Positions 1 to 64,000 of a stretch of 64,000 nucleotides of DNA are shown here, one piece after another. Made by a program: the position numbers and the translations under genes. The DNA comes from a virus (Duplodnaviria; Caudoviricetes). Where the stretch lies: positions 32,001-96,000 of the IMG/VR virus record IMGVR_UViG_3300017766_003100. One strand, given 5' to 3'. The notes beneath the pieces were generated by a model, which saw nothing but the letters and a program-made list of their open reading frames with translations, was not told the DNA's origin and made no database searches. Within the stretch, counting starts at the first letter, position 1. The number at the start of each line of letters is the position of its first letter.

Positions 1-19
1 ATTAAAACACAAAATCATT

Positions 20-409
20 ATGAAAAAGTTATTCCTTCTAGTTTGTTTAGTATTCTCTTTTACTTTACGTGCTCAAGTACTTCCTGATTCTTCATTTGTA
101 CCAACTTGTATGAGTGACGAATTTAATAAAGGTGTGTATGTTCAGTATATGGTTGTTTTGTTTGAATCAAAAGATAGTATTGATTTGAATAAGATTAATC
201 TTTTAACTGATGTTGTTTTACCATATAATGTGGAATATTATGACCCCATTGATTATAAGTTGAAAAACTTATGTGTCCTTGGTTTGGAAGATGATGGTAG
301 AATTTCAAACATTTTTGGTTTTAGTGAAGAATATGCCAATTACTTATATGATACACATAAATCTATTTATCCAAAAATGGAAATAGTCAAATTTTATTAT
401 AATCAATAA
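20..409 (+). CDS. Secreted/periplasmic hypothetical protein (129 aa)
   Basis: Sec-type signal peptide MKKLFLLVCLVFSFTLRA followed by Q; no recognisable domain. Confidence 0.7.
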   Translation: MKKLFLLVCLVFSFTLRAQVLPDSSFVPTCMSDEFNKGVYVQYMVVLFESKDSIDLNKINLLTDVVLPYNVEYYDPIDYKLKNLCVLGLEDDGRISNIFGFSEEYANYLYDTHKSIYPKMEIVKFYYNQ

Positions 410-430
410 ATTTTTTTTTTAAAAAACGAT

Positions 431-438
431 ATATTTAT
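431..438 (+). promoter_or_regulatory. RTATTTAT putative late-promoter motif
   Basis: ATATTTAT 20 nt upstream of ATG 459; same motif precedes many transcription-unit starts. Confidence 0.55.
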
Positions 439-458
439 TATTAAATAAAATAATAAAT

Positions 459-1613
459 ATGTATAATAGAAGACTATTAATATCTGAAGACGAGAAAAAA
501 CACATTAAAAATTTATACGGATTAATATTAGAACAAGAAAATTTACCTGGTGAAAAAATCAAAATTGATTTTGGGGATTTGTATGGTGATGGTAAGTATC
601 TAATTAAGAATAGTAACAAATTCAAAGAAAAATTAGATAGTTCTTTATTACCTTTTGTTCAAAAAAATCCTGGTGTTCCTTTAACTATTAAAGTTCTTGG
701 TGGTGAATCGGCAACACCTAATTATGATTATGAACTAAATGATAATCAGGGGAAACCTGATTTTTATTTGGCTAAAAAAAGAAGAAGTGTTATGGTTGAC
801 TGGTTAACTAATTATTTTAATAATTCAGAAATTGAACCTAAACCTATTGTTGACAACTCACCAAATAAAGAAGGTGTAAATGTATTTAGAGGACGTACTG
901 GTAACGAAGCAAGAGACCGTTTTGTTGACGTGGTTATAAATGCTGAAGCTCCTGGTACTTGTTTAGTTGGATTAAAAATTGAAGTTATTTATGAAAATGG
1001 TAATTCATCACCTGAGTTCCCTTGTAGAGGAGGTTTTATGGAGTATAACAAAATGTTAAAGAAAGAAGTTCCTAGAGTTCATAAATGTGATGAAGCTATA
1101 TTTAACGTTTTATTAAATGATGTAAATATTGGACAAGTAAATCTTAATAATAAAGTTGATGGAGGTAGTAGAAATGGTGTTGTTGAAGTTACAAGAGCTC
1201 AAGCTTTAGAAATTGCTAAACTAGGTAAAAATACTATTGTATTAAGTTTACAATGTGTACTACCTAATTGTCATTCAGATGTTGCTGAAATTAGGATTAC
1301 TAACAAGAATGGAGTACTTTATCATAGTTGCACACCAACACTACAATCAAGAGGTGATAGTAAAGTTAATGACCTTTTAATATTAGATAAATGTGGTACT
1401 AAGATAGTTCAAAGAAGTACGAAAGAAGTTGCAGGAACAGGTGAAACTAAAGTAAAACAAGAATATGGTTCGCAATATTGGGATGCGGTAGCTGCAAATA
1501 AACAACTTAAAAAATTGGCGGATGGTTCTTATGAAGTTTTAACTGATAAACTTGCTGACCCAACTGGTAAACGATATAAAAAAGGTGAGATAATTCCAAA
1601 ACCATCATTTTAA
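459..1613 (+). CDS. Protein with OmpA-C-like (peptidoglycan-binding-like) domain and N-terminal ISEDEK...ILE leader
   Basis: IKVLGGES...N...LAKKRRSV..WL...RFVDVVI follows the OmpA_C pattern; Cys-containing C-terminal half. Confidence 0.5.
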   Translation: MYNRRLLISEDEKKHIKNLYGLILEQENLPGEKIKIDFGDLYGDGKYLIKNSNKFKEKLDSSLLPFVQKNPGVPLTIKVLGGESATPNYDYELNDNQGKPDFYLAKKRRSVMVDWLTNYFNNSEIEPKPIVDNSPNKEGVNVFRGRTGNEARDRFVDVVINAEAPGTCLVGLKIEVIYENGNSSPEFPCRGGFMEYNKMLKKEVPRVHKCDEAIFNVLLNDVNIGQVNLNNKVDGGSRNGVVEVTRAQALEIAKLGKNTIVLSLQCVLPNCHSDVAEIRITNKNGVLYHSCTPTLQSRGDSKVNDLLILDKCGTKIVQRSTKEVAGTGETKVKQEYGSQYWDAVAANKQLKKLADGSYEVLTDKLADPTGKRYKKGEIIPKPSF

Positions 1614-1617
1614 TGAT

Positions 1618-1649
1618 AAAAAAAAGAGGACTTTAAGTCCTCTTTTTTT
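1618..1649. terminator. Bidirectional intrinsic terminator
   Basis: A-tract GAGGACT-TTA-AGTCCTC T-tract between convergent genes 459-1613 and 1653-2123. Confidence 0.85.
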
Positions 1650-1652
1650 ATT

Positions 1653-2123
1653 TTAACAATAAGGTGGTGAACAACGTTTTTTTCCATCTAATCCAGGTTT
1701 TGTTCCTTTACAAACTTGAACGGCATAACCATTCGCATAAGCACTGGGATAGACTTTAAATTTTGATTTGGCAGCAGTTTTACCTCTTGAACATAGTTTT
1801 GTTCCAGTTTTCTTTTTTCCTTCCATCATAACCATATCTTCTTCATCGTCATAGAACTCATCACTATATTGAGTTTCGTTCATCAGAAAGTCAAATACTT
1901 GGTCTAAGTTTTCTTTTGCCGTTGCAATATGGTCATCAGCCCAATCGTGACCACCTTGAAGTATTTTTTCTACTTCCATTGGGTCTAATTCTAATAACAA
2001 TTGTGCTTGTCTTACCATTTGTTCTAGATTACTGAAAAACATATAGTTTTGTACTTTTCCATAATCTTTTTCGTTAACTATTTTTTTAACGAGTTGGTTG
2101 AGTTGTGATTCAGTTATTCTCAT
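1653..2123 (-). CDS. Hypothetical protein with MRITESQ leader and basic C-terminal DUF5872-like domain
   Basis: C-terminal RGKTAAKSKFKVYPSAYANGYAVQVCKG motif; acidic linker before it. Confidence 0.6.
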   Translation of the reverse strand: MRITESQLNQLVKKIVNEKDYGKVQNYMFFSNLEQMVRQAQLLLELDPMEVEKILQGGHDWADDHIATAKENLDQVFDFLMNETQYSDEFYDDEEDMVMMEGKKKTGTKLCSRGKTAAKSKFKVYPSAYANGYAVQVCKGTKPGLDGKKRCSPPYC

Positions 2124-2129
2124 ATATTT

Positions 2130-2309
2130 TTAATTATTTAATCCATTAGGACCTCCTAATGTTACTGCGTTTAATTGTACTATAGCGTCACCTTGACCAT
2201 TAGTCCAAGTTGGGTGTGGTGGTACTACACTAGTGACAGTTTCACCTGTAGTACAAGGACAACAGACAACACAGATTGTTGATTCACTATTTGCTGAAAT
2301 TGTTGACAT
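2130..2309 (-). CDS. 59-aa protein, stand-alone paralogue of the C-terminal module of 2340-5096 (absent from ORF track)
   Basis: Manual translation MSTISANSESTICVVCCPCTTGETVTSVVPPHPTWTNGQGDAIVQLNAVTLGGPNGLNN; own GATATTTATA motif at 2324-2333. Confidence 0.85.
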   Translation of the reverse strand: MSTISANSESTICVVCCPCTTGETVTSVVPPHPTWTNGQGDAIVQLNAVTLGGPNGLNN

Positions 2310-2323
2310 AATGTTTTTTTATT

Positions 2324-2333
2324 TATAAATATC
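2324..2333 (-). promoter_or_regulatory. RTATTTAT putative late-promoter motif
   Basis: GATATTTATA on the minus strand 14 nt upstream of ATG 2309. Confidence 0.6.
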
Positions 2334-2339
2334 ACAAAT

Positions 2340-5096
2340 TTACATATTTAATCCATTAGGACCACCTAATGTTATAGCATCAAGTAAATAAATTAATCTA
2401 CCTTGACCATTAGTCCATTGAGGGTGGGGTAAAACTATTTGAGTTATTGTACCACCAGAATCACAAGGACAACAAATATTACAACCGAAATATTCAGTTC
2501 CAGCTGAAATTGGGGGAACTGGTCGATTAGCTGTTCTACAAAAAAGTTGATTTAAATAAAAATTTTGTGGTTCAAATAACGGATGTACATTATCAATTGG
2601 ACAAGAATTAACTACCTGATAACAAACACCATTAGTATCAGTAATGGTTGGGTTGGGTAATTGGAAAAGAAATCCTGTTATTTCAATCCAATCATTTAGA
2701 GTAACTGTAACTTGTGATGCTTCCAATGTATTACAATTAATCAGTGTTAACCCTAATGTTGCATTTGATGTACATTCTTCACAAGTTGTGAAACTTGAAC
2801 CTGATGATACAAAAGATATTGAAGCTGATTGACCACTAAAAGGTTCTATAATTTCAAAACATAACCAATCTGAATTACCAAATTGTGAACGTACAAATTC
2901 ACCAGCCGAATACGTACCTTGTGGGGCAATTAATATACCCCCAATTCCTGATACACATTCAGTACAATAAAATATATCTCGTGTTGTACCAGTACATGTC
3001 TGACAATCTGAATAATGTAACATACTGAGATATTCAGTTATATTTAAAAATTCAGGTCTTGTAATACTTGTTATATTTGTGATTTCACAACATCCGTTTA
3101 AATTGTAATTAAAAAATGTTGTTCCTGTTGATAAATATTCATTTGATGTTGTTTGACCACTAATGAAGTCATTGTAACAACCAAGTTGGAACAAAGCACT
3201 AAATGACCCAAACCATAAATTACCTAAAGTATCTGCTTGTATATCAAAAGGTTGAGTTATACCTATATTAGATAATTCACTACTATAAGTAATTAATAAA
3301 TTATCTGTTAGTGTATCAAATTCATATATTTGATTACAACCGTTGTCGGAAATATATAATCGATTAGTTGATGAATTAACTTTTATCCCATATTGACTAC
3401 TTGAACAATATGGGAAAGAATGTGTGGTAGTACCACTTAATGATAAATCAAATTTTACATAATAATTATTTGTTGTTGATATGTATATAAAATTTCCCCC
3501 ATCGTAAGTAAGCGAGAGTAATGTATCGCTGAATGTGTATGTATTAACTAATGTATATGATGTATCGTAGACCTCAATATTAGTTGATGTTAAAGTATAA
3601 AAAAACGAACCTATTTGTATTATGTCAAGATATGATGAATTTGTAGTACCAAAATCAGTAACAAATGTCATATTATTATAAGCCGTACCACTATAGACTA
3701 ATATAGCATTAATAACCCCACCTAGATGAGCACTCGCAAAATAAAATAGTTGGTCATTTGTGTTATAATAAACTTTGGTTGGTTGTACACCAGTAACACT
3801 TAAATTATTACTAAGAGATAAGTCGTTATAATCAAAAAACGTAATATCAAATACTGAAGGTATAACGTTTGAATAATTTGTAACCGCAATAACCCCATTA
3901 GTTTCATCAATATCTAAACTATAAGGATTATTTAAAACGTTATTAGATATCTCAATAACTGAAGAGGTATTGGTATCAATTTTAGCTATTAGATTATTAT
4001 CTACAAATGGTATAAATGCAAAATCGTTGCTATCAATTTTAAAGTAACGTGAGATACTAAGACCACTTAAACTAAAATAATCAATTATATTAATGGGGCC
4101 ACAAATTTCATATTGTTCACAACTTACAAAGTCATATACCAAACCATAACATTCCAAACAATCTTCACAATTTTGTTGTGGGTCATAATTTGCTAATTCA
4201 CTAATTGTAATTGCACTTGTTGGGGGTACTACATCAGTACTAATTTCGTAACACCCATTACCTAATGATAAATGAGTTGAATCCCCTGGTTGGAATAAAA
4301 CTGATGCCCAAACAATTTCTTCACTATTATTTAAACAATTAATAAGTTTCTTTTTTTCACTCACCAATCCATTACAATAATCACAATCAACACCATCATT
4401 ATTAATCCCTAAATCATTAACATATGTTCCATTTATTACACCAGAACTTAATTCTATTACTACCCCACAATATTGTGTTATTCCTGCTAAATCGGTAAAT
4501 GTTATTAAATGATTGTCAAGACCCGATGATGGTAATGGAATATAATATTCAGTTGAGGATAAACATTCAATTATTCGATACACTAATGGTGAATTATCAA
4601 TACAAGTTTTACAATCAGTATGTGAACTATAACTAGTTACTAATACCTCAAAATTTGGTACTCTTGAAGTAAAACTTTTTAATTCAAAACAACTACTATA
4701 TTGTTGTAACCCACTATCATTAGAAAAATAAATTTCAATAAATAAGACATCCCCAATTGATGGTACTGGTGAAAATTGATTTTTTGGTATAATAATTTCA
4801 CCAATTATTCCATCACAAGAAGTAAATTGTAAATAATCATAAATTTGTGATACACAATCATCACAACCTGTTGATTTTTCAGGACCATATGAATTTACTA
4901 TTATAGTATCTGGAGTAGCACCAGGCTTGGTTAAATTAAAACTATCAACAACGTAACACCCAAATGATACATAACCACTAAATGAATAAACATTACCAAC
5001 TATAAGTTGACTAGAATTATCTTCAATAACTACTTGATACGCTATACATTTATTAGTACACCCACAATCTCTAAGACCTACACTATAAATTGGCAT
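2340..5096 (-). CDS. Cys-rich repeat protein with inserted beta-propeller-like region; probable virion appendage (918 aa)
   Basis: Recurring ~80-aa units ending CxxC (CDDC, CKTC, CDYC, CEDC, CQTC, CEEC); central YVTN/NHL-like blades (PYSLDID, PTKVYY, PFDIQAD..GNLW). Confidence 0.6.
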   Translation of the reverse strand: MPIYSVGLRDCGCTNKCIAYQVVIEDNSSQLIVGNVYSFSGYVSFGCYVVDSFNLTKPGATPDTIIVNSYGPEKSTGCDDCVSQIYDYLQFTSCDGIIGEIIIPKNQFSPVPSIGDVLFIEIYFSNDSGLQQYSSCFELKSFTSRVPNFEVLVTSYSSHTDCKTCIDNSPLVYRIIECLSSTEYYIPLPSSGLDNHLITFTDLAGITQYCGVVIELSSGVINGTYVNDLGINNDGVDCDYCNGLVSEKKKLINCLNNSEEIVWASVLFQPGDSTHLSLGNGCYEISTDVVPPTSAITISELANYDPQQNCEDCLECYGLVYDFVSCEQYEICGPINIIDYFSLSGLSISRYFKIDSNDFAFIPFVDNNLIAKIDTNTSSVIEISNNVLNNPYSLDIDETNGVIAVTNYSNVIPSVFDITFFDYNDLSLSNNLSVTGVQPTKVYYNTNDQLFYFASAHLGGVINAILVYSGTAYNNMTFVTDFGTTNSSYLDIIQIGSFFYTLTSTNIEVYDTSYTLVNTYTFSDTLLSLTYDGGNFIYISTTNNYYVKFDLSLSGTTTHSFPYCSSSQYGIKVNSSTNRLYISDNGCNQIYEFDTLTDNLLITYSSELSNIGITQPFDIQADTLGNLWFGSFSALFQLGCYNDFISGQTTSNEYLSTGTTFFNYNLNGCCEITNITSITRPEFLNITEYLSMLHYSDCQTCTGTTRDIFYCTECVSGIGGILIAPQGTYSAGEFVRSQFGNSDWLCFEIIEPFSGQSASISFVSSGSSFTTCEECTSNATLGLTLINCNTLEASQVTVTLNDWIEITGFLFQLPNPTITDTNGVCYQVVNSCPIDNVHPLFEPQNFYLNQLFCRTANRPVPPISAGTEYFGCNICCPCDSGGTITQIVLPHPQWTNGQGRLIYLLDAITLGGPNGLNM

Positions 5097-5098
5097 AA

Positions 5099-6565
5099 TT
5101 ATTTATAATTTACTATTTGGAATTTTATTTGTCTTTTATAAGTATTAACTTCCCCACTACTAATAACTTTAATATCAATATAATATTCATTTGGAATTTT
5201 ATCTCTAGTATCAAAGATAAAATAGTATTCATTTGGAGTTCTATTAATTGTTGTCCAATCTTGAACTTGAACTTCAGTTTGTCCTTCTCTAACATAGACA
5301 CGATAATAAGCATCAACCTTTGGTAATAATTTATTTGTTGTATATGCTTGTTTAATTATTACCCCAACTTTTCTTATATCCGTATTAAATATTTTTTCAT
5401 CTTGTTTAATACCATAATAATCAAAACCATAAATTTTAGGGTCAATTGAATTTGTACCTATAGTAAATCCATTTTTAAATGGTTGTAGTGTAAAATCATT
5501 AAGTACATTAGGTAATGGAAATCCATTATAAGTTAACCCAGTCCATTTATCTGAGAATGTACAAGGTGTTTTGTAACCAATAAGTGGAGGAACTGTAATT
5601 TCATATACCCCTTGAGTTTTTTGACAAGCAGTTATTGCCGAAAGACTTGATATTACATTACCAGTATTATCTAATATTGATACAATAGGTAAATTATCTA
5701 AGTTAATTGGATTACCATCTTCATACAAATAGAGATATAATTTGTTTACTCTACCTAAAGTGAAATTATTTCTATTATCATCAATTATATCATCATAATT
5801 TGTTTCCAAATATGGTTCATAAAATGTTTGGGTATGTCTTGTAAAAAATTGAACTTCGTATGTATCAGTTAAACCACTTAATAATTCAACTTGTGGTTTA
5901 TATGCAATAACCCATCCTGTAACTCCTGATAAATTATTATTCAATATGTCATTGATTTCATTTGTCATATCAAATTCAATATTCTCATCACCAAATTCAA
6001 AATGTTGTTCGGAAACAAGTGTTAATGCTGAATATGGATATGTACCTAAGTTTCTATTATTATAGATTCCTTCTTCTTGCCATTTATTTATTGTTGTGGT
6101 TTCAAACCAATTTGAAGGTCTTGTTGAAAAGTTTTTATCAATTGGTGTATATTGATAAATTAAATCGGCAAAATCATAACCAACACCTTCATCCCAATTT
6201 TGGGGAAATGCCGTATCAAAATCAATAGGTGGGATTCTTAGTAAAACAAGGTCAAACGATGTTGCTCTTTGTCTTCCTTGAGAAGTTGATGTATTCAACA
6301 AATCTTTATCAAAGGTTGACGTATTTGTCATCCTAAGTGTGTGTTTAATATTATTACCACAACTTGTTGAGATTGTTTTATTTTTGATTTTTTCTTTAAG
6401 TAAATCCAAATCTAAATCAAAAATGAATCTACTATAACCTAATGGATATTGTGAAACCACGGTTGTACCAAAAAATAGTTCAGTTACAGGATTTCTACCT
6501 GTATTTGTATAACTATTAAAAATTATTGTATTATTTCTATTGAAATATGATTTGTGAATTGACAT
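5099..6565 (-). CDS. Conserved phage structural (baseplate-region) protein (488 aa)
   Basis: Beta-rich 488-aa ORF next to the gp5-like spike gene; late motif upstream. Confidence 0.5.
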   Translation of the reverse strand: MSIHKSYFNRNNTIIFNSYTNTGRNPVTELFFGTTVVSQYPLGYSRFIFDLDLDLLKEKIKNKTISTSCGNNIKHTLRMTNTSTFDKDLLNTSTSQGRQRATSFDLVLLRIPPIDFDTAFPQNWDEGVGYDFADLIYQYTPIDKNFSTRPSNWFETTTINKWQEEGIYNNRNLGTYPYSALTLVSEQHFEFGDENIEFDMTNEINDILNNNLSGVTGWVIAYKPQVELLSGLTDTYEVQFFTRHTQTFYEPYLETNYDDIIDDNRNNFTLGRVNKLYLYLYEDGNPINLDNLPIVSILDNTGNVISSLSAITACQKTQGVYEITVPPLIGYKTPCTFSDKWTGLTYNGFPLPNVLNDFTLQPFKNGFTIGTNSIDPKIYGFDYYGIKQDEKIFNTDIRKVGVIIKQAYTTNKLLPKVDAYYRVYVREGQTEVQVQDWTTINRTPNEYYFIFDTRDKIPNEYYIDIKVISSGEVNTYKRQIKFQIVNYK

Positions 6566-6580
6566 TGATGTACTTTATAC

Positions 6581-6589
6581 ATAAATATC
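6581..6589 (-). promoter_or_regulatory. RTATTTAT putative late-promoter motif
   Basis: GATATTTAT on the minus strand 15 nt upstream of ATG 6565. Confidence 0.6.
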
Positions 6590-8177
6590 AATTAATTCGG
6601 ATATTTTGATTAAGTATCAAACTTTCGGCATTGTTCAGTAAAGTTTCAATGTCTTCCAACCTTTGACCATTACCACTTGCGGTTTTAGCTGGTTTAATTA
6701 TTGCAATAGGATGTACGTGTCCTTCCAAGAATGCAAACATCTTTCTTAATAATTCAATTAATACTTCACCCCTTACAGAAGAATAAGTTAAATTTTGTAT
6801 TGAATTTTTACCTCTAACAAATGCGTTTTGGGGTATTCCGTAGATTGTATCTTGTAGATTAATTTTTGTTTTTTTACTTGTAGAGTCTTGAGATAGCAAA
6901 TATATTTTTTGTGCTCCCATAATACCATAACTTACTGGTTCAGATTTGAATGACGATGGAAATATTTGTTGTTTAAGTAAATCATATTGAGACCCATATA
7001 TAGGCTTACCTCCTTTATTACTCCACACTAAAAAATAACCTGATTCTTTAGAACTTTTGTCTAAACTAATTACTTGTCTAAATTTACTAAAATTAACAAG
7101 TTCGGCACTATCATTAGTACTTGTTGTGGGATTAAATTTATTTCCTCTTTCATAAGTTTCTTTTGAAGGGGTAACAACAAATGGGAAAGCATCCTTGAAT
7201 GAATTTTGGTCTGTTGACGTATAACCACTATATTGTAAGAAACCATCAAAAACACCTTTTATAAATGTATTGATAATATATGTAGTTTCTTCAAAAGTGT
7301 TACCAGTAATGTCAATTTTACTATCAGTTTCAATTAGGTCAGTACCTATTGTAAGTTGAGTAATAGTTTGAGAATCAAAATTAGATGTATTGAACTTTGT
7401 ACTATTTTCATTCCATTTGTAAAGTTTAACATACCCCGTAAACATATTTGGAGTAACATCATTTTCCAAATTATTAATATGCCATACAACAACTTTTTTA
7501 ACTGATAAAATAACTTCTTTTAAGAAAGTTGTTAATTGTATTGGGTCTTGTACTTCTTGTATTGGGAAGTATGATAATTGTAGAAAAGCTCTTTTTGAAT
7601 TAGGTGTTGGTAATCTACTATAAACTAATTCTGGTGTTTTACCAGCACGTATTAAAACATCATTTTCTTTAATAATGACATCAGCGGTACCTCTACCCAA
7701 TATACCAACATCTTCAGGTTTTGGGAATATACCTTCAGTACTACCACCTTCTGTAATTATATAACTACCATCAGTATTTCTTAGAGATAAACCTTGTTCA
7801 TACCTAGTACCAGTTGCTAAAAACTTTTTTGCCCCTTGAAAGTTTTCAAAAGGACTTAATAAAGGACTTGAAAAAGGTCCTTGAATATAAAATTGATTCT
7901 CTCTTTTAAATTTTTTGTTCATATAGATTATATGAACATATTCATTTATCTGAGGTGTTTGATTTAAAAAGAAGGGTAATAGGGGTAAGAATAGAATTGG
8001 GTCTTTACTAGTCCATTTCATTTTCTCTTCATCCCAATCAGGAATAGCTCCAATGATTGCGGTATAATCGTCAGTTTCAGGTATTACGCGAAGTCTACCT
8101 AACATCATTGGGTCTTGGTTATCAAATACCGTACCCGCAAAAATTATTTGATATTCATTAGGCGCTGTATCGTTCAT
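6588..8177 (-). CDS. Baseplate central spike/hub protein, gp5/VgrG-like N-terminal OB fold
   Basis: N-terminal GTVFDNQDPMMLGRLRV (gp5 OB-fold signature); C-terminal HVHP resembling the HxH metal-binding spike tip. Confidence 0.7.
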   Translation of the reverse strand: MNDTAPNEYQIIFAGTVFDNQDPMMLGRLRVIPETDDYTAIIGAIPDWDEEKMKWTSKDPILFLPLLPFFLNQTPQINEYVHIIYMNKKFKRENQFYIQGPFSSPLLSPFENFQGAKKFLATGTRYEQGLSLRNTDGSYIITEGGSTEGIFPKPEDVGILGRGTADVIIKENDVLIRAGKTPELVYSRLPTPNSKRAFLQLSYFPIQEVQDPIQLTTFLKEVILSVKKVVVWHINNLENDVTPNMFTGYVKLYKWNENSTKFNTSNFDSQTITQLTIGTDLIETDSKIDITGNTFEETTYIINTFIKGVFDGFLQYSGYTSTDQNSFKDAFPFVVTPSKETYERGNKFNPTTSTNDSAELVNFSKFRQVISLDKSSKESGYFLVWSNKGGKPIYGSQYDLLKQQIFPSSFKSEPVSYGIMGAQKIYLLSQDSTSKKTKINLQDTIYGIPQNAFVRGKNSIQNLTYSSVRGEVLIELLRKMFAFLEGHVHPIAIIKPAKTASGNGQRLEDIETLLNNAESLILNQNIRIN

Positions 8178-8386
8178 TTTTTAACTCTACTTTCGTATTC
8201 TTTTAAGATTGTATTATATGTTAACTCTAATTTATCTAAGTGTTCTGTTAGTTTTATTAAAGTTTCTTTTGTAAACTTAAAGTCTTCTTGGATAAAATCC
8301 ATAACAAATGTTAAATCTTTGTTCGGTGAAGATTTATAATCTTTAATAACTCTTATTGCTTTTTCAGCTTGTTCTTTTTTATTCAT
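8174..8386 (-). CDS. Hypothetical protein (70 aa, helical)
   Basis: Co-oriented ORF with 4-nt overlap in the operon. Confidence 0.7.
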   Translation of the reverse strand: MNKKEQAEKAIRVIKDYKSSPNKDLTFVMDFIQEDFKFTKETLIKLTEHLDKLELTYNTILKEYESRVKK

Positions 8387-8388
8387 AA

Positions 8389-10320
8389 TTAAAAATATAA
8401 TCCTGATGCTGATAATGGAATAGTTACTCCCGCTGGTGTTACTGTTGTTGGTTTGATGGCCACTTGTACTTTTCCATTTTCATTCTTTTCTTTTTCTGAC
8501 GCTTTAAGTTGACCATACATTGCTAATACTGTAAGATTTGGTGTACCATCGGGTAAAGGTCCTGTAGGTATACCCAATTTTTGTAATTCTTCAATTGTAC
8601 CAATAAATGCTCTTGATTCAGAATATCCACCCAAAAATTCTGAAGCAAATAAAAGAGGTAATGGTATTTGACTTGTTAAAGCCCCAAGGATATCTTGAGC
8701 AATTTGACCTCCAACACTCATTATTTTTATTAATTCATCAATGACACTTTTACATTTACGCCAATCGGTAATTAATTGTGCAACAACAAATAATATTTGT
8801 AATAACTTTAATATTATTGCAGTAATCTTTCTTACCCTCTCATTATTAATATCTTGTAGAACTCTTTGTACCAATTGTAATAAATCTCTTCTAATCGTTT
8901 CAAAAAGTTCTTGAATAAACAAAGCACTGATTCTTGATATTAGATTAACTACAAATTTTTTAAAGTTTTTAGCAAAGTCAACCAAGTTATCCACAAAGGC
9001 CAAAAATTGTTGTCCTAACGAAACTAACATTGAATATAGGGGTAATAGTACCTTGGGTGTTAATAATGAAAATACAACCCCTTGTGCCATTAATTTAAGG
9101 AAATTTACATCAACAGCAATGTCAATATTTCCATTTGGTAACTCAACATTCCAATTCGGATTATCAGTTAAGTTACGAGTTATTTGATTTGCTGCTTGAA
9201 CCAAATCATTATCAGGAACAAATCTTAAATTATCTAAGGCACTAATAATACTATCAACGTCAACTGGTAATAACACGTCCCCACAATTTTCATATTGAAC
9301 AACCCCATTTTTTAAATTTGAAATTGCTATATCAATATTTCTTAAATCTATATCTGAAAATTCAAAAAAAGAATCATCAATAGGGTCATCAACTGGTACT
9401 TTCGCAACACCACTAACATTAATTTCATTATTATTATCAAAACAAATTCCTAAGATTCGTTTGATTATGATTGAGAATTTTGATTCTACTTCAATTTGAC
9501 TTGTACCAATACTTCCTTTTATTGATAACGCACCAGTCAAACCATTCATAATATTTGCTATAATATTTTCAAATTCAACTAATTTAATTGATTTATAATA
9601 ATCAATTAAGAATTGAGATACTGTTGTAGCATTATTCGCGCGTTGGGCAAATGTGACTTTAAACCAAGGGCCTGTTTGACCAAGATTATCAAATTCGGTA
9701 TATTCTATATCAAATAAATTTTGTCCTGAATCACCTTTGTATTGACTACCAGTTGCTGCTGAGTATGAAACATTTGGTGCTTGTGTTCTATTATATAATT
9801 CTCTATTCATTGAGAATGGAGAATCTTGGATTACAACTGGATTTTTCTCATATAATAATTTACCAATATCAGACTCAGGGTCTTTTTTTAATAACCCAAA
9901 TAAATCTATTGCAGCAACTTTGATATAAACTTGTTGACCTGGAGCATATGTTTGTTGTTGGTCACATCCAATTGCATTAATAGTTTCTTCAAAAAGAATA
10001 TCAGAAAGTTTTGGTTCAATATTCTTTATTGTTTTTAACAATAACTTTTTAATAAATGAAATTGAACTCGACCCACTTCCTTTGGTTACACTTCCAACAT
10101 CCAAAAGTCTATCAAATTGATTTTTTAAATCTTTTTGAAACTTTTTATTTTTTTCAATAATATTTGAAAGTCTATCAGACGTTTTTGTCTTATCAAGTTC
10201 TTGAGTATCACCAGCTTTTTTTACGACATTAAGATATTCATCTTTAAGTTCGTTGTAAGCTTGTGTTGAGGTGATTTTTTCCTTTAATTTATTATAATCA
10301 AAATTTAAGTCTAACCCCAT
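8389..10320 (-). CDS. Hypothetical phage protein (643 aa), probably structural
   Basis: Long ORF in the baseplate operon; no motif recognised. Confidence 0.6.
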   Translation of the reverse strand: MGLDLNFDYNKLKEKITSTQAYNELKDEYLNVVKKAGDTQELDKTKTSDRLSNIIEKNKKFQKDLKNQFDRLLDVGSVTKGSGSSSISFIKKLLLKTIKNIEPKLSDILFEETINAIGCDQQQTYAPGQQVYIKVAAIDLFGLLKKDPESDIGKLLYEKNPVVIQDSPFSMNRELYNRTQAPNVSYSAATGSQYKGDSGQNLFDIEYTEFDNLGQTGPWFKVTFAQRANNATTVSQFLIDYYKSIKLVEFENIIANIMNGLTGALSIKGSIGTSQIEVESKFSIIIKRILGICFDNNNEINVSGVAKVPVDDPIDDSFFEFSDIDLRNIDIAISNLKNGVVQYENCGDVLLPVDVDSIISALDNLRFVPDNDLVQAANQITRNLTDNPNWNVELPNGNIDIAVDVNFLKLMAQGVVFSLLTPKVLLPLYSMLVSLGQQFLAFVDNLVDFAKNFKKFVVNLISRISALFIQELFETIRRDLLQLVQRVLQDINNERVRKITAIILKLLQILFVVAQLITDWRKCKSVIDELIKIMSVGGQIAQDILGALTSQIPLPLLFASEFLGGYSESRAFIGTIEELQKLGIPTGPLPDGTPNLTVLAMYGQLKASEKEKNENGKVQVAIKPTTVTPAGVTIPLSASGLYF

Positions 10321-10323
10321 ATT

Positions 10324-10698
10324 TTATTTTTTCATTTTATATTGGTTGTCTGACTTAGTAATATCTCTCTCCATTAAATCTTTAATAATATCATCATCCA
10401 TATTAATATCTGAAATAGAAAATGATTCTTTTGTAGAGTTTGTTTTTTCCCAAATTGAAGCTTGTAATTTAGAAAGAGATAGTTTTTTTTCAACACAATC
10501 ATTGATTATTTTTTGTTGTTTTTCAATAACAGGACCTATAAGAGTCATATCTTCAGGTTCTTTCATCATTGTCAACATTTTGTTTTGTATTCTAATTGCA
10601 GTATTTCTCTGTTCCACAAGTTCATTGTAGATTTCTTGCATCAAGGACAAAATAGATTCCTTAGATAAATTAATTTCTTTTTTTAATGGTCTAGGCAT
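10324..10698 (-). CDS. Coiled-coil hypothetical protein (124 aa)
   Basis: Helical heptad-rich ORF; ATATTTAT motif at 10703-10710 upstream. Confidence 0.6.
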   Translation of the reverse strand: MPRPLKKEINLSKESILSLMQEIYNELVEQRNTAIRIQNKMLTMMKEPEDMTLIGPVIEKQQKIINDCVEKKLSLSKLQASIWEKTNSTKESFSISDINMDDDIIKDLMERDITKSDNQYKMKK

Positions 10699-10710
10699 AT
10701 AAATAAATAT

Positions 10711-11463
10711 TTATTTTATCATTTTTTCAACCATTGCGATATATATAAACTTAAATTTTTTAAGAGAACTTCGAATTTCTTTTGTACTTAAATTTGTCAT
10801 TTCTCTCAATGAAAGAAGAATTATATTTTTATTAAACTTATTGTTTGAAGTACTAACAAATATTTTATCATAATTTTCAAAAATCTCATATAAGGCATGA
10901 CCTAATTTGACTTCATTTTCATTAAGAGTTTCTTGTTTAAAAAGACTATCTAACTCTTTTAAAAAATTTTTGATAATATCTTCAGGTTCAACAACATAGT
11001 TGTCAATATTGTATGAATAATGTTCATCATTTTCCAAATCACTAGATATATCCTCATAGGAAATCTTTCGATTTGTTTCTTTTTGGTCTTTTAATATTTG
11101 ACCCATTAAATAATTCTTACAAATTGTACCGAAGTATGAGTAAGCTTTCTTTTCTTTTGATGGTTTGAACTTTTCAATTTTGGTCATCAAAAATGAATGG
11201 GTATCGTTGTGAATTTCATCAAATTCCGTGTCCTTTCGATATAGTTTGTAAGTCCTTATGATGGAGGAAATCATTTTATCAATGGGTTTCCTTAAAAAAT
11301 CATTATAGATTTTGTTTCTTTCTTGAAAAGAATCGGCAATTAAAAATTCTTTAACTGCCAATTCCTCTCTCTCTCCGAAATAAATTTTTTCTTTTTTTGG
11401 TTTTCTTCCTTTTTTCTTTGACTCTAAACTTGTATCCCCAGACAAATTTTTAATATCTGTCAT
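10711..11463 (-). CDS. Phage RNA polymerase sigma factor (T4 gp55-like)
   Basis: YF....E..(region 1.2-like)...KIEKFKPSKEKKAYSYFGTICKNYL resembles sigma region 2. Confidence 0.7.
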   Translation of the reverse strand: MTDIKNLSGDTSLESKKKGRKPKKEKIYFGEREELAVKEFLIADSFQERNKIYNDFLRKPIDKMISSIIRTYKLYRKDTEFDEIHNDTHSFLMTKIEKFKPSKEKKAYSYFGTICKNYLMGQILKDQKETNRKISYEDISSDLENDEHYSYNIDNYVVEPEDIIKNFLKELDSLFKQETLNENEVKLGHALYEIFENYDKIFVSTSNNKFNKNIILLSLREMTNLSTKEIRSSLKKFKFIYIAMVEKMIK

Positions 11464-11472
11464 TAGGTTTTT

Positions 11473-12276
11473 TTATTCTTCAAATTTTATGGCTCTATCA
11501 ACAATAAAAAATGATTCTTTTTTTGCTGAGTCAATCCAGAATTTAACTTCTTCTTTAGAAAGTACTTCATCACCATTTTTGTAATTCCAAAATATTGAAC
11601 CTTGTCTTTGGTTGGTATGTTTATAACCAATTCTTGGAATTGTCATTATCTTCATTGAGTTGTGTGTCAATCTTAAAAACAACTCATATCCAAATGTTAG
11701 TTTGAATGATGCTTTTAGTAATCCAAAATCAACGAATGATGATTTTTTAATAACCATACCTGAGATTTGGAAATTCTGAAAACTTTGTAATGTTTCATTT
11801 GTGAGAATTCCCATTTCACTAGAAATGTTAACAGCAAATGTTGCCTCATTTGTGAAACCTGCAAATTGTCCATTTTCGGTAACATCAACTACAATTGGTA
11901 AGAAACAATCAACATCAGGATATACTTTGGAATACTTATTTGCATTATCAAACCATATCTTTGAATACTCATCATCAAATTCAAAAATAGATACCCATTT
12001 AGATTTTGCAATTCTAACACCATGATTTACTTGTTCTGAAAAGTTTGGATTTTTTGTCCAAACAACTCTGTTTACATTTAATCCACTAAATTCATAGCTG
12101 TCTAAAAATTCAACTAAACTTGTTTCATCTGTGTGTACTATAATAAGTTCATTGATTGGTGTTTTTTGTGTAACCAATGACATAATAGCTTTATTGAAAT
12201 AATCATCAAACCAAGGGTGGGTTGTAGATTTTATAGGTAATATTACTGATACATCAAATTTTTCCATATTAATCAA
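11473..12276 (-). CDS. Glycosyltransferase, GT2/GT-A fold
   Basis: VSVILPI N-terminal strand; FEFDDEY DxD-like motif. Confidence 0.75.
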   Translation of the reverse strand: MINMEKFDVSVILPIKSTTHPWFDDYFNKAIMSLVTQKTPINELIIVHTDETSLVEFLDSYEFSGLNVNRVVWTKNPNFSEQVNHGVRIAKSKWVSIFEFDDEYSKIWFDNANKYSKVYPDVDCFLPIVVDVTENGQFAGFTNEATFAVNISSEMGILTNETLQSFQNFQISGMVIKKSSFVDFGLLKASFKLTFGYELFLRLTHNSMKIMTIPRIGYKHTNQRQGSIFWNYKNGDEVLSKEEVKFWIDSAKKESFFIVDRAIKFEE

Positions 12277-13327
12277 TTGTTTGTAATTTATTTAATTGTT
12301 CTTCAAAAGATTTTAATCTTGTTTCAAGATAACCTTCGAAATTGTTTATTACACTTTGGTTAAATGATTCAGAAGTTGGAAGTTTCTCAATGGTACTATC
12401 CATTTGAGTTAATAAATTTTCATTAATATTATCTTCCAACAAATTCTGTAAGAAATCTGCAATGTAATCTACAATTTCATTCTTATTGTTAATCCAAAGT
12501 CCATTATCTTCTGACATCCATTCAGGAATCATTCTTGGTACAGTTCCCATACAAGGTACACCACATTTCATTGATTCCAATGGGAATGTTCCATAAGAAC
12601 TAATATCATCAATCCATACTGACATAAAACATTGTTTAAGGTTAAATGCAAATTCAGATTCACTCATACCTCTCATATCTTTGAATGTAACCCATCTATA
12701 TTGTGGGAATTTTAGATAGAATTGTTTGATAATATTCAAACCTTCTCTTTGGTCTCTAGTGTGAATACCAATTATTGGATTTGCGGGTAATGTATCTTTT
12801 TTGAAGCTATTAGATATGAATGGAGGAATAACATCAATTGAAACATTCTTCATTAAACTTGAAAGGTATTCCTTTTGTTGTTCAGATGTTGTGATACATT
12901 TTAAGAAACCTAATTGATTCCAAGATTGACCTGGTTGTAATGTTTCAAGTACATAGTCATATGATTGTGACAATACAATTTTACCACAAGGAAGATTACT
13001 TATCTGACTCATAACAAAACCATATAGTTCTGGTACAACAATGAAATCTTCAGGGGAAACTTGTAGTTTTTGCCCATCAATTGATGTGTGTGGAATATTC
13101 ATAAACTCTTGGTCTAACCAAGTAGATACACCAACATAATCACTTTTTTCATGTAACATTGTTACATTATAATTTTTGTCCCATAGAGATTTAGCCATTC
13201 TATAGGTGTAAGCTATTGAAGCTTTGGCGTTACCTTTAGTATCTTGTACTAAAAAATAAATCCTTGATTTTTTCTCTTTGAGATTTTGAATTGACTTCTC
13301 AATTTTTTCTATTTGTTCTGAATTCAT
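12269..13327 (-). CDS. Glycosyltransferase, GT-B fold (GT4-like)
   Basis: SSYGTFPLESMKCGVPC resembles the GT4 E-G-F-G-x-x-x-x-E-A-M motif. Confidence 0.6.
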   Translation of the reverse strand: MNSEQIEKIEKSIQNLKEKKSRIYFLVQDTKGNAKASIAYTYRMAKSLWDKNYNVTMLHEKSDYVGVSTWLDQEFMNIPHTSIDGQKLQVSPEDFIVVPELYGFVMSQISNLPCGKIVLSQSYDYVLETLQPGQSWNQLGFLKCITTSEQQKEYLSSLMKNVSIDVIPPFISNSFKKDTLPANPIIGIHTRDQREGLNIIKQFYLKFPQYRWVTFKDMRGMSESEFAFNLKQCFMSVWIDDISSYGTFPLESMKCGVPCMGTVPRMIPEWMSEDNGLWINNKNEIVDYIADFLQNLLEDNINENLLTQMDSTIEKLPTSESFNQSVINNFEGYLETRLKSFEEQLNKLQTID

Positions 13328-13328
13328 A

Positions 13329-13598
13329 TTAAAATTTGTTTAATAATTTTTTATATAGTAAAGAATTAAATGCTAATCTGAATGGTATTGATAGTTCGGT
13401 ACTTTTCATACCTAATGCCTCATCAGCTTCTTCATTTTCTACGATTAAAGTTTCAATCATCATTTTAACCATTTCATATTTTACAACACTGATATGATTC
13501 TGTGGAGCACCTGTGAAATCAGATGGTGGTTCGACATTGATGTATTTTTCAATTTGGTCAATATCGAAGTAGTAATTTTCATTTAATATTTTTAACAT
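13329..13598 (-). CDS. Hypothetical protein (89 aa)
   Basis: Co-oriented ORF overlapping its neighbour. Confidence 0.65.
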   Translation of the reverse strand: MLKILNENYYFDIDQIEKYINVEPPSDFTGAPQNHISVVKYEMVKMMIETLIVENEEADEALGMKSTELSIPFRLAFNSLLYKKLLNKF

Positions 13599-14223
13599 AA
13601 TTTTCTAATTCTTTGATATTATTTAATGTGTAATCTTTGTTTATATCCTTATTATATTCAGTTTCATACTTAATAATCACCTTTTCTTGGGGATGATTTA
13701 ATAATAGGTCAGGATTTGCCGTAAGTAAAACATCAAACTCATCCCAAATATTATTTTTTGTTGAGTTTGAATAAAAAATTATCTTTTCCAATTCACAACC
13801 AAATTTTGATAAGAAAAATAAAGTTGCGGGTTTTGACTTCCCAATTTCATCCGAGATGATTATAAAATCATTTTCATTTCTCAAATTCTTATAAATCTCA
13901 TTCAAATCATTAAATGTGAACATTTCAGTTGATGGTGCGTGACCAAACAACTCCATACAATATTCTTCATACATAAATGAATAATATTCTTCATTAGTTT
14001 GAAATGCGAAATGTTCATTTAATGTTAAACTTGTGACAGGTGATAATATCTTATATTCAAATGGTTCTGATATTGTTTCCAATTCAGTATTACCTGATAA
14101 GTCAATTGTATAAGTTTGGGATGGTATATCTTGATAACTCTCTATTAAATGTTTTTCATATAAATGTGTGAATTTACCAATAGTGTCTCTTAATACACCA
14201 TTTACATCAATAGCAATTCTCAT
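13579..14223 (-). CDS. HAD-superfamily 5'(3')-deoxyribonucleotidase-like protein
   Basis: MRIAIDVNGVLRD (HAD motif I variant DxNGVL). Confidence 0.65.
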   Translation of the reverse strand: MRIAIDVNGVLRDTIGKFTHLYEKHLIESYQDIPSQTYTIDLSGNTELETISEPFEYKILSPVTSLTLNEHFAFQTNEEYYSFMYEEYCMELFGHAPSTEMFTFNDLNEIYKNLRNENDFIIISDEIGKSKPATLFFLSKFGCELEKIIFYSNSTKNNIWDEFDVLLTANPDLLLNHPQEKVIIKYETEYNKDINKDYTLNNIKELENYVKNIK

Positions 14224-14945
14224 TCTTCGTATCTTTTTAATATTTTTCCGATTAATGGATTTCTAACCACATCTTTATTATCAAATTCAAAAACTCCAAC
14301 ATCATCTAAACCTTTGAATTTTTTGATTGCATCATACAATCCTGAGTGTGTCTTATCTTTGTATCTATCGGTCTGTTCTAAGTCACCACTGATAAAAAAT
14401 TTACTATTGAACCCAATCCTTGTCAAGAGTAATTTCATTTGATTAGGAGTCGAATTTTGAGCTTCCTCAAATATTAGAATTGAGTTATCAATGTTCATAC
14501 CTCTCATATAGGCCAATGCAAAAACTTCAATAACATCAATTTCTTTCAATTTTTCTCTAGTTTCCTTACCAATGATTTTATTCATTAAGTAATATGAGGG
14601 GAAAATATAGGGGTCTAATTTTTCTTCAACATTACCAGGTAGAGAACCTAGTTTTTCTTCAGCTTCAACAGCAGGTCTAACAATGACAATTTTTTCGTAA
14701 GGTGAAGTTGGGTCAGATAAGATATCCAATGCAGCTTTCATCGCAATATATGATTTTCCAACACCAGCGGGTCCTGAACAAATTGTTATTTGATTTTTTT
14801 TCAATAAATCATAATATAATTTTTGATTGTCAGATAAGAACTTTTCTTTGGATTTCTTTTTGATTATTTCACAAATAATTTCCTTTCTTGTTTTTTTTGG
14901 TTCCTCACTATTCTGAGGTTGTGTTGGTTTTTTTCTTGTTGCCAT
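14220..14945 (-). CDS. phoH: PhoH-family ATPase
   Basis: GPAGVGKS Walker A, RPAVEAEEKLGSLPG, YMRGMN, EEAQN, ISGDLEQTD, VVRNPL. Confidence 0.95.
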   Translation of the reverse strand: MATRKKPTQPQNSEEPKKTRKEIICEIIKKKSKEKFLSDNQKLYYDLLKKNQITICSGPAGVGKSYIAMKAALDILSDPTSPYEKIVIVRPAVEAEEKLGSLPGNVEEKLDPYIFPSYYLMNKIIGKETREKLKEIDVIEVFALAYMRGMNIDNSILIFEEAQNSTPNQMKLLLTRIGFNSKFFISGDLEQTDRYKDKTHSGLYDAIKKFKGLDDVGVFEFDNKDVVRNPLIGKILKRYEE

Positions 14946-14972
14946 TTAATTTATATTTTTATAAAAATTAAT

Positions 14973-14980
14973 CAAATATA
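14973..14980 (-). promoter_or_regulatory. Bacteroidota-type -7 promoter element (TAnnTTTG)
   Basis: TATATTTG on the minus strand 27 nt upstream of phoH; no clear -33 TTTG. Confidence 0.4.
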
Positions 14981-14999
14981 AAAAAAATCAAGAGTTACT

Positions 15000-15887
15000 T
15001 TATGTTTGAAGTTCTTTAATGAAATCACTTATTCTTTTTTCGTAAGTGTGATTATTTTTACTTTTTAAGTAACCATTGTTACTAATCAAATTTCTTTCAG
15101 TTTCATTTTCTAAATAAAACTTGATTTTATCTATCAAATCGTCTTTAGTTTCATAAACGACAATATCTTGATTAATATTGAATAATAATTCCAACCCTTC
15201 TGTATAATTTGTCACCAATAAAGTTTTACAACCTGTTGTTTCAAACGTCCTATAATTTATATCATTTGATATATTACGATTGAAATGAATTTTGTATGAG
15301 TTTATAGTTCTAACCATATCCTCACCAATAACAAAAATATCTTTTTTTATATTAAAAATATTTAGATAATTTATCCATTCACCTCTATTATTAATATTAC
15401 CACAAAAACCAACATCAATATTTTTCTCAATCTCCATCGGAGTTATTAATGTATCATCATAACAATTAGGAAACCACAAGGTATTACCACAATAGTCTTT
15501 AAAGTTAGGTAAATAAGATTTAGTTGAGTTTAATAGAAAATCTGGTTTTATTTGTTTCACCAAATTAATATGTTGGTCTAACACACAATGAGAATCTATT
15601 GACCAAAATATTTTTATTTTTTTACTATTTTTAATCTTGTCCAATGGTAACCAAGTGGGGGTATAATTTTCTAATAAAAAAATAACGTCAGCCCAACTCT
15701 CTAACAATTTGAAATCATCATTAAAATTCTGATGTCCCAAACCCCACACAATACATTCAAATCCGTTTTTTTCAAATGCTCTTTTTAATGAAAAACATTC
15801 TCTATAATTTCTATTTTTTTCGTGTCTTCCGTTTTCTTGTATGATTAAAATTTTCATATTATTTTTTCGCGTAGAAAATATTACCAA
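15000..15887 (-). CDS. Glycosyltransferase, CgeB/Glyco_trans_1_2-like
   Basis: VGFCGN...YKIHFN...INYRTFETTGC..LLVT...ERNLISNNG...HTYEKR. Confidence 0.8.
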   Translation of the reverse strand: MVIFSTRKNNMKILIIQENGRHEKNRNYRECFSLKRAFEKNGFECIVWGLGHQNFNDDFKLLESWADVIFLLENYTPTWLPLDKIKNSKKIKIFWSIDSHCVLDQHINLVKQIKPDFLLNSTKSYLPNFKDYCGNTLWFPNCYDDTLITPMEIEKNIDVGFCGNINNRGEWINYLNIFNIKKDIFVIGEDMVRTINSYKIHFNRNISNDINYRTFETTGCKTLLVTNYTEGLELLFNINQDIVVYETKDDLIDKIKFYLENETERNLISNNGYLKSKNNHTYEKRISDFIKELQT

Positions 15888-16467
15888 TGGTTTTATGAAC
15901 TTTATGATAATTGTGATTACTCAATATATCTTCAATTACTTGTGTACTATGTTCAATACAAATTAATTTTATATTAACTTTACTGAAATCAATACCCTCA
16001 ATCACATTTTGGTCAAAATCTTCGGTGTCAATACTGACGAAATCAATGTTTGTGATATTGTATTTATTAAAAATTTCAGACGTTTTTATAACTTTAGTTG
16101 ATAAAGTTTCAAAATCACAATTATAGATAGTTTTACATTTTAACATCTGTTCATTTTTGAACGTGGAAAGTTGTTCAAATTCATCATTTTTATCAATAAA
16201 AAACTCAACATTCGTTAATGTTTCTTTTCCGCAACCAACATTTTCAATTAAAACTGATTTATTGTTATCATATAATTTTTTTAATTTTTCAAAATTACGA
16301 GGATTTGGTTCAATCAATAATCCATTCCAACCTTTCTCAATTAAGAATCTACTATTAGAATATCTTACACCATCAGCTGCACCAATATCAACAACCAATC
16401 CATTTTTATTAATATCAAAAAATTGTTCTAGAAAAATTTCCTCACCATATTGTGAATATTTAGTCAT
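15859..16467 (-). CDS. FkbM-family methyltransferase
   Basis: YSQYGEE, VVDIGAADGVRYSNS, LIEPNP, IDFVSIDTE. Confidence 0.9.
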   Translation of the reverse strand: MTKYSQYGEEIFLEQFFDINKNGLVVDIGAADGVRYSNSRFLIEKGWNGLLIEPNPRNFEKLKKLYDNNKSVLIENVGCGKETLTNVEFFIDKNDEFEQLSTFKNEQMLKCKTIYNCDFETLSTKVIKTSEIFNKYNITNIDFVSIDTEDFDQNVIEGIDFSKVNIKLICIEHSTQVIEDILSNHNYHKVHKTIGNIFYAKK

Positions 16468-16481
16468 TTTATCAAAATTAA

Positions 16482-17132
16482 TTAATTTATTTTTTCACAC
16501 ACAAAAACACCAATTCCATTCCACCATGTATCTTTACCGCCTTTTTCACTATATGTTTCCAAAACAAATTTTTCATGAATTATTAATCCTGACTCAGTAA
16601 TTCCTTCGTATGTTCCATTATATACTGTTGGATAACTAAAATCATCAATTATTATTATTGAATACTTTGACATTATTGGGTAATAATATGTAATTGCTTT
16701 TTTGTGAGATTCCTGAGAATGGTTTCCATCGTACATATAAATGTCAATGTCACCAATTTTTTCTTTAATGGTGTTAATGTCTAACTTGAAACAATCTGAC
16801 TCTATGAAATTTAATGGTACTTCACCACAAAATTTTTTAACATTCGAGAAAAATATATCTTTTGGTCCGTTAAATTCTGCCCAATTATCAATAACTATTG
16901 AATTAATATTGTTTTTGTATGTTGCGGAAATAAAACTAGACCCCATCCAAGTTCCTATTTCTAAATAATTAACATTATCTAAGTTACAAATATTATTGTA
17001 AAAATGTCTAGTTTTATTACCAGACATACCTTCCATATTTAATATATCATTTGTTAATTTTGATTGTTTTTTTTCAGCCAACTCAAATGAATTCTTACAA
17101 TGGTTAATTAAAAACTCTAAAGAATACTTCAT
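16482..17132 (-). CDS. Class I SAM methyltransferase (Methyltransf_24-like)
   Basis: YLEIGTWMGSS; DIYMYDGNH; IIIIDD. Confidence 0.8.
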   Translation of the reverse strand: MKYSLEFLINHCKNSFELAEKKQSKLTNDILNMEGMSGNKTRHFYNNICNLDNVNYLEIGTWMGSSFISATYKNNINSIVIDNWAEFNGPKDIFFSNVKKFCGEVPLNFIESDCFKLDINTIKEKIGDIDIYMYDGNHSQESHKKAITYYYPIMSKYSIIIIDDFSYPTVYNGTYEGITESGLIIHEKFVLETYSEKGGKDTWWNGIGVFVCEKIN

Positions 17133-17138
17133 ATTTTT

Positions 17139-17768
17139 TTATTTTTTTTTCAAATGTATTATGAGGTCTCTATGACCAGGAATCAAATTTTCCGAAACTA
17201 CTATCCACTTATCATTTAAAATAGATTCAATAGTCTTGAAATTTTGATAATAATGTCCAAAAGGTAACAAATCCCCCAAAACAAAATTTTCTGGATTAGT
17301 TATGATTTGTTTTGAAAATTCAAAATTTGCTAACATAAATACAAAATCAGAATTTGGTTTTAACACTCGATAAACATCATTAATATAATTATGAATTAAC
17401 TCATTTGATAAATGACAAAAAGCATTATAAGAGAAAACAAAATCAATCAATTCATCTGATATGTTTACACAAGAAGAATTCTGATTACCACACTCTATAA
17501 ACTCAACATCATTAAAATTTTCAAACTTTTTTGGTTTTTTTATTACATCAATTGCATATATTTTTTGGAACTTTCCTGTCATTTTTTCAGTGAAAGTTCC
17601 ACCTCCAGGTCCGATTTCCAAAGCAATCTTACTTTTATCAAAAAAAGGATATAATGCGACTTCACAGACTCTTTGAATTCCTACCCCATAGTTAAAATTA
17701 TCATAATAACCATCACCCCAAAAATTTTGGAACTCTTCCTTAGTAAAAGTTTTATTTTTTTCAAACAT
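17139..17768 (-). CDS. Class I SAM methyltransferase
   Basis: ALEIGPGGG, YAIDV, DFVFSYNAFCH, RVLKP. Confidence 0.85.
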   Translation of the reverse strand: MFEKNKTFTKEEFQNFWGDGYYDNFNYGVGIQRVCEVALYPFFDKSKIALEIGPGGGTFTEKMTGKFQKIYAIDVIKKPKKFENFNDVEFIECGNQNSSCVNISDELIDFVFSYNAFCHLSNELIHNYINDVYRVLKPNSDFVFMLANFEFSKQIITNPENFVLGDLLPFGHYYQNFKTIESILNDKWIVVSENLIPGHRDLIIHLKKK

Positions 17769-17783
17769 ATTTTTTATTTTTTT

Positions 17784-18437
17784 TTATTTTATAAATTTCC
17801 AATATTCAGGATGTCTGATATCATTTTCATCAAAAACATCACCAACAAATTCTTTATTTATTCTTTCAGTTGGGAATTTTTTTCTTTCATAATTATAATC
17901 AAAAAATTCATCATGGATGTATGAATTATTTTTAACTATAGGATATATTTTTTCTCTTAAAAAATTTTGGTCTACTTGCCAAAAATTTCCTTTTTTATAA
18001 TCATTTATCAAAGTTTTCATATTTTTTAATATTCCATTTCTACATCCCCACATACCACCTAATATTTCTGTTGTATGGTGTGGATGGTCTCTCATAATAT
18101 GAAAATCTTTATCACTATTTAGCCATTCATCAACTGCCAATTTTTCTCTAAGATTTAATCTGCTATCAGTGTCTCTTGATAACATTATATCTGAATCATC
18201 GCAAGCTAAAAACCTCCAAAACATACCCTCCCAATTCCCATCTTCTTCCATTAAAATAACTTCAGTTGTTGATATTTTTTTTAGGGTTTCAATAATTTCG
18301 GAAGGTACACTTTTACCACAATAAAATCTTGAAGTCCAACCTAAATATATTATAGGAGTTAATTCAGCATTTTTAATTGCTCCAATTGTATATTTTGGGT
18401 TATCACCCCATAAACTAAATGATATTATTTTTTTCAT
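17784..18437 (-). CDS. Putative glycosyltransferase-like protein
   Basis: IISFSLWG...GMFWRF...SRDTDSR...HIMRDHP...ILGGMWG; DxD motif; lies inside the glycan cluster. Confidence 0.5.
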   Translation of the reverse strand: MKKIISFSLWGDNPKYTIGAIKNAELTPIIYLGWTSRFYCGKSVPSEIIETLKKISTTEVILMEEDGNWEGMFWRFLACDDSDIMLSRDTDSRLNLREKLAVDEWLNSDKDFHIMRDHPHHTTEILGGMWGCRNGILKNMKTLINDYKKGNFWQVDQNFLREKIYPIVKNNSYIHDEFFDYNYERKKFPTERINKEFVGDVFDENDIRHPEYWKFIK

Positions 18438-18441
18438 AAAA

Positions 18442-19074
18442 TTAATAATTCTTTAAAAAAAGTTTCCAGCCATAAATACCTAAATCAATCATTGTAAAAT
18501 CATTTTTAATAATTTTGGCAATACATTCTTCAGTTTTCTTATGATAAATTTGATTATTAAACTGAGGTAAAAAATTATGAAAACTAACACATATTTGGTC
18601 TACAGAATCAAAGTCATCAAAAGAATCAAACAAATCCCATTCAGAACCTTCTATATTTACTTTTAAAATTGATATTGATTTAATATTAAATTTAAATTTA
18701 AAATCAGACCAAGTTATTACGTCATATTCACCCATTTCATTAGGTATTATTGACCCCGCAATACCATTTGAGCTTAAATTAGCTTTACCTGTAAATGTTG
18801 ATATAAACCCTTTAAATAATTCAGAATGTTCATTTGGACTTTCTTGAGGGTCTACACCAATAACTTTCTTCTTACCAAAGAAATAACCAGCCCAATTATC
18901 ACTTGTAACTTCTTCAAAGTTTTTATTCCATCCTAAACAACCCAAGTCAACAATGCACCCATTATGTGTTTCAAATCTTGGGTGAACACGGCTCCAAATA
19001 TTTACATCTTGATTGGAGTTTACATACCAATTAGGTCTTATTTGAATTAATTCGTGTTTAATGTTGTTTTCCAT
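18442..19074 (-). CDS. FkbM-like methyltransferase
   Basis: IVDLGC, IGVDP, ILKVNIEGSEW, QICVSFH. Confidence 0.7.
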   Translation of the reverse strand: MENNIKHELIQIRPNWYVNSNQDVNIWSRVHPRFETHNGCIVDLGCLGWNKNFEEVTSDNWAGYFFGKKKVIGVDPQESPNEHSELFKGFISTFTGKANLSSNGIAGSIIPNEMGEYDVITWSDFKFKFNIKSISILKVNIEGSEWDLFDSFDDFDSVDQICVSFHNFLPQFNNQIYHKKTEECIAKIIKNDFTMIDLGIYGWKLFLKNY

Positions 19075-19107
19075 ATTTTATTTTTTATACAAGTCTTGAA
19101 TGTTCAT

Positions 19108-19767
19108 TTACAACTCAAAATTCATTTTTTGTCTTCTTTGAAAGACCATTCTGTCTTCTCTATCGTGATTAGAATTCAAAGAGTGTATAATATCTCTCCC
19201 ACCATATCCCCAATCAGGATGTTGGTGATGGATAATTACTTTATCTATAAAAATTTGTTTTTTCAATAAATTACCAACTGTCATAAATTCATTATCAGCC
19301 CAAAGTGATTTATAGTCAGGATGATAGATATATCCAAATCTTTCGTAATATTTTTTACCTAAAATACATAGAGTATTTAAATCTTTTCTATTTCCATCAT
19401 TGAACCAAAGTATTCCATCTGTGTCAGGATAATTAATGACCATATTGAATCTTATTTGTTCGTCATATCCTTTTTCAATAGGAATCATATCATCAGAGGC
19501 AAGTAGAATAATGTCCCAATCACCTAATTCAATGTCACGATTAACTGCATGTATTTTATTATTACTTTTACCAAAAACAAATCTAAGATTTTCATATGAT
19601 TTTAATTTATCAATGACTTCTTGGTTATTCATTGAGTCATCATCATAATCTAATGTTAGCAAAAACTCAATTTTTGATAAATCTGTTGCAAAGTCATAAT
19701 ACTTTTGAAGTACTTCAAAAAATTTATCTTTTCTGTTTCTTGTTGGGAATTTAATTAAAATTTTCAT
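19108..19767 (-). CDS. Glycosyltransferase, GT2-like
   Basis: LIKFPTRNR, KIHAVNR, ILLASDDMIP. Confidence 0.75.
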   Translation of the reverse strand: MKILIKFPTRNRKDKFFEVLQKYYDFATDLSKIEFLLTLDYDDDSMNNQEVIDKLKSYENLRFVFGKSNNKIHAVNRDIELGDWDIILLASDDMIPIEKGYDEQIRFNMVINYPDTDGILWFNDGNRKDLNTLCILGKKYYERFGYIYHPDYKSLWADNEFMTVGNLLKKQIFIDKVIIHHQHPDWGYGGRDIIHSLNSNHDREDRMVFQRRQKMNFEL

Positions 19768-19769
19768 TT

Positions 19770-20336
19770 TTAGTGTCTAACATTATACATTACTTCAGGA
19801 GTAATTACAAATTTATTTGATTGTTTTTTCAATTCCATCAGAAAATCAAAATCTTCACCATCTCTATTTTGGGAAAAAAACAACTCCTTAAAAATAGTTT
19901 TTTTGTAACAGAAAGAAATACCAACTGTTGCAAATTTTAATTCATTTAAATGAAATGGAGGTAAAACTAAACCATTTTCATATGCCATTCTCCAAACAAC
20001 AAAATCATATTTATTATATTTTTCAAACAATATTTTAACATAATCTTTATTAATGGTATCATCATCATCCAAAAAACCAATCCATTCTGTATCAACTAAT
20101 TTTATACCTTCGTTTCTAACCAATCCTGATTGTCCATTTTTAGGACCAACTAATCCTATCTTATCAATCTTAATTGTTTTGACTCTATTATCATCAAATG
20201 ATTCACCATCAACACCATCATAAACAACTATCGCTTTCCAATTTGATACAGATTGTTGTATCAAAGATTGTATAGTTCTTTTAAGTGTTGGTCTATTTAA
20301 TGATGGTATTATAAATGTTATATTATTCTCAATCAT
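19770..20336 (-). CDS. Glycosyltransferase family 2
   Basis: ITFIIPSLNR, VVYDG, RNEGI, WIGFLDDDD, GEDFDF. Confidence 0.9.
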   Translation of the reverse strand: MIENNITFIIPSLNRPTLKRTIQSLIQQSVSNWKAIVVYDGVDGESFDDNRVKTIKIDKIGLVGPKNGQSGLVRNEGIKLVDTEWIGFLDDDDTINKDYVKILFEKYNKYDFVVWRMAYENGLVLPPFHLNELKFATVGISFCYKKTIFKELFFSQNRDGEDFDFLMELKKQSNKFVITPEVMYNVRH

Positions 20337-20337
20337 A

Positions 20338-21849
20338 TTATTGTGTAAATAAAATTTTATCTTTTAATTTCATTAAATTTTTCTTAACAAATGGCGTTAA
20401 AGTTTGATTAAAGTCATATTCAATCACTTTCATATTACCCTCAACATATCTGGTTTTACTTTCGTAATGATAGGCGGTATGTGTTCCTACGTTATAATTT
20501 TCAAAACCTATAAGTAGTAATTTTAAATTTAATTCAACATCTTCAAAACAATCAATATATTCCTCATTAAACATACCAATTTGTCTAAATGTATTTGTAT
20601 TAATCATCATTAATCCCGCAGTATTTCCAATACACTTTGTAATATCTTTATTAAAATTATAATATGACCATCTATTACGATTAACAATACTAAGTCCCAT
20701 ATTTGATAATTTAAGTCCAACTAAAATTCCATCGTGCTGAATAGTATTGTCATCATAATGTAGTCTGCAACCAACAGTCCCTACTTTAGATTTAATATTA
20801 TAAACATTTAACATTCCACTAATAACATCAGAAGTAAGTTTAATATCATTATTACAGAATAAAATATACTGATGTGTTTTATCCAAATGATTTTTAACAA
20901 CATCATTATTTATCTTTGCAAAATTATAATAATCATATTTGATTAATTTTATATTATCCAAACTATTAACCAATTCTTCAATTACATTAATTTCTTCCTC
21001 AGTTGAACCAGTGTCAGCAATAAAGATATCAAATAATTTAGGATTACAATATTCATAAAAAGAATCAATACATTGAATTAACAATTCTATATTACCCTTT
21101 GTTGGTATAATTACCCCAACTTTACCTTTCAATTTAACATCTTTAATTTTGACTTCAGGAGTATAAATTGATGTTGGTTTTAAATCCAAAGGTAATACAT
21201 CTTTATATTTTCCAACAAACTTAATTTTACTATCAAAGAATTCCTGATTAGGTTGTCCCACAGATTCGTGAGTTATTTCAAATGAAGATGTGACCCCAAT
21301 TTTAATTCCATCCAAATAGTTTGGTACACAAAATCCGTGGTCATAAAAATGAAACTTACCAATTGTTTCATCAAACTTATGTTTAATTTTTGTCTTATCA
21401 AAAGACATAAATAAACCATCAATTGTAACTACTGGAATTAAAAATGGTAATTTAGGGGAATAGTTGTTAATCCATTTCTTTTGTCCTTCAGGATGATGCC
21501 AAACTTGACCAACCATAGTTAAATTCATTCTCTCCCAATAAACTCCTGATTCAGGAAAATAACAAGAACCAGCTTTTCCAATTATACCGAATTTGGGGTA
21601 ATTGGAAAAATCTTCCATTAATTTAATACCCCAATTTTTTTCAAGTTTAATATCATTATGGCAACAAACAACAATATCATATATTGATTCCGTTATTCCA
21701 CTATTGTAAACTTCGGCCAAAGAATATTGATTATTGTTTTGATATTCCAATATCTGAACGTCATTAAGACCCACACTAGTTTGAAGGTGGGTCTTAAATT
21801 TTTCGTTATATTCTTTATCTTTATGTGTTGAATAAATTATTGTTATCAT
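20338..21849 (-). CDS. Two-domain glycosyltransferase (GT-A + GT2)
   Basis: N-domain YNSGI..S.YDIVVCCHND; C-domain GVIIPT, DTGS, ILFCNND, EDVELNLK. Confidence 0.8.
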   Translation of the reverse strand: MITIIYSTHKDKEYNEKFKTHLQTSVGLNDVQILEYQNNNQYSLAEVYNSGITESIYDIVVCCHNDIKLEKNWGIKLMEDFSNYPKFGIIGKAGSCYFPESGVYWERMNLTMVGQVWHHPEGQKKWINNYSPKLPFLIPVVTIDGLFMSFDKTKIKHKFDETIGKFHFYDHGFCVPNYLDGIKIGVTSSFEITHESVGQPNQEFFDSKIKFVGKYKDVLPLDLKPTSIYTPEVKIKDVKLKGKVGVIIPTKGNIELLIQCIDSFYEYCNPKLFDIFIADTGSTEEEINVIEELVNSLDNIKLIKYDYYNFAKINNDVVKNHLDKTHQYILFCNNDIKLTSDVISGMLNVYNIKSKVGTVGCRLHYDDNTIQHDGILVGLKLSNMGLSIVNRNRWSYYNFNKDITKCIGNTAGLMMINTNTFRQIGMFNEEYIDCFEDVELNLKLLLIGFENYNVGTHTAYHYESKTRYVEGNMKVIEYDFNQTLTPFVKKNLMKLKDKILFTQ

Positions 21850-22457
21850 ATTCCAGTTGAACCAAAACCTTTATCAGCTCTATCAGTTTTATTTATGTCT
21901 TTCTTCTTAACCAAATTAACCCACTTTCCATTAACCACAGAAGTTAATACAGCTTGGGCAATCTTCATTCCTTTATTCACCACAAATTCGTGATTATTAA
22001 CATTGAATAGAATAACTTTAACTTCACCAGTATAACTATTATCAACAGTACCTGGTGAGTTTAACACCATAAGACCTTGTTTTAATGCCAAACCACTTTT
22101 TGACCTAACTTGGATTTCATACCCATCCTTTATTTCAAAAGCCAAACCAGTGGAAACTAATGCTCTTCCAAATGGGGGTAGAAGAACTTCTTCAGTTGAA
22201 TATAAATCAAATCCTGAATCACCATCATAATTATAAAATGGTTCAACAGCATCAGGATTTAGTTTAACAAAACCAAGGTCTAATTTTGGACTATAATTCA
22301 ACATATCTTCTTCAAGTTGTTTTAAATCCAAACCAAATTCTTCATAAATCATATCATAATCAATATCCCCACCTTTTTCATTTTCTTCAATTAACTTTTC
22401 AAGTTTTGAAGCGTATTCACCAATGTTTTCTAGTTTACTTAAATCATTTATATTCAT
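21846..22457 (-). CDS. dut: dUTPase (trimeric type) with N-terminal extension
   Basis: SGFDL, VRSKSGLA, NSPGTVDNSYTGEVKVIL, KIAQAV, RADKGFGSTG. Confidence 0.95.
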   Translation of the reverse strand: MNINDLSKLENIGEYASKLEKLIEENEKGGDIDYDMIYEEFGLDLKQLEEDMLNYSPKLDLGFVKLNPDAVEPFYNYDGDSGFDLYSTEEVLLPPFGRALVSTGLAFEIKDGYEIQVRSKSGLALKQGLMVLNSPGTVDNSYTGEVKVILFNVNNHEFVVNKGMKIAQAVLTSVVNGKWVNLVKKKDINKTDRADKGFGSTGI

Positions 22458-23164
22458 TTCAAATCTTTTAATTTTTTAACAATATGAATAAGGACATCAA
22501 CATCCTTTTCACAATATTCACTTATACCTTTTAGGTTTTGTTTTTCCCAATATTCATTATGTACATTTTCTCCAACCACTTCTCCATTTTTTGGAGTTTC
22601 AATACCAATAGTTGAACACAACAAATCCAAAGAACCTATTGAGGTATAAGCACCATATTGCCAAATTTCTTTGGTGTCAATAGCTTTTATTTCCCAAGGT
22701 TTGGTATCATAACTTGGTAAGATTGATGGCGGCATTAATCCATTGATAATCATACGTTTTGCCAACATTGGTATATCAAAATTTTTAAGATTATGACCAC
22801 ACAACCAAAAATCTAATTTACCACATTTAATTAATAACTTTTGTACATCAGATAAAAGTTTATATTCATCATCATTACAAAAAGTTTGTTTTCTAATTTC
22901 TCCATTATCCAAAACAAATGCAAAACTAATACAAACTATTTTTGCAAATTCAGGAACTAATCCAGCGCGTTTTATAAAAACTTGATTCTTTTGGTCAATT
23001 TCAATATCAGAATCTTCTGGAAATCTTTTAAGAAACCAATCAAAATACTTATCAAATTGTTGTGCAACAATTGGATTTAAATTTGAACATACGTCATAGT
23101 TAGGACAACCACCAACAGTTTCAATGTCCATAAACAAAATCTTAGAAATTGGAATTTTTATCAT
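22454..23164 (-). CDS. PolB-type 3'-5' exonuclease (DEDD, stand-alone)
   Basis: LFMDIET, GHNLKNFDIP, YCEKDV. Confidence 0.85.
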   Translation of the reverse strand: MIKIPISKILFMDIETVGGCPNYDVCSNLNPIVAQQFDKYFDWFLKRFPEDSDIEIDQKNQVFIKRAGLVPEFAKIVCISFAFVLDNGEIRKQTFCNDDEYKLLSDVQKLLIKCGKLDFWLCGHNLKNFDIPMLAKRMIINGLMPPSILPSYDTKPWEIKAIDTKEIWQYGAYTSIGSLDLLCSTIGIETPKNGEVVGENVHNEYWEKQNLKGISEYCEKDVDVLIHIVKKLKDLK

Positions 23165-23168
23165 AGTT

Positions 23169-24383
23169 TTATTTTATAAGTGATTTGTACCATTCAGCTC
23201 TATCTTTTGTAATCTTTTTAAGACTATACTTGTCTTTAACTGTCTCGTATAATCTTTCACCCAAATCTACAACTAAATTTGGATTATACACAAGAGTTTT
23301 GATATTTTTTGCCCAATCAGCGTGATTTCTTTGTTCTTTAACCAAAAGTGCATTACCATCCGTAAATTTACCAAACTCTAATGAATGTTTCAAATCAATG
23401 GTGTAAGGTCCTACTTCCGATGCAATCAAAGCTCTTTTATAAAATCCCGCTTCAATAACTTTTAATTGAGATTTAACTCGATTAAAGATATGGTTTTTAA
23501 TTGGGGCTAAAGATATATCAAATTTGGAATAATTTGTAGCATAAGTATTAACAGGTTTAGTCCAAACTCTTCTGTATGGTAAACTACTTTCATCATTATA
23601 TTCAGCTTCTCTAAATTCAGATAAAAATTGTTTGTACTGAGGCGTTACAATGTTATAATTGTTAGTGAAGATTTCTTCATATCTCGCCCATACAGTTTCT
23701 TCAGGTTTAATAGCTCTTTGTTTTCTTTCACCAGTTTGAGGATTAATTTCAGTAATAGTTCCTCTTGTATCAAAACCACATAGAACGTACTGAATCTTAT
23801 TGTTTAGTTGACTATTTTTACCAACAAATCCCTCCAATAGTTTTAAGTCGTGAAAGTGGGAAGAACCTCCTAACCATCCTACTCTAATTCTATCAGATTC
23901 CTCAATAGGTTGTTTAAATTGTGGTTCATCAGGATTAATACCATTAGGGAATACAACGACATTTCTATTCAATTTTCTAATCTCATCAGCAAAAATACTA
24001 GTTGTAGTTGTAATATAACTTGCAACTTTAAGATTTGCCATAATTTTTTCATGGATTTTATCTTGAACAATTAATTGGTGAATTGGATGTTCTTTGCCTG
24101 GTAACCAATAATCATCCAAATCAACAACAACAATGATTCCTTGTGATTTTAGAAAATTTATTATGTTTGGGGTTTGTTCATAATTTGCTCCAATGTTTCT
24201 GTGGATGTGAACAATTTGATATTGTTTCCAATAATTCAAATTATTTATTTGTGGTTGATAATCTATATCCACATAGAAATCATCAGGATACATATTTTGT
24301 AACATAACGTGGGGGTCTACAGAACGAAATTTTCCTACACCAGTTGTGTCACTTGGGAGTACTAATACTTTTATTTTTGACAT
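23169..24383 (-). CDS. Glycosyltransferase, GT-B fold
   Basis: DLDDYW, RVGWLGGSSH, DISLAP...KSQLKVIEAG..ALIAS. Confidence 0.75.
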   Translation of the reverse strand: MSKIKVLVLPSDTTGVGKFRSVDPHVMLQNMYPDDFYVDIDYQPQINNLNYWKQYQIVHIHRNIGANYEQTPNIINFLKSQGIIVVVDLDDYWLPGKEHPIHQLIVQDKIHEKIMANLKVASYITTTTSIFADEIRKLNRNVVVFPNGINPDEPQFKQPIEESDRIRVGWLGGSSHFHDLKLLEGFVGKNSQLNNKIQYVLCGFDTRGTITEINPQTGERKQRAIKPEETVWARYEEIFTNNYNIVTPQYKQFLSEFREAEYNDESSLPYRRVWTKPVNTYATNYSKFDISLAPIKNHIFNRVKSQLKVIEAGFYKRALIASEVGPYTIDLKHSLEFGKFTDGNALLVKEQRNHADWAKNIKTLVYNPNLVVDLGERLYETVKDKYSLKKITKDRAEWYKSLIK

Positions 24384-24443
24384 AATTTATATATTTTATC
24401 CCAAATAATAACAATAAATTTTTATTAATTCAATAGAATAGGG

Positions 24444-24491
24444 ATAAAAAAACGAAACCCCACAACTTGAATTTCTTCAGGGGATGTGGGG
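24444..24491 (-). terminator. Intrinsic terminator after 24516-25124
   Basis: CCCCAC (24458-63)/GTGGGG (24486-91) hairpin followed on the minus strand by a T-tract. Confidence 0.65.
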
Positions 24492-24515
24492 AATAAGATA
24501 TTAAATTATTAAAAA

Positions 24516-25124
24516 TTATTTTACTTTTTTAATACGTGTGACTTTACCTTCAAATATATGACTACCAACTCTGAATTGGAATACGTCATTTGTTTTACTA
24601 TCACTTTCAATAAGTAAACCATTTTCACCTAATACTTCTTCTATAGTTTCTCTAATCATATCTTTCAATGTGTTCTTATCAAAGTTTAAGTTTGTATTTT
24701 GATACTTTGAAGATTCTTGAACTTGTTGTTTTTGTCCTTGGAATGGTGACTTATTATTTGCCACATCATTTTTCATTAATCTTGACGCTTTCTCAATTAA
24801 ATCATTACTTAACACTGAAGAACTTCCCATACTACTTGGTTGTGTAATTGGATGTTCAATCATAAGTCTTTTAATTTCATCAGGTAACTTAGATTGCAAA
24901 ATTCTTTCTTTTGATGGTAATTCATTATTAGGTCTAATCGTAGGTTGTGATTCCATCATTAAATCTTGTGGTAGATTATAATTAATATTTGGAGTTTGAA
25001 ACTCTTGTAATTCAGGAGTTTGTGGTATATTTCCTTGGACGTGTCCTCTAGGAATTTGATTATGAACATCCATTATTTTTTTGGACATTGCTAATTTTTG
25101 TAATAAACTATTTTCGTTTAACAT
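24516..25124 (-). CDS. Hypothetical protein (202 aa, Q/P-rich)
   Basis: Long ORF; small C-terminal beta domain FQFRVGSHIFEGKV. Confidence 0.65.
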   Translation of the reverse strand: MLNENSLLQKLAMSKKIMDVHNQIPRGHVQGNIPQTPELQEFQTPNINYNLPQDLMMESQPTIRPNNELPSKERILQSKLPDEIKRLMIEHPITQPSSMGSSSVLSNDLIEKASRLMKNDVANNKSPFQGQKQQVQESSKYQNTNLNFDKNTLKDMIRETIEEVLGENGLLIESDSKTNDVFQFRVGSHIFEGKVTRIKKVK

Positions 25125-25127
25125 ATA

Positions 25128-25520
25128 TTAAATATTTTCATCAAATTTTACATTTATTATAACCGTTTTCATTGTCTTATCACCATTTGGGTTATAATTT
25201 GGTCTTGGCGTTGCAAACTTATCACCAGTTTTAGAAAATGATAAGATTTTATCTAATCTAAACAATCTCCATCCTGGTATAGGTCTTGTCCCTAATAATC
25301 CTCTATGACTCGCACCTTCAATATCCCAAGCTCTCAAAACTGGATTACCTGCTTTACTATAACTAAAACAAACTGGTTCAATTTCACGTAAACCTTTTCC
25401 ACCAGGTTCATCACCATCATAATAGATGACAATCCTATTTTTATTTCTGATAGCATCAATAACACTTTCAATTGAGGCTACTTCTAAAATAAGAGACTTA
25501 GCAATATTGTAAAGTTTCAT
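25128..25520 (-). CDS. Stand-alone WYL-domain protein
   Basis: IVIYY...REIEP...VLRAWD...GWRLFRLDKI, WYL-domain C-terminal signature. Confidence 0.8.
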   Translation of the reverse strand: MKLYNIAKSLILEVASIESVIDAIRNKNRIVIYYDGDEPGGKGLREIEPVCFSYSKAGNPVLRAWDIEGASHRGLLGTRPIPGWRLFRLDKILSFSKTGDKFATPRPNYNPNGDKTMKTVIINVKFDENI

Positions 25521-25813
25521 TATGCACTTGGGGTTGTATATGGTTTGTTTGATTGATATTCATTTATCACTATTTGAGCTCTTCTTTCAACAATATCTTG
25601 TATTGCACCTGCGGTCTCATTGTACACATCAAGGAAATCACCAGTTCCTTTTCCTTGTGCATCACCATCGGCTAAAGCATCAGGATTTACCGCTGAATAT
25701 GCGTTACCCGTTGAGAAATCATTTTTAGGTAATAGTTTTTTTCTTTCAGCTTCAGCTATTGCTGATAAGTCGTTCTTGGGTTGTTCGAAATTTAATGGTT
25801 CTGTAACTGCCAT
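25520..25813 (-). CDS. Hypothetical protein (97 aa)
   Basis: Co-oriented ORF tightly packed in the operon. Confidence 0.65.
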   Translation of the reverse strand: MAVTEPLNFEQPKNDLSAIAEAERKKLLPKNDFSTGNAYSAVNPDALADGDAQGKGTGDFLDVYNETAGAIQDIVERRAQIVINEYQSNKPYTTPSA

Positions 25814-25814
25814 A

Positions 25815-26288
25815 TTACATTATTTTTTTTAATAAATTATTTATCCTTTTAAGGCTTTCAGTAACTTCCAAATTATATTTTGCAAGTGTACTTTTATGTT
25901 CTTGACTTGTTCTTAAATCGTGACCAACGTTTTGGTCTTTTTCGTGTGGTTGAATAAATTGATTAGGTAGAACTACTGACCTTATTTCTTTTGTTCTATA
26001 CGCGTCATCTCTCATTGAGTTTAAAGTTTGATTTACCCAATTCTTCATATAATCACCCCCATTTAATACAAATGGTTTGTCAGTATTATTACCTTGAAAA
26101 TTATCAAAGAAATTTTTGATTCTTTTCAATTGTTGGTAAGTAACATAACCCGTATCTCTAAGTTCTCTGTTTCTCCTAAATCCCTCAACACTATCATCGG
26201 CATCAGGTACAACGTCATTACATTGTTTAAGATAAACAACAACTTCTTCAGGTAATTCTATCTTTTCTCCGTATAAATCTTTATTCAC
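25815..26288 (-). CDS. Hypothetical protein (157 aa)
   Basis: Co-oriented ORF overlapping its neighbour. Confidence 0.65.
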   Translation of the reverse strand: MNKDLYGEKIELPEEVVVYLKQCNDVVPDADDSVEGFRRNRELRDTGYVTYQQLKRIKNFFDNFQGNNTDKPFVLNGGDYMKNWVNQTLNSMRDDAYRTKEIRSVVLPNQFIQPHEKDQNVGHDLRTSQEHKSTLAKYNLEVTESLKRINNLLKKIM

Positions 26289-27156
26289 CTTGTTTTAATA
26301 TATTAATAAGTTTAGATATACTAATTCCTTCTTTCTTTGCCAATTTTTTTATTGATTCCAAATTTTTTGAGATAATCTTACTCAATCCACTTGTCTCATT
26401 ATCTTTTTCCATTATCTCGTGGTCGTTACCTTTTTTTGTTAAAATATCTTCGACCATTTTCATCATTTTCTGTTTTTTGATTTCCTCCAAATATTCTTTT
26501 TCAGTTAATCTTCTCTTAGCAAAACAATTTTTACATTTACCTCTTTGTTTTTGGTTTTTTAAAGATTTGTCAAGTTTTTTATCAAAACCTAATGTTTCCA
26601 ATCTATCATTCATTTCAATATCATCTTCAATACCCATATCCGATAAAATATGTTCAGCTTCGTCATAACTTTTAGCATTTTCAGTTTCTTTATAACCAAA
26701 AGCATCGGAAAAATCTATTTCAGAAATAACATCATCGTTTTCGTCTTCACTTTCACCATAATAAACACGATAACCTCTTGTAACAGGGTCATTTGAAATC
26801 CTTGTATTAACAACAGTTTGGTCCATTGTTTTTCTAGGCGCTAAGTACATATTATATATTGGTGTCTTAGATGTCAACATTGTACCATCACTATCCACAT
26901 ATTCATCAATTTCAATGTTATCCATTTGTTTATCAATTTCACCTTTAGATACTTTCTTTTTTGATTTGATAAACTTATCAATTGACTTTTTAACTTTTTC
27001 TAAACTCTTGGTTTTAAATTGTCTTTTCTCCTCTTTATTTTTTGATTCATTCAAAGTACTACTATAGACACTATAAGATACAACCACCTTATCACCATTA
27101 ACCTTTAGGTTAAAGTAACAATTGTCATTAAAATACTCTTTATTAAAATTAATCAT
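26281..27156 (-). CDS. Hypothetical protein (291 aa, K/E-rich)
   Basis: First gene of the minus-strand unit; GTATTTAT upstream. Confidence 0.65.
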   Translation of the reverse strand: MINFNKEYFNDNCYFNLKVNGDKVVVSYSVYSSTLNESKNKEEKRQFKTKSLEKVKKSIDKFIKSKKKVSKGEIDKQMDNIEIDEYVDSDGTMLTSKTPIYNMYLAPRKTMDQTVVNTRISNDPVTRGYRVYYGESEDENDDVISEIDFSDAFGYKETENAKSYDEAEHILSDMGIEDDIEMNDRLETLGFDKKLDKSLKNQKQRGKCKNCFAKRRLTEKEYLEEIKKQKMMKMVEDILTKKGNDHEIMEKDNETSGLSKIISKNLESIKKLAKKEGISISKLINILKQGE

Positions 27157-27171
27157 TACAAATTTTTCTTA

Positions 27172-27198
27172 ATAAATACTTTGATTTAGAGTATTTAT
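27172..27198. promoter_or_regulatory. Back-to-back divergent RTATTTAT motifs
   Basis: GTATTTAT on minus at 27172-27179 and on plus at 27191-27198, between divergent genes. Confidence 0.65.
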
Positions 27199-27208
27199 CA
27201 TTAAAAAT

Positions 27209-29542
27209 ATGTCATATCAAAATATAAATCAATTTAATCGTAATAATCTATTTCCAACTTTGAGTTTGGATACTTACGATATGTCTTTAACAACTGATGA
27301 ATTGGGATTCAATCAGGAGGTAGTTTTTTCTCCGTATTTAATTGCTCAAACATTTGGTAATAGATTGCCTTTTTATTTTAATCTGAATAGTTCTGCAACA
27401 ACACAAAACCTAAATTTAACTTATAAAAATTACAATTTTAATAATATATTTGTATCTGAAAATTACTACAACCCAAAAGAAGAAATATTAAGTTGTGAAT
27501 TATCAGGAACATCTTGTGATATTGGGTTGACAGGTATTGACAATGGTTTGGTGACTGGTATGACTGGTGAAACAATTATTTTTACTGAAGGATTATTACC
27601 AAACAATTTAATGTTTAATCGTTATTACTATGATAGACGATTAAAATTACATCAAGTTACTGGATTTACTTCAAGTAATGTAATGTTTTCAGGATTTAAC
27701 AAAAATATTTTATATGAAGTTGTAAGTAAGAATGACCCTTATGTTGGTTATTATCACGAACTTTATGGTGGGTTCTATCAAGGATTTTATCGTTTGTTTG
27801 GATATGATTATAATATTTTTCCTGAAAGGATGAATAAGGGATGGTCAATTGAAATGATATTGAAACCAAGATTAATTAATGAATATTCTGGAACAACGGG
27901 TGAAACCACATTAAACGAAATATATCCAAATAATAAGAACTTTTTCTTTTATATTGGTACAAGAGCTGAAAATAAATTTTATCATCACGCTGATGGAAGT
28001 CCAATTTGCACAAGTGGTTATACGAGAGTAACATCAGGTTTAACTGGATTATCAACTTGTGCTTGTTGTGATTATAATGTTACAAATAGTAGATGTATCT
28101 ATGTTTACCCTCCACGTTCAGTTAATGGAGTTCACGACCCCCATGTGAATTATGGTTGTGATAAATGTGGTGGAAATTCTCATACTAAAATAACTTGTGG
28201 TTGTGGTTGTAATGATTTACCTTGTCAGACTTGTGGGTGGGAATGTCAAACACATACTTGTGGCACAATAATTCAAGTCACTCCAACACCTACACCAACA
28301 CCATCACCAACTCCATTTTGTGACCCATTTCCACCTCAAACAACTTGTACACCAACTTGTACTAATTGTGAAAATTGCACAGATTGTAACGATTGTACTT
28401 CAGGATTCACATCAATTGAAGATACTTGTGAAAAGAATCCATTATTGGATACGATGAGTAATTCTTTGGGTATTAGATTATGTGGTGACCCTAAAAATCC
28501 TGGTATTGGTATTAGATTTTTAAGATTTACTGGAGGATGTGAAGTTAGCGGTACTTGTACGACAGGATTAACATATGAGACAGGTTATACTATAACTGAT
28601 ATTTGTACACCACCAATCTATCCTGATTGTGAAAAAATTAATCCAGCTTGGTTAGAAGAAGAACATTGGTTTCAGGTTGATGTTGTTTGGGAAAGGTATA
28701 ACTTTTTGGATGAATGTGATTTATTTTGGAGAGGTGGTTTAGGTGATATTACTAAAAAACTTTATTTGGAAAGTTTGGCAAATAATACGGTATCATTAAT
28801 TGAACCTCCATATACAAGAGGAGAATCCGCATTACAAGTTGAATTAATTAACTTAAATGAAAAATGGTTAATTGATGGAAAAAATAGATTGGGCAGATTG
28901 AAAATTTATATCAATGGTAAAATATTTTATACAATTGAAAATTTTGAAGAGATAATCCCAAGGGCATTAAATACGGATAAGGAAAAACAAGTTGGTGTGC
29001 CATTTAATATTTCTTGGGGTGGTGGTACTCAAGGATTAAGAGAGAATTTAACGTTCTCATCAATGACACAACCATACGGTCCTTATATTCAAGACCCTGA
29101 ATGTTTTCCAATTAATGATTTAAGTGGTACAACTTTAAGTGGTTTAAACACAAATATATTAATCGAACAAAATTTTGCGGGTACATTTGAGGGGGCAATA
29201 TCTCAGTTTAGAATGTATGTTTCACCATTATCAGCACCTGAAGTGAAACATAATTTCTTATTATTAAAAAATCCATTTGGGATGTTTAATCCTGATTGTC
29301 CTGATTGTTCAACAATTGTTTGTGAGGTAAATGATTTAACGTACACAATTACAGAATTGTCACCAACACCAACGCCAACTAATACACCAACAACGACACC
29401 TAGACCAACACCATCAGTGACACCAACGAATACGGTGACACCAACAATGACTGTTACACCATCACATACACCAAGACCAACAAGAACACCTACAAAAACA
29501 CCAACACCAACTCCAACACCGAGTAAAAGTATTTGTGTCTAA
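27209..29542 (+). CDS. Virion protein with LamG/concanavalin-like fold, Cys-rich insert and Pro/Thr tail (777 aa)
   Basis: WSIEMILKP...LKIYING...FEGAISQFRMY..PLSAPEV (LamG-like); Cys-rich insert; C-terminal PT repeats. Confidence 0.6.
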   Translation: MSYQNINQFNRNNLFPTLSLDTYDMSLTTDELGFNQEVVFSPYLIAQTFGNRLPFYFNLNSSATTQNLNLTYKNYNFNNIFVSENYYNPKEEILSCELSGTSCDIGLTGIDNGLVTGMTGETIIFTEGLLPNNLMFNRYYYDRRLKLHQVTGFTSSNVMFSGFNKNILYEVVSKNDPYVGYYHELYGGFYQGFYRLFGYDYNIFPERMNKGWSIEMILKPRLINEYSGTTGETTLNEIYPNNKNFFFYIGTRAENKFYHHADGSPICTSGYTRVTSGLTGLSTCACCDYNVTNSRCIYVYPPRSVNGVHDPHVNYGCDKCGGNSHTKITCGCGCNDLPCQTCGWECQTHTCGTIIQVTPTPTPTPSPTPFCDPFPPQTTCTPTCTNCENCTDCNDCTSGFTSIEDTCEKNPLLDTMSNSLGIRLCGDPKNPGIGIRFLRFTGGCEVSGTCTTGLTYETGYTITDICTPPIYPDCEKINPAWLEEEHWFQVDVVWERYNFLDECDLFWRGGLGDITKKLYLESLANNTVSLIEPPYTRGESALQVELINLNEKWLIDGKNRLGRLKIYINGKIFYTIENFEEIIPRALNTDKEKQVGVPFNISWGGGTQGLRENLTFSSMTQPYGPYIQDPECFPINDLSGTTLSGLNTNILIEQNFAGTFEGAISQFRMYVSPLSAPEVKHNFLLLKNPFGMFNPDCPDCSTIVCEVNDLTYTITELSPTPTPTNTPTTTPRPTPSVTPTNTVTPTMTVTPSHTPRPTRTPTKTPTPTPTPSKSICV
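29359..29523 (+). repeat. Pro/Thr (PT/PTxT) peptide repeat
   Basis: [55 protein letters not shown]. Confidence 0.9.
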
Positions 29543-29587
29543 TTTTCTTAATCTTAGTATTTATCTAAAATGTGATTTTTAAGAAAT

Positions 29588-30514
29588 ATGACATCAATTA
29601 TAATTCAAAGTGTTAATTATTCAGGGGAAAGTGCAAGTATTGTTTTTACTCCACATAATTCGAATATTCCAATTAATTTGGGTGTTCAAGTATTACCTTA
29701 TTTGTTCGACCCAAGTTTATTAACACCACCATATGATGTTTATGGTACATACACAATTTTGACATTAAATTCAAGTTGTCCATTAATTCTTAATGTACCA
29801 GCACCAACTTCTACACCAACACCAACAATTACACCGACAAGAACTTCAACACCAACTCCAACTCCAACGGTGACACCAACACCGACTTTTGACCCGTGTA
29901 AAGTTCCATCACCTACACCAACACCAACACAGACTGCGACACCTACTCCGACTATATCGATAACACCAACAGTAACACCATCGTTAAATCCTTGTGTTAC
30001 TCCATCTAAATCACCTGGTGTAACTAAAACACCTACACCTACACCAACTGTGACACCAACTAATACGGTAACACCAACTGTTACTCCAACGGTAACTCCG
30101 ACAGTGACACCGACAAAAACAAGTACACCAACACCTACTAAAACAAGTACACCAACTCCAACACCATCACCAGGTGCACCTGAAACACCAAAGATTTATT
30201 GGGGTAAATTTAGTGGAGGTACTATTACTAGTGGTGATACAATTTTATTGTCAAGTGGTTATACTTCTAATCCAACAAATACTTATAGAAGTATTCCAAG
30301 TGGTTTCGCTTATGGTTATATTCTAATACCAACTGGTTTAACACAACCATCAGAATTTAGAAATAGTAATGTAGGTTGTTCAGGTAGTAATATACCATTT
30401 AACAATATAGGTACGATAATCATAGTAGACGCTAACGGATTTAGCATAACATATAATGTTTACAGAACTTTCTTCCAAATCACTGATGGTTTCGATGTAT
30501 GGTTATGTAGTTAA
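29588..30514 (+). CDS. Mucin-like Pro/Thr-rich virion protein (308 aa)
   Basis: About 125-aa PT region between two small beta domains; GTATTTAT at 29557-29564. Confidence 0.7.
29800..30182 (+). repeat. Long Pro/Thr peptide repeat including tandem PTVT units
   Basis: ...[48 protein letters not shown]. Confidence 0.95.
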
Positions 30515-30527
30515 AATAAAATAATTA

Positions 30528-33500
30528 ATGGGTTCTTTTAGTTTATCAGGTGGTGTTGAAGTTTTTGGTTTTATTTCTCCCAGTAATACCACAGACCAAT
30601 ATCCAGTTATTGACCCCTTATATGGTATTGATGGTTTAAGAAACGTTAATACTTTAAGTGACTTAAATTTAATTCCAACACTTAGAAGAAGGGCTGGTAT
30701 GATTGTGGGTGTAAGTGGAGGAACAACATACTATAAACTTAATTCCCCACCTTGGTCTTTAACATTATCAGATTGGACTATATTCAATTCTGGTAGTGGA
30801 GGTGATTTTCTTCCATTGTCAGGTGGGACTGTTAGTGGTGGAACTATATTCACAAATGGATTAACAGCAAACACATTTTCAGCAACCACATATTTGGGGT
30901 TACCCTCTGACATTTATGTGTCAGGATTCACCTATTTGGATAATATATTGACAATACAAAGAAGTTCGGGAAATCCGAATTTGTTTGTTACAATTAATGA
31001 TTTCACTGGATTAACAATTAATGGTAATTTAAATGTCACTGGAAATACAATTGTTGATGGTATTAGTGCCAATACTATTTCCGCTTCAACATATCTTAAT
31101 TTACCTATTGATGTATTCGTAACTGGTGGAACATACGATAATGTAACTGGTATTGCAACATTTACAAATAACACTGGTGGAACATTTAATATCAGTGGTT
31201 TATTCACAGGGTCAACTGATGTATTTGTTACAGGTGGAACTTATAGTGATAATACATTTACATTCACAAATAACACTGGTGGAACTTTTAATGTTTCATT
31301 TAATTCTGTATCAGGTTTAACTATAAATGGCGATTTAAATGTAACTGGAAATACGATTGTTGATGGTATTACGGCAAATACAATATCAGCAACAACATAT
31401 CAAAATTTACCAATTGACCCAGATACATATATAACCGCATTTACATACAATAATAATACATTAACCATTGATGATAATTCAGGGAATACATTTAACACAA
31501 CAATTAATGATTTCACTGGATTAACAATTAATGGAGATTTAAGTGTTACTGGTTCTTCCGTAGTTAATAGTTTAACCGCAAATACAATATCAGGTAGTTC
31601 ATACACAATTACAAATTCAACTCAAAATAATTCATTAGATGAATTTTTAGTTATAGATGGTAATGGAGATTTTTTTACTAGAAATTTCAATAGCATTAAT
31701 AAACTTGATAATACAATTACCGTTGCTTTAAGTGGTGGTAGTGCGGATTTTACATCCATTGAAAGTGCTGTAAATAGTATAACTGGTTCGTCTTCAGCTA
31801 ATACTTATGTTGTTCAAGTTGCTGGTGGAGTTTATTATGAAAATCCATTCACAATACCAACGTGGGTTTCAGTTGTTGGTGAAAGTTCAGTATCAACGAT
31901 AATTGAAGCAATTGACCCTTCTCAAACATTAATTAAATTAAGTGACCAATCGGCATTATTTGATTGTCAAGTACAAGGATGTACGGGAATTGGAGTTTCA
32001 GCAATATTATATTCATCATCAACTACACCACAATCAAGTGCAATCTCTTATGTTGAGAATGTAAGATTTGGTTCTAATTATACTCACGCCAAAGTTGTCG
32101 CTTCAAGTGGTGCTAACATCATTATGCAATGTTCCAATGTTAAGTATGGTGGTTACCCATTCACTATTGGTTTTTATGCAACAAATGATGGTAGTGGTAT
32201 TGGTAGAATGCAATTAAGAAATGTAACATCAACTAATGGTGGAATTGTTACAACAACAGGATTGATTTTTGCTAAGGCTGATGCTCAAAGTTGTGGATTT
32301 ATTGTTAATGGTTGTTTATTAACTAAAGCTGTAGGTGCTGCCGCGGGTACTGGATTTTATGTTGAAAATGGTGGGTTCTTAAGATTAACCGCTGTTAATT
32401 TTCAAAGATGGTCAGTAGGTATTGACGCACCTCAAATTGGTTCTGCTCCAAGTATAGATGCAATTGCTCTTAATTTTGAAAACAATACAATTGATGTTAA
32501 TATTGTACATTCAGGTACAACTGGTAAAATACAAGGTACGGATAATTTTTTAAAGACATTAATAAACATTAATGCCCCAATTTATGAAGTTAACCAAGAC
32601 CCAAGACAAATAACTGTAGCTAAAAAAGGTGGTGATTTTTCATCAATTAAATCAGCCGTTGATTATTTAATTGCGTCAGGTAACACATCATTATCAAATA
32701 GATTTGTTATTACTGTAGGACCTGGTTTTTTTTATGAAAATGAAATTGATTTAACTCAAACACCTTATGTAAGTATTGTTGGTAGTAATATACAAACAAC
32801 ACAAATTCTTCCAAATTCAAGTACACAACATATCTTGAAAATAGGTCAAAATAATGAAGTTTCATTTTTATCATTCTCTGGTGCAGGTTTAGGATATGCC
32901 GCAATTTATTGTTATGATATTGGGGATTTTGGTCAAGCACATAAGTGTTCATTCACAGATTGTGATACCAATGTATGGGTTGAATCGGTAACACAAGATA
33001 CCAATTTTTATGGGGAGTATTTAGATTTCAATGGTTCTTATACTTACGGAACGAAAGTAATTGCAACAAATGGTTTTGTTGCTCTTGCAAATATGGAAAA
33101 CTATTATAATTTCCCAATAGGAACTGGTATAACATATTGTAATTATGCTACAGGTAGTGGAGCAACATTAAGTATATTCGTTGGTGATAATCAATCAAAT
33201 GGTGTATCAGGTTCAACAGCTTATTACATACAAGATGGTGCTGAATTAAACGCTTCGACTATAACCATAGATGGATTTACATATGGTATTAGAAATCCAA
33301 ATATTGGTGATGGGGTAAGATTTGATGTTGACAACGCAAGTGTTATTAATGGTGAATGGGATTTATATATTGAGAGGTCAACAACTTTTGGTACATTTGG
33401 GGGTAGCTCCAATCACCAAAAAATATTCACAAATAGTTCAGACGTTTATTGGGTGTTTTTGGATATTGATGATGGTGAATTAGATATAACTAGAAAAGCA

Positions 33501-36065
33501 TCAGTAACATTTACCGATGGTTCACATACTGACTTCACTACATTGATATTTGAAGGTGGTTCAATGGGATTAATTAGTGGTGGTAGTTTGAGTGTGGTTA
33601 GTGGAACGACAATCCAAGCCGATGGTGGTTTTGGATATTTAGAAAAATCAGATAATAGTGGAATTGTTAGAAGAATTGATTGGATAAATAATCTTATAAC
33701 ATTATCTGCAAATACTGATGAATATATTTTTATAAATGAAAATAGTAATTTAAGTAGTTCTGGAACAAGACCTAATTCAGCATACAACATATTGTTGGGT
33801 AGGGTTGTAACAAATTCAACTGATGTAGAGTTCATTGATTTAAGTCCATTTAATGCTGAACATACTTCAAATAGATATGGTGACCTTTTATCAAATGCGT
33901 TAGGACCTATTTATGCTACAGGGTCAATTGTAACTGAAGGTGTTACACCATTCACACTTGATGTTACAAGTGGGGAATATTACTTTGCAACAAATCAGTT
34001 TTTACCATCAGGTGGAACTAATTTACAATTTGTACAATATTATAGAAACGGAACTGGTAGTACTTGGGTAACATCAGCAACAACTTTTGTAAATAATACA
34101 AGTTATGATAATAATGGAACACTTACAGGATTAACTACGAGTTATTTTACTAAACACACCTTGTATCTTGTTGGTGAGGGGTCATTAGAAAATTATTTTT
34201 TAGTATTAGGTCAAAATGAATATTCAACTTTACTTGCAGCTGAAAATGGTTTGTTACCCACACCACCATCATTCTTCTCAGATTCAGTAACTCAAATTGC
34301 AAACATTTATGTTCAACAAGGTGCAAGTGGTGTTACAATTATTGAAGATATTAGACCAACTATTGCATTTAGAGCTGGTGGTGTAAACGCGTCTTCAGTT
34401 CACGGAAACTTATTGGGTTTAAGTGCTGATGACCACACACAATACTTATTAGTTTCAGGAGCAAGAGCAATGTCAGGTAATCTTGATATGGGATTAAATG
34501 ACATAACTAATGTTGGTCTTGTTGATGGTGTGACAGTAAGCTCTCATGCAACAAGACATCAATTTGGTGGAGCTGACCCTGTGGGAACAACAACACCATC
34601 ACCAAATGCAATACCTTACGCTGATGTAAGTGGAACTTTGGATGATTGGATTTCAACTGGAACAACATCAACTTTAGGTAAAGTTAAATTAAGTGTTTCC
34701 CCAATATCAGCGTCAGACCCAATTGTTGTTGGTGATAATGATTTAAGAGTTACTCAAGCAATAAGTGGTGGTAGTTTCAATAATTCTACTGATACACTAA
34801 CATTAAATAGAAATGATGGTACTACATTACAAATAACTGGTTTTACTGATGTGTTTGTAACGGGTGGTACATTTAATAGTGGTAGTTTAACATTTACAAA
34901 TAATACTGGTGGTACATTTAGTGTATCAGGTATATCATCATTTGATACATTTGTCACAGGATTTACTTATTCAGATAATACATTTACAATATCTCAGAAT
35001 AGTGGTACATCGTTAACTGCAACAATTAATTCAGTAACAGGATTAACTGCGTCAACAATATCTGCAGCAACATTTAATGGGAATATTGTAGCACTAAACG
35101 GAACATCAGTTACAAATCCAACATATAGAACATCATTAGCGGGTTCTAATTTAAGTCCAAGGGCGACATTTGGTAGTGAAACAACTGCAGCTAACACACA
35201 TAGATATATTTTTGACCCAGTTAATCAAAATGGTTTAGTATTTTCTATAGCAAATAATGGTAGTGTTTATATTGCAAGAGGTGGAATTGTTGCTGGTGGT
35301 TCAGGTTCTATATCACAAGAAATTGGTGATTTAAGATTTTTTACTTTAAATTCACCTAATGCTACTTTGTTCTCAGAAAGAATGAGACTAGACCATTTTG
35401 GTAATCTTGGTATTGGTACAACATCTCCATCTGAAAAATTAGATGTTGTTGGGAAAACAAAGACATCAACATTACAAGTTACATCTGGTGCAACAAATGG
35501 GTATACTTTAATTTCAGATTCAAGTGGTAATGCTATTTGGACACCATTACCAACTTTTACAGGTGGTACTGTAACTGGTAGTACAAATTTTACAAACGGA
35601 TTAACCGCTAATACAATATCTGCAACAACATATCAAAACTTACCAATAGATGTATTCGTAACTGGAGGTACTTATTCAAATGGGGATGTTTTATTCACCA
35701 ATAATACTGGTGGAACATTTAATGTGAGTGGATTTTTTACAGGTTATACGAATGTAGTTAATTCAGTTACTGCTGGTGTAGGTTTATCAGGTGACACAAC
35801 AACTGGAGATATAACTTTAATTAATACCTCACCTGACCAAATTGTTACAATCAGTGGAGGAACTGGTATTACAACGGGAGGAACATATCCTGATTTTACA
35901 ATAACGAATTCATTACCTGACCAAGTTGTTACATTAAGTGGGGGAACTAATATTTCTATTACAGGAACTTATCCTAATTTTAATATATCATTTACAGGTT
36001 CAACAACATCAACCTTTGATTATGGTAAAACTTATGCAATATCAAATAGTTTTCAATTAATTTAA
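30528..36065 (+). CDS. Long tail fibre/appendage protein with repeat shafts and beta-helix-like domains (1845 aa)
   Basis: Repeated TANTISATTY.NLP.DVFVTGGTY and FTNNTGGTFNVSG units; two TVA..GG.DF.SI.SAV beta-helix entry motifs; GNLGIGTTSPSEKLDVVG. Confidence 0.75.
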   Translation: MGSFSLSGGVEVFGFISPSNTTDQYPVIDPLYGIDGLRNVNTLSDLNLIPTLRRRAGMIVGVSGGTTYYKLNSPPWSLTLSDWTIFNSGSGGDFLPLSGGTVSGGTIFTNGLTANTFSATTYLGLPSDIYVSGFTYLDNILTIQRSSGNPNLFVTINDFTGLTINGNLNVTGNTIVDGISANTISASTYLNLPIDVFVTGGTYDNVTGIATFTNNTGGTFNISGLFTGSTDVFVTGGTYSDNTFTFTNNTGGTFNVSFNSVSGLTINGDLNVTGNTIVDGITANTISATTYQNLPIDPDTYITAFTYNNNTLTIDDNSGNTFNTTINDFTGLTINGDLSVTGSSVVNSLTANTISGSSYTITNSTQNNSLDEFLVIDGNGDFFTRNFNSINKLDNTITVALSGGSADFTSIESAVNSITGSSSANTYVVQVAGGVYYENPFTIPTWVSVVGESSVSTIIEAIDPSQTLIKLSDQSALFDCQVQGCTGIGVSAILYSSSTTPQSSAISYVENVRFGSNYTHAKVVASSGANIIMQCSNVKYGGYPFTIGFYATNDGSGIGRMQLRNVTSTNGGIVTTTGLIFAKADAQSCGFIVNGCLLTKAVGAAAGTGFYVENGGFLRLTAVNFQRWSVGIDAPQIGSAPSIDAIALNFENNTIDVNIVHSGTTGKIQGTDNFLKTLININAPIYEVNQDPRQITVAKKGGDFSSIKSAVDYLIASGNTSLSNRFVITVGPGFFYENEIDLTQTPYVSIVGSNIQTTQILPNSSTQHILKIGQNNEVSFLSFSGAGLGYAAIYCYDIGDFGQAHKCSFTDCDTNVWVESVTQDTNFYGEYLDFNGSYTYGTKVIATNGFVALANMENYYNFPIGTGITYCNYATGSGATLSIFVGDNQSNGVSGSTAYYIQDGAELNASTITIDGFTYGIRNPNIGDGVRFDVDNASVINGEWDLYIERSTTFGTFGGSSNHQKIFTNSSDVYWVFLDIDDGELDITRKASVTFTDGSHTDFTTLIFEGGSMGLISGGSLSVVSGTTIQADGGFGYLEKSDNSGIVRRIDWINNLITLSANTDEYIFINENSNLSSSGTRPNSAYNILLGRVVTNSTDVEFIDLSPFNAEHTSNRYGDLLSNALGPIYATGSIVTEGVTPFTLDVTSGEYYFATNQFLPSGGTNLQFVQYYRNGTGSTWVTSATTFVNNTSYDNNGTLTGLTTSYFTKHTLYLVGEGSLENYFLVLGQNEYSTLLAAENGLLPTPPSFFSDSVTQIANIYVQQGASGVTIIEDIRPTIAFRAGGVNASSVHGNLLGLSADDHTQYLLVSGARAMSGNLDMGLNDITNVGLVDGVTVSSHATRHQFGGADPVGTTTPSPNAIPYADVSGTLDDWISTGTTSTLGKVKLSVSPISASDPIVVGDNDLRVTQAISGGSFNNSTDTLTLNRNDGTTLQITGFTDVFVTGGTFNSGSLTFTNNTGGTFSVSGISSFDTFVTGFTYSDNTFTISQNSGTSLTATINSVTGLTASTISAATFNGNIVALNGTSVTNPTYRTSLAGSNLSPRATFGSETTAANTHRYIFDPVNQNGLVFSIANNGSVYIARGGIVAGGSGSISQEIGDLRFFTLNSPNATLFSERMRLDHFGNLGIGTTSPSEKLDVVGKTKTSTLQVTSGATNGYTLISDSSGNAIWTPLPTFTGGTVTGSTNFTNGLTANTISATTYQNLPIDVFVTGGTYSNGDVLFTNNTGGTFNVSGFFTGYTNVVNSVTAGVGLSGDTTTGDITLINTSPDQIVTISGGTGITTGGTYPDFTITNSLPDQVVTLSGGTNISITGTYPNFNISFTGSTTSTFDYGKTYAISNSFQLI
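30990..31534 (+). repeat. 35-bp exact direct repeat within the fibre gene (30990-31024 and 31500-31534)
   Basis: ACAATTAATGATTTCACTGGATTAACAATTAATGG twice, 510 bp apart, in frame. Confidence 0.9.
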
Positions 36066-36084
36066 AATAAAAAAATAAAATAAT

Positions 36085-36504
36085 ATGCCAGCTAACACAT
36101 CACCAATTTTTACACTAACACCTGATATACAATGGACAGATGCTATGACAGTAGCAAATACCACAAAAGATTTAACATCAGGTACGATTTATTTAGTATT
36201 TACCGCAGGAGCTAATGGAGGTTATGTACAAAGAATAAGATTTAGAACCTTAGGAACAAACTCGGCAGCAACTGTCGCAAGGATTTGGATTAATAATGGA
36301 AGTACTACATCAACCTCATCTAATAATGTTTTATGGGATGAGATAACATTACCGACAACAACTAACTCAGAGGTTGCAGCACAAGCCAACTATGAACTAC
36401 CATTGAATTTTGCTTTACCTCCAAGTTACGCCATGTATGTTACTTTAGGTACCGCCCCAAATGCGGCAGGTTGGGATGCAACAATAATTGGTGGAGAATA
36501 TTAA
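36085..36504 (+). CDS. Tail-fibre-associated protein (139 aa)
   Basis: Beta-rich small protein directly after the fibre gene. Confidence 0.55.
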   Translation: MPANTSPIFTLTPDIQWTDAMTVANTTKDLTSGTIYLVFTAGANGGYVQRIRFRTLGTNSAATVARIWINNGSTTSTSSNNVLWDEITLPTTTNSEVAAQANYELPLNFALPPSYAMYVTLGTAPNAAGWDATIIGGEY

Positions 36505-36518
36505 AATATTAATTATAT

Positions 36519-36692
36519 ATGTTTACTTATGCACTTTGTGAATTTCAGTATGGTTATAATGGTCAATTTTATCAAAGAAATGATGAACTTGGTAATACAG
36601 TTTTTTTTAGTTTAGTGGGAGATATATTAGATTTAATTCCTCCTTATGGGTATTTTATTGTTGAAACTGATGTTACACCACCTTGGGTTTAA
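36519..36692 (+). CDS. 57-aa hypothetical protein (absent from ORF track)
   Basis: Manual translation MFTYALCEFQYGYNGQFYQRNDELGNTVFFSLVGDILDLIPPYGYFIVETDVTPPWV; fills the gap between co-oriented genes. Confidence 0.7.
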   Translation: MFTYALCEFQYGYNGQFYQRNDELGNTVFFSLVGDILDLIPPYGYFIVETDVTPPWV

Positions 36693-36705
36693 AAATTAAA
36701 AATAT

Positions 36706-37602
36706 ATGATTGATTATAACAACTTAGCCAATATAGATAAAAATATTTCCGTGTTCACCGCAGTAGGGGCATCGGCTTGGCAAACTTGGCAAAAACCGAG
36801 AGGTTGTAAGTTTGTATATATGTTTGTTATTGGTGGAGGTGCTGGAGGTGGTGGAGGTAGGTCAACTACAGGTAACAGAGGAGGTGGTGGTGGAGGTGGT
36901 TCTTCAGGAATAAATAAAGGTATGTTTATGGCAAATACTATACCTGATACATTGTATATAAATGTTGGGGTAGGAGGTGCAGGTGGTTCTGCGGGTGGTA
37001 CTGGAGTATCAGGTACAATTTCTTATGTATCTGTACAACCAAATACTACCGCAGTAAATGTTTTATTATATTCTAACTCATCAGTACCAACAGGAGGTGC
37101 ATCAACTGGAGGTGCGGGTAATACTGGAGGTGCAATCACAACAACTAATCAAATAATTAGTTTTGCGGGAGTTACTCAATATAGTGCAGGGTTAAATGGT
37201 GGAAATGGTGGTGCGAATACTGGAGGTGTGGGTACATCAATAGGTATGACAACAATTGTAACAGGAGGGGCTGGTGGTGGAGGTTCAAGTACTGCAAACG
37301 TAAATGGTGCTGGAGGTTCAGTTACACTTGGTACGGGTTTACCTACAATGTCAGGTGGGGCTGCAGGTGGTACAAATAATGGTATGGATGGATTTAATGG
37401 TTTTTTACCAACACAAAATAATATAATAAGTGACGCCTTTGTTTTTGGAGGAGGTGCTGGAGGTGGAGCTAATGGTACTGGAATAGGAGGAAATGGTGGA
37501 AACGGAGGATATGGATGTGGTGGTGGAGGCGGAGGAGCTGGAACAACTGCAGGTAGAGGTGGAAAAGGTGGTGATGGTTTGGTAATAATAATTTCATATT
37601 AA
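36706..37602 (+). CDS. Glycine-rich tail-fibre-like protein, copy 1 (298 aa)
   Basis: WQKPRGCK.V.MFVIGGGAGGGGG ... GYGCGGGGG...GGKGGDGLVIIISY. Confidence 0.8.
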   Translation: MIDYNNLANIDKNISVFTAVGASAWQTWQKPRGCKFVYMFVIGGGAGGGGGRSTTGNRGGGGGGGSSGINKGMFMANTIPDTLYINVGVGGAGGSAGGTGVSGTISYVSVQPNTTAVNVLLYSNSSVPTGGASTGGAGNTGGAITTTNQIISFAGVTQYSAGLNGGNGGANTGGVGTSIGMTTIVTGGAGGGGSSTANVNGAGGSVTLGTGLPTMSGGAAGGTNNGMDGFNGFLPTQNNIISDAFVFGGGAGGGANGTGIGGNGGNGGYGCGGGGGGAGTTAGRGGKGGDGLVIIISY

Positions 37603-46230: not shown

Positions 46231-46813
46231 AATTTTTAATGGGATTACATTTTTGATATTTTTTATCATTAAATTTTTCTCCTTTCAATTGTGTCACCAT
46301 AATAATGTCATATAATCTTTTACCTGAAAAATTTTTTTGTATTTTAATTAGATTCGTATATTCAAGGTCATTATTAAATGTTATTAACTTTAAACAAATT
46401 ACCCTCTCCGACCAATTAAAATTTTGTATGTAATTAGTTATTTTACCCATACTTGAAAAAAGTAAATCAATTCCTTCAGTTGTTGTTGGGTCAACAATAT
46501 TTGGGTTATTTTCGTATTCAGGTTCTTTTTTTCTATCTAATCTTTGTAACCAATGGTCTGAAGGTTCAATAGTAAACCCCATTTTACTATTGGTATCATA
46601 ATAATATTCATCACCATTATTTTGATTTATTTGATTATAATGAGATTCAATATAATCTAACACATCATTCTCTTTGTCCACATCAATTTTAACTGTGGCA
46701 ATACCTTCGGTGAGGATTAGATATTTTTTTAATTCATAAAAACTAATTTGTTCAACTATTGTTTTTTGAGTAAAAAATTCCTCAATTAATATTTTTCTTA
46801 TCAAATTTCTCAT
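46229..46813 (-). CDS. Hypothetical protein with MRNLIRKILIEE leader; possible BECR-fold RNase-like domain
   Basis: SDHWLQRLDR motif and terminal IIMVT strand resemble H-x3-R-x3-R toxin RNases (weak). Confidence 0.5.
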   Translation of the reverse strand: MRNLIRKILIEEFFTQKTIVEQISFYELKKYLILTEGIATVKIDVDKENDVLDYIESHYNQINQNNGDEYYYDTNSKMGFTIEPSDHWLQRLDRKKEPEYENNPNIVDPTTTEGIDLLFSSMGKITNYIQNFNWSERVICLKLITFNNDLEYTNLIKIQKNFSGKRLYDIIMVTQLKGEKFNDKKYQKCNPIKN

Positions 46814-46818
46814 ATGAA

Positions 46819-46847
46819 TATAAATACTAATTAAATGAGTATTTATA
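46819..46847. promoter_or_regulatory. Back-to-back divergent RTATTTAT motifs
   Basis: GTATTTATA on minus at 46819-46827 and on plus at 46839-46847. Confidence 0.65.
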
Positions 46848-46859
46848 TATAAAAACTGG

Positions 46860-48785
46860 ATGGAATTTTTTATAAAGAAGAACGCAACGTTACCTCTTCT
46901 TAAATTACAAGTGGTTAAGAATGGTAGATTGGACTACAACAACTTTATGAGTTTGATAGAACAATCCGCTTTATTTTTTTCTATGGTTGATACAGAAACT
47001 GGCGTTGAAAAGATTGTTTCAAGACCTGCAGGGTTTGTTGAGAAGACGAATGTTGACCCAAATACTGAAAAGGAATATTATCTGTATTATCAATTCCAAA
47101 ATAGAGATACAAATAGAGTTGGTAGATATGAAGGCCAATTTATGTTAAGAAATTCTGATGGTGTTTTAATATTACCCATTAGAGAAAAATTATATATAAA
47201 TGTTCAAGAATCTTATATTGCTGATGATTTGGAATATGATTCTTGTTACATATCTGAATTTCCTTGTTGTGTTAACGGACCTACAACTGCAATTACAATA
47301 AATTTAAATATAGTAAGTGTTGTTACGATTAGTTCAGTAAAGGTTGATTATATTGTAACATCTTCTGATATATTAACAGACACACTAACATTAAATTTTA
47401 CAAATACTTTAGGACAATTAGTTGGAACTGGTCTAACAATTTCAACAGGTATTACAATAAATGCGGGGTCAAATATTGGATTTGGTGAGGTTATATTACC
47501 TGATGATTATTATAATTTGGATGGAACTTCAAAATTTAGTAATATTTCGGTTGTTTATCCAATAGCTTACAATTTTGTGGAATCATTTAATACAATATTT
47601 CCTCCACAGCCAACACCCACACCATCACCAGTACAACAAATAATTGACGCAATTTTAACTGATGAAACTGATGTATATATTGAGGTTGGTAGTGATGAGT
47701 ATTTAAGTTATGTTGACCCTAATTTAATATATAATGTTAATGTTTACGTGACTAGTGGTTCAATTGTTACTTACTTTACAGTTACTAGTAACATTCCAAT
47801 TAATCAAAATGTTTCATTATTAGTTAATACAAAATTATATTTAATTGGTGGGGGAAGTATTGATATTGGTTCAACGGTAATAATTTCATCGAATCAAACT
47901 ACAGGTCAAACAATTACAACAAATCCATCTCTTAACTATTATTCACTTGATAGGAGTGGTGAAATATTTGTAACATCACCTGATATTGATTTTCCATTCA
48001 CCATTCTAGCTGAACCACTTCAGTTTGAACAGGAACCAAGTCCAACTCCTACGCCTACTATAACACCAACACCTACACTAACACCTACACAGACTCCGAC
48101 ACCAACACCAAGTCCAGTACTTAACCCATTTATATCTGTTTGGAGAACAACAAAACCAAGTGCAGTAATTTCATTACCATATAATCCAAGTGGTAATTAT
48201 AGTGGTACTATTGATTGGGGTGATGGGACAATAACCCCAAATGATTTTGCAAACAAAAGTCATACATATGTTGACGCTGGTGATTATATTGTAACTATTA
48301 ATGGAATTATTGATGGTTTTAGTTTCCAATTATTTAGTTCAGGTGGAGTAGGTAACTTAATTGAAATTACACGTTGGGGTTGTTTAGAAATTAGGGATTT
48401 AGGTGGGGTTTTTCAAGGTTGTATTAATTTAGTTTTGACTGGTGTTACGGATACCCTAAATTTGGCGGGTGTAACAACACTACAAAATATGTTTAATAAT
48501 TGTATTAGTATTACAACTATTAATAATCTTGATTCTTGGGAAGTTAGTGGTGTTACTAATATGAGTTCTATGTTTTATGGGGCAACATCATTCAATCAAG
48601 ATATATCAAGTTGGGATGTCAATAATGTTACTAATATGGGTAATATGTTTCAAAACGCAACCACATTCAATCAAGATTTAAGTGGTTGGTGTGTAACAAA
48701 TATACCAAGTTTACCAACTAATTTTGACTCAGGTGCTACATCTTGGGTATTACCAAAACCAGTTTGGGGAACTTGTCCCCCATAA
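46860..48785 (+). CDS. Baseplate-anchored appendage protein: BppU-like N-terminus, PT linkers, PKD-like and BspA/DUF285-like repeats
   Basis: N-term FFIKKN.TLP.L...Y.FQ..DT..VG.YEGQF; IDWGDG...HTY..AGDY.VTI; repeats WEVSGVTNMSSMF / WDVNNVTNMGNMF. Confidence 0.7.
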   Translation: MEFFIKKNATLPLLKLQVVKNGRLDYNNFMSLIEQSALFFSMVDTETGVEKIVSRPAGFVEKTNVDPNTEKEYYLYYQFQNRDTNRVGRYEGQFMLRNSDGVLILPIREKLYINVQESYIADDLEYDSCYISEFPCCVNGPTTAITINLNIVSVVTISSVKVDYIVTSSDILTDTLTLNFTNTLGQLVGTGLTISTGITINAGSNIGFGEVILPDDYYNLDGTSKFSNISVVYPIAYNFVESFNTIFPPQPTPTPSPVQQIIDAILTDETDVYIEVGSDEYLSYVDPNLIYNVNVYVTSGSIVTYFTVTSNIPINQNVSLLVNTKLYLIGGGSIDIGSTVIISSNQTTGQTITTNPSLNYYSLDRSGEIFVTSPDIDFPFTILAEPLQFEQEPSPTPTPTITPTPTLTPTQTPTPTPSPVLNPFISVWRTTKPSAVISLPYNPSGNYSGTIDWGDGTITPNDFANKSHTYVDAGDYIVTINGIIDGFSFQLFSSGGVGNLIEITRWGCLEIRDLGGVFQGCINLVLTGVTDTLNLAGVTTLQNMFNNCISITTINNLDSWEVSGVTNMSSMFYGATSFNQDISSWDVNNVTNMGNMFQNATTFNQDLSGWCVTNIPSLPTNFDSGATSWVLPKPVWGTCPP

Positions 48786-48822
48786 TTTAAATAAATTAGA
48801 ATATTTATATATAAAAAACAAA

Positions 48823-51531
48823 ATGGCAACTTTAACAGGAAAAACAATTGGTGAATTAGCACTATTAACAGGAATAACATCAGATACATTATTTGCTGTA
48901 GAACTTAGTGGAGCAACATATCATATACCTTATTCAGGATTATCAATAGGGGGTAGAGTAACTTACGATGAGTTATATTCAATGTTCGGTAATTCAATGT
49001 TAATCCCAGGGGCATATTATTTAATTACAGATTTTCAATCAATTTATGACCAACCTGATTTTGATAAAAATGGTGACCCAATTTTAACTGGTACTTCTAG
49101 AACTGGTATAACTGAACAACTCTTGGTTTTTGCAACAAGTGTGAGCACTTTATCAGAAAAGGTTTACTCTTTGGACAATCCATATGATAAAATCACATAC
49201 GATATTAATTTCAATACCACTGAAGTTTCAAATACACCCGCAAAAGGTAGAATCACAGAAAGAATAGATGAGTTTAATAACAGAACTGATTATGACCATA
49301 GAAACATATACTTCAAAAGATATAAGTTATATACATACAGACAAGAATTACCACAGAATGGTCAAATTGAGATATTATCTGGCGGCACTGTAACAGGTAA
49401 CTCAACATCATTTACCCTTCTATCACCAAAACAAGTAATTTATTTACCTAGTTTCAATCTATATTATGAAATCACAAGTATAACTGATAATACCACAATG
49501 ACAATCTCAGGGGAAACTATAGCTGAAACTGGTGGGTATTATAATTTTTATTTAGGTATTGAAGAAACAAATGGTAGTAATGGTTATTTCTCTTACAGAA
49601 AAAATAATATTCAAGTAGATGATTTTATTGAGTATACAACTTTTGGTGATGCACTTTCTCAAAGTTATGTTAAAAATACGTTTATTGGTGATTATGCTAA
49701 CAACTATTCTCAAATAGGAATTAGTCCTTTTATTTTATCAAATAATGTGTTTTTGGAGGGTGGGTATGAAAGTAATAAAATAGGTAATTATTCAATAAAT
49801 AATACTTTTGGTACGGATAACTCTAATAATATTTTTGGAGATTATTGTATTAATAATGTATCAACCAATGATATGGATGATAATATTATTGGAAATAATT
49901 TCAGTGACAATATAATAAATACAAATTTACAAGATAATATAATTAGTAATGATTTTTCAGGTAACTTTTTATTTGGGGAAAATGGTTCTAGTTTCAGTGA
50001 AAATTTTATAGGTGAAAATTTTAGATACAACAGAATTTATTCAGGTTTTTTTGATAATAAAATTGGAAATGGTTTTGAAAGTAATTTACTTGGTGATTAT
50101 GGAAATTTAAGTAATTTCCAATTTTATGGAAATGTAATTGGGGTTAATGTTAATAGTAATTCATTTAGACAAAATTTTTACAATAATAATATAGGTAATA
50201 GTTTTTATTCTAATCAAATAAATAGTGATTTTTACAGAAACACGATTGGGGTAAATTTTAATAACAACAGAATTGGTTATGAATTTTATGATAATCAAAT
50301 GGGAACTGATTGTTATAATAATTATATATCTGAATATTTTTATAGAAACAAAATCGGAAATCAATTCTATGGGAATTATATTTCATATAATTTTAATAGA
50401 AATGAAATATCTGATGATTTTAATGGTAATAGGGCTGGTGACTTATCAAAGTGGACTTGGTATGATTTGAATAATGTTTCAGGTAGAACCTATAACGATT
50501 TTGTTTCAGCTCTTGATGGTGCTGTTGGGCATATTGTGATTGGTAAAGAATTGATAATGTGGGATACTGTAAGTAATGAATACCATAAAGTAATCTTCAC
50601 CCAATGGACACAAAATAATAATGGTGGAGGTTTCCAATATACAAGAGAGTTGATTTACCCAACTTCAGGGCCCGTAATCACATTTACTAAAACAAACTAT
50701 GGGTCTGAAGTAGATGTTATTGTTCCTGGTGTTTTAGAAATAACAAGAGGTAATAATAATCAAATCTATAATATTGCAGTTGAACCTAACGCTGGTGGAG
50801 GTTCTCCACAAGGAACACAATGGAACTCTGAATATACAACACAATTGAGTGGGGATAATTTTATCCAAAATAAAATTGGTAATTATTTTGCAAATAATAT
50901 TACCCAACAAAGATTTGGTTACAATAAGATTGGTAATAATTTTTATAACAACAATATAGCAAGTGACTTTGGATATGGTGGAGGTAACGACTATGGTAAC
51001 GTAATCGGTGAAAACTTTAATAACAATACTATAGGTGAATATTGTTATAACAATCAAATATCAAACTACTTTTTTAGTAATACTATTGGTGATTATTTCC
51101 AATGGAATGTAATTAACACTCAAATAAATAGTACAAATTTTATCACATATTATGACACAATAACTGGTTTTACATATTCAGCAACAGGTTCTTCAGCATC
51201 AGATAATACTTATAATGGTTTAACTGGTGCGACTAATGCAAATGGTATTGATGCGACTTTTGACGTTGTTGTTAGTTCAAGTGCTGTAACAAGTGTCACA
51301 ATAGTACAGACAGGTAACTATTATCAAGTTAATGATACTATTACAATATTAGGTAGTCAAATTGGTGGTACAGATGGTATTGATGATGTTGTTATAACAA
51401 TAACTCAAATTATAGAACCATCAGTTTATGAATCATATACTTGTCAAATTTTTGAAAGACAAGGTGGTGATAAAAGATTATCTTATTACGATTCATCAGA
51501 TACTTTAATAAGTACAGACGTAAATTTATAG
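48823..51531 (+). CDS. Tail fibre/receptor-binding protein with NxIGxxF beta-helix repeats (true start probably 48823)
   Basis: MATLTGKTIGEL start preceded by ATATTTAT at 48801-48808; many N-x-IG-x-x-F units. Confidence 0.7.
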   Translation: MATLTGKTIGELALLTGITSDTLFAVELSGATYHIPYSGLSIGGRVTYDELYSMFGNSMLIPGAYYLITDFQSIYDQPDFDKNGDPILTGTSRTGITEQLLVFATSVSTLSEKVYSLDNPYDKITYDINFNTTEVSNTPAKGRITERIDEFNNRTDYDHRNIYFKRYKLYTYRQELPQNGQIEILSGGTVTGNSTSFTLLSPKQVIYLPSFNLYYEITSITDNTTMTISGETIAETGGYYNFYLGIEETNGSNGYFSYRKNNIQVDDFIEYTTFGDALSQSYVKNTFIGDYANNYSQIGISPFILSNNVFLEGGYESNKIGNYSINNTFGTDNSNNIFGDYCINNVSTNDMDDNIIGNNFSDNIINTNLQDNIISNDFSGNFLFGENGSSFSENFIGENFRYNRIYSGFFDNKIGNGFESNLLGDYGNLSNFQFYGNVIGVNVNSNSFRQNFYNNNIGNSFYSNQINSDFYRNTIGVNFNNNRIGYEFYDNQMGTDCYNNYISEYFYRNKIGNQFYGNYISYNFNRNEISDDFNGNRAGDLSKWTWYDLNNVSGRTYNDFVSALDGAVGHIVIGKELIMWDTVSNEYHKVIFTQWTQNNNGGGFQYTRELIYPTSGPVITFTKTNYGSEVDVIVPGVLEITRGNNNQIYNIAVEPNAGGGSPQGTQWNSEYTTQLSGDNFIQNKIGNYFANNITQQRFGYNKIGNNFYNNNIASDFGYGGGNDYGNVIGENFNNNTIGEYCYNNQISNYFFSNTIGDYFQWNVINTQINSTNFITYYDTITGFTYSATGSSASDNTYNGLTGATNANGIDATFDVVVSSSAVTSVTIVQTGNYYQVNDTITILGSQIGGTDGIDDVVITITQIIEPSVYESYTCQIFERQGGDKRLSYYDSSDTLISTDVNL

Positions 51532-51556
51532 AAATCCGAGTTTATAATTAATAAAA

Positions 51557-51585
51557 TTGACAAGTTGTAAAGGTATCATTATACT
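51557..51585 (+). promoter_or_regulatory. Sigma70-type promoter for DNA polymerase
   Basis: TTGACA (51557-62), 17-nt spacer, TATACT (51580-85). Confidence 0.75.
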
Positions 51586-51651
51586 TATAAGGACAAGGTA
51601 AATGTCATCACTTTAGTATGACAGCTAATACACCATCTAAAATTAAGTATA

Positions 51652-54372
51652 ATGATATCACAAGAACAAATTGAAATGTTCCTTAATGGGAACGACCCCG
51701 AACAATTTATCGTAGCAGTAGAATACGATTACGCAACAGATTCCGTTTTTAAAATCAAAGAAATTCCTGGTAAAGGAAAAGAAATAAGAAAAGACACATT
51801 CACAGCCTTCGCTTGGGTTGGTGATTTACACGGTCTTAATTTCTATAAGTCATCCAAAGGTCTTCAAAAAGAAGCGATGATAAAACACGGAATCCTAATA
51901 GAAAAATTACAAACTGGTGACAATGAAAGATTGGAAAATGGACTTAAATTTATGGTTAAGTCCCTTAAAGGTTATAGAAATCTAATCCAATTCTTTAAAG
52001 AAGGTGGAGTTGACCCTTGGGGTGAAAAAACCAAGGATTTAATATTAGTTCTACCTCCAGTTGAACAATACCTTATCCAAAAAGAAAAAAGATTATTTAA
52101 AGGTTATGAAGAATACAATGATGTAACAAGATTTGGATTCGACTTAGAAACTACCTCTTTAGAACCTAAAGATGGTAGAATCTTTATGATTGGAATCAAA
52201 ACAAATAAAGGATTACAAAAAGTAATCGAATGTTCCAACGAAGACCAAGAAAGAGCTGGTTTAGTAGAATTCTTTAGACTAATTGATGAAATTAAACCAA
52301 GTATTATTGGTGGATACAATTCATTCAACTTCGACTGGTATTGGATTATGGAAAGATGTAAAGCTCTACATTTGGATATTAAAAAGATTTGTAAGACTCT
52401 ACATCCTGAATATAAATTTAAACAATCTAATGGGATGTTAAAGTTGGCCAATGAAGTTGAATCCTTTAATCAAGTTAGTATGTGGGGATACAATATTATT
52501 GATATTCTACACTCAGTTAGAAGAGCACAAGCAATCAATTCAAATATCAAATCAGCTGGTCTTAAATATATTACCCAATATATCAATGCTGAAGCCAAAG
52601 ACCGAGTTTATATTGACCACTTGGATATTGCACCATTCTATTCAAAAAAGGAAGAGTATTGGTTGAATATTGAGAATGGTAAATATAGAAAAGTGGGAGT
52701 TGACCCAAAGATTGATGTTGTTTGTGAAAAACATTCAAATGTTTATATCAAAACAACTGGAGATAATCTTGTTGAGAGATATTTGGATGATGACTTGGAA
52801 GAAACCCTTAAAGTGGATGAAGAATTCAATCAAGGAACATTTATGTTGGCATCAATGATTCCAACAACTTATGAAAGGGTTTCAACTATGGGAACGGCAA
52901 CACTATGGAAAATGTTGATGTTGGCTTGGTCTTATAAATATAAATTGGCAATTCCACAGAAAGAACAAAAGAAAGATTTTGTAGGAGGGTTATCAAGACT
53001 ATTAAGAGTTGGTTATTCCAAGGATGTATTAAAACTTGACTATTCTTCTCTATATCCATCAATACAATTGGTTCACGATGTATTCCCTGATTGTGATATT
53101 ATGGGAGCAATGAAAGGTATGTTATCTTATTTTAGAAGTGCTCGTATTAAATACAAGAACTTGGCAGCTGAATGGTATGATAAAGATAAGAAGAAATCTC
53201 TATCTTATGATAGAAAACAATTACCTATCAAGATATTCATTAACTCGATGTTTGGTGCGTTATCAGCACCACAAGTATTTGCGTGGGGTGATATGTATAT
53301 GGGTGAACAGATTACTTGTACAGGAAGACAATATCTACGTCAGATGTTAAAGTTCTTTATGAAGAAGGGTTATACACCACTTGTATGTGATACAGATGGT
53401 ATGAACTTCTCATTACCTAAAGGTGGTGTTGATGACAGAGTATATGTTGGTAGAGGATTAAATTGGAAAGTTAAAAAGGATAAAGAATACAAAGGTTATG
53501 ATGCTGATGTTGCTGAGTTTAATGATACATTTATGAGGGGTGAGATGGCGCTGGATTGTGATGGTACTTGGAAATCTTGTATAAACTTGGCAAGAAAGAA
53601 CTATGCAACAATGGAACATAATGGTAAAGTTAAACTTACAGGTAATTCAATCAAATCCAAAAAACTTCCATTATATATTGAAGACTTCTTGGACAAAGCA
53701 ATCAAACTTTTATTGGAGGGTGAAGGTCAACAATTTGTTGAGTGGTATTATGAATATCTTACAAAGATTTATAATAAAGAAATCCCACTCCTTAAAATTG
53801 CACAAAGAGCAAAAGTTAAATTGAGTATTAAAGATTATATTGATAGGTCAAAACAAACTACTAAATCAGGTGGTGCTATGTCTAGAATGGCTCATATGGA
53901 ATTGGCCATTAAACACAATCTAAAAGTTAATCTTGGTGAAGTAATCTATTATGTTAATAATGGAACTAAAGCAAGTCACGGAGATGTACAAAAGAAAAAG
54001 GATGAAATATTATTGAATTGTTATATGTTAAATTCAAATGACATTGAAAATAATCCTGATATGACAGGTGAATATAATGTTGCGAGAGCTATTACAACAT
54101 TTAATAATCGTATTGAACCTTTATTGATTGTTTTCAAACAAGATGTTAGAGATAACTTAATTGTTGATAATCCTGAAAAAAGAACTTTCTTTACAAGTCA
54201 ACAATGTGAATTGATTAATGGTGTTCCATTTGAAGAAAAAGACCAAGATAAAATTCAAGAAGACTTATTAGATTTAGAACCAAAAGAATTGGAGTATTGG
54301 GAAAAGAGAGGAATTGACCCCAACTATATCTATGACTTGGCAGAAGAAGGATGGGAAAGATATATTGATTAA
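51652..54372 (+). CDS. polB: Family B DNA polymerase
   Basis: Exo FDLET, YNSFNFD, DDLEET; Pol DYSSLYPS, KIFINSMFG, CDTDG, KNYA. Confidence 0.95.
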   Translation: MISQEQIEMFLNGNDPEQFIVAVEYDYATDSVFKIKEIPGKGKEIRKDTFTAFAWVGDLHGLNFYKSSKGLQKEAMIKHGILIEKLQTGDNERLENGLKFMVKSLKGYRNLIQFFKEGGVDPWGEKTKDLILVLPPVEQYLIQKEKRLFKGYEEYNDVTRFGFDLETTSLEPKDGRIFMIGIKTNKGLQKVIECSNEDQERAGLVEFFRLIDEIKPSIIGGYNSFNFDWYWIMERCKALHLDIKKICKTLHPEYKFKQSNGMLKLANEVESFNQVSMWGYNIIDILHSVRRAQAINSNIKSAGLKYITQYINAEAKDRVYIDHLDIAPFYSKKEEYWLNIENGKYRKVGVDPKIDVVCEKHSNVYIKTTGDNLVERYLDDDLEETLKVDEEFNQGTFMLASMIPTTYERVSTMGTATLWKMLMLAWSYKYKLAIPQKEQKKDFVGGLSRLLRVGYSKDVLKLDYSSLYPSIQLVHDVFPDCDIMGAMKGMLSYFRSARIKYKNLAAEWYDKDKKKSLSYDRKQLPIKIFINSMFGALSAPQVFAWGDMYMGEQITCTGRQYLRQMLKFFMKKGYTPLVCDTDGMNFSLPKGGVDDRVYVGRGLNWKVKKDKEYKGYDADVAEFNDTFMRGEMALDCDGTWKSCINLARKNYATMEHNGKVKLTGNSIKSKKLPLYIEDFLDKAIKLLLEGEGQQFVEWYYEYLTKIYNKEIPLLKIAQRAKVKLSIKDYIDRSKQTTKSGGAMSRMAHMELAIKHNLKVNLGEVIYYVNNGTKASHGDVQKKKDEILLNCYMLNSNDIENNPDMTGEYNVARAITTFNNRIEPLLIVFKQDVRDNLIVDNPEKRTFFTSQQCELINGVPFEEKDQDKIQEDLLDLEPKELEYWEKRGIDPNYIYDLAEEGWERYID

Positions 54373-54375
54373 AAT

Positions 54376-54410
54376 AAAAAACCCCACTCAAAAGGTGGGG
54401 TTAAATTTTT
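54376..54410. terminator. Intrinsic terminator between convergent genes
   Basis: AACCCCAC (54380-87)/GTGGGGTT (54395-402) stem. Confidence 0.75.
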
Positions 54411-54747
54411 ATTCTAATTTCATTCCATCTGAGGAGATTATATACCAACCGCCTTCAACATATTCAAGTTCAACACAAGCACCATTATCAATTTCAATTT
54501 CATCATATTGTTCATCAATCAAAGAATATTTTGGAATAATACTTGTTTTGGTTAAGACTTTAATTTTAACAGATTCTGTGGTATAACCATCCAAAGTGAT
54601 TGTACATTTATCAACATCTTTAACAATTAAAAGATATTCACCATTTGTTTCATAAGTTGGTGTATTGACAATCTTTTTAATTTTGGTGGATGGTGATTGA
54701 CCATATCTTAATGTTTTGGTAACTTCTCCAATTTTTTTCTTTTCCAT
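54409..54747 (-). CDS. Hypothetical beta-rich protein (112 aa)
   Basis: Last gene of the neck-protein operon. Confidence 0.65.
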   Translation of the reverse strand: MEKKKIGEVTKTLRYGQSPSTKIKKIVNTPTYETNGEYLLIVKDVDKCTITLDGYTTESVKIKVLTKTSIIPKYSLIDEQYDEIEIDNGACVELEYVEGGWYIISSDGMKLE

Positions 54748-54748
54748 A

Positions 54749-55375
54749 TTATCTTGGTTTTACCATATTATAGATATATTCAGCAGCTTTATCAATGTTA
54801 TCAACACCCTTTCTCGTTAATTCAGTTCTAATTGTGTACAACATATATTTAAATCTAGATGCTGAAGGATTGTCACCATAACCTTTACGTGTTTTCACAT
54901 CCATAGGTAATAATTTTTTTTGTTGTAATTCTCTAACTTTTCTTACTGCAAACTCATCGGCAACAGCTTCATATTTCGCCATAGATTCGGCTGCTTCATC
55001 TAAAGGTATTTCGTTTAAATAAAGACCCATCATTTTTCCCTCACCATATTTTTTAAATTGATATTGATGTGCTAATTCGTGAAAGATAATAAAAAGTGTT
55101 TGAGCAATAGCGTTACGGCCATATATAGACATATACTTCGTATCTAAAACAATACTATTAATTACTAATTTATTATGTAAAGCTAACCCCATAGGGCCTG
55201 ATAAGTTTTCAAACGAAACTTTTTTACAATCAGTTTTTTCAAATATTGATTTCACTTCATCAATTAGTTCATCACTTAATTTTAATTCGTTTTTTAAGGT
55301 TTCAAGAAATTCATCCAAACCTTCAGTAGCTTCTAAAAGAAGTTTATATTGTGATTCTGTTATTATTATTTTCAT
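54749..55375 (-). CDS. Zincin-like metallopeptidase with MKIIITESQ leader
   Basis: IIFHELAHQYQ (HExxH) and downstream YEAVADEFA. Confidence 0.7.
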   Translation of the reverse strand: MKIIITESQYKLLLEATEGLDEFLETLKNELKLSDELIDEVKSIFEKTDCKKVSFENLSGPMGLALHNKLVINSIVLDTKYMSIYGRNAIAQTLFIIFHELAHQYQFKKYGEGKMMGLYLNEIPLDEAAESMAKYEAVADEFAVRKVRELQQKKLLPMDVKTRKGYGDNPSASRFKYMLYTIRTELTRKGVDNIDKAAEYIYNMVKPR

Positions 55376-56496
55376 TAGATTACATATATTTGTCTTGGCA
55401 TAGCTTGGAATTTCTTTACCTTGTTTAGATTTTCAGCAATTAAAGCTTCTCTTTCCATTACCTTTTCAGGTCTTAATCTACTTAGTCTACCTTCGGTACC
55501 AATTAATTCTTCAACTAATTTAGTTTTTTCATCCTTACCTTCAGTGGCTAAAGATTGATAATCCATTGTAAGTTCACTATCTGGTGTTTTAATGTTACCA
55601 CTAAACTTACCTCTAACTTTAGATAAGGTTTCTTTGGCTGTAGCAAAAAACCATTTACGTACCCAAATTTGTGCGGGGTTATTTAAATCAACCCAACTTA
55701 TTTTATCAAAAGGAACATCAGAAGGTAATTTAATAATATCAGGATTCTTTTTTAAACAATCATCTCTGTCAGCACCATCAACTTCATAATACCAATACCA
55801 TACTCTCCCTTTCATAAGTGTATTGTTACCAAAGTCAAACTTACCACCAGGTGTTTGCATTAAGTGAACGGCTTTTTTACCATCAGGTAATGCTGTTACA
55901 CGATAAGTCAAATCCCCCGCAATAATTCTTCTTTGGATATTAATTTCTTGCATTCTTAATAACATATCAAATGCTGGCATCATAAAGTATGAACCAGTAT
56001 AACCCATTTGTGAATAACCTGCAGGACCACCTAAACCCGCACCACCCAAAGCACCAAAACTCCAAGGGTCAAATAATAAATTATTTAATTCACCAGGTGT
56101 AAACCATAAAAGTTCATTTAATTCTCTACCCGCAGGTATTTCATATATTTGTTGGCCAGGTACAAGTTGTATGTAATCTTTTTTCATCACATTATCACCA
56201 CCTGCTTGTAAACCAACTATTTTAGAATAGGCATAAGAATATCGGTCTTCAAAATCAAAACTTTTGGTAATGAATGCTTTGGCTAAAGATTGGGTGTCTA
56301 AATTAAGACCATATAATGAAGTCCATTGTGATTCAATTAACCAATCTTGTATATATTGAGAATAATCCTCAATAGATAATTCTAATAAAGAGTCTAACAT
56401 TTCATCTTCCAATTCTATACTTCTTAGAGGAGCACCTAATAGGTGTCTTAATTTGGTATATAGTTTGGTTCTTTCTGGTTCGGCAATTATTGACAT
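55375..56496 (-). CDS. Neck/head-completion protein (T4 gp13-like)
   Basis: KLRHLLGAP..SIELEDE N-terminus; WVRKWFFA.AKE.L.KVRGKF. Confidence 0.75.
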   Translation of the reverse strand: MSIIAEPERTKLYTKLRHLLGAPLRSIELEDEMLDSLLELSIEDYSQYIQDWLIESQWTSLYGLNLDTQSLAKAFITKSFDFEDRYSYAYSKIVGLQAGGDNVMKKDYIQLVPGQQIYEIPAGRELNELLWFTPGELNNLLFDPWSFGALGGAGLGGPAGYSQMGYTGSYFMMPAFDMLLRMQEINIQRRIIAGDLTYRVTALPDGKKAVHLMQTPGGKFDFGNNTLMKGRVWYWYYEVDGADRDDCLKKNPDIIKLPSDVPFDKISWVDLNNPAQIWVRKWFFATAKETLSKVRGKFSGNIKTPDSELTMDYQSLATEGKDEKTKLVEELIGTEGRLSRLRPEKVMEREALIAENLNKVKKFQAMPRQIYVI

Positions 56497-56510
56497 AATT
56501 AGTTTTTAAT

Positions 56511-56520
56511 TATAAATATC
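56511..56520 (-). promoter_or_regulatory. RTATTTAT putative late-promoter motif
   Basis: GATATTTATA on the minus strand 14 nt upstream of ATG 56496. Confidence 0.6.
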
Positions 56521-59248
56521 ACCAACAATCAATCTCTTTAAAATCATCCACTTTAATAGGTTCAGTATTCAATTGAAGTTCATTAGTGTTTCTATCATAG
56601 ATGTATGATATTGCATTTTTGTCAATAATTTTAAAACGAATACTTAATCGACTTTCACTACAAGTTTTTTGTCCTTTGTTTGACCAATAAAGTTTAATAT
56701 GTTGGATTGGCACTACAACATTATTTTCAAAGAAAATACCTGCAATATTATTTCTAATTTTTTCTAAGAAACTTATAGCTATAGGATGGTCAAAAAGTTC
56801 AAGGTGTAAATAATTGATTATTTGATTATATACATCTAAGTGAGTTTCCTTAATTTTTTTAATTATTTTACTTCGTTTGAAAATTGAGAAGAATTCTGAA
56901 AGATAACTATCAACATTAGTATTCATCATTTTTACTTCAAATTTGTCACCCTTTTTGAAGATTACTTTGTCATTATAATAAAAATCTGACTTAGCAATTA
57001 AATCCGCTTTAATTGGATTTGTTTGTTTCATATTGTTAGTGATACATTTAACTAAATCATTTATAACTTCATCCAAACCTTTTTGACCACTTTTAACCAT
57101 TTCAACAACTTCAGCAAAATTACGTCTTTCAAACTTGTCACAAGTATATTTTAATTCTAATGACGTTTTAAATTCACCCATATAATCACCCTCCAAACTT
57201 GTTTCATAATTTGAATAAGCCTTTTCTCTAACTTGACTTAAAAAATTATCAAGGTTTTCAGTTTTAATATCAGATTTATTTTTTAATCTTTTCAATCTAA
57301 TTTCAGTTTCAGTATTATCAAATGTTGGGTCTGTTATAAATTTGGCAATAGTTTTGATAAAATTACCAGGTAAATCATTTTTTAATGCTAATTCTAATAT
57401 TTTATAAACTATACCCCTACCAAAGACTATGTGTCTAACTTGTCCTTTATCTTTTAATCTTGTGGACATTTGTGGATAATAAAAATTAATTATTGTATCT
57501 GCAGCTTTTATTATTTCTTCTTTTTCTTCACCTTCAATACTATCAATTACTCGTTGGAAATGACAATAGATATTATCAACTTTTTTGAAATTACATAGTT
57601 GTTCAATTAAATTTTCTTCTTTTTGAAAGATAATTGCTTCTATAAGTTTTTTTTGTTCTTCAGTTATTATTATTTTTTTAAGTTTTGATTCCGTAATTAA
57701 TTTGTTTAATCTTAAACTTGGGGATTTAAACTTAATTTTTTCAGTTTTAAAAATATAAGAATATCTTTGTAAAGATTGAGTTCCTTCATCTTTAATTTCA
57801 ATATTATCAAAATCAAAGAATATGTAGTTATCTTCATTATCAATGAAAGCAAATATTTGAATATTTTCAGGTTTATATTTGTTTTTACTTTTAAAAATAT
57901 AATTTAATTTACCATCCATTTCTTCTTCAAATAAATCTTTTGTTGGTTTCACTTGAATATTTTTGGACACCCCATTTTTGGTTACCATCATATCTTGTCC
58001 ATTGTATTTGTCTCTAATATCACCATCACAATATCTTAATACATCTAAATTTTTATATTTAGAGTTTAAAAGTTTAACGGCCAAATTTTCACGTTCAGAA
58101 CCTTGGTCTAATGTCCCTTTTTTGGTTTGAGGATTCATTATTACGTCTGCTAAAGTTTTTGTAAATTTACCCTCGTCACCAAATAAAACATTTTTCATTC
58201 GGTTCATCCAAACGCCAAAATCCAAATTATCCCTATTGTATTTTTCAAAAAACTCCAATATTTTTTTACTAACAATAACATTTGCATCAAACCAATTTAC
58301 TACTGACCATTCACCAACACCACCTCTTTGACTTACAGCATATTTCCCACCAATTACACCATAGTTAGTTTTACAATCATTTGTATCAATTTTACCATAA
58401 CAGGGAGATTCAATATGATTGTTAGCTGAATAATTTTTAATAATTTCAGGAGAACATTTTGGGTATACTTTTGATAACATTTCTTGAATAAACTTATAGT
58501 TAACCCTTCCGTTTGGTAATAAAGGTTCAGTTTGTTCAGTTATAACTTTTTTAGAAGTTATTGATTCTTTTAGTTTTGTTTTTAGTTTTGATAAATAAAC
58601 ATCATTAACGAATTCCCAATTCACAACATCCCAAAACCTTTTAATATATTCATCTCTTTTACTTTGATATTTCAAATAATAGGCGTGTTCCCATAAATCC
58701 AATCCCAATAAAGGATAACCACCATCAATATCATTCATTTGAGGATTGTCTTGATTTGGGGTTGTCATAATTTTCAGTCTATTGTTTTTGGTTAATACCA
58801 ACCAAGCCCAACCTGACCCAAATCTTCCAATAGATTCTTCTTCAAATTTTTTCTTAAATTCTTTGTAAGAACCAAATTCTTTATTTATTTTGGTTAATAT
58901 TTCTCCTTTGATTGTTTGTTTCTCAGGAGATAACATTTTCCAAAATAATGAGTGGTTGTAAGCACCGCCACCATTATTTCTAATTACTTTTGGATATCTT
59001 GTAATTGATTTAATTATATCTTCCAATTCAACATTACCATAATTCTTTTTTGATAAGGCATCGTTAAGTTTCTTAACATATCCTTTATAGTGGTTGTTAT
59101 AATGAACATTCATTGTTTTTACATCAATGAATCTTGTAAGGGAATCATAACCATATGGTAATTTATCAATACCAATCTTTTTGGCTTCAGTTATTAAACT
59201 TTCACCTAATAATATAGTTTCTTTTAATAGTTCTAATTTCTTTTCCAT
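56519..59248 (-). CDS. sod: Fe/Mn superoxide dismutase fused to two putative PD-(D/E)XK-like domains (909 aa)
   Basis: LPYGY..L...HYNNHY...NNGGGAYNHSLFW...FGSGWAWL...NQDNP...LDLWEHAYY; later E..A...D...GQD...IQVK and KADL...FEVK motifs. Confidence 0.85.
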   Translation of the reverse strand: MEKKLELLKETILLGESLITEAKKIGIDKLPYGYDSLTRFIDVKTMNVHYNNHYKGYVKKLNDALSKKNYGNVELEDIIKSITRYPKVIRNNGGGAYNHSLFWKMLSPEKQTIKGEILTKINKEFGSYKEFKKKFEEESIGRFGSGWAWLVLTKNNRLKIMTTPNQDNPQMNDIDGGYPLLGLDLWEHAYYLKYQSKRDEYIKRFWDVVNWEFVNDVYLSKLKTKLKESITSKKVITEQTEPLLPNGRVNYKFIQEMLSKVYPKCSPEIIKNYSANNHIESPCYGKIDTNDCKTNYGVIGGKYAVSQRGGVGEWSVVNWFDANVIVSKKILEFFEKYNRDNLDFGVWMNRMKNVLFGDEGKFTKTLADVIMNPQTKKGTLDQGSERENLAVKLLNSKYKNLDVLRYCDGDIRDKYNGQDMMVTKNGVSKNIQVKPTKDLFEEEMDGKLNYIFKSKNKYKPENIQIFAFIDNEDNYIFFDFDNIEIKDEGTQSLQRYSYIFKTEKIKFKSPSLRLNKLITESKLKKIIITEEQKKLIEAIIFQKEENLIEQLCNFKKVDNIYCHFQRVIDSIEGEEKEEIIKAADTIINFYYPQMSTRLKDKGQVRHIVFGRGIVYKILELALKNDLPGNFIKTIAKFITDPTFDNTETEIRLKRLKNKSDIKTENLDNFLSQVREKAYSNYETSLEGDYMGEFKTSLELKYTCDKFERRNFAEVVEMVKSGQKGLDEVINDLVKCITNNMKQTNPIKADLIAKSDFYYNDKVIFKKGDKFEVKMMNTNVDSYLSEFFSIFKRSKIIKKIKETHLDVYNQIINYLHLELFDHPIAISFLEKIRNNIAGIFFENNVVVPIQHIKLYWSNKGQKTCSESRLSIRFKIIDKNAISYIYDRNTNELQLNTEPIKVDDFKEIDCW

Positions 59249-59252
59249 AAAA

Positions 59253-59262
59253 TATAAATATC
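59253..59262 (-). promoter_or_regulatory. RTATTTAT putative late-promoter motif
   Basis: GATATTTATA on the minus strand 4 nt upstream of ATG 59248. Confidence 0.55.
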
Positions 59263-59362
59263 TTCTAAAAAATAAGTTTTAAATTGTATTTTTATTAATT
59301 TTGTGAACCAAAGTATAACTTTATAAGTTAATTATATTATTTCATCAAAAAATTAAAAAGTT

Positions 59363-59764
59363 ATGTCCCACAATATTGAAAATGGAGTTAAATCCAACAA
59401 TGGATTAAATACTGAGAAAAAATTTTCAGATTTAACAAATCTAAAAAAGACTTCAAATAATGAAAAACCTAAATTTATTAACTCGTATGGTAATGAACAA
59501 ATTATTGATTTTGATTTTCATACTACAAAAAATGATGTAAAAATATTCATTGATGTTTGTAGTACATTTAGAAGTGATAGAGCAAAACAAAAAGGTTATA
59601 ATGCTTTACTATATAAAATGTTTATTAGTACTAATTGTAAGTTCTATATTGGTGTGGGTTCATTAGTTGAAAATGGTTCTATTGTAAATCCAAAGAACAT
59701 AGAAGGTATTGATGGAATATATCATATTGATGAATTATCCAAATTGATTAATGAACATTATTAA
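59363..59764 (+). CDS. Small PD-(D/E)XK-like endonuclease (133 aa)
   Basis: G..TEKK...IDF...IFIDVCSTFRSDRAKQ resembles type II restriction-enzyme catalytic cores. Confidence 0.5.
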   Translation: MSHNIENGVKSNNGLNTEKKFSDLTNLKKTSNNEKPKFINSYGNEQIIDFDFHTTKNDVKIFIDVCSTFRSDRAKQKGYNALLYKMFISTNCKFYIGVGSLVENGSIVNPKNIEGIDGIYHIDELSKLINEHY

Positions 59765-61514
59765 TCCTATTCATAATTTGTTCAATGAATTCAGCCTTAT
59801 CCAAATTGTCACCCATCACAGTGTCAATGATATTCTTTTTATTGATTAACATATCATAGATAACACCTTCAATTGTATTTTCAAATATGGGATAATAAAC
59901 TGAAACACAATTTTTTTGACCATATCTATAAGCTCTATCTTCCGCTTGTTGGTGATGTGCGGGAACAAAAGATAAGTCATTAAACAATACAACCTCACCA
60001 GCAGTTAATGTAATACCAACACCTGCGGCTTGAACATTTCCAACGAATACTTTTATTTTATCGTTTTCTTGGAATTGGTCAACCGAATATTGTCTTTGAG
60101 TTTTACTACAAGTCCCATCCAAATAAACCGATTGTTTTCCAAAATGGGAATGTATTTTTTGTAAACTATCTGTAAAGTTCGTAAATACAATTACCTTTTT
60201 ACCTTGTTCCAATATATTCTCAATTAAACCAATTGTCTCCTGAACTTTCTCATCAGCAATAACTTGTCTTACTTTCATAAGTTTATTGAATTGCACAGTT
60301 AATGACTTTGATTCTTCAGGATGTTTATTATACCACTCATAATATTCCCCCATCAATTCTTCATATTGTTTTGATTTTAATCTCAAATAGATTGGGGTAA
60401 TAATTTTTTCAGGTAAATCTAATACATCAGTTTTTAATCTTCTCAATACTTGTCTTGATGTTCTATCTCTTAACTCTTCCAAGTTGGATGCACCATTAAC
60501 ATTCCAAACTTTTCTATTCCCAGCTTTAAATTGATAACCTTGACAATAACGTATAACATAAGCCATCCAATTTTGAGCAACAGGACTTTCAATTAGATTC
60601 AATAAGTTATAATAATTAATTGGTCTATTTGTCATTGGTGTACCAGTTAACAGCCAAAGATATTTTGATTTCTTTACAAAATCATTTATTAGTTTTGTTC
60701 TTGCTGCTTGGGGATTGGAAATATAATGAGCTTCATCAATTATAACCAAATCAAAATTAGCTTTTGCTATTGGTGAATTCTCTTTATTCTTTAAATCATA
60801 AAAGTTTTTAAGGATATCATAATTCACAATAACAAAGTCGTGGTCAGTAGAAAAATTCTTTCCCTCCGATATATAAACACTTCTATCTGTATAATTCCTA
60901 ATTTCTCTTTCCCAATTTATTTTAAGTGATGCTGGACAGATAATTAATATTTTCTTGATATCAGTTTCAAGTGCCGCGATGATTGTACTCGTGGTCTTCC
61001 CCAGTCCCATATCGTCAGCTAAAATAAATCTTTTACTACCAACCAATTTTTCTATTGCAATTTTTTGGTGTTCAAGTGGTGGTCTATGACCATACTTTGA
61101 ATAATCAATCTTAACTTCCTCTGTGTTGTGAGTTTTTAATAATGCGGCCTTGGGTAACCAAATATCAGTTAAAGTGTCACCTGAGTTAAATCTACCCCAA
61201 ATATGATATGATTTATCTTTATCCACCAATAACTTTTCAACCCAAATATCAGTTGGGATTGTTAACATATTTTTTTCATCCGCGATTTTATTTGCAAAAT
61301 AGGGTTCAATATTAACCCACTTCTTGGCAACCTTTGGTTCAACTGAATGATAGTTAATTATATATTCAGCTTGGGAACGAGTGGGATAGAATTTCTTATT
61401 GGTTTCTTTATGATTTTTTAGTTTTAAAATAAAGTTATTTCCACCTGAATATGTGTCCAAAATATCAAGTGCTTTAGATTCAATAAGATTAGATGTTTTA
61501 CCTGTTAAACTCAA
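59748..61514 (-). CDS. SNF2-family (SWI/SNF, HARP-like) helicase/ATPase
   Basis: ILADDMGLGKT, IICPASLKINW, IIDEAH, LTGTP..NRP, QAEDRAYRYGQ; TTG start. Confidence 0.92.
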   Translation of the reverse strand: MSLTGKTSNLIESKALDILDTYSGGNNFILKLKNHKETNKKFYPTRSQAEYIINYHSVEPKVAKKWVNIEPYFANKIADEKNMLTIPTDIWVEKLLVDKDKSYHIWGRFNSGDTLTDIWLPKAALLKTHNTEEVKIDYSKYGHRPPLEHQKIAIEKLVGSKRFILADDMGLGKTTSTIIAALETDIKKILIICPASLKINWEREIRNYTDRSVYISEGKNFSTDHDFVIVNYDILKNFYDLKNKENSPIAKANFDLVIIDEAHYISNPQAARTKLINDFVKKSKYLWLLTGTPMTNRPINYYNLLNLIESPVAQNWMAYVIRYCQGYQFKAGNRKVWNVNGASNLEELRDRTSRQVLRRLKTDVLDLPEKIITPIYLRLKSKQYEELMGEYYEWYNKHPEESKSLTVQFNKLMKVRQVIADEKVQETIGLIENILEQGKKVIVFTNFTDSLQKIHSHFGKQSVYLDGTCSKTQRQYSVDQFQENDKIKVFVGNVQAAGVGITLTAGEVVLFNDLSFVPAHHQQAEDRAYRYGQKNCVSVYYPIFENTIEGVIYDMLINKKNIIDTVMGDNLDKAEFIEQIMNRINNVH

Positions 61515-61561
61515 AGTAAATTTTTAACATAAAAATAGTTGATATCTTAATATTTATCAAT

Positions 61562-62080
61562 ATGACAAATAAAATACCTATAACAAGGATTGGTAAATTC
61601 TTTGATGCTAATGATTATCAATTGGATATATCAATGGGTGAGGAATGGTTATATGGGGATATGAACTTCACCATTGTATTATATCGTATAGATAGAATGA
61701 AAACAAAGACTGACGATGTATATGGTGAAGCATTAAAAGATGGAATTAAATTTCTACCCCCAATTGAATTGAAAGGATATGTTCAAATATCTGCACCTGA
61801 GAATAAAATGATTGCTGGTAACAAACCTGGTATTAACCAAACTGAACCTGGTAATATGAGATTTTCAATTTATCAAAAACAATTGGATGAATTGGGAATT
61901 GATATTAATTTTGGGGATTATTTGGGTTATAACGAAACTGAGAACAGAATTAGATATTATGTTGTAAATAATGATGGGAGGGTTGTTTCGGACAATAAAC
62001 ATAACTATGCTGGTTATAAACCATATTATAGAACAATAACAGCTTCGGCAGTTATAGATAATGAATTTAGAGGATTGTAA
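61562..62080 (+). CDS. Neck/head-tail connector protein (T4 gp14-like)
   Basis: LYRID...DDVYGE...F..PIEL.GY...GDY; upstream of tail-completion and sheath genes; ATATTTAT at 61550-61557. Confidence 0.6.
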   Translation: MTNKIPITRIGKFFDANDYQLDISMGEEWLYGDMNFTIVLYRIDRMKTKTDDVYGEALKDGIKFLPPIELKGYVQISAPENKMIAGNKPGINQTEPGNMRFSIYQKQLDELGIDINFGDYLGYNETENRIRYYVVNNDGRVVSDNKHNYAGYKPYYRTITASAVIDNEFRGL

Positions 62081-62082
62081 TT

Positions 62083-63120
62083 ATGCCACTACCAAAGAAA
62101 ATAAAAAAAGATATACCATTAACTGAGTCAAAGATTCTTTTAGAAAGGAGAAAAGAATTGGTTGATAAGATTAACAAAGATGGTACTTATTTACCCAAAT
62201 CTTTATTACACGCAGATTTGGATGGTGGTTTTTTGGATTTTGTTAAGAATGAATTAAAGACTATTGTTGATGGTAAAGTTATACCAACAATTGATATATT
62301 AATAACAACTCAAAATTGGGCACAATTTACTGAAACTTGGGATATTCAAAATATAGACAAAAATGTTGAACTTCCTTTTATATCAATTGTAAGAATTCCT
62401 GAAGTAAAGTATGGTACTAATCCCGCTGTTTTATATACAATACCAAACAGAAGATTATTTTTTTATGCTCAAGTCCCAACTTGGGATGGTAATAGAGTTG
62501 GTATGGACATATATAAAATACCACAACCTGTACCAATTGATATTACATTTCAAATAAAAATTGTATGTAATAGAATGAGAGAACTTAATGCTTTTAACAA
62601 AATAGTAATTGAGAAGTTTTCATCAAGACAAGCGTATACAGTTATAAAAGGACATTATATTCCAATTGTAATGGGTAATATTTCTGATGAATCTGTAATG
62701 GATATGGAAAAGAGGAAATATTATATTCAGAGTTATGAATTTACAATGTTGGGATTTTTAATTGATGAAAATGAATTTGAAGTAAGTCCTGCAATAAATA
62801 GAGTTTTACAAGTTTATGAAGTTGATACAAGAACAATTAAAAGAGGTGTAAAAAAAGAATTACCTAATAACAAAATTGAATTAGACGCATTGTTTAAATT
62901 AGGTATTACCACAATATCTGAAAAGTTTGATTATACAACGAATATTACTATAGACACAACAACTAATGTTGATAGTTATGATGTTTTCATAAATAACGAT
63001 TATTATGGTACTAGTGTGAATTCAATACAATTGAATGATGGGGATATTCTTAAATTTGAAATAATTAAAAATGACAACTCATTAGAAAGTAATATAAAAC
63101 TGATAAGTCAGGTTATCTAG
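62083..63120 (+). CDS. Tail completion/terminator protein (T4 gp15-like)
   Basis: LPFISIVR...PQPVPIDITFQIKI...Y.F.MLGFL; position before tail sheath. Confidence 0.55.
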   Translation: MPLPKKIKKDIPLTESKILLERRKELVDKINKDGTYLPKSLLHADLDGGFLDFVKNELKTIVDGKVIPTIDILITTQNWAQFTETWDIQNIDKNVELPFISIVRIPEVKYGTNPAVLYTIPNRRLFFYAQVPTWDGNRVGMDIYKIPQPVPIDITFQIKIVCNRMRELNAFNKIVIEKFSSRQAYTVIKGHYIPIVMGNISDESVMDMEKRKYYIQSYEFTMLGFLIDENEFEVSPAINRVLQVYEVDTRTIKRGVKKELPNNKIELDALFKLGITTISEKFDYTTNITIDTTTNVDSYDVFINNDYYGTSVNSIQLNDGDILKFEIIKNDNSLESNIKLISQVI

Positions 63121-63281
63121 TTATCACCATAGATATCTTTTTTTTCTTTACACTTCTCAACAATTAGTCTTTCTAAAAAACGATACATTTTAATCCCGTT
63201 TTTGTCACAATATTTTTTTAGAATATCGTGAACCTCTAATGATATTTTAAGATTTTTTATTTTCTTTACACTTTTATCCAT
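63117..63281 (-). CDS. Ribbon-helix-helix DNA-binding protein, 54 aa (absent from ORF track)
   Basis: Manual translation MDKSVKKIKNLKISLEVHDILKKYCDKNGIKMYRFLERLIVEKCKEKKDIYGDN; strand-helix-G-helix pattern. Confidence 0.75.
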   Translation of the reverse strand: MDKSVKKIKNLKISLEVHDILKKYCDKNGIKMYRFLERLIVEKCKEKKDIYGDN

Positions 63282-63282
63282 A

Positions 63283-63309
63283 GTAGAAAAAAGGTAGAAT
63301 TTATTCTAC
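63283..63309. promoter_or_regulatory. Putative RHH operator: GTAGAA, GTAGAA, TTCTAC
   Basis: GTAGAA at 63283-88 and 63294-99, inverted copy TTCTAC at 63304-09, immediately upstream of the RHH start. Confidence 0.5.
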
Positions 63310-63359
63310 TCAATTTACATATACATATTACGAAGTAAAGTATTTTGCATTTTTGTTCA

Positions 63360-63367
63360 ATATTTAT
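63360..63367 (+). promoter_or_regulatory. RTATTTAT putative late-promoter motif
   Basis: ATATTTAT 30 nt upstream of tail-sheath ATG 63398. Confidence 0.6.
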
Positions 63368-63397
63368 GTATAAATAAATTATTAAACATAAAAAAAA

Positions 63398-64000
63398 ATG
63401 GCAAATACAAAAGTTTTCGTATCACCAGGTGTTTATACTTCCGAAGTTGATTTAAGTTTTGTATCACAAAGTGTTGGTGTCACAACATTGGGTATTGTAG
63501 GGGAAACATTAAAAGGTCCTGCATTTGAACCAATTTTCATCAGAAACTTTGATGAGTTTACAGCTTTTTTCGGTGGTACATCTCCTGAAAAATTTATTAA
63601 CACACAAATACCAAAATATGAGGCATCATATATTGCAAAGGCTTATTTGCAACAATCCAACCAATTATTTGTAACTAGAATATTGGGATTGTCAGGTTAT
63701 GATGCGGGTCCTTCTTGGTCTATAACTACTGTTGCAAACGTTGACCAATCTACGGTTGGTTTTGAATGTTCAAGTGCTACAACAGCAAATTGTGTTTCTC
63801 AATGTGTTGAGTATACAATTGTTGATTACACTATTGATTTTACTGGTTGTACAAACGACTCAAGTACAATATCATTTACATTCAATTCAAGTTCGGATAT
63901 TTTAACACCTGATTTTAATTCATCATACGAATTATTTAATGGAACAACATCAATTATTTCTAATGATTTAAAAAATCAAATTTCTCAAGTAATGAGTACT
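63398..64000 (+). CDS. Tail sheath protein (5' part; runs off the window; absent from ORF track)
   Basis: MANTKVFVSPGVYTSEVDLSFV...GIVGETLKGPAFEP..I.NFDEF..FFG...YL..SNQL.VTR; open to the window end. Confidence 0.9.
   Translation, partial: MANTKVFVSPGVYTSEVDLSFVSQSVGVTTLGIVGETLKGPAFEPIFIRNFDEFTAFFGGTSPEKFINTQIPKYEASYIAKAYLQQSNQLFVTRILGLSGYDAGPSWSITTVANVDQSTVGFECSSATTANCVSQCVEYTIVDYTIDFTGCTNDSSTISFTFNSSSDILTPDFNSSYELFNGTTSIISNDLKNQISQVMST

Follow-up and report, generated by a model that had tools for sequence, protein, structure and literature searches.

The window, a 64 kb stretch of DNA from a large freshwater phage analysed here at its full length, encodes nine Pro/Thr tracts in its translated ORFs, each 15–64 residues long and about 300 residues in total. 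A six-frame scan of the whole 64 kb placed them in four ORFs only, all on the plus strand and in the coding frame. This agrees with the original prediction, which had named the same four ORFs; translation finds the repeats at those sites and at no others in the window. The genes and tracts considered here are:

11473–24383, minus strand: second glycan island, encoding GT2, GT1-like, Glyco_trans_1_2, GT4-like and double-GT2 proteins
27209–29542, plus strand: Cys-rich protein (777 aa, 35 Cys) with internal and C-terminal (T-x) tracts
28271–28327, plus strand: internal tract of the 777-aa protein, residues 355–373
29345–29536, plus strand: C-terminal tract of the 777-aa protein, residues 713–776 (64 residues)
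29588–30514, plus strand: 308-aa protein with a small N-terminal domain, (T-x)n in two blocks and a C-terminal domain
29792–29983, plus strand: tract of the 308-aa protein, residues 69–132
30011–30190, plus strand: tract of the 308-aa protein, residues 142–201
36706–39347, plus strand: three Gly_rich_2 paralogues in a tandem array (minor-tail-like), lying between genes for tract proteins and themselves without a tract
39416–39949, plus strand: Cys-rich protein (177 aa, 11 Cys) with two tracts, directly 5' of the GT60 gene
39620–39703, plus strand: tract of the 177-aa protein, residues 69–96
39887–39946, plus strand: tract of the 177-aa protein, residues 158–177
40009–41259, plus strand: GT60-family glycosyltransferase (416 aa, soluble; PF11397, phrog_24687)
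41262–42685, plus strand: variable slot of two genes (227 aa and 250 aa) between GT60 and the tandem GT-A gene
42685–44358, plus strand: tandem GT-A glycosyltransferase (557 aa) with an HtrL/YibB-like N-terminal half (PF09612, E 1.7e-16)
46860–48785, plus strand: fibre-like protein (641 aa) with a BppU_N-like N-terminus, middle domains, tracts and C-terminal DUF285/PARCEL repeats
47592–47636, plus strand: tract of the 641-aa protein, residues 245–259
48030–48128, plus strand: tract of the 641-aa protein, residues 391–423

The tracts occur far above chance. With the four carriers set aside, the window proteins contain 3.4% Pro and 7.0% Thr, so that chance alone predicts only about 7e-7 exact (PT)4 runs for the window proteome. 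Every second tract position is Thr or Ser (100 T and 17 S), and the alternate register is 62% Pro, followed by V, I, K, S and N. The composition is mucin-like (PTS), with some two thirds to four fifths of tract residues being P, T or S. The longest periodic run, 25 dipeptides, lies in the 308-aa protein, which has about 125 (T-x)n residues and a TPTV run within its tract region. Composition-keeping shuffles gave runs of at most 13, and none of 2000 matched the observed value. Since the 6-base DNA repeats under the tracts are only 62–85% matching, the pattern points to selection on the protein rather than recent slippage. Across 81 loci, the acceptor register comprises 4251 residues (91.6% T, 8.4% S), and Pro fills just 48% of the other register, where it is freely swapped for N, Q, V and L; Thr is thus the conserved residue of the tracts, and Pro is not. 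The real invariant is (T-x)n with alternating Thr/Ser, x being Pro in only 48–62% of cases. The repeats described as Pro/Thr are there, and their conserved unit is the alternating Thr rather than Pro-Thr as such.

Homologues of the 777-aa protein (14 distinct ORFs in related contigs) have tracts of 0 to 376 residues. A tract of 44–274 residues is kept in 17 of the 18 ORFs homologous to the 308-aa protein, and scaffolds homologous to the 177-aa protein contain 0 to 1434 tract residues, with a run of 394 dipeptides in one homologue (L069:3253-8628). Tracts of up to 1434 residues exceed what a simple linker would need. At some GT60-positive loci, neighbouring carrier homologues are without a tract. 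Several tracts form C-terminal tails and some lie between folded domains. Sequence analysis found no signal peptide or TM segment in the four carriers or in the cassette enzymes.

The carriers had been assigned to the virion region, and part of that assignment gains ground here. The N-terminus of ORF 46860–48785 resembles the BppU_N baseplate-anchor fold, which we treat as a lead only, and the Gly_rich_2 neighbours are minor-tail-like; in most relatives, the N-terminal 140-residue domain of this ORF is a small ORF of its own, directly after the tandem GT-A gene. From this setting we infer that the carriers are fibre- or decoration-type phage proteins and would be located in the virion.

The product of 40009–41259 matches PF11397 at E 7.6e-73 (246.4 bits against a cut-off of 21) and phrog_24687 at E 3e-167, and PF11397 is annotated on 120 of 120 relatives among those listed. 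Among 41 sequences at 35–88% identity, D92 and H94 (D-x-H) and H229 show no variation; by analogy, they would form the metal site of the enzyme. In its AF2 model (pLDDT 95.4), the GT-A catalytic domain is followed at the C-terminal end by an additional beta domain (about residues 325–416). The best Foldseek matches of this model were GalNAc-T4/T2/T1, PGANT9 and TgGalNAc-T3, and nearly all of the top 30 were GT27 enzymes (best E 2e-11 and below). GT27 GalNAc-transferases prefer Thr flanked by Pro as acceptor. The animal and Toxoplasma members share the D-x-H motif with the phage enzyme, which differs from them in its 10–17% identity, its lack of a ricin-type lectin domain and its CAZy family. 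No membrane anchor was found in GT60: the maximum 19-residue hydropathy is 0.88 and the first beta strand starts at residue 4. The enzyme therefore does not have the type II membrane topology of the Golgi pp-alpha-GlcNAcT branch.

In T. cruzi and Dictyostelium, Mn2+-dependent GT60 enzymes add GlcNAc to mucin-domain Thr (PMC3769586, PMC8724618). The phage enzyme shares PF11397 and the conserved metal motif with T. cruzi TcOGNT-2 and Dictyostelium Gnt2/modB, whose acceptors are likewise Thr-rich, Pro-containing arrays, the first sugar being elongated there by other transferases (PMC3769586, PMC8724618). Unlike the Golgi enzymes of these protists, it is soluble, is expected in the bacterial cytoplasm and has the extra C-terminal beta domain, and its candidate acceptors are strictly alternating (T-x)n on fibre-like proteins.

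The tandem GT-A gene lies 3' of GT60 in 77 of 84 loci. Its AF2 model (pLDDT 89) consists of two Rossmann-like halves with a disordered loop (280–288) between them, and its best Foldseek matches were the two-domain transferases LH3, Mimivirus R699, K4CP, LARGE1, COLGALT1 and PmHS2, all at probability 1.0, with TM-scores that are low (0.2–0.3) because domain orientation differs. In the second half, E383 and D385 never vary and D384 hardly does (an 'EDD' motif). This enzyme is the conserved partner of GT60 and, we propose, the chain extender. The slot between the two is hypervariable: neither of its genes has a homologue among 84 related loci, and in relatives it holds 0–9 genes, drawn from at least 30 families that include GT25 and a CmcI-type O-methyltransferase. 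The island on the opposite strand also encodes two FkbM and two SAM methyltransferases, with PhoH, dUTPase and exonuclease genes interspersed.

Tracts and GT60 are closely linked. A tract ORF lies within 10 kb of GT60 in 68 of 80 related contigs, and the share of ORFs carrying a tract is highest, at 30%, in the first 2 kb upstream of GT60, declining with distance to 18%, 12%, 11% and 8%, with 0–7% downstream. In one contig (G032), 25 of 26 (PT)4 matches fall within 3.3 kb of GT60. The original prediction expected PT-tract proteins and GT60-like genes to co-occur across related phage genomes, and they do: (PT)4 tracts are present in 8/8 complete GT60-positive phage genomes (the reversed control pattern gave 0 matches) and in 0/6 GT60-negative jumbo phages (2.23 Mb, including Xanthomonas and Ralstonia phages) chosen as the nearest to the XacN1 group, a comparison that rests on two phage lineages. 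All 10 GT60-negative contigs of the clade end on the GT60 side, so GT60 is best regarded as a core gene, with no within-clade loss to compare. Further afield, GT60 was present in 11 of 43 viral contigs sampled arbitrarily from those with (PT)4 tracts and absent from seven of eight complete viral genomes with such tracts, also an arbitrary sample, so tracts do not generally need GT60. Tracts in relatives that lack the glycosyltransferases had been named as the finding that would count against glycosylation; we found such tracts in unrelated GT60-less phages, not among relatives.

The association extends beyond this clade. The Xanthomonas jumbo phage XacN1 has a different genome backbone, with a DNA polymerase unrelated to that of the window and a carbamoyltransferase in the slot; common to both are GT60 (ORF334, 49% identity) and the tandem GT-A enzyme (ORF330, 42% over its full length), and XacN1 carries long (T-x)n tracts in ORF325, ORF232, ORF236, ORF237 and ORF384. 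Schiff staining of purified XacN1 virions revealed at least two glycoprotein bands (Yoshikawa et al. 2018, PMC5852040), which the authors ascribe to the phage's two glycosyltransferases, one of them ORF334; they draw no connection between the stain and the tracts, or between the enzyme and GT60 (PMC5852040). Among bacteria, a GT60 homologue is encoded about 5 kb from each of 13 Burkholderiales VgrG spikes whose C-termini carry Pro + Ser/Thr repeats, and a Gemmatimonadaceae operon encodes, in order, a PqqD protein with a (T-x)n tail, GT60 and a tandem GT-A enzyme. A tract lies within 10 kb in just 27 of 80 bacterial GT60 loci. The tract–GT60 link appears, on comparative grounds, to span independent lineages: two phage backbones and bacteria.

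We think it probable that the phage glycosylates its own (T-x)n fibre-like proteins through a GT60-led system, a variant of phage protein glycosylation. Co-occurrence, the upstream peak, bacterial linkage and the GT60 fold match all lend support to the proposal that the tracts are acceptor sites for phage enzymes. The tracts could instead be plain unglycosylated spacers, the cassette acting on host surface polysaccharide (a superinfection block) or on phage DNA, and we give this a small but appreciable chance. PT linkers are common in modular proteins, and most of the complete PT-bearing viral genomes sampled do without GT60. Variation in the slot recalls that of O-antigen loci, and HtrL/YibB and GT25 are families associated with LPS. 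Iyer and colleagues interpret the variable GT clusters of jumbo cyanophages as producing diversified outer polysaccharides, which would pre-empt the attachment of other phages (PMC7824862). However, the GT60 fold matches protein-directed transferases, not lipid- or DNA-directed ones, and the cassette enzymes have no membrane anchor. A spacer needs neither the conserved alternate Thr, with Pro replaced by N, Q, V and L, nor tracts of such length, and the tight linkage and co-occurrence in phages and bacteria, together with the glycoproteins in XacN1 virions, also speak against it.

If phage enzymes do glycosylate the tracts, the initiator might still be another transferase, for instance from the island at 11–24 kb, with GT60 serving a different acceptor. 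The window has at least eight further glycosyltransferase-like genes besides the cassette, and complete relatives each have a second tract cluster 70–100 kb from GT60. We nonetheless regard this as improbable: tract density is highest right beside GT60, bacterial loci pair tracts with GT60 itself, and XacN1-type phages also have tracts, with GT60 and the tandem GT-A enzyme as all that they have in common with the window phage.

In the Skp1 pathway of Dictyostelium and Toxoplasma, a prolyl hydroxylase acts first, then GT60 Gnt1, then a two-domain transferase (PgtA). Gnt1 resembles the phage enzyme in being soluble and cytoplasmic, and the same succession here, or an extensin-type plant route, would make Pro rather than Thr the acceptor. 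That pathway modifies one hydroxyproline on one protein, whereas hundreds of Thr are likely targets here, and it is the Pro register that varies and the Thr register that is conserved. PF13640, the 2OG-Fe(II) prolyl-hydroxylase, was absent from four complete relatives, a near-identical 103-kb contig and the Pfam-scanned window ORFs. Placing the phage enzyme in the Gnt1/Skp1 branch finds no footing in these data, and a hydroxyproline route is very improbable.

Modification by the general Bacteroidota O-glycosylation of the host, which acts outside the cytoplasm, has a next to negligible chance, in line with the original prediction, by which that system would not reach a virion assembled in the cytoplasm: the host is probably a Bacteroidota member, since a window protein has a T9SS sorting domain and the closest bacterial-bin matches are Saprospiraceae contigs, but the D-(S/T)-(A/I/L/V/M/T) sequon occurs within none of the tracts (1–2 per carrier protein, all outside them) and the four carriers have no signal peptide.

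Known systems offer partial parallels to glycosylation by the phage's own enzymes. The Pro/Thr linkers of secreted cellulases are similar in composition, and some phage tracts likewise lie between folded domains; cellulases, however, are secreted and glycosylated outside the cytoplasm, and the phage tracts are strictly periodic, several are C-terminal and homologues are far longer. Virion glycosylation in mycobacteriophages Che8, Corndog and Myrna was reportedly described by Freeman et al. in 2023 (cited in PMC12619734, PMC12363180). There, as proven by experiment, phage glycosyltransferases modify the phages' own structural proteins in the host cytoplasm; the glycans sit on the C-termini of the capsid and tail-tube subunits, and the transferases come from families other than GT60. 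The system considered here, predicted from sequence, differs in its modular fibre-like carriers, long periodic tracts and GT60 as lead enzyme.

In the GT60-led system that we favour, the (Thr-x)n tracts would serve as mucin-like acceptor arrays on the four carriers. Late in infection, in the host cytoplasm, soluble GT60 (40009–41259), the proposed initiating enzyme among the phage's many glycosyltransferases, would place the first sugar on tract Thr/Ser; by family analogy this would be GlcNAc from UDP-GlcNAc, with Mn2+ held by D-x-H. The tandem GT-A enzyme would then extend the chain, and the strain-variable slot genes, perhaps also the island at 11–24 kb, would tailor the glycan. The outcome may be a hydrophilic brush of glycans, stiff and resistant to proteases, that makes distal domains stand out from the particle, with a sugar structure that would vary between related phages.

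The original prediction located Pro/Thr tracts in four ORFs of the window, and translation puts them there. Scanned in all six frames, the 64 kb contain nine tracts, about 300 residues in total, confined to these four carrier ORFs and always in the coding frame on the plus strand. The window is densely coding at a G+C content of 28–30%, with values of 35–40% across the Pro/Thr- and Gly-rich genes; the GGx repeats of the Gly_rich_2 paralogues account for the local rise to 38–40%. The carriers and the features around them are as follows.

11473-24383, minus strand: second glycan island, with at least six glycosyltransferase-like genes, two FkbM and two SAM methyltransferases
27209-29542, plus strand: tract carrier of 777 aa
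29588-30514, plus strand: tract carrier of 308 aa
36706-39347, plus strand: three tandem, minor-tail-like Gly_rich_2 paralogues of 298, 294 and 283 aa, sited between carriers
39416-39949, plus strand: tract carrier of 177 aa
40009-41259, plus strand: GT60 glycosyltransferase of 416 aa
41262-42685, plus strand: slot holding two genes (227 and 250 aa)
42685-44358, plus strand: tandem GT-A protein of 557 aa
44385-45908, minus strand: 507-aa protein with a clear signal peptide at the N-terminus and, at the C-terminus, a T9SS type A sorting domain (TIGR04183, 23.9 bits; cut-off 23)
46860-48785, plus strand: tract carrier of 641 aa

Outside the four carriers, Pro and Thr make up 3.4% and 7.0% of residues in the window proteome, and chance would yield about 7e-7 exact (PT)4 runs in the window's 20,139 residues. 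Within the tracts the acceptor register, which is every second residue, holds 100 Thr and 17 Ser; the alternate register is 62% Pro, and V, I, K, S, N and further residues make up the rest. The longest unbroken run comprises 25 dipeptides (residues 146–195 of the 308-aa protein), a length reached in 0 of 2000 composition-keeping per-tract shuffles, whose maximum was 13. Because the 6-base DNA repeat units match at only 62–85%, the repetition is kept at the protein level and does not reflect recent slippage. The same architecture recurs in 81 related loci, which contain 188 tracts in 85 distinct ORFs. There the acceptor register is 91.6% Thr and 8.4% Ser (4251 residues), and the other register is Pro at only 48% of positions, with N (11%), Q (10%), V and L next in frequency. 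With Thr/Ser constant and Pro variable, the conserved element is the hydroxyl residue at two-residue spacing, not proline.

The strongest rival to an acceptor function is that the tracts are plain linkers or spacers. However, tract length on homologous scaffolds spans 0 to 1434 residues, and an unbroken run of 394 dipeptides occurs; several tracts close the protein as C-terminal tails and have no second domain to connect; and Thr stays constant where Pro is replaced. Taken together, variable length, tail position and constant Thr fit an acceptor array better than a spacer. Glycosylation via hydroxyproline fares less well, as a search of four complete relatives revealed no prolyl-hydroxylase domain. 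Least probable is glycosylation of the carriers by the host's Bacteroidota system, since the tracts lack the Bacteroidota sequon and the carriers are not exported: neither a signal peptide nor a membrane segment was found in the four carriers or in any cassette enzyme.

The extremes of tract length occur in giant homologues of the 177-aa protein on related GT60-bearing loci. One (L069:3253-8628, plus strand) has 1792 residues, 1434 of them (T-x)n, with the unbroken run of 394 dipeptides, and another (L054:3021-7598, plus strand) has 1526, of which 986 are (T-x)n. In these giants x is frequently N or Q instead of P.

The enzymes that could act on such an array lie between the third and fourth carriers, in a same-strand block of four genes: GT60, the two slot genes and the tandem GT-A. 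The GT60 ORF matches PF11397 with 246 bits (cut-off 21) and a PHROG glycosyltransferase family at E 3e-167, and an alignment of 41 GT60 homologues (35–88% identity) shows D92-x-H94, E204, E205 and H229 to be invariant. Its AlphaFold model (pLDDT 95.4) consists of a GT-A domain and an extra beta-rich C-terminal domain, for which a separate Pfam search at E up to 1 gave nothing usable. When the model is compared with solved structures, mucin-type polypeptide GalNAc-transferases fill nearly all of the top 30 places (E 2e-11 to 2e-9), with human T4, T2, T1, T10 and T12, fly PGANT9 and Toxoplasma T3 represented. In Trypanosoma cruzi and Dictyostelium, GT60 enzymes initiate mucin-type chains by placing alpha-GlcNAc on Thr; they are Mn2+-dependent and related to GT27, but without the lectin domain of that family (PMC3769586, PMC8724618).

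The tandem GT-A protein is HtrL/YibB-like in its first half, and its second half returned nothing usable from Pfam at E up to 1. Its model (pLDDT 89) shows two GT-A halves with a disordered loop between them, and the best matches are two-domain transferases: LH3, Mimivirus R699, the chondroitin polymerase K4CP, LARGE1, COLGALT1 and heparosan synthase. It lies downstream of GT60 in 77 of 84 loci. The slot between the two enzymes holds 0–9 genes across these loci, all on the same strand and drawn from at least 30 families, which in relatives include GT25 and a CmcI-type O-methyltransferase, with a carbamoyltransferase in the XacN1 group. The window's own two slot genes have no family assignment (Pfam, E up to 1) and no homologue in the sampled loci. 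Slot content varies even between phages whose GT60 proteins are 95–98% identical (slots of L013-L092). The second glycan island, among whose genes PhoH, dUTPase and a PolB-type exonuclease are scattered, could act on the same glycan.

GT60 relatives are numerous, forming more than 7300 clusters at 90% identity and 4695 at 50%. In IMG/VR, 164 contigs carry GT60 at 68–98% identity, including complete genomes of about 300 kb, yet only four of 50,697 deposited phage genomes have it: XacN1 and Xoo-sp13 (Xanthomonas) and CM1 and RAS14 (Stenotrophomonas). The window shares with these four GT60 (45–50% identity) and the tandem GT-A (42%), but not the slot genes, and the DNA polymerase of the XacN1 group is of a different type, so the enzyme pair is common to otherwise distant jumbo phages. 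No near-identical cultured phage was found for the window, and two distant GT60 representatives sit on 5-kb contigs with no useful context. Within the window's clade GT60 is a core gene; the ten GT60-negative contigs that we traced through DNA polymerase all end on the GT60 side, and loss events therefore cannot serve as a test.

Co-occurrence of PT-tract proteins with GT60-like genes across phage genomes, proposed as a check on the original prediction, held throughout the comparison. We searched for four consecutive CCN-ACN units, with the reversed form as control. There are 7 matches in XacN1, 5 in Xoo-sp13, 3 in RAS14 and 10–12 in each of five complete relatives of the window; all of these translate as (T-x)n within long ORFs, and the control gave 0 matches in the same genomes. 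As the GT60-negative set we took the six jumbo phages whose DNA polymerases place them closest to the XacN1 group (Ralstonia RsoM2USA, Sinorhizobium Phosso, Xanthomonas XbC2, a Vibrio phage, Erwinia pEa_SNUABM_47 and E. coli 121Q); they yielded 0 pattern matches in 2.23 Mb and 0 matches to PF11397. For 8 of 8 versus 0 of 6 the Fisher probability is about 3e-4, a value that overstates independence, the eight positives being two lineages only.

The tracts are also physically linked to the enzyme. Among ORFs of at least 90 residues, 30% bear a tract in the 2 kb upstream of GT60, falling to 18%, 12%, 11% and 8% further upstream and standing at 0–7% downstream. On a 229-kb contig (G032), 25 of 26 pattern matches flank GT60 on either side at no more than 3.3 kb; they fall in Cys-rich modular proteins next to a LamG-type lectin protein. 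In complete relatives there is a second tract cluster, 70–100 kb from GT60. In an arbitrary sample of pattern-bearing viral contigs, 11 of 43 had GT60. That share exceeds any plausible base rate by a wide margin; however, the sample consisted of the longest contigs, and most of the 11 probably belong to the same clade. Seven of the eight complete pattern-bearing viral genomes in the sample had no GT60, so such tracts also exist elsewhere without it.

An experimental anchor is provided by XacN1. Its purified virions give at least two periodic-acid-Schiff-positive protein bands, the proteins behind which were not named, and the authors propose that the phage's two glycosyltransferases are responsible for the bands (PMC5852040). 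We find that one of the two, ORF334, is a GT60 homologue, and that XacN1 encodes tract carriers of its own (ORF325, ORF232, ORF236, ORF237 and ORF384). The first of these has 3313 residues and lies directly after the baseplate wedge genes, 9 kb from ORF334. Because XacN1, Xoo-sp13, RAS14 and CM1 are cultured, glycosylation by GT60 can be tested now; peptides named in this connection are TTTTTTTT, (TP)8, (TQ)8 and (AP)8.

Given the GT60 linkage, the co-occurrence, the enzyme fold and the Thr register, the idea that the tracts are acceptor sites for phage enzymes emerges as the best-supported explanation. We consider it likely that some phage enzyme glycosylates them, and, with somewhat less assurance, we favor GT60 as the initiating enzyme.

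Two carriers are unusually rich in Cys (35 of 777 residues and 11 of 177, versus 1.4% in the window proteome) and have no signal peptide. Small Cys-rich domains joined by tracts also stand beside GT60 in G032 (L288:13218-14846). In the 641-aa carrier, the N-terminal ~135 residues resemble the BppU_N baseplate-anchor fold in an Atlas structure model (TM 0.81 normalised to the 111-residue BppU cluster, 0.39 normalised to the query), a lead and not proof of such an anchor, and the C-terminus is a DUF285/PARCEL surface-repeat domain. In most relatives the first ~140 residues (window 46860-47280) form a separate small ORF directly after the tandem GT-A (for example L041:14221-14634), which suggests that the anchor domain may be fused modularly to variable stalks and tips. 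The homologue in the closest relative, L013, is only 147 aa long. Downstream, a 935-aa ORF (48724-51531) is listed with a TTG start that makes it share 62 bases (48724-48785) with the end of the 641-aa carrier, and its true start is probably further downstream. A Pfam search (E up to 1) with the separate domains of the four carriers gave nothing usable, a PDB sequence search with GT60, the 777-aa protein and a 1845-aa neighbour gave no match, and PHROGs left most neighbours without a function.

Convergent to the glycosylation cassette lies the 507-aa protein with the T9SS sorting domain. That a phage encodes a protein equipped for the type IX secretion system of its host points to Bacteroidota as the host. 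Among the matches listed, the closest to GT60 in bacterial bins are Saprospiraceae contigs, one of which, at 230 kb, is probably a binned phage.

Homologues of GT60 occur widely in bacterial genomes as well (more than 566 among the matches listed). A (T-x)n tract lies within 10 kb of GT60 in 27 of the best 80 bacterial loci, ten of them within 1 kb upstream. Two loci illustrate the arrangement.

L309:9230-12972, plus strand: Gemmatimonadaceae operon in which a PqqD-domain protein ending in a (T/S-x)n tail is followed directly by GT60 and next by a tandem GT-A homologue
L345:12270-15134, minus strand: VgrG spike on chromosome 1 of Ralstonia sp. 25C, ending in ~60 Pro-Thr dipeptides, with GT60 ~1 kb away and convergent

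In the first, the two enzymes stand together, so that the pairing seen in the phages is conserved in a bin of bacterial chromosome. The Ralstonia VgrG matches Phage_GPD at E 2e-91 and has gp5 trimerisation and OB domains. VgrG lies ~1–5 kb from a GT60 homologue in 13 Burkholderiales loci (L345, L315, L339, L340, L343, L344, L347, L349, L354, L360, L363, L369 and L370) from Ralstonia, Paraburkholderia, Achromobacter, Trinickia and Paraherbaspirillum, and all 13 proteins end in a Pro-rich repeat with one Ser/Thr per unit (PT, PSEEP, PPTE, EPTP and similar). VgrG is a phage-tail-like component assembled in the cytoplasm, and its association with GT60 is an independent repeat of the tract-GT60 association. 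Judging from their sequences, these proteins are candidates for glycosylated type VI spike tips.

It is tempting to speculate that a cytoplasmic mucin-type O-glycosylation is common to freshwater jumbo phages in their thousands, to the XacN1 group and to a range of bacteria (through type VI VgrG), in which a soluble GT60 would read strictly alternating (Thr-x)n, the tandem GT-A would extend the chain and the hypervariable slot would diversify the glycan. We offer this shared pathway tentatively, at slightly less than even chances. If true, contractile-injection machines would carry a strain-specific sugar brush, bacteria and phages would have their own counterpart of eukaryotic mucins, and the GT60/GT27 lineage might have a reservoir in prokaryotes or viruses.

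To our knowledge, glycosylation of a phage's own particle proteins is proven only for a few mycobacteriophages, and our literature search found no paper on mucin-like or threonine-rich phage proteins together with a glycosyltransferase. If the tracts are glycosylated as we propose, a far larger and very abundant group of environmental phages would use the enzyme family that initiates mucin-type chains in protists, with acceptors that their sequence by itself gives away, Thr occupying every second position. This would change the annotation of tail-fibre and decoration proteins in uncultured phages and explain the variable glycosyltransferase islands of jumbo phages. It would also have consequences for how hosts are recognised, for the stability of the particle and for evasion of grazing or immunity, and would extend to the spikes of bacterial type VI secretion systems.

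Follow-up and report, generated by a model that had tools for sequence, protein, structure and literature searches.

What is a superoxide dismutase (SOD) doing at the front of a 909-residue phage protein? The gene in question (P0001) occupies positions 56519..59248 on the minus strand of the window, the 64,000-nucleotide stretch of viral DNA that was analysed. Its reading frame is intact, as the earlier note had claimed, and runs over 909 residues, a 105-kDa protein, without a stop codon in the order leader, SOD, linker, module 2, linker, and module 3. Cellular MnSODs (S. aureus SodA/SodM, Bacillus SodA) are about 50% identical to the phage enzyme over the whole fold, and they share its metal ligands and its Mn-type glycine and glutamine residues. 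Unlike them, the phage SOD is preceded by a leader of 21 residues and continues for another 680 at its C-terminus. The explanation that we favor, with a probability of about 0.6, is that this T4-like jumbo phage makes a cargo polyprotein from the gene, loads it into the capsid, and processes it with a protease.

The SOD module comprises residues 22-228 (58565..59185, minus strand), and its predicted mature product has a mass of 24.5 kDa. Both Pfam domains of the family score above their gathering cut-offs: Sod_Fe_N (PF00081) at residues 27-107 (E 8e-20, 71.5 bits against 27) and Sod_Fe_C (PF02777) at residues 114-216 (E 7e-40, 135.6 bits against 20.9). The four metal ligands, H49, H99, D184, and H188, are present and align with the ligands of solved SODs. 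The Mn-type signature is formed by GGG at positions 93-95, before the second histidine, and by the outer-sphere Q166 within NQD 165-167. The NCBIfam Mn model scores 201 bits and the Fe model 158 bits, with the module remaining below the equivalog cut-offs (201 bits versus 363). The closest solved relatives are the Mn/cambialistic SODs of S. aureus and Bacillus (E 2e-61). By these signatures, the module is an intact Mn-type Fe/Mn SOD, as had been proposed, and the metal that it really uses is not readable from the sequence.

The SOD is preceded by an N-terminal leader, residues 1-21 (59186..59248, minus strand), which contains LKE10, LGE16, and ITE21. We interpret the leader as a predicted capsid-targeting propeptide, which would be removed at ITE21↓A22 (the arrow marks a predicted cut). 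The glutamate nine positions ahead of the LPY motif of the SOD is conserved in all 81 distinct relatives (81/81), and residue P3 is isoleucine or leucine in 78 of the 81, while P2 varies. Behind the SOD, linker 1 (residues 229-238; 58535..58564, minus strand) is bounded by LKE228↓S and ITE238↓Q. An [IL]xE motif is conserved here, no more than 24 residues past the fold, in 94 of 98 distinct relatives, compared with 32% of control windows, and in 74 of the 94 relatives having it the motif lies at +14/+15. Linker 2 (residues 521-537; 57638..57688, minus strand) is marked by ITE520↓S, ITE530↓E, and LIE537↓A. This junction of modules 2 and 3 carries L-x-[TNV]-E↓S in 15/15 and [LIV]xE↓A in 15/15 full-length relatives (53-84% identity). 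The neighbouring LIE549, inside module 3, is not conserved. The confidence of the structural model is low in linker 2 (pLDDT 58 at residues 518-526 and 65 at 534-543) and reaches 90-94 in the domains. Stand-alone homologues of modules 2 and 3 start with leaders of the MK-I-I-I-T-E-(S/E)-Q type matching the internal linker, and the stand-alone module-3 proteins open with the same sequence as linker 2. Judged by this match, linker 2 is an internal copy of an MK-IIITE-type leader, which bears out the suggestion that the linkers are leader copies. The motifs ITEQ (58532-58543), IQVK (57947-57958), ITES (57686-57697), and FEVK (56930-56941) all translate at the positions that the earlier note had assigned to them.

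The junctions would have a different meaning if the product stayed whole as a stable three-domain enzyme, located in the cytoplasm or with the virion, whose three activities cooperate on one chain and whose linkers are relics of fusion or helical spacers. The motif occurs readily by chance in the K/E/I/L-rich proteome of the phage, where 32-45% of random windows of 24-30 residues contain one, and the 17 [IL]xE sites of the whole protein do not exceed the shuffle expectation of 12.6 +/- 3.0. Within the protein, the sites do cluster at the junctions: the interdomain stretches, whose borders were defined independently, total 103 residues and contain nine of the 17 (binomial P = 3e-5). The fusion is kept in relatives down to 53% identity, so selection acts on the fused state itself. 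However, a spacer would not be expected to hold P3 and P1, with P2 free, at fixed positions across 81-98 relatives. The distribution of the modules also argues against an obligatory three-domain enzyme, since the modules are arranged in many different orders and also stand by themselves, every one having its own leader. We regard an uncleaved enzyme as unlikely, albeit deserving serious weight.

A polyprotein is recognized by segments that are autonomous elsewhere and by junctions that bear the site of the cognate protease. SOD, module 2, and module 3 were each found in relatives as separate leader-bearing genes, which is what the earlier note had asked of them. A leader ending in the motif is present in 32 of 33 stand-alone module-3 proteins (control 45%) and in 22 of 26 stand-alone module-2 proteins (control 33%). 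The complete shorter SODs, stand-alone or fused to an HExxH module, display the Glu/(I/L)xE pattern before the SOD in 95/95 cases. In stand-alone SODs, the C-terminus often falls just short, by a few residues, of the cut predicted behind the SOD, a proximity that speaks against a permanently uncleaved protein. The module orders seen include SOD-D2-D3, HExxH-SOD-D3, SOD-D3, SOD-D2, SOD-D2-D2, D3-X, and others. The leaders fall into several classes, among them the MK-IIITE-SQ type and the MAIKGHKERALLRRG type. The MK-IIITE-SQ type is common to the stand-alone modules 2 and 3 and to a neighbouring HExxH protein in the window (54749-55375). The HExxH module that precedes the SOD in other lineages has only the motif region in common with this neighbour (BLASTP E 0.035), and both proteins match SprT-like below threshold. 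With the likeness confined to the motif region, homology of the two HExxH proteins is not established.

The lineage encodes a protease that recognizes exactly (L/I)-x-E, which is difficult to reconcile with linkers serving as inert spacers. The protease was read in relatives, the window phage's own gene lying outside the 64 kb. Four related IMG/VR contigs, 75-86% identical to and syntenic with the window, match Pfam Peptidase_S77 (gp21) beyond its curated cut-off (E about 1e-24), and the same four match Pfam Gp23 with E about 1e-64. The protease is 33% identical to RB3 gp21. An example of the protease gene is the 239-aa ORF at L039:9328-10047. One contig of 98.7 kb (G007) bears the protease, the capsid gene, and an SOD fusion that is 79% identical over residues 1-531. 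A near-identical 197-kb contig, retrieved with the first protein of the window as query, begins within the capsid gene. The head genes came to light on contigs reaching beyond the upstream end of the window; the five IMG/VR contigs retrieved with the SOD gene gave no match to Peptidase_S77, Gp23, or Peptidase_S78, because these fragments stop short of the head module. A search for related loci with the 918-aa protein at 2340-5096 as query returned nothing. The capsid protein encoded on a contig with two identical window proteins contains LINE↓ATS before a conserved VRR motif. We take this position to be near the T4-type gp23 cleavage position, FLTE↓AEI, the alignment being gapped there. From the gp21-family protease and the gp23-type capsid protein, the lineage is T4-like, and the analogy to T4 drawn in the earlier note holds. 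The direct match of the capsid protein to Pfam Gp23 places the lineage with T4 and not with phiKZ.

The 909-aa gene abuts a neck/adaptor-like structural gene. The motif TATTTATA, a candidate late-promoter element, is located 4 nt upstream of its ATG (59253..59260, minus strand). The neck-protein gene (56511-56518) and two further genes have the motif 5-15 nt upstream as well. Since TATTTATA is not enriched in the window (13 found versus 18 expected), its candidacy derives from position, and its placement near gene starts is suggestive.

Module 2, residues 239-520 (57689..58534, minus strand; 32.8 kDa), was modeled by AlphaFold2 with a pLDDT of 94. Its nuclease-like core comprises residues 380-513 (57710-58111, minus strand). 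In VIA-align comparisons, the core superposes with I-Ssp6803I (Z 8.0), the archaeal resolvase Hjc (7.8), and the type II restriction enzyme NhoI (6.9) over 102-108 residues, and nearly all of the top 50 matches of the module are restriction-endonuclease-like folds. Foldseek matches are almost exclusively of the same kind, with probability 1.0. In an alignment of 37 diverse homologues, E387, G409, and K434 are invariant, and D413, D419, and Q432 are conserved in at least 90%. The residues E387, D419, and Q432-x-K434 form an E...D...QxK series that sits on the expected secondary-structure elements. The model thus clearly assigns the C-terminal half of module 2 to the PD-(D/E)XK (restriction-endonuclease-like) fold, for which nuclease activity is predicted, in accord with the earlier assignment. 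Module 2 differs from PD-(D/E)XK nucleases in its last motif, a QxK variant with glutamine where D/E is usual, and in its additional N-terminal half of about 140 residues, which matches no known fold. Sequence similarity of module 2 to PD-(D/E)XK nucleases is not detectable. Neither module 2 nor module 3 has a family match in Pfam, NCBIfam, PADLOC, or PDB sequence profiles, and PHROGs gave one sub-threshold match.

Module 3, residues 538-909 (56522..57637, minus strand; 43.8 kDa), was modeled with a pLDDT of 90.5. It consists of a helical N-terminal part with two conserved cysteines, followed by an alpha/beta part. E682, K747, D749, E771, and K773 are invariant in alignment A2 of 39 diverse homologues, so that the D...(D/E)xK motif (K747-x-D749, E771-x-K773) is conserved. 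The order of secondary-structure elements in the model is compatible with a restriction-endonuclease-like core. Matches to nuclease folds over model residues 154-369 are weak (Hjc Z 4.2, NhoI 4.1, LHK-Exo 4.3). Searches of Foldseek PDB, VIA-align wide, AFDB clusters, ESM Atlas (shape/features), and BFVD produced no significant match, and their sole hit was one uncharacterised marine-phage homologue. The proposal that module 3 is nuclease-like therefore stands in part: the active-site pattern of E682, D749, and E771-x-K773 is invariant, but because the fold matches are weak (Z about 4), the term is unproven for this module. Module 3 resembles PD-(D/E)XK nucleases by its motif pattern and these low Z-scores. 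The possibility that modules 2 and 3 are paralogues was rejected, with a profile-profile comparison probability of 0.2.

The precursor might be processed and packaged as proposed, with module 2, module 3, or both being something other than nucleases, such as nucleic-acid-binding or otherwise non-catalytic proteins that use a restriction-endonuclease-like scaffold, or inhibitors of host defence like IPI of T4. The glutamine in place of the usual D/E in module 2 and the missing confident fold match of module 3 would fit such functions, and an active nuclease in the capsid would endanger the phage genome. T4 itself packages a restriction-enzyme inhibitor, IPI, among its internal proteins, and not enzymes (PMC3012670). 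Nevertheless, the acidic and lysine residues are invariant in an active-site-like manner in the 37 homologues of module 2 and the 39 of module 3, and module 2 is structurally akin to homing endonucleases, resolvases, and restriction enzymes that are catalytically active. Non-nuclease roles appear improbable.

The suspicion that three neighbouring genes were joined by a chimeric contig, a missed stop, or a frameshift, which could be nourished by a 231-aa protein cluster (P0264, 98% identical, on a 1.9-kb contig) that diverges and stops just past the SOD, can be dismissed, since it is refuted at the contig level by gap-free spanning contigs. The whole 3 kb is present on a single contig in three Logan runs from three samples and studies of freshwater metagenomes, with 0 differences, 0 gaps, and a word depth of 26-104. 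A fourth run covers the stretch piecewise without differences. The identical 909-aa protein is encoded on contigs of four runs, several of which are possible sources of the window DNA and hence not all independent of it. The stretch was present in DNA runs only and in no RNA run. The same three-module frame was found in 19 retrieved relatives, and more than 760 SOD fusions of the long form were retrieved from metagenomes, the longest contigs measuring about 300 kb. The likeness of phage GenBank records to the 909-aa protein is confined to the SOD part. The existence of P0264, ending just after the SOD, indicates truncated variants or local errors.

By analogy with the internal proteins of T4, a mechanism for the processed polyprotein can be proposed. 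The polyprotein would be synthesized late in infection and then join the prohead's scaffolding core, guided by its N-terminal leader. There, the gp21-family prohead protease would clip the leader at ITE21↓A and then cut linker 1 at LKE228↓S and/or ITE238↓Q, and linker 2 at ITE520↓S, ITE530↓E, and/or LIE537↓A. The products inside the DNA-filled head would be the 24.5-kDa Mn-type SOD, a 33-kDa protein with a PD-(D/E)XK core, and a 44-kDa protein with the D...ExK motif. They would either shield the virion or enter the host together with the ejected DNA; in the cell, superoxide would be removed by the SOD, and host or competitor nucleic acid would be the target of the nuclease-like proteins. The packaging of active nucleases beside phage DNA calls for an explanation, such as DNA modification, metal dependence, or specificity.

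The proposed mechanism resembles the capsid-targeting system of T4. T4 gp21 cuts after L/I-X-E, and the capsid-targeting sequences of T4 are N-terminal leaders of about 10 residues through which unrelated proteins gain entry to the head (PMC9026906, PMC3012670). As for the T4 internal proteins (IPI, IPII, IPIII, Alt), a gp21-family protease and a gp23-type capsid protein are encoded in this lineage, and short (L/I)-x-E-terminated N-terminal leaders are borne by unrelated proteins. A hypervariable cargo set with a conserved leader is a further feature shared with T4 (PMC3012670, PMC9026906). In an informal comparison, the likeness between the leader described here and the T4 sequences is apparent in the cut motif only. 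The T4 internal proteins are single small proteins, whereas here several cargo modules are chained, with internal copies of leader and cut site, and the cargo consists of enzymes or enzyme-like proteins (SOD, nuclease-like, HExxH). The polyprotein would be a new element relative to the T4 capsid-targeting/internal-protein system, and neither a packaged phage Fe/Mn SOD nor a polyprotein of this kind is reported in the literature searched.

Diverged gp21 homologues of phiKZ, 201phi2-1, and SPN3US cut many head proteins after glutamate in a short motif; some propeptides of phiKZ-type giant phages have several sites, and large enzymes are packaged and ejected (PMC5694885, PMC9026906). The motif in these phages is (A/S)-x-E and the propeptides are often longer than 100 residues, in contrast to the (I/L)-x-E and short leader found here. 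The release of several independent enzymes from one precursor is not described in these accounts of phiKZ-type phages (PMC5694885, PMC9026906). A particle-borne viral SOD is known from the chlorovirus PBCV-1, whose late-expressed virion Cu/Zn SOD is thought to lower superoxide early in infection (PMC7019647); a comparable place in the particle is predicted for the phage SOD. The PBCV-1 enzyme belongs to a family unrelated to the Fe/Mn SOD described here, comes from a eukaryotic virus, and has neither a polyprotein context nor a protease-motif leader.

We tentatively extend the proposal, with somewhat less than even confidence, to T4-like jumbo phages of fresh and marine waters, which would chain interchangeable cargo enzymes into polyproteins that are cut by the head protease and delivered as a fixed-ratio kit. 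The cargo of such a kit would be SOD, restriction-like nucleases, and an HExxH peptidase, brought by one loading event into the capsid and then into the host. If processing occurs as proposed, T4 capsid targeting extends from single small internal proteins to multi-enzyme precursors, and head maturation proteases act as polyprotein processors in a large, environmentally widespread family. A packaged Mn-SOD would suggest selection by oxidative stress at entry or by oxidative damage to virions in sunlit water, and packaged restriction-like nucleases would suggest that the DNA of the host or of rivals is attacked at once. Through its junction motifs, the hypothesis is open to a direct test, for which recombinant protease and substrate would suffice and a cultured host is not required. 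The modules of leader plus site would constitute a natural, transferable signal for the loading and release of foreign proteins in T4-type capsids. The polyprotein would then be a phage counterpart of the polyproteins of RNA viruses and a modular toolkit for injection, in which the packaged antioxidant enzyme is one item.

The facts set out here are most simply explained by a head cargo system of the T4 style that links several cargo modules in one chain. The gene at 56519-59248 (-) encodes a leader, a superoxide dismutase (SOD), linker 1, module 2 (D2, residues 239-520), linker 2, and module 3 (D3, residues 538-909). Translation of the minus strand from 59248 to 56519 confirmed a frame of 909 codons without a stop, and the motif coordinates of the earlier note (ITEQ 58532-58543, IQVK 57947-57958, ITES 57686-57697, and FEVK 56930-56941) were all correct. 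The assembly was checked by aligning Logan contigs from four runs of freshwater metagenomes to positions 56400-59400; several of the runs are possible sources of the window's DNA and therefore not all are independent of it. A single contig spans this region with 0 differences and 0 gaps in each of three runs, from three samples and three studies, and the fourth run covers it piecewise without differences. The identical 909-residue product was called on contigs of the four runs, and the identical gap-free contigs rule out an assembly artefact as the origin of the gene. Contig depth in the runs is several-fold higher at 58600-58725, which is not a phage feature, because this part of the SOD is conserved and also occurs on short contigs from other organisms. 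A 231-residue protein from a 1.9-kb contig (P0264) is 98% identical to residues 1-228, then diverges and ends just past the SOD fold. Natural truncation, a frameshift, or a local assembly error may account for this variant.

The SOD looks intact and of the Mn or cambialistic type, as the earlier note had proposed. The Pfam domains Sod_Fe_N (residues 27-107) and Sod_Fe_C (114-216) score far above threshold. Among solved structures, Mn or cambialistic SODs from Staphylococcus and Bacillus come closest (E 2e-61, approximately 50% identity), and the metal ligands H49, H99, D184, and H188 align with theirs. Mn-type positions include GGG at 93-95 and Q166 inside NQD, and the NCBIfam Mn model scores 201 bits versus 158 bits for the Fe model, both under the equivalog cut-offs. 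The Mn-type assignment is a sequence signature from which the true metal is not decidable. Packaging of an SOD has a viral precedent in PBCV-1, whose Cu/Zn SOD is made late and is part of the virion (PMC7019647).

Residues 238-909 have no match in Pfam. Searched in full with HMMER against 1.8 billion representatives, the same residues gave 148 matches in two independent groups, spanning approximately 240-525 and 525-909, and many of the matches are stand-alone proteins of 250-430 residues. Both modules had been claimed as nuclease-like, which holds for module 2. Its alignment of 37 sequences contains invariant E387 and K434 and nearly invariant D413, D419, and Q432. The core of its AlphaFold2 model (pLDDT 94), model residues 143-276 (protein residues 380-513), matches almost exclusively restriction-endonuclease-like folds. 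Foldseek ranked I-Ssp6803I first (E 8e-4, probability 1.0), ahead of a run of Hjc resolvases, and VIA-align gave Z scores of 8.0 for I-Ssp6803I (108 residues aligned), 7.8 for Hjc, and 6.9 for NhoI, with tRNA-splicing endonucleases, HhaI, and DpnI at lower ranks. The conserved E...D...QxK residues occupy the expected elements: the Glu belongs to the first helix, the Asp precedes the second strand, and the third strand carries QxK. For module 3, the motif part of the claim stood, since E682, K747, D749, E771, and K773 are invariant in 39 sequences. The strand and helix order of its model (pLDDT 90.5) is compatible with the same core, but the fold matches are weak: Hjc, NhoI, and an alkaline exonuclease align with Z scores of only 4.1-4.3, and further fold searches returned nothing beyond these. 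Module 3 may be called nuclease-like by motif only. No relationship between modules 2 and 3 was detectable.

The main rival explanation is that the 909-residue chain functions as an uncleaved multidomain protein. T4 gp21 cuts after L/I-X-E (PMC9026906, PMC3012670). Nine of the 17 [IL]xE sites, a total that is not unusual, fall in the 103 residues that separate the domains, whose borders were defined independently (P = 3e-5); the comparative evidence on the junctions is stronger than this clustering. Before the SOD, Glu lies nine positions ahead of an LPY motif in 81 of 81 distinct contexts, with I/L at P3 in 78 and at least eight different residues at P2. After the SOD, [IL]xE occurs within 24 residues of the fold end in 94 of 98 distinct sequences, versus 32% of control windows, and 74 of the sequences have it at a fixed offset; V-x-E or T-x-E takes its place in the remaining four. 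Between modules 2 and 3, where model confidence falls to pLDDT 58 and 65, L-x-(T/N/V)-E↓S (arrow, predicted cut) and a second site, (L/I/V)-x-E↓A, are each kept in 15 of 15 full-length relatives (53-84% identity). The middle ITE of this linker is missing from the more distant group of relatives, and the relatives do not conserve an [IL]xE that lies a few residues into module 3. Fixed P3 and P1 with free P2 argue against an uncleaved protein.

So does the shuffling of modules among architectures. The searches, whose counts are not a census, retrieved SOD-D2-D3 (19 proteins), HExxH-SOD-D3 (59), SOD-D3 (13), SOD-D2-X (10), SOD-D2-D2 (10), SOD-D2 (8), D3 alone (68), and D2 alone (30), as well as D3-X and X-D3. 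Some module 3 proteins carry long C-terminal extensions; one (P0147:400-1180) matches Pfam PcfJ-like (E 1e-7), and module 3 is therefore combined with non-SOD partners too. Shorter phage-type SODs (219-262 residues stand-alone, approximately 360 as HExxH-SOD) are abundant, and the contigs that carry them reach 310 kb. In 95 of 95 complete ones, a leader ending in (I/L/V/M)-x-E directly precedes (A/M)-K-K-I-G-I-(D/E), and many stop just short of the predicted post-SOD cut, no more than a few residues before it, which also speaks against the rival.

SOD, module 2, and module 3 were thus all found as separate leader-bearing genes in relatives. Linker 2 resembles such leaders, in support of the earlier suggestion that the linkers are internal copies of them: stand-alone module 3 leaders such as MK-I-I-I-T-E-E-Q-Y... 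align residue for residue with the linker K-I-I-I-T-E-E-Q-K.... Within the first 30 residues, (I/L/V)-x-E is present in 32 of 33 complete stand-alone module 3 proteins (control 45%) and 22 of 26 module 2 proteins (control 33%). At least three leader classes recur on these modules. In other lineages, stand-alone homologues of the modules (P0129, P0140, P0156, and P0161 among them) start with a second and very different leader class, M-A-I-K-G-H-K-E-R-A-L-L-R-R-G..., or with a third, ...Y-S-K-L-R-R-T-V-I-N-E. Both classes end in (L/I)-x-E, an indication that targeting sequences are specific to the lineage.

Leaders of the form M-R-I-T-E-S-Q-L... or M-K-K-I-V-R-L-T-E-S-D-L..., ending in (I/V)-x-E, occur on many otherwise unrelated proteins of the phage group, which look like candidate head cargo encoded throughout the genome. 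Similar amphipathic leaders were seen in the window at 1653-2123 (-), 459-1613 (+), and 46229-46813 (-), and in relatives (L042:2712-4213; G001 ORFs at 83930, 98850, 116275, and 116714). The neighbouring HExxH protein (54749-55375 (-), 208 residues; sub-threshold SprT-like match, E 0.001) has an MK-IIITE-SQ type leader near-identical to the internal linker. Its homology to the HExxH module fused ahead of SODs was not established (BLASTP E 0.035).

The window has a G+C content of approximately 28% and encodes the start of a tail sheath, a family-B DNA polymerase, and an SNF2 helicase; a neck/adaptor-like gene lies directly downstream of the SOD gene. No close cultured relative was found, and GenBank phages share only the SOD part of the protein. 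Several genes, the SOD and neck-like genes among them, have the sequence TATTTATA on their coding strand 0-15 nt ahead of the start codon (59253-59260, 56511-56518, 46819-46826, and 10698-10705, all (-); 46840-46847 (+)). This sequence is a candidate late promoter, although it is not enriched across the whole window.

Contigs overlapping the window's left end (75-86% identity in the 529-residue protein at 6588-8177) carry a head module. All four contain Peptidase_S77, the T4 gp21 family (E ~1e-24, 81 bits versus a cut-off of 27), and Gp23 (E ~1e-64). One has the order terminase, portal, protease, scaffold, capsid protein, and its protease shares 33% identity with gp21 of RB3, a relative of T4. 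The scaffold protein of relatives ends ...NPQFMRMKDLM.... A single 98.7-kb contig combines the protease and capsid genes with an SOD fusion that shares 79% identity with residues 1-531. A 197-kb contig with two proteins identical to the window's starts in the capsid gene, whose product has LINE↓ATS in its N-terminal region, approximately 18 residues ahead of a conserved VRR motif. This resembles the FLTE↓AEI stretch of T4-type capsid proteins, which we take to be the gp23 maturation site, but the alignment is gapped there, so that the cut is a prediction only. The capsid protein of this lineage (P0263 = L042:3-1877; L039:12008-13864) has about 620 residues, approximately 100 more than that of RB3, with large insertions, one bearing a Cys-rich CPAC..C.

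T4 internal proteins are loaded via N-terminal capsid targeting sequences of approximately 10 residues ending in L/I-X-E (PMC9026906, PMC3012670), and related giant-phage proteases likewise cut after Glu (PMC5694885). The chained cargo would be a variant of this known system; what is new here is the polyprotein of three modules, together with the statistics of its junctions and the shuffling of modules. Each chained module would retain its own leader and cut site, and a gp21-type protease would separate the modules inside the prohead. The predicted products are the leader (2.4 kDa), SOD (residues 22-228, 24.5 kDa), module 2 (residues 239-520, 32.8 kDa), module 3 (residues 538-909, 43.8 kDa), and short linker peptides. 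Chained cargo is supported by all computational tests except that of the module 3 fold, and its cleavage is predicted. Once ejected, the cargo would act in the host. Several ORFs of a 120-kb relative (G001; at about 35899, 74868, 110343, 111010, and 117241) have, by eye, DNA-methyltransferase-like N-terminal motifs (SPPY, FxGxG). If these motifs are real, heavy self-methylation could be what protects the phage genome from restriction-like cargo.
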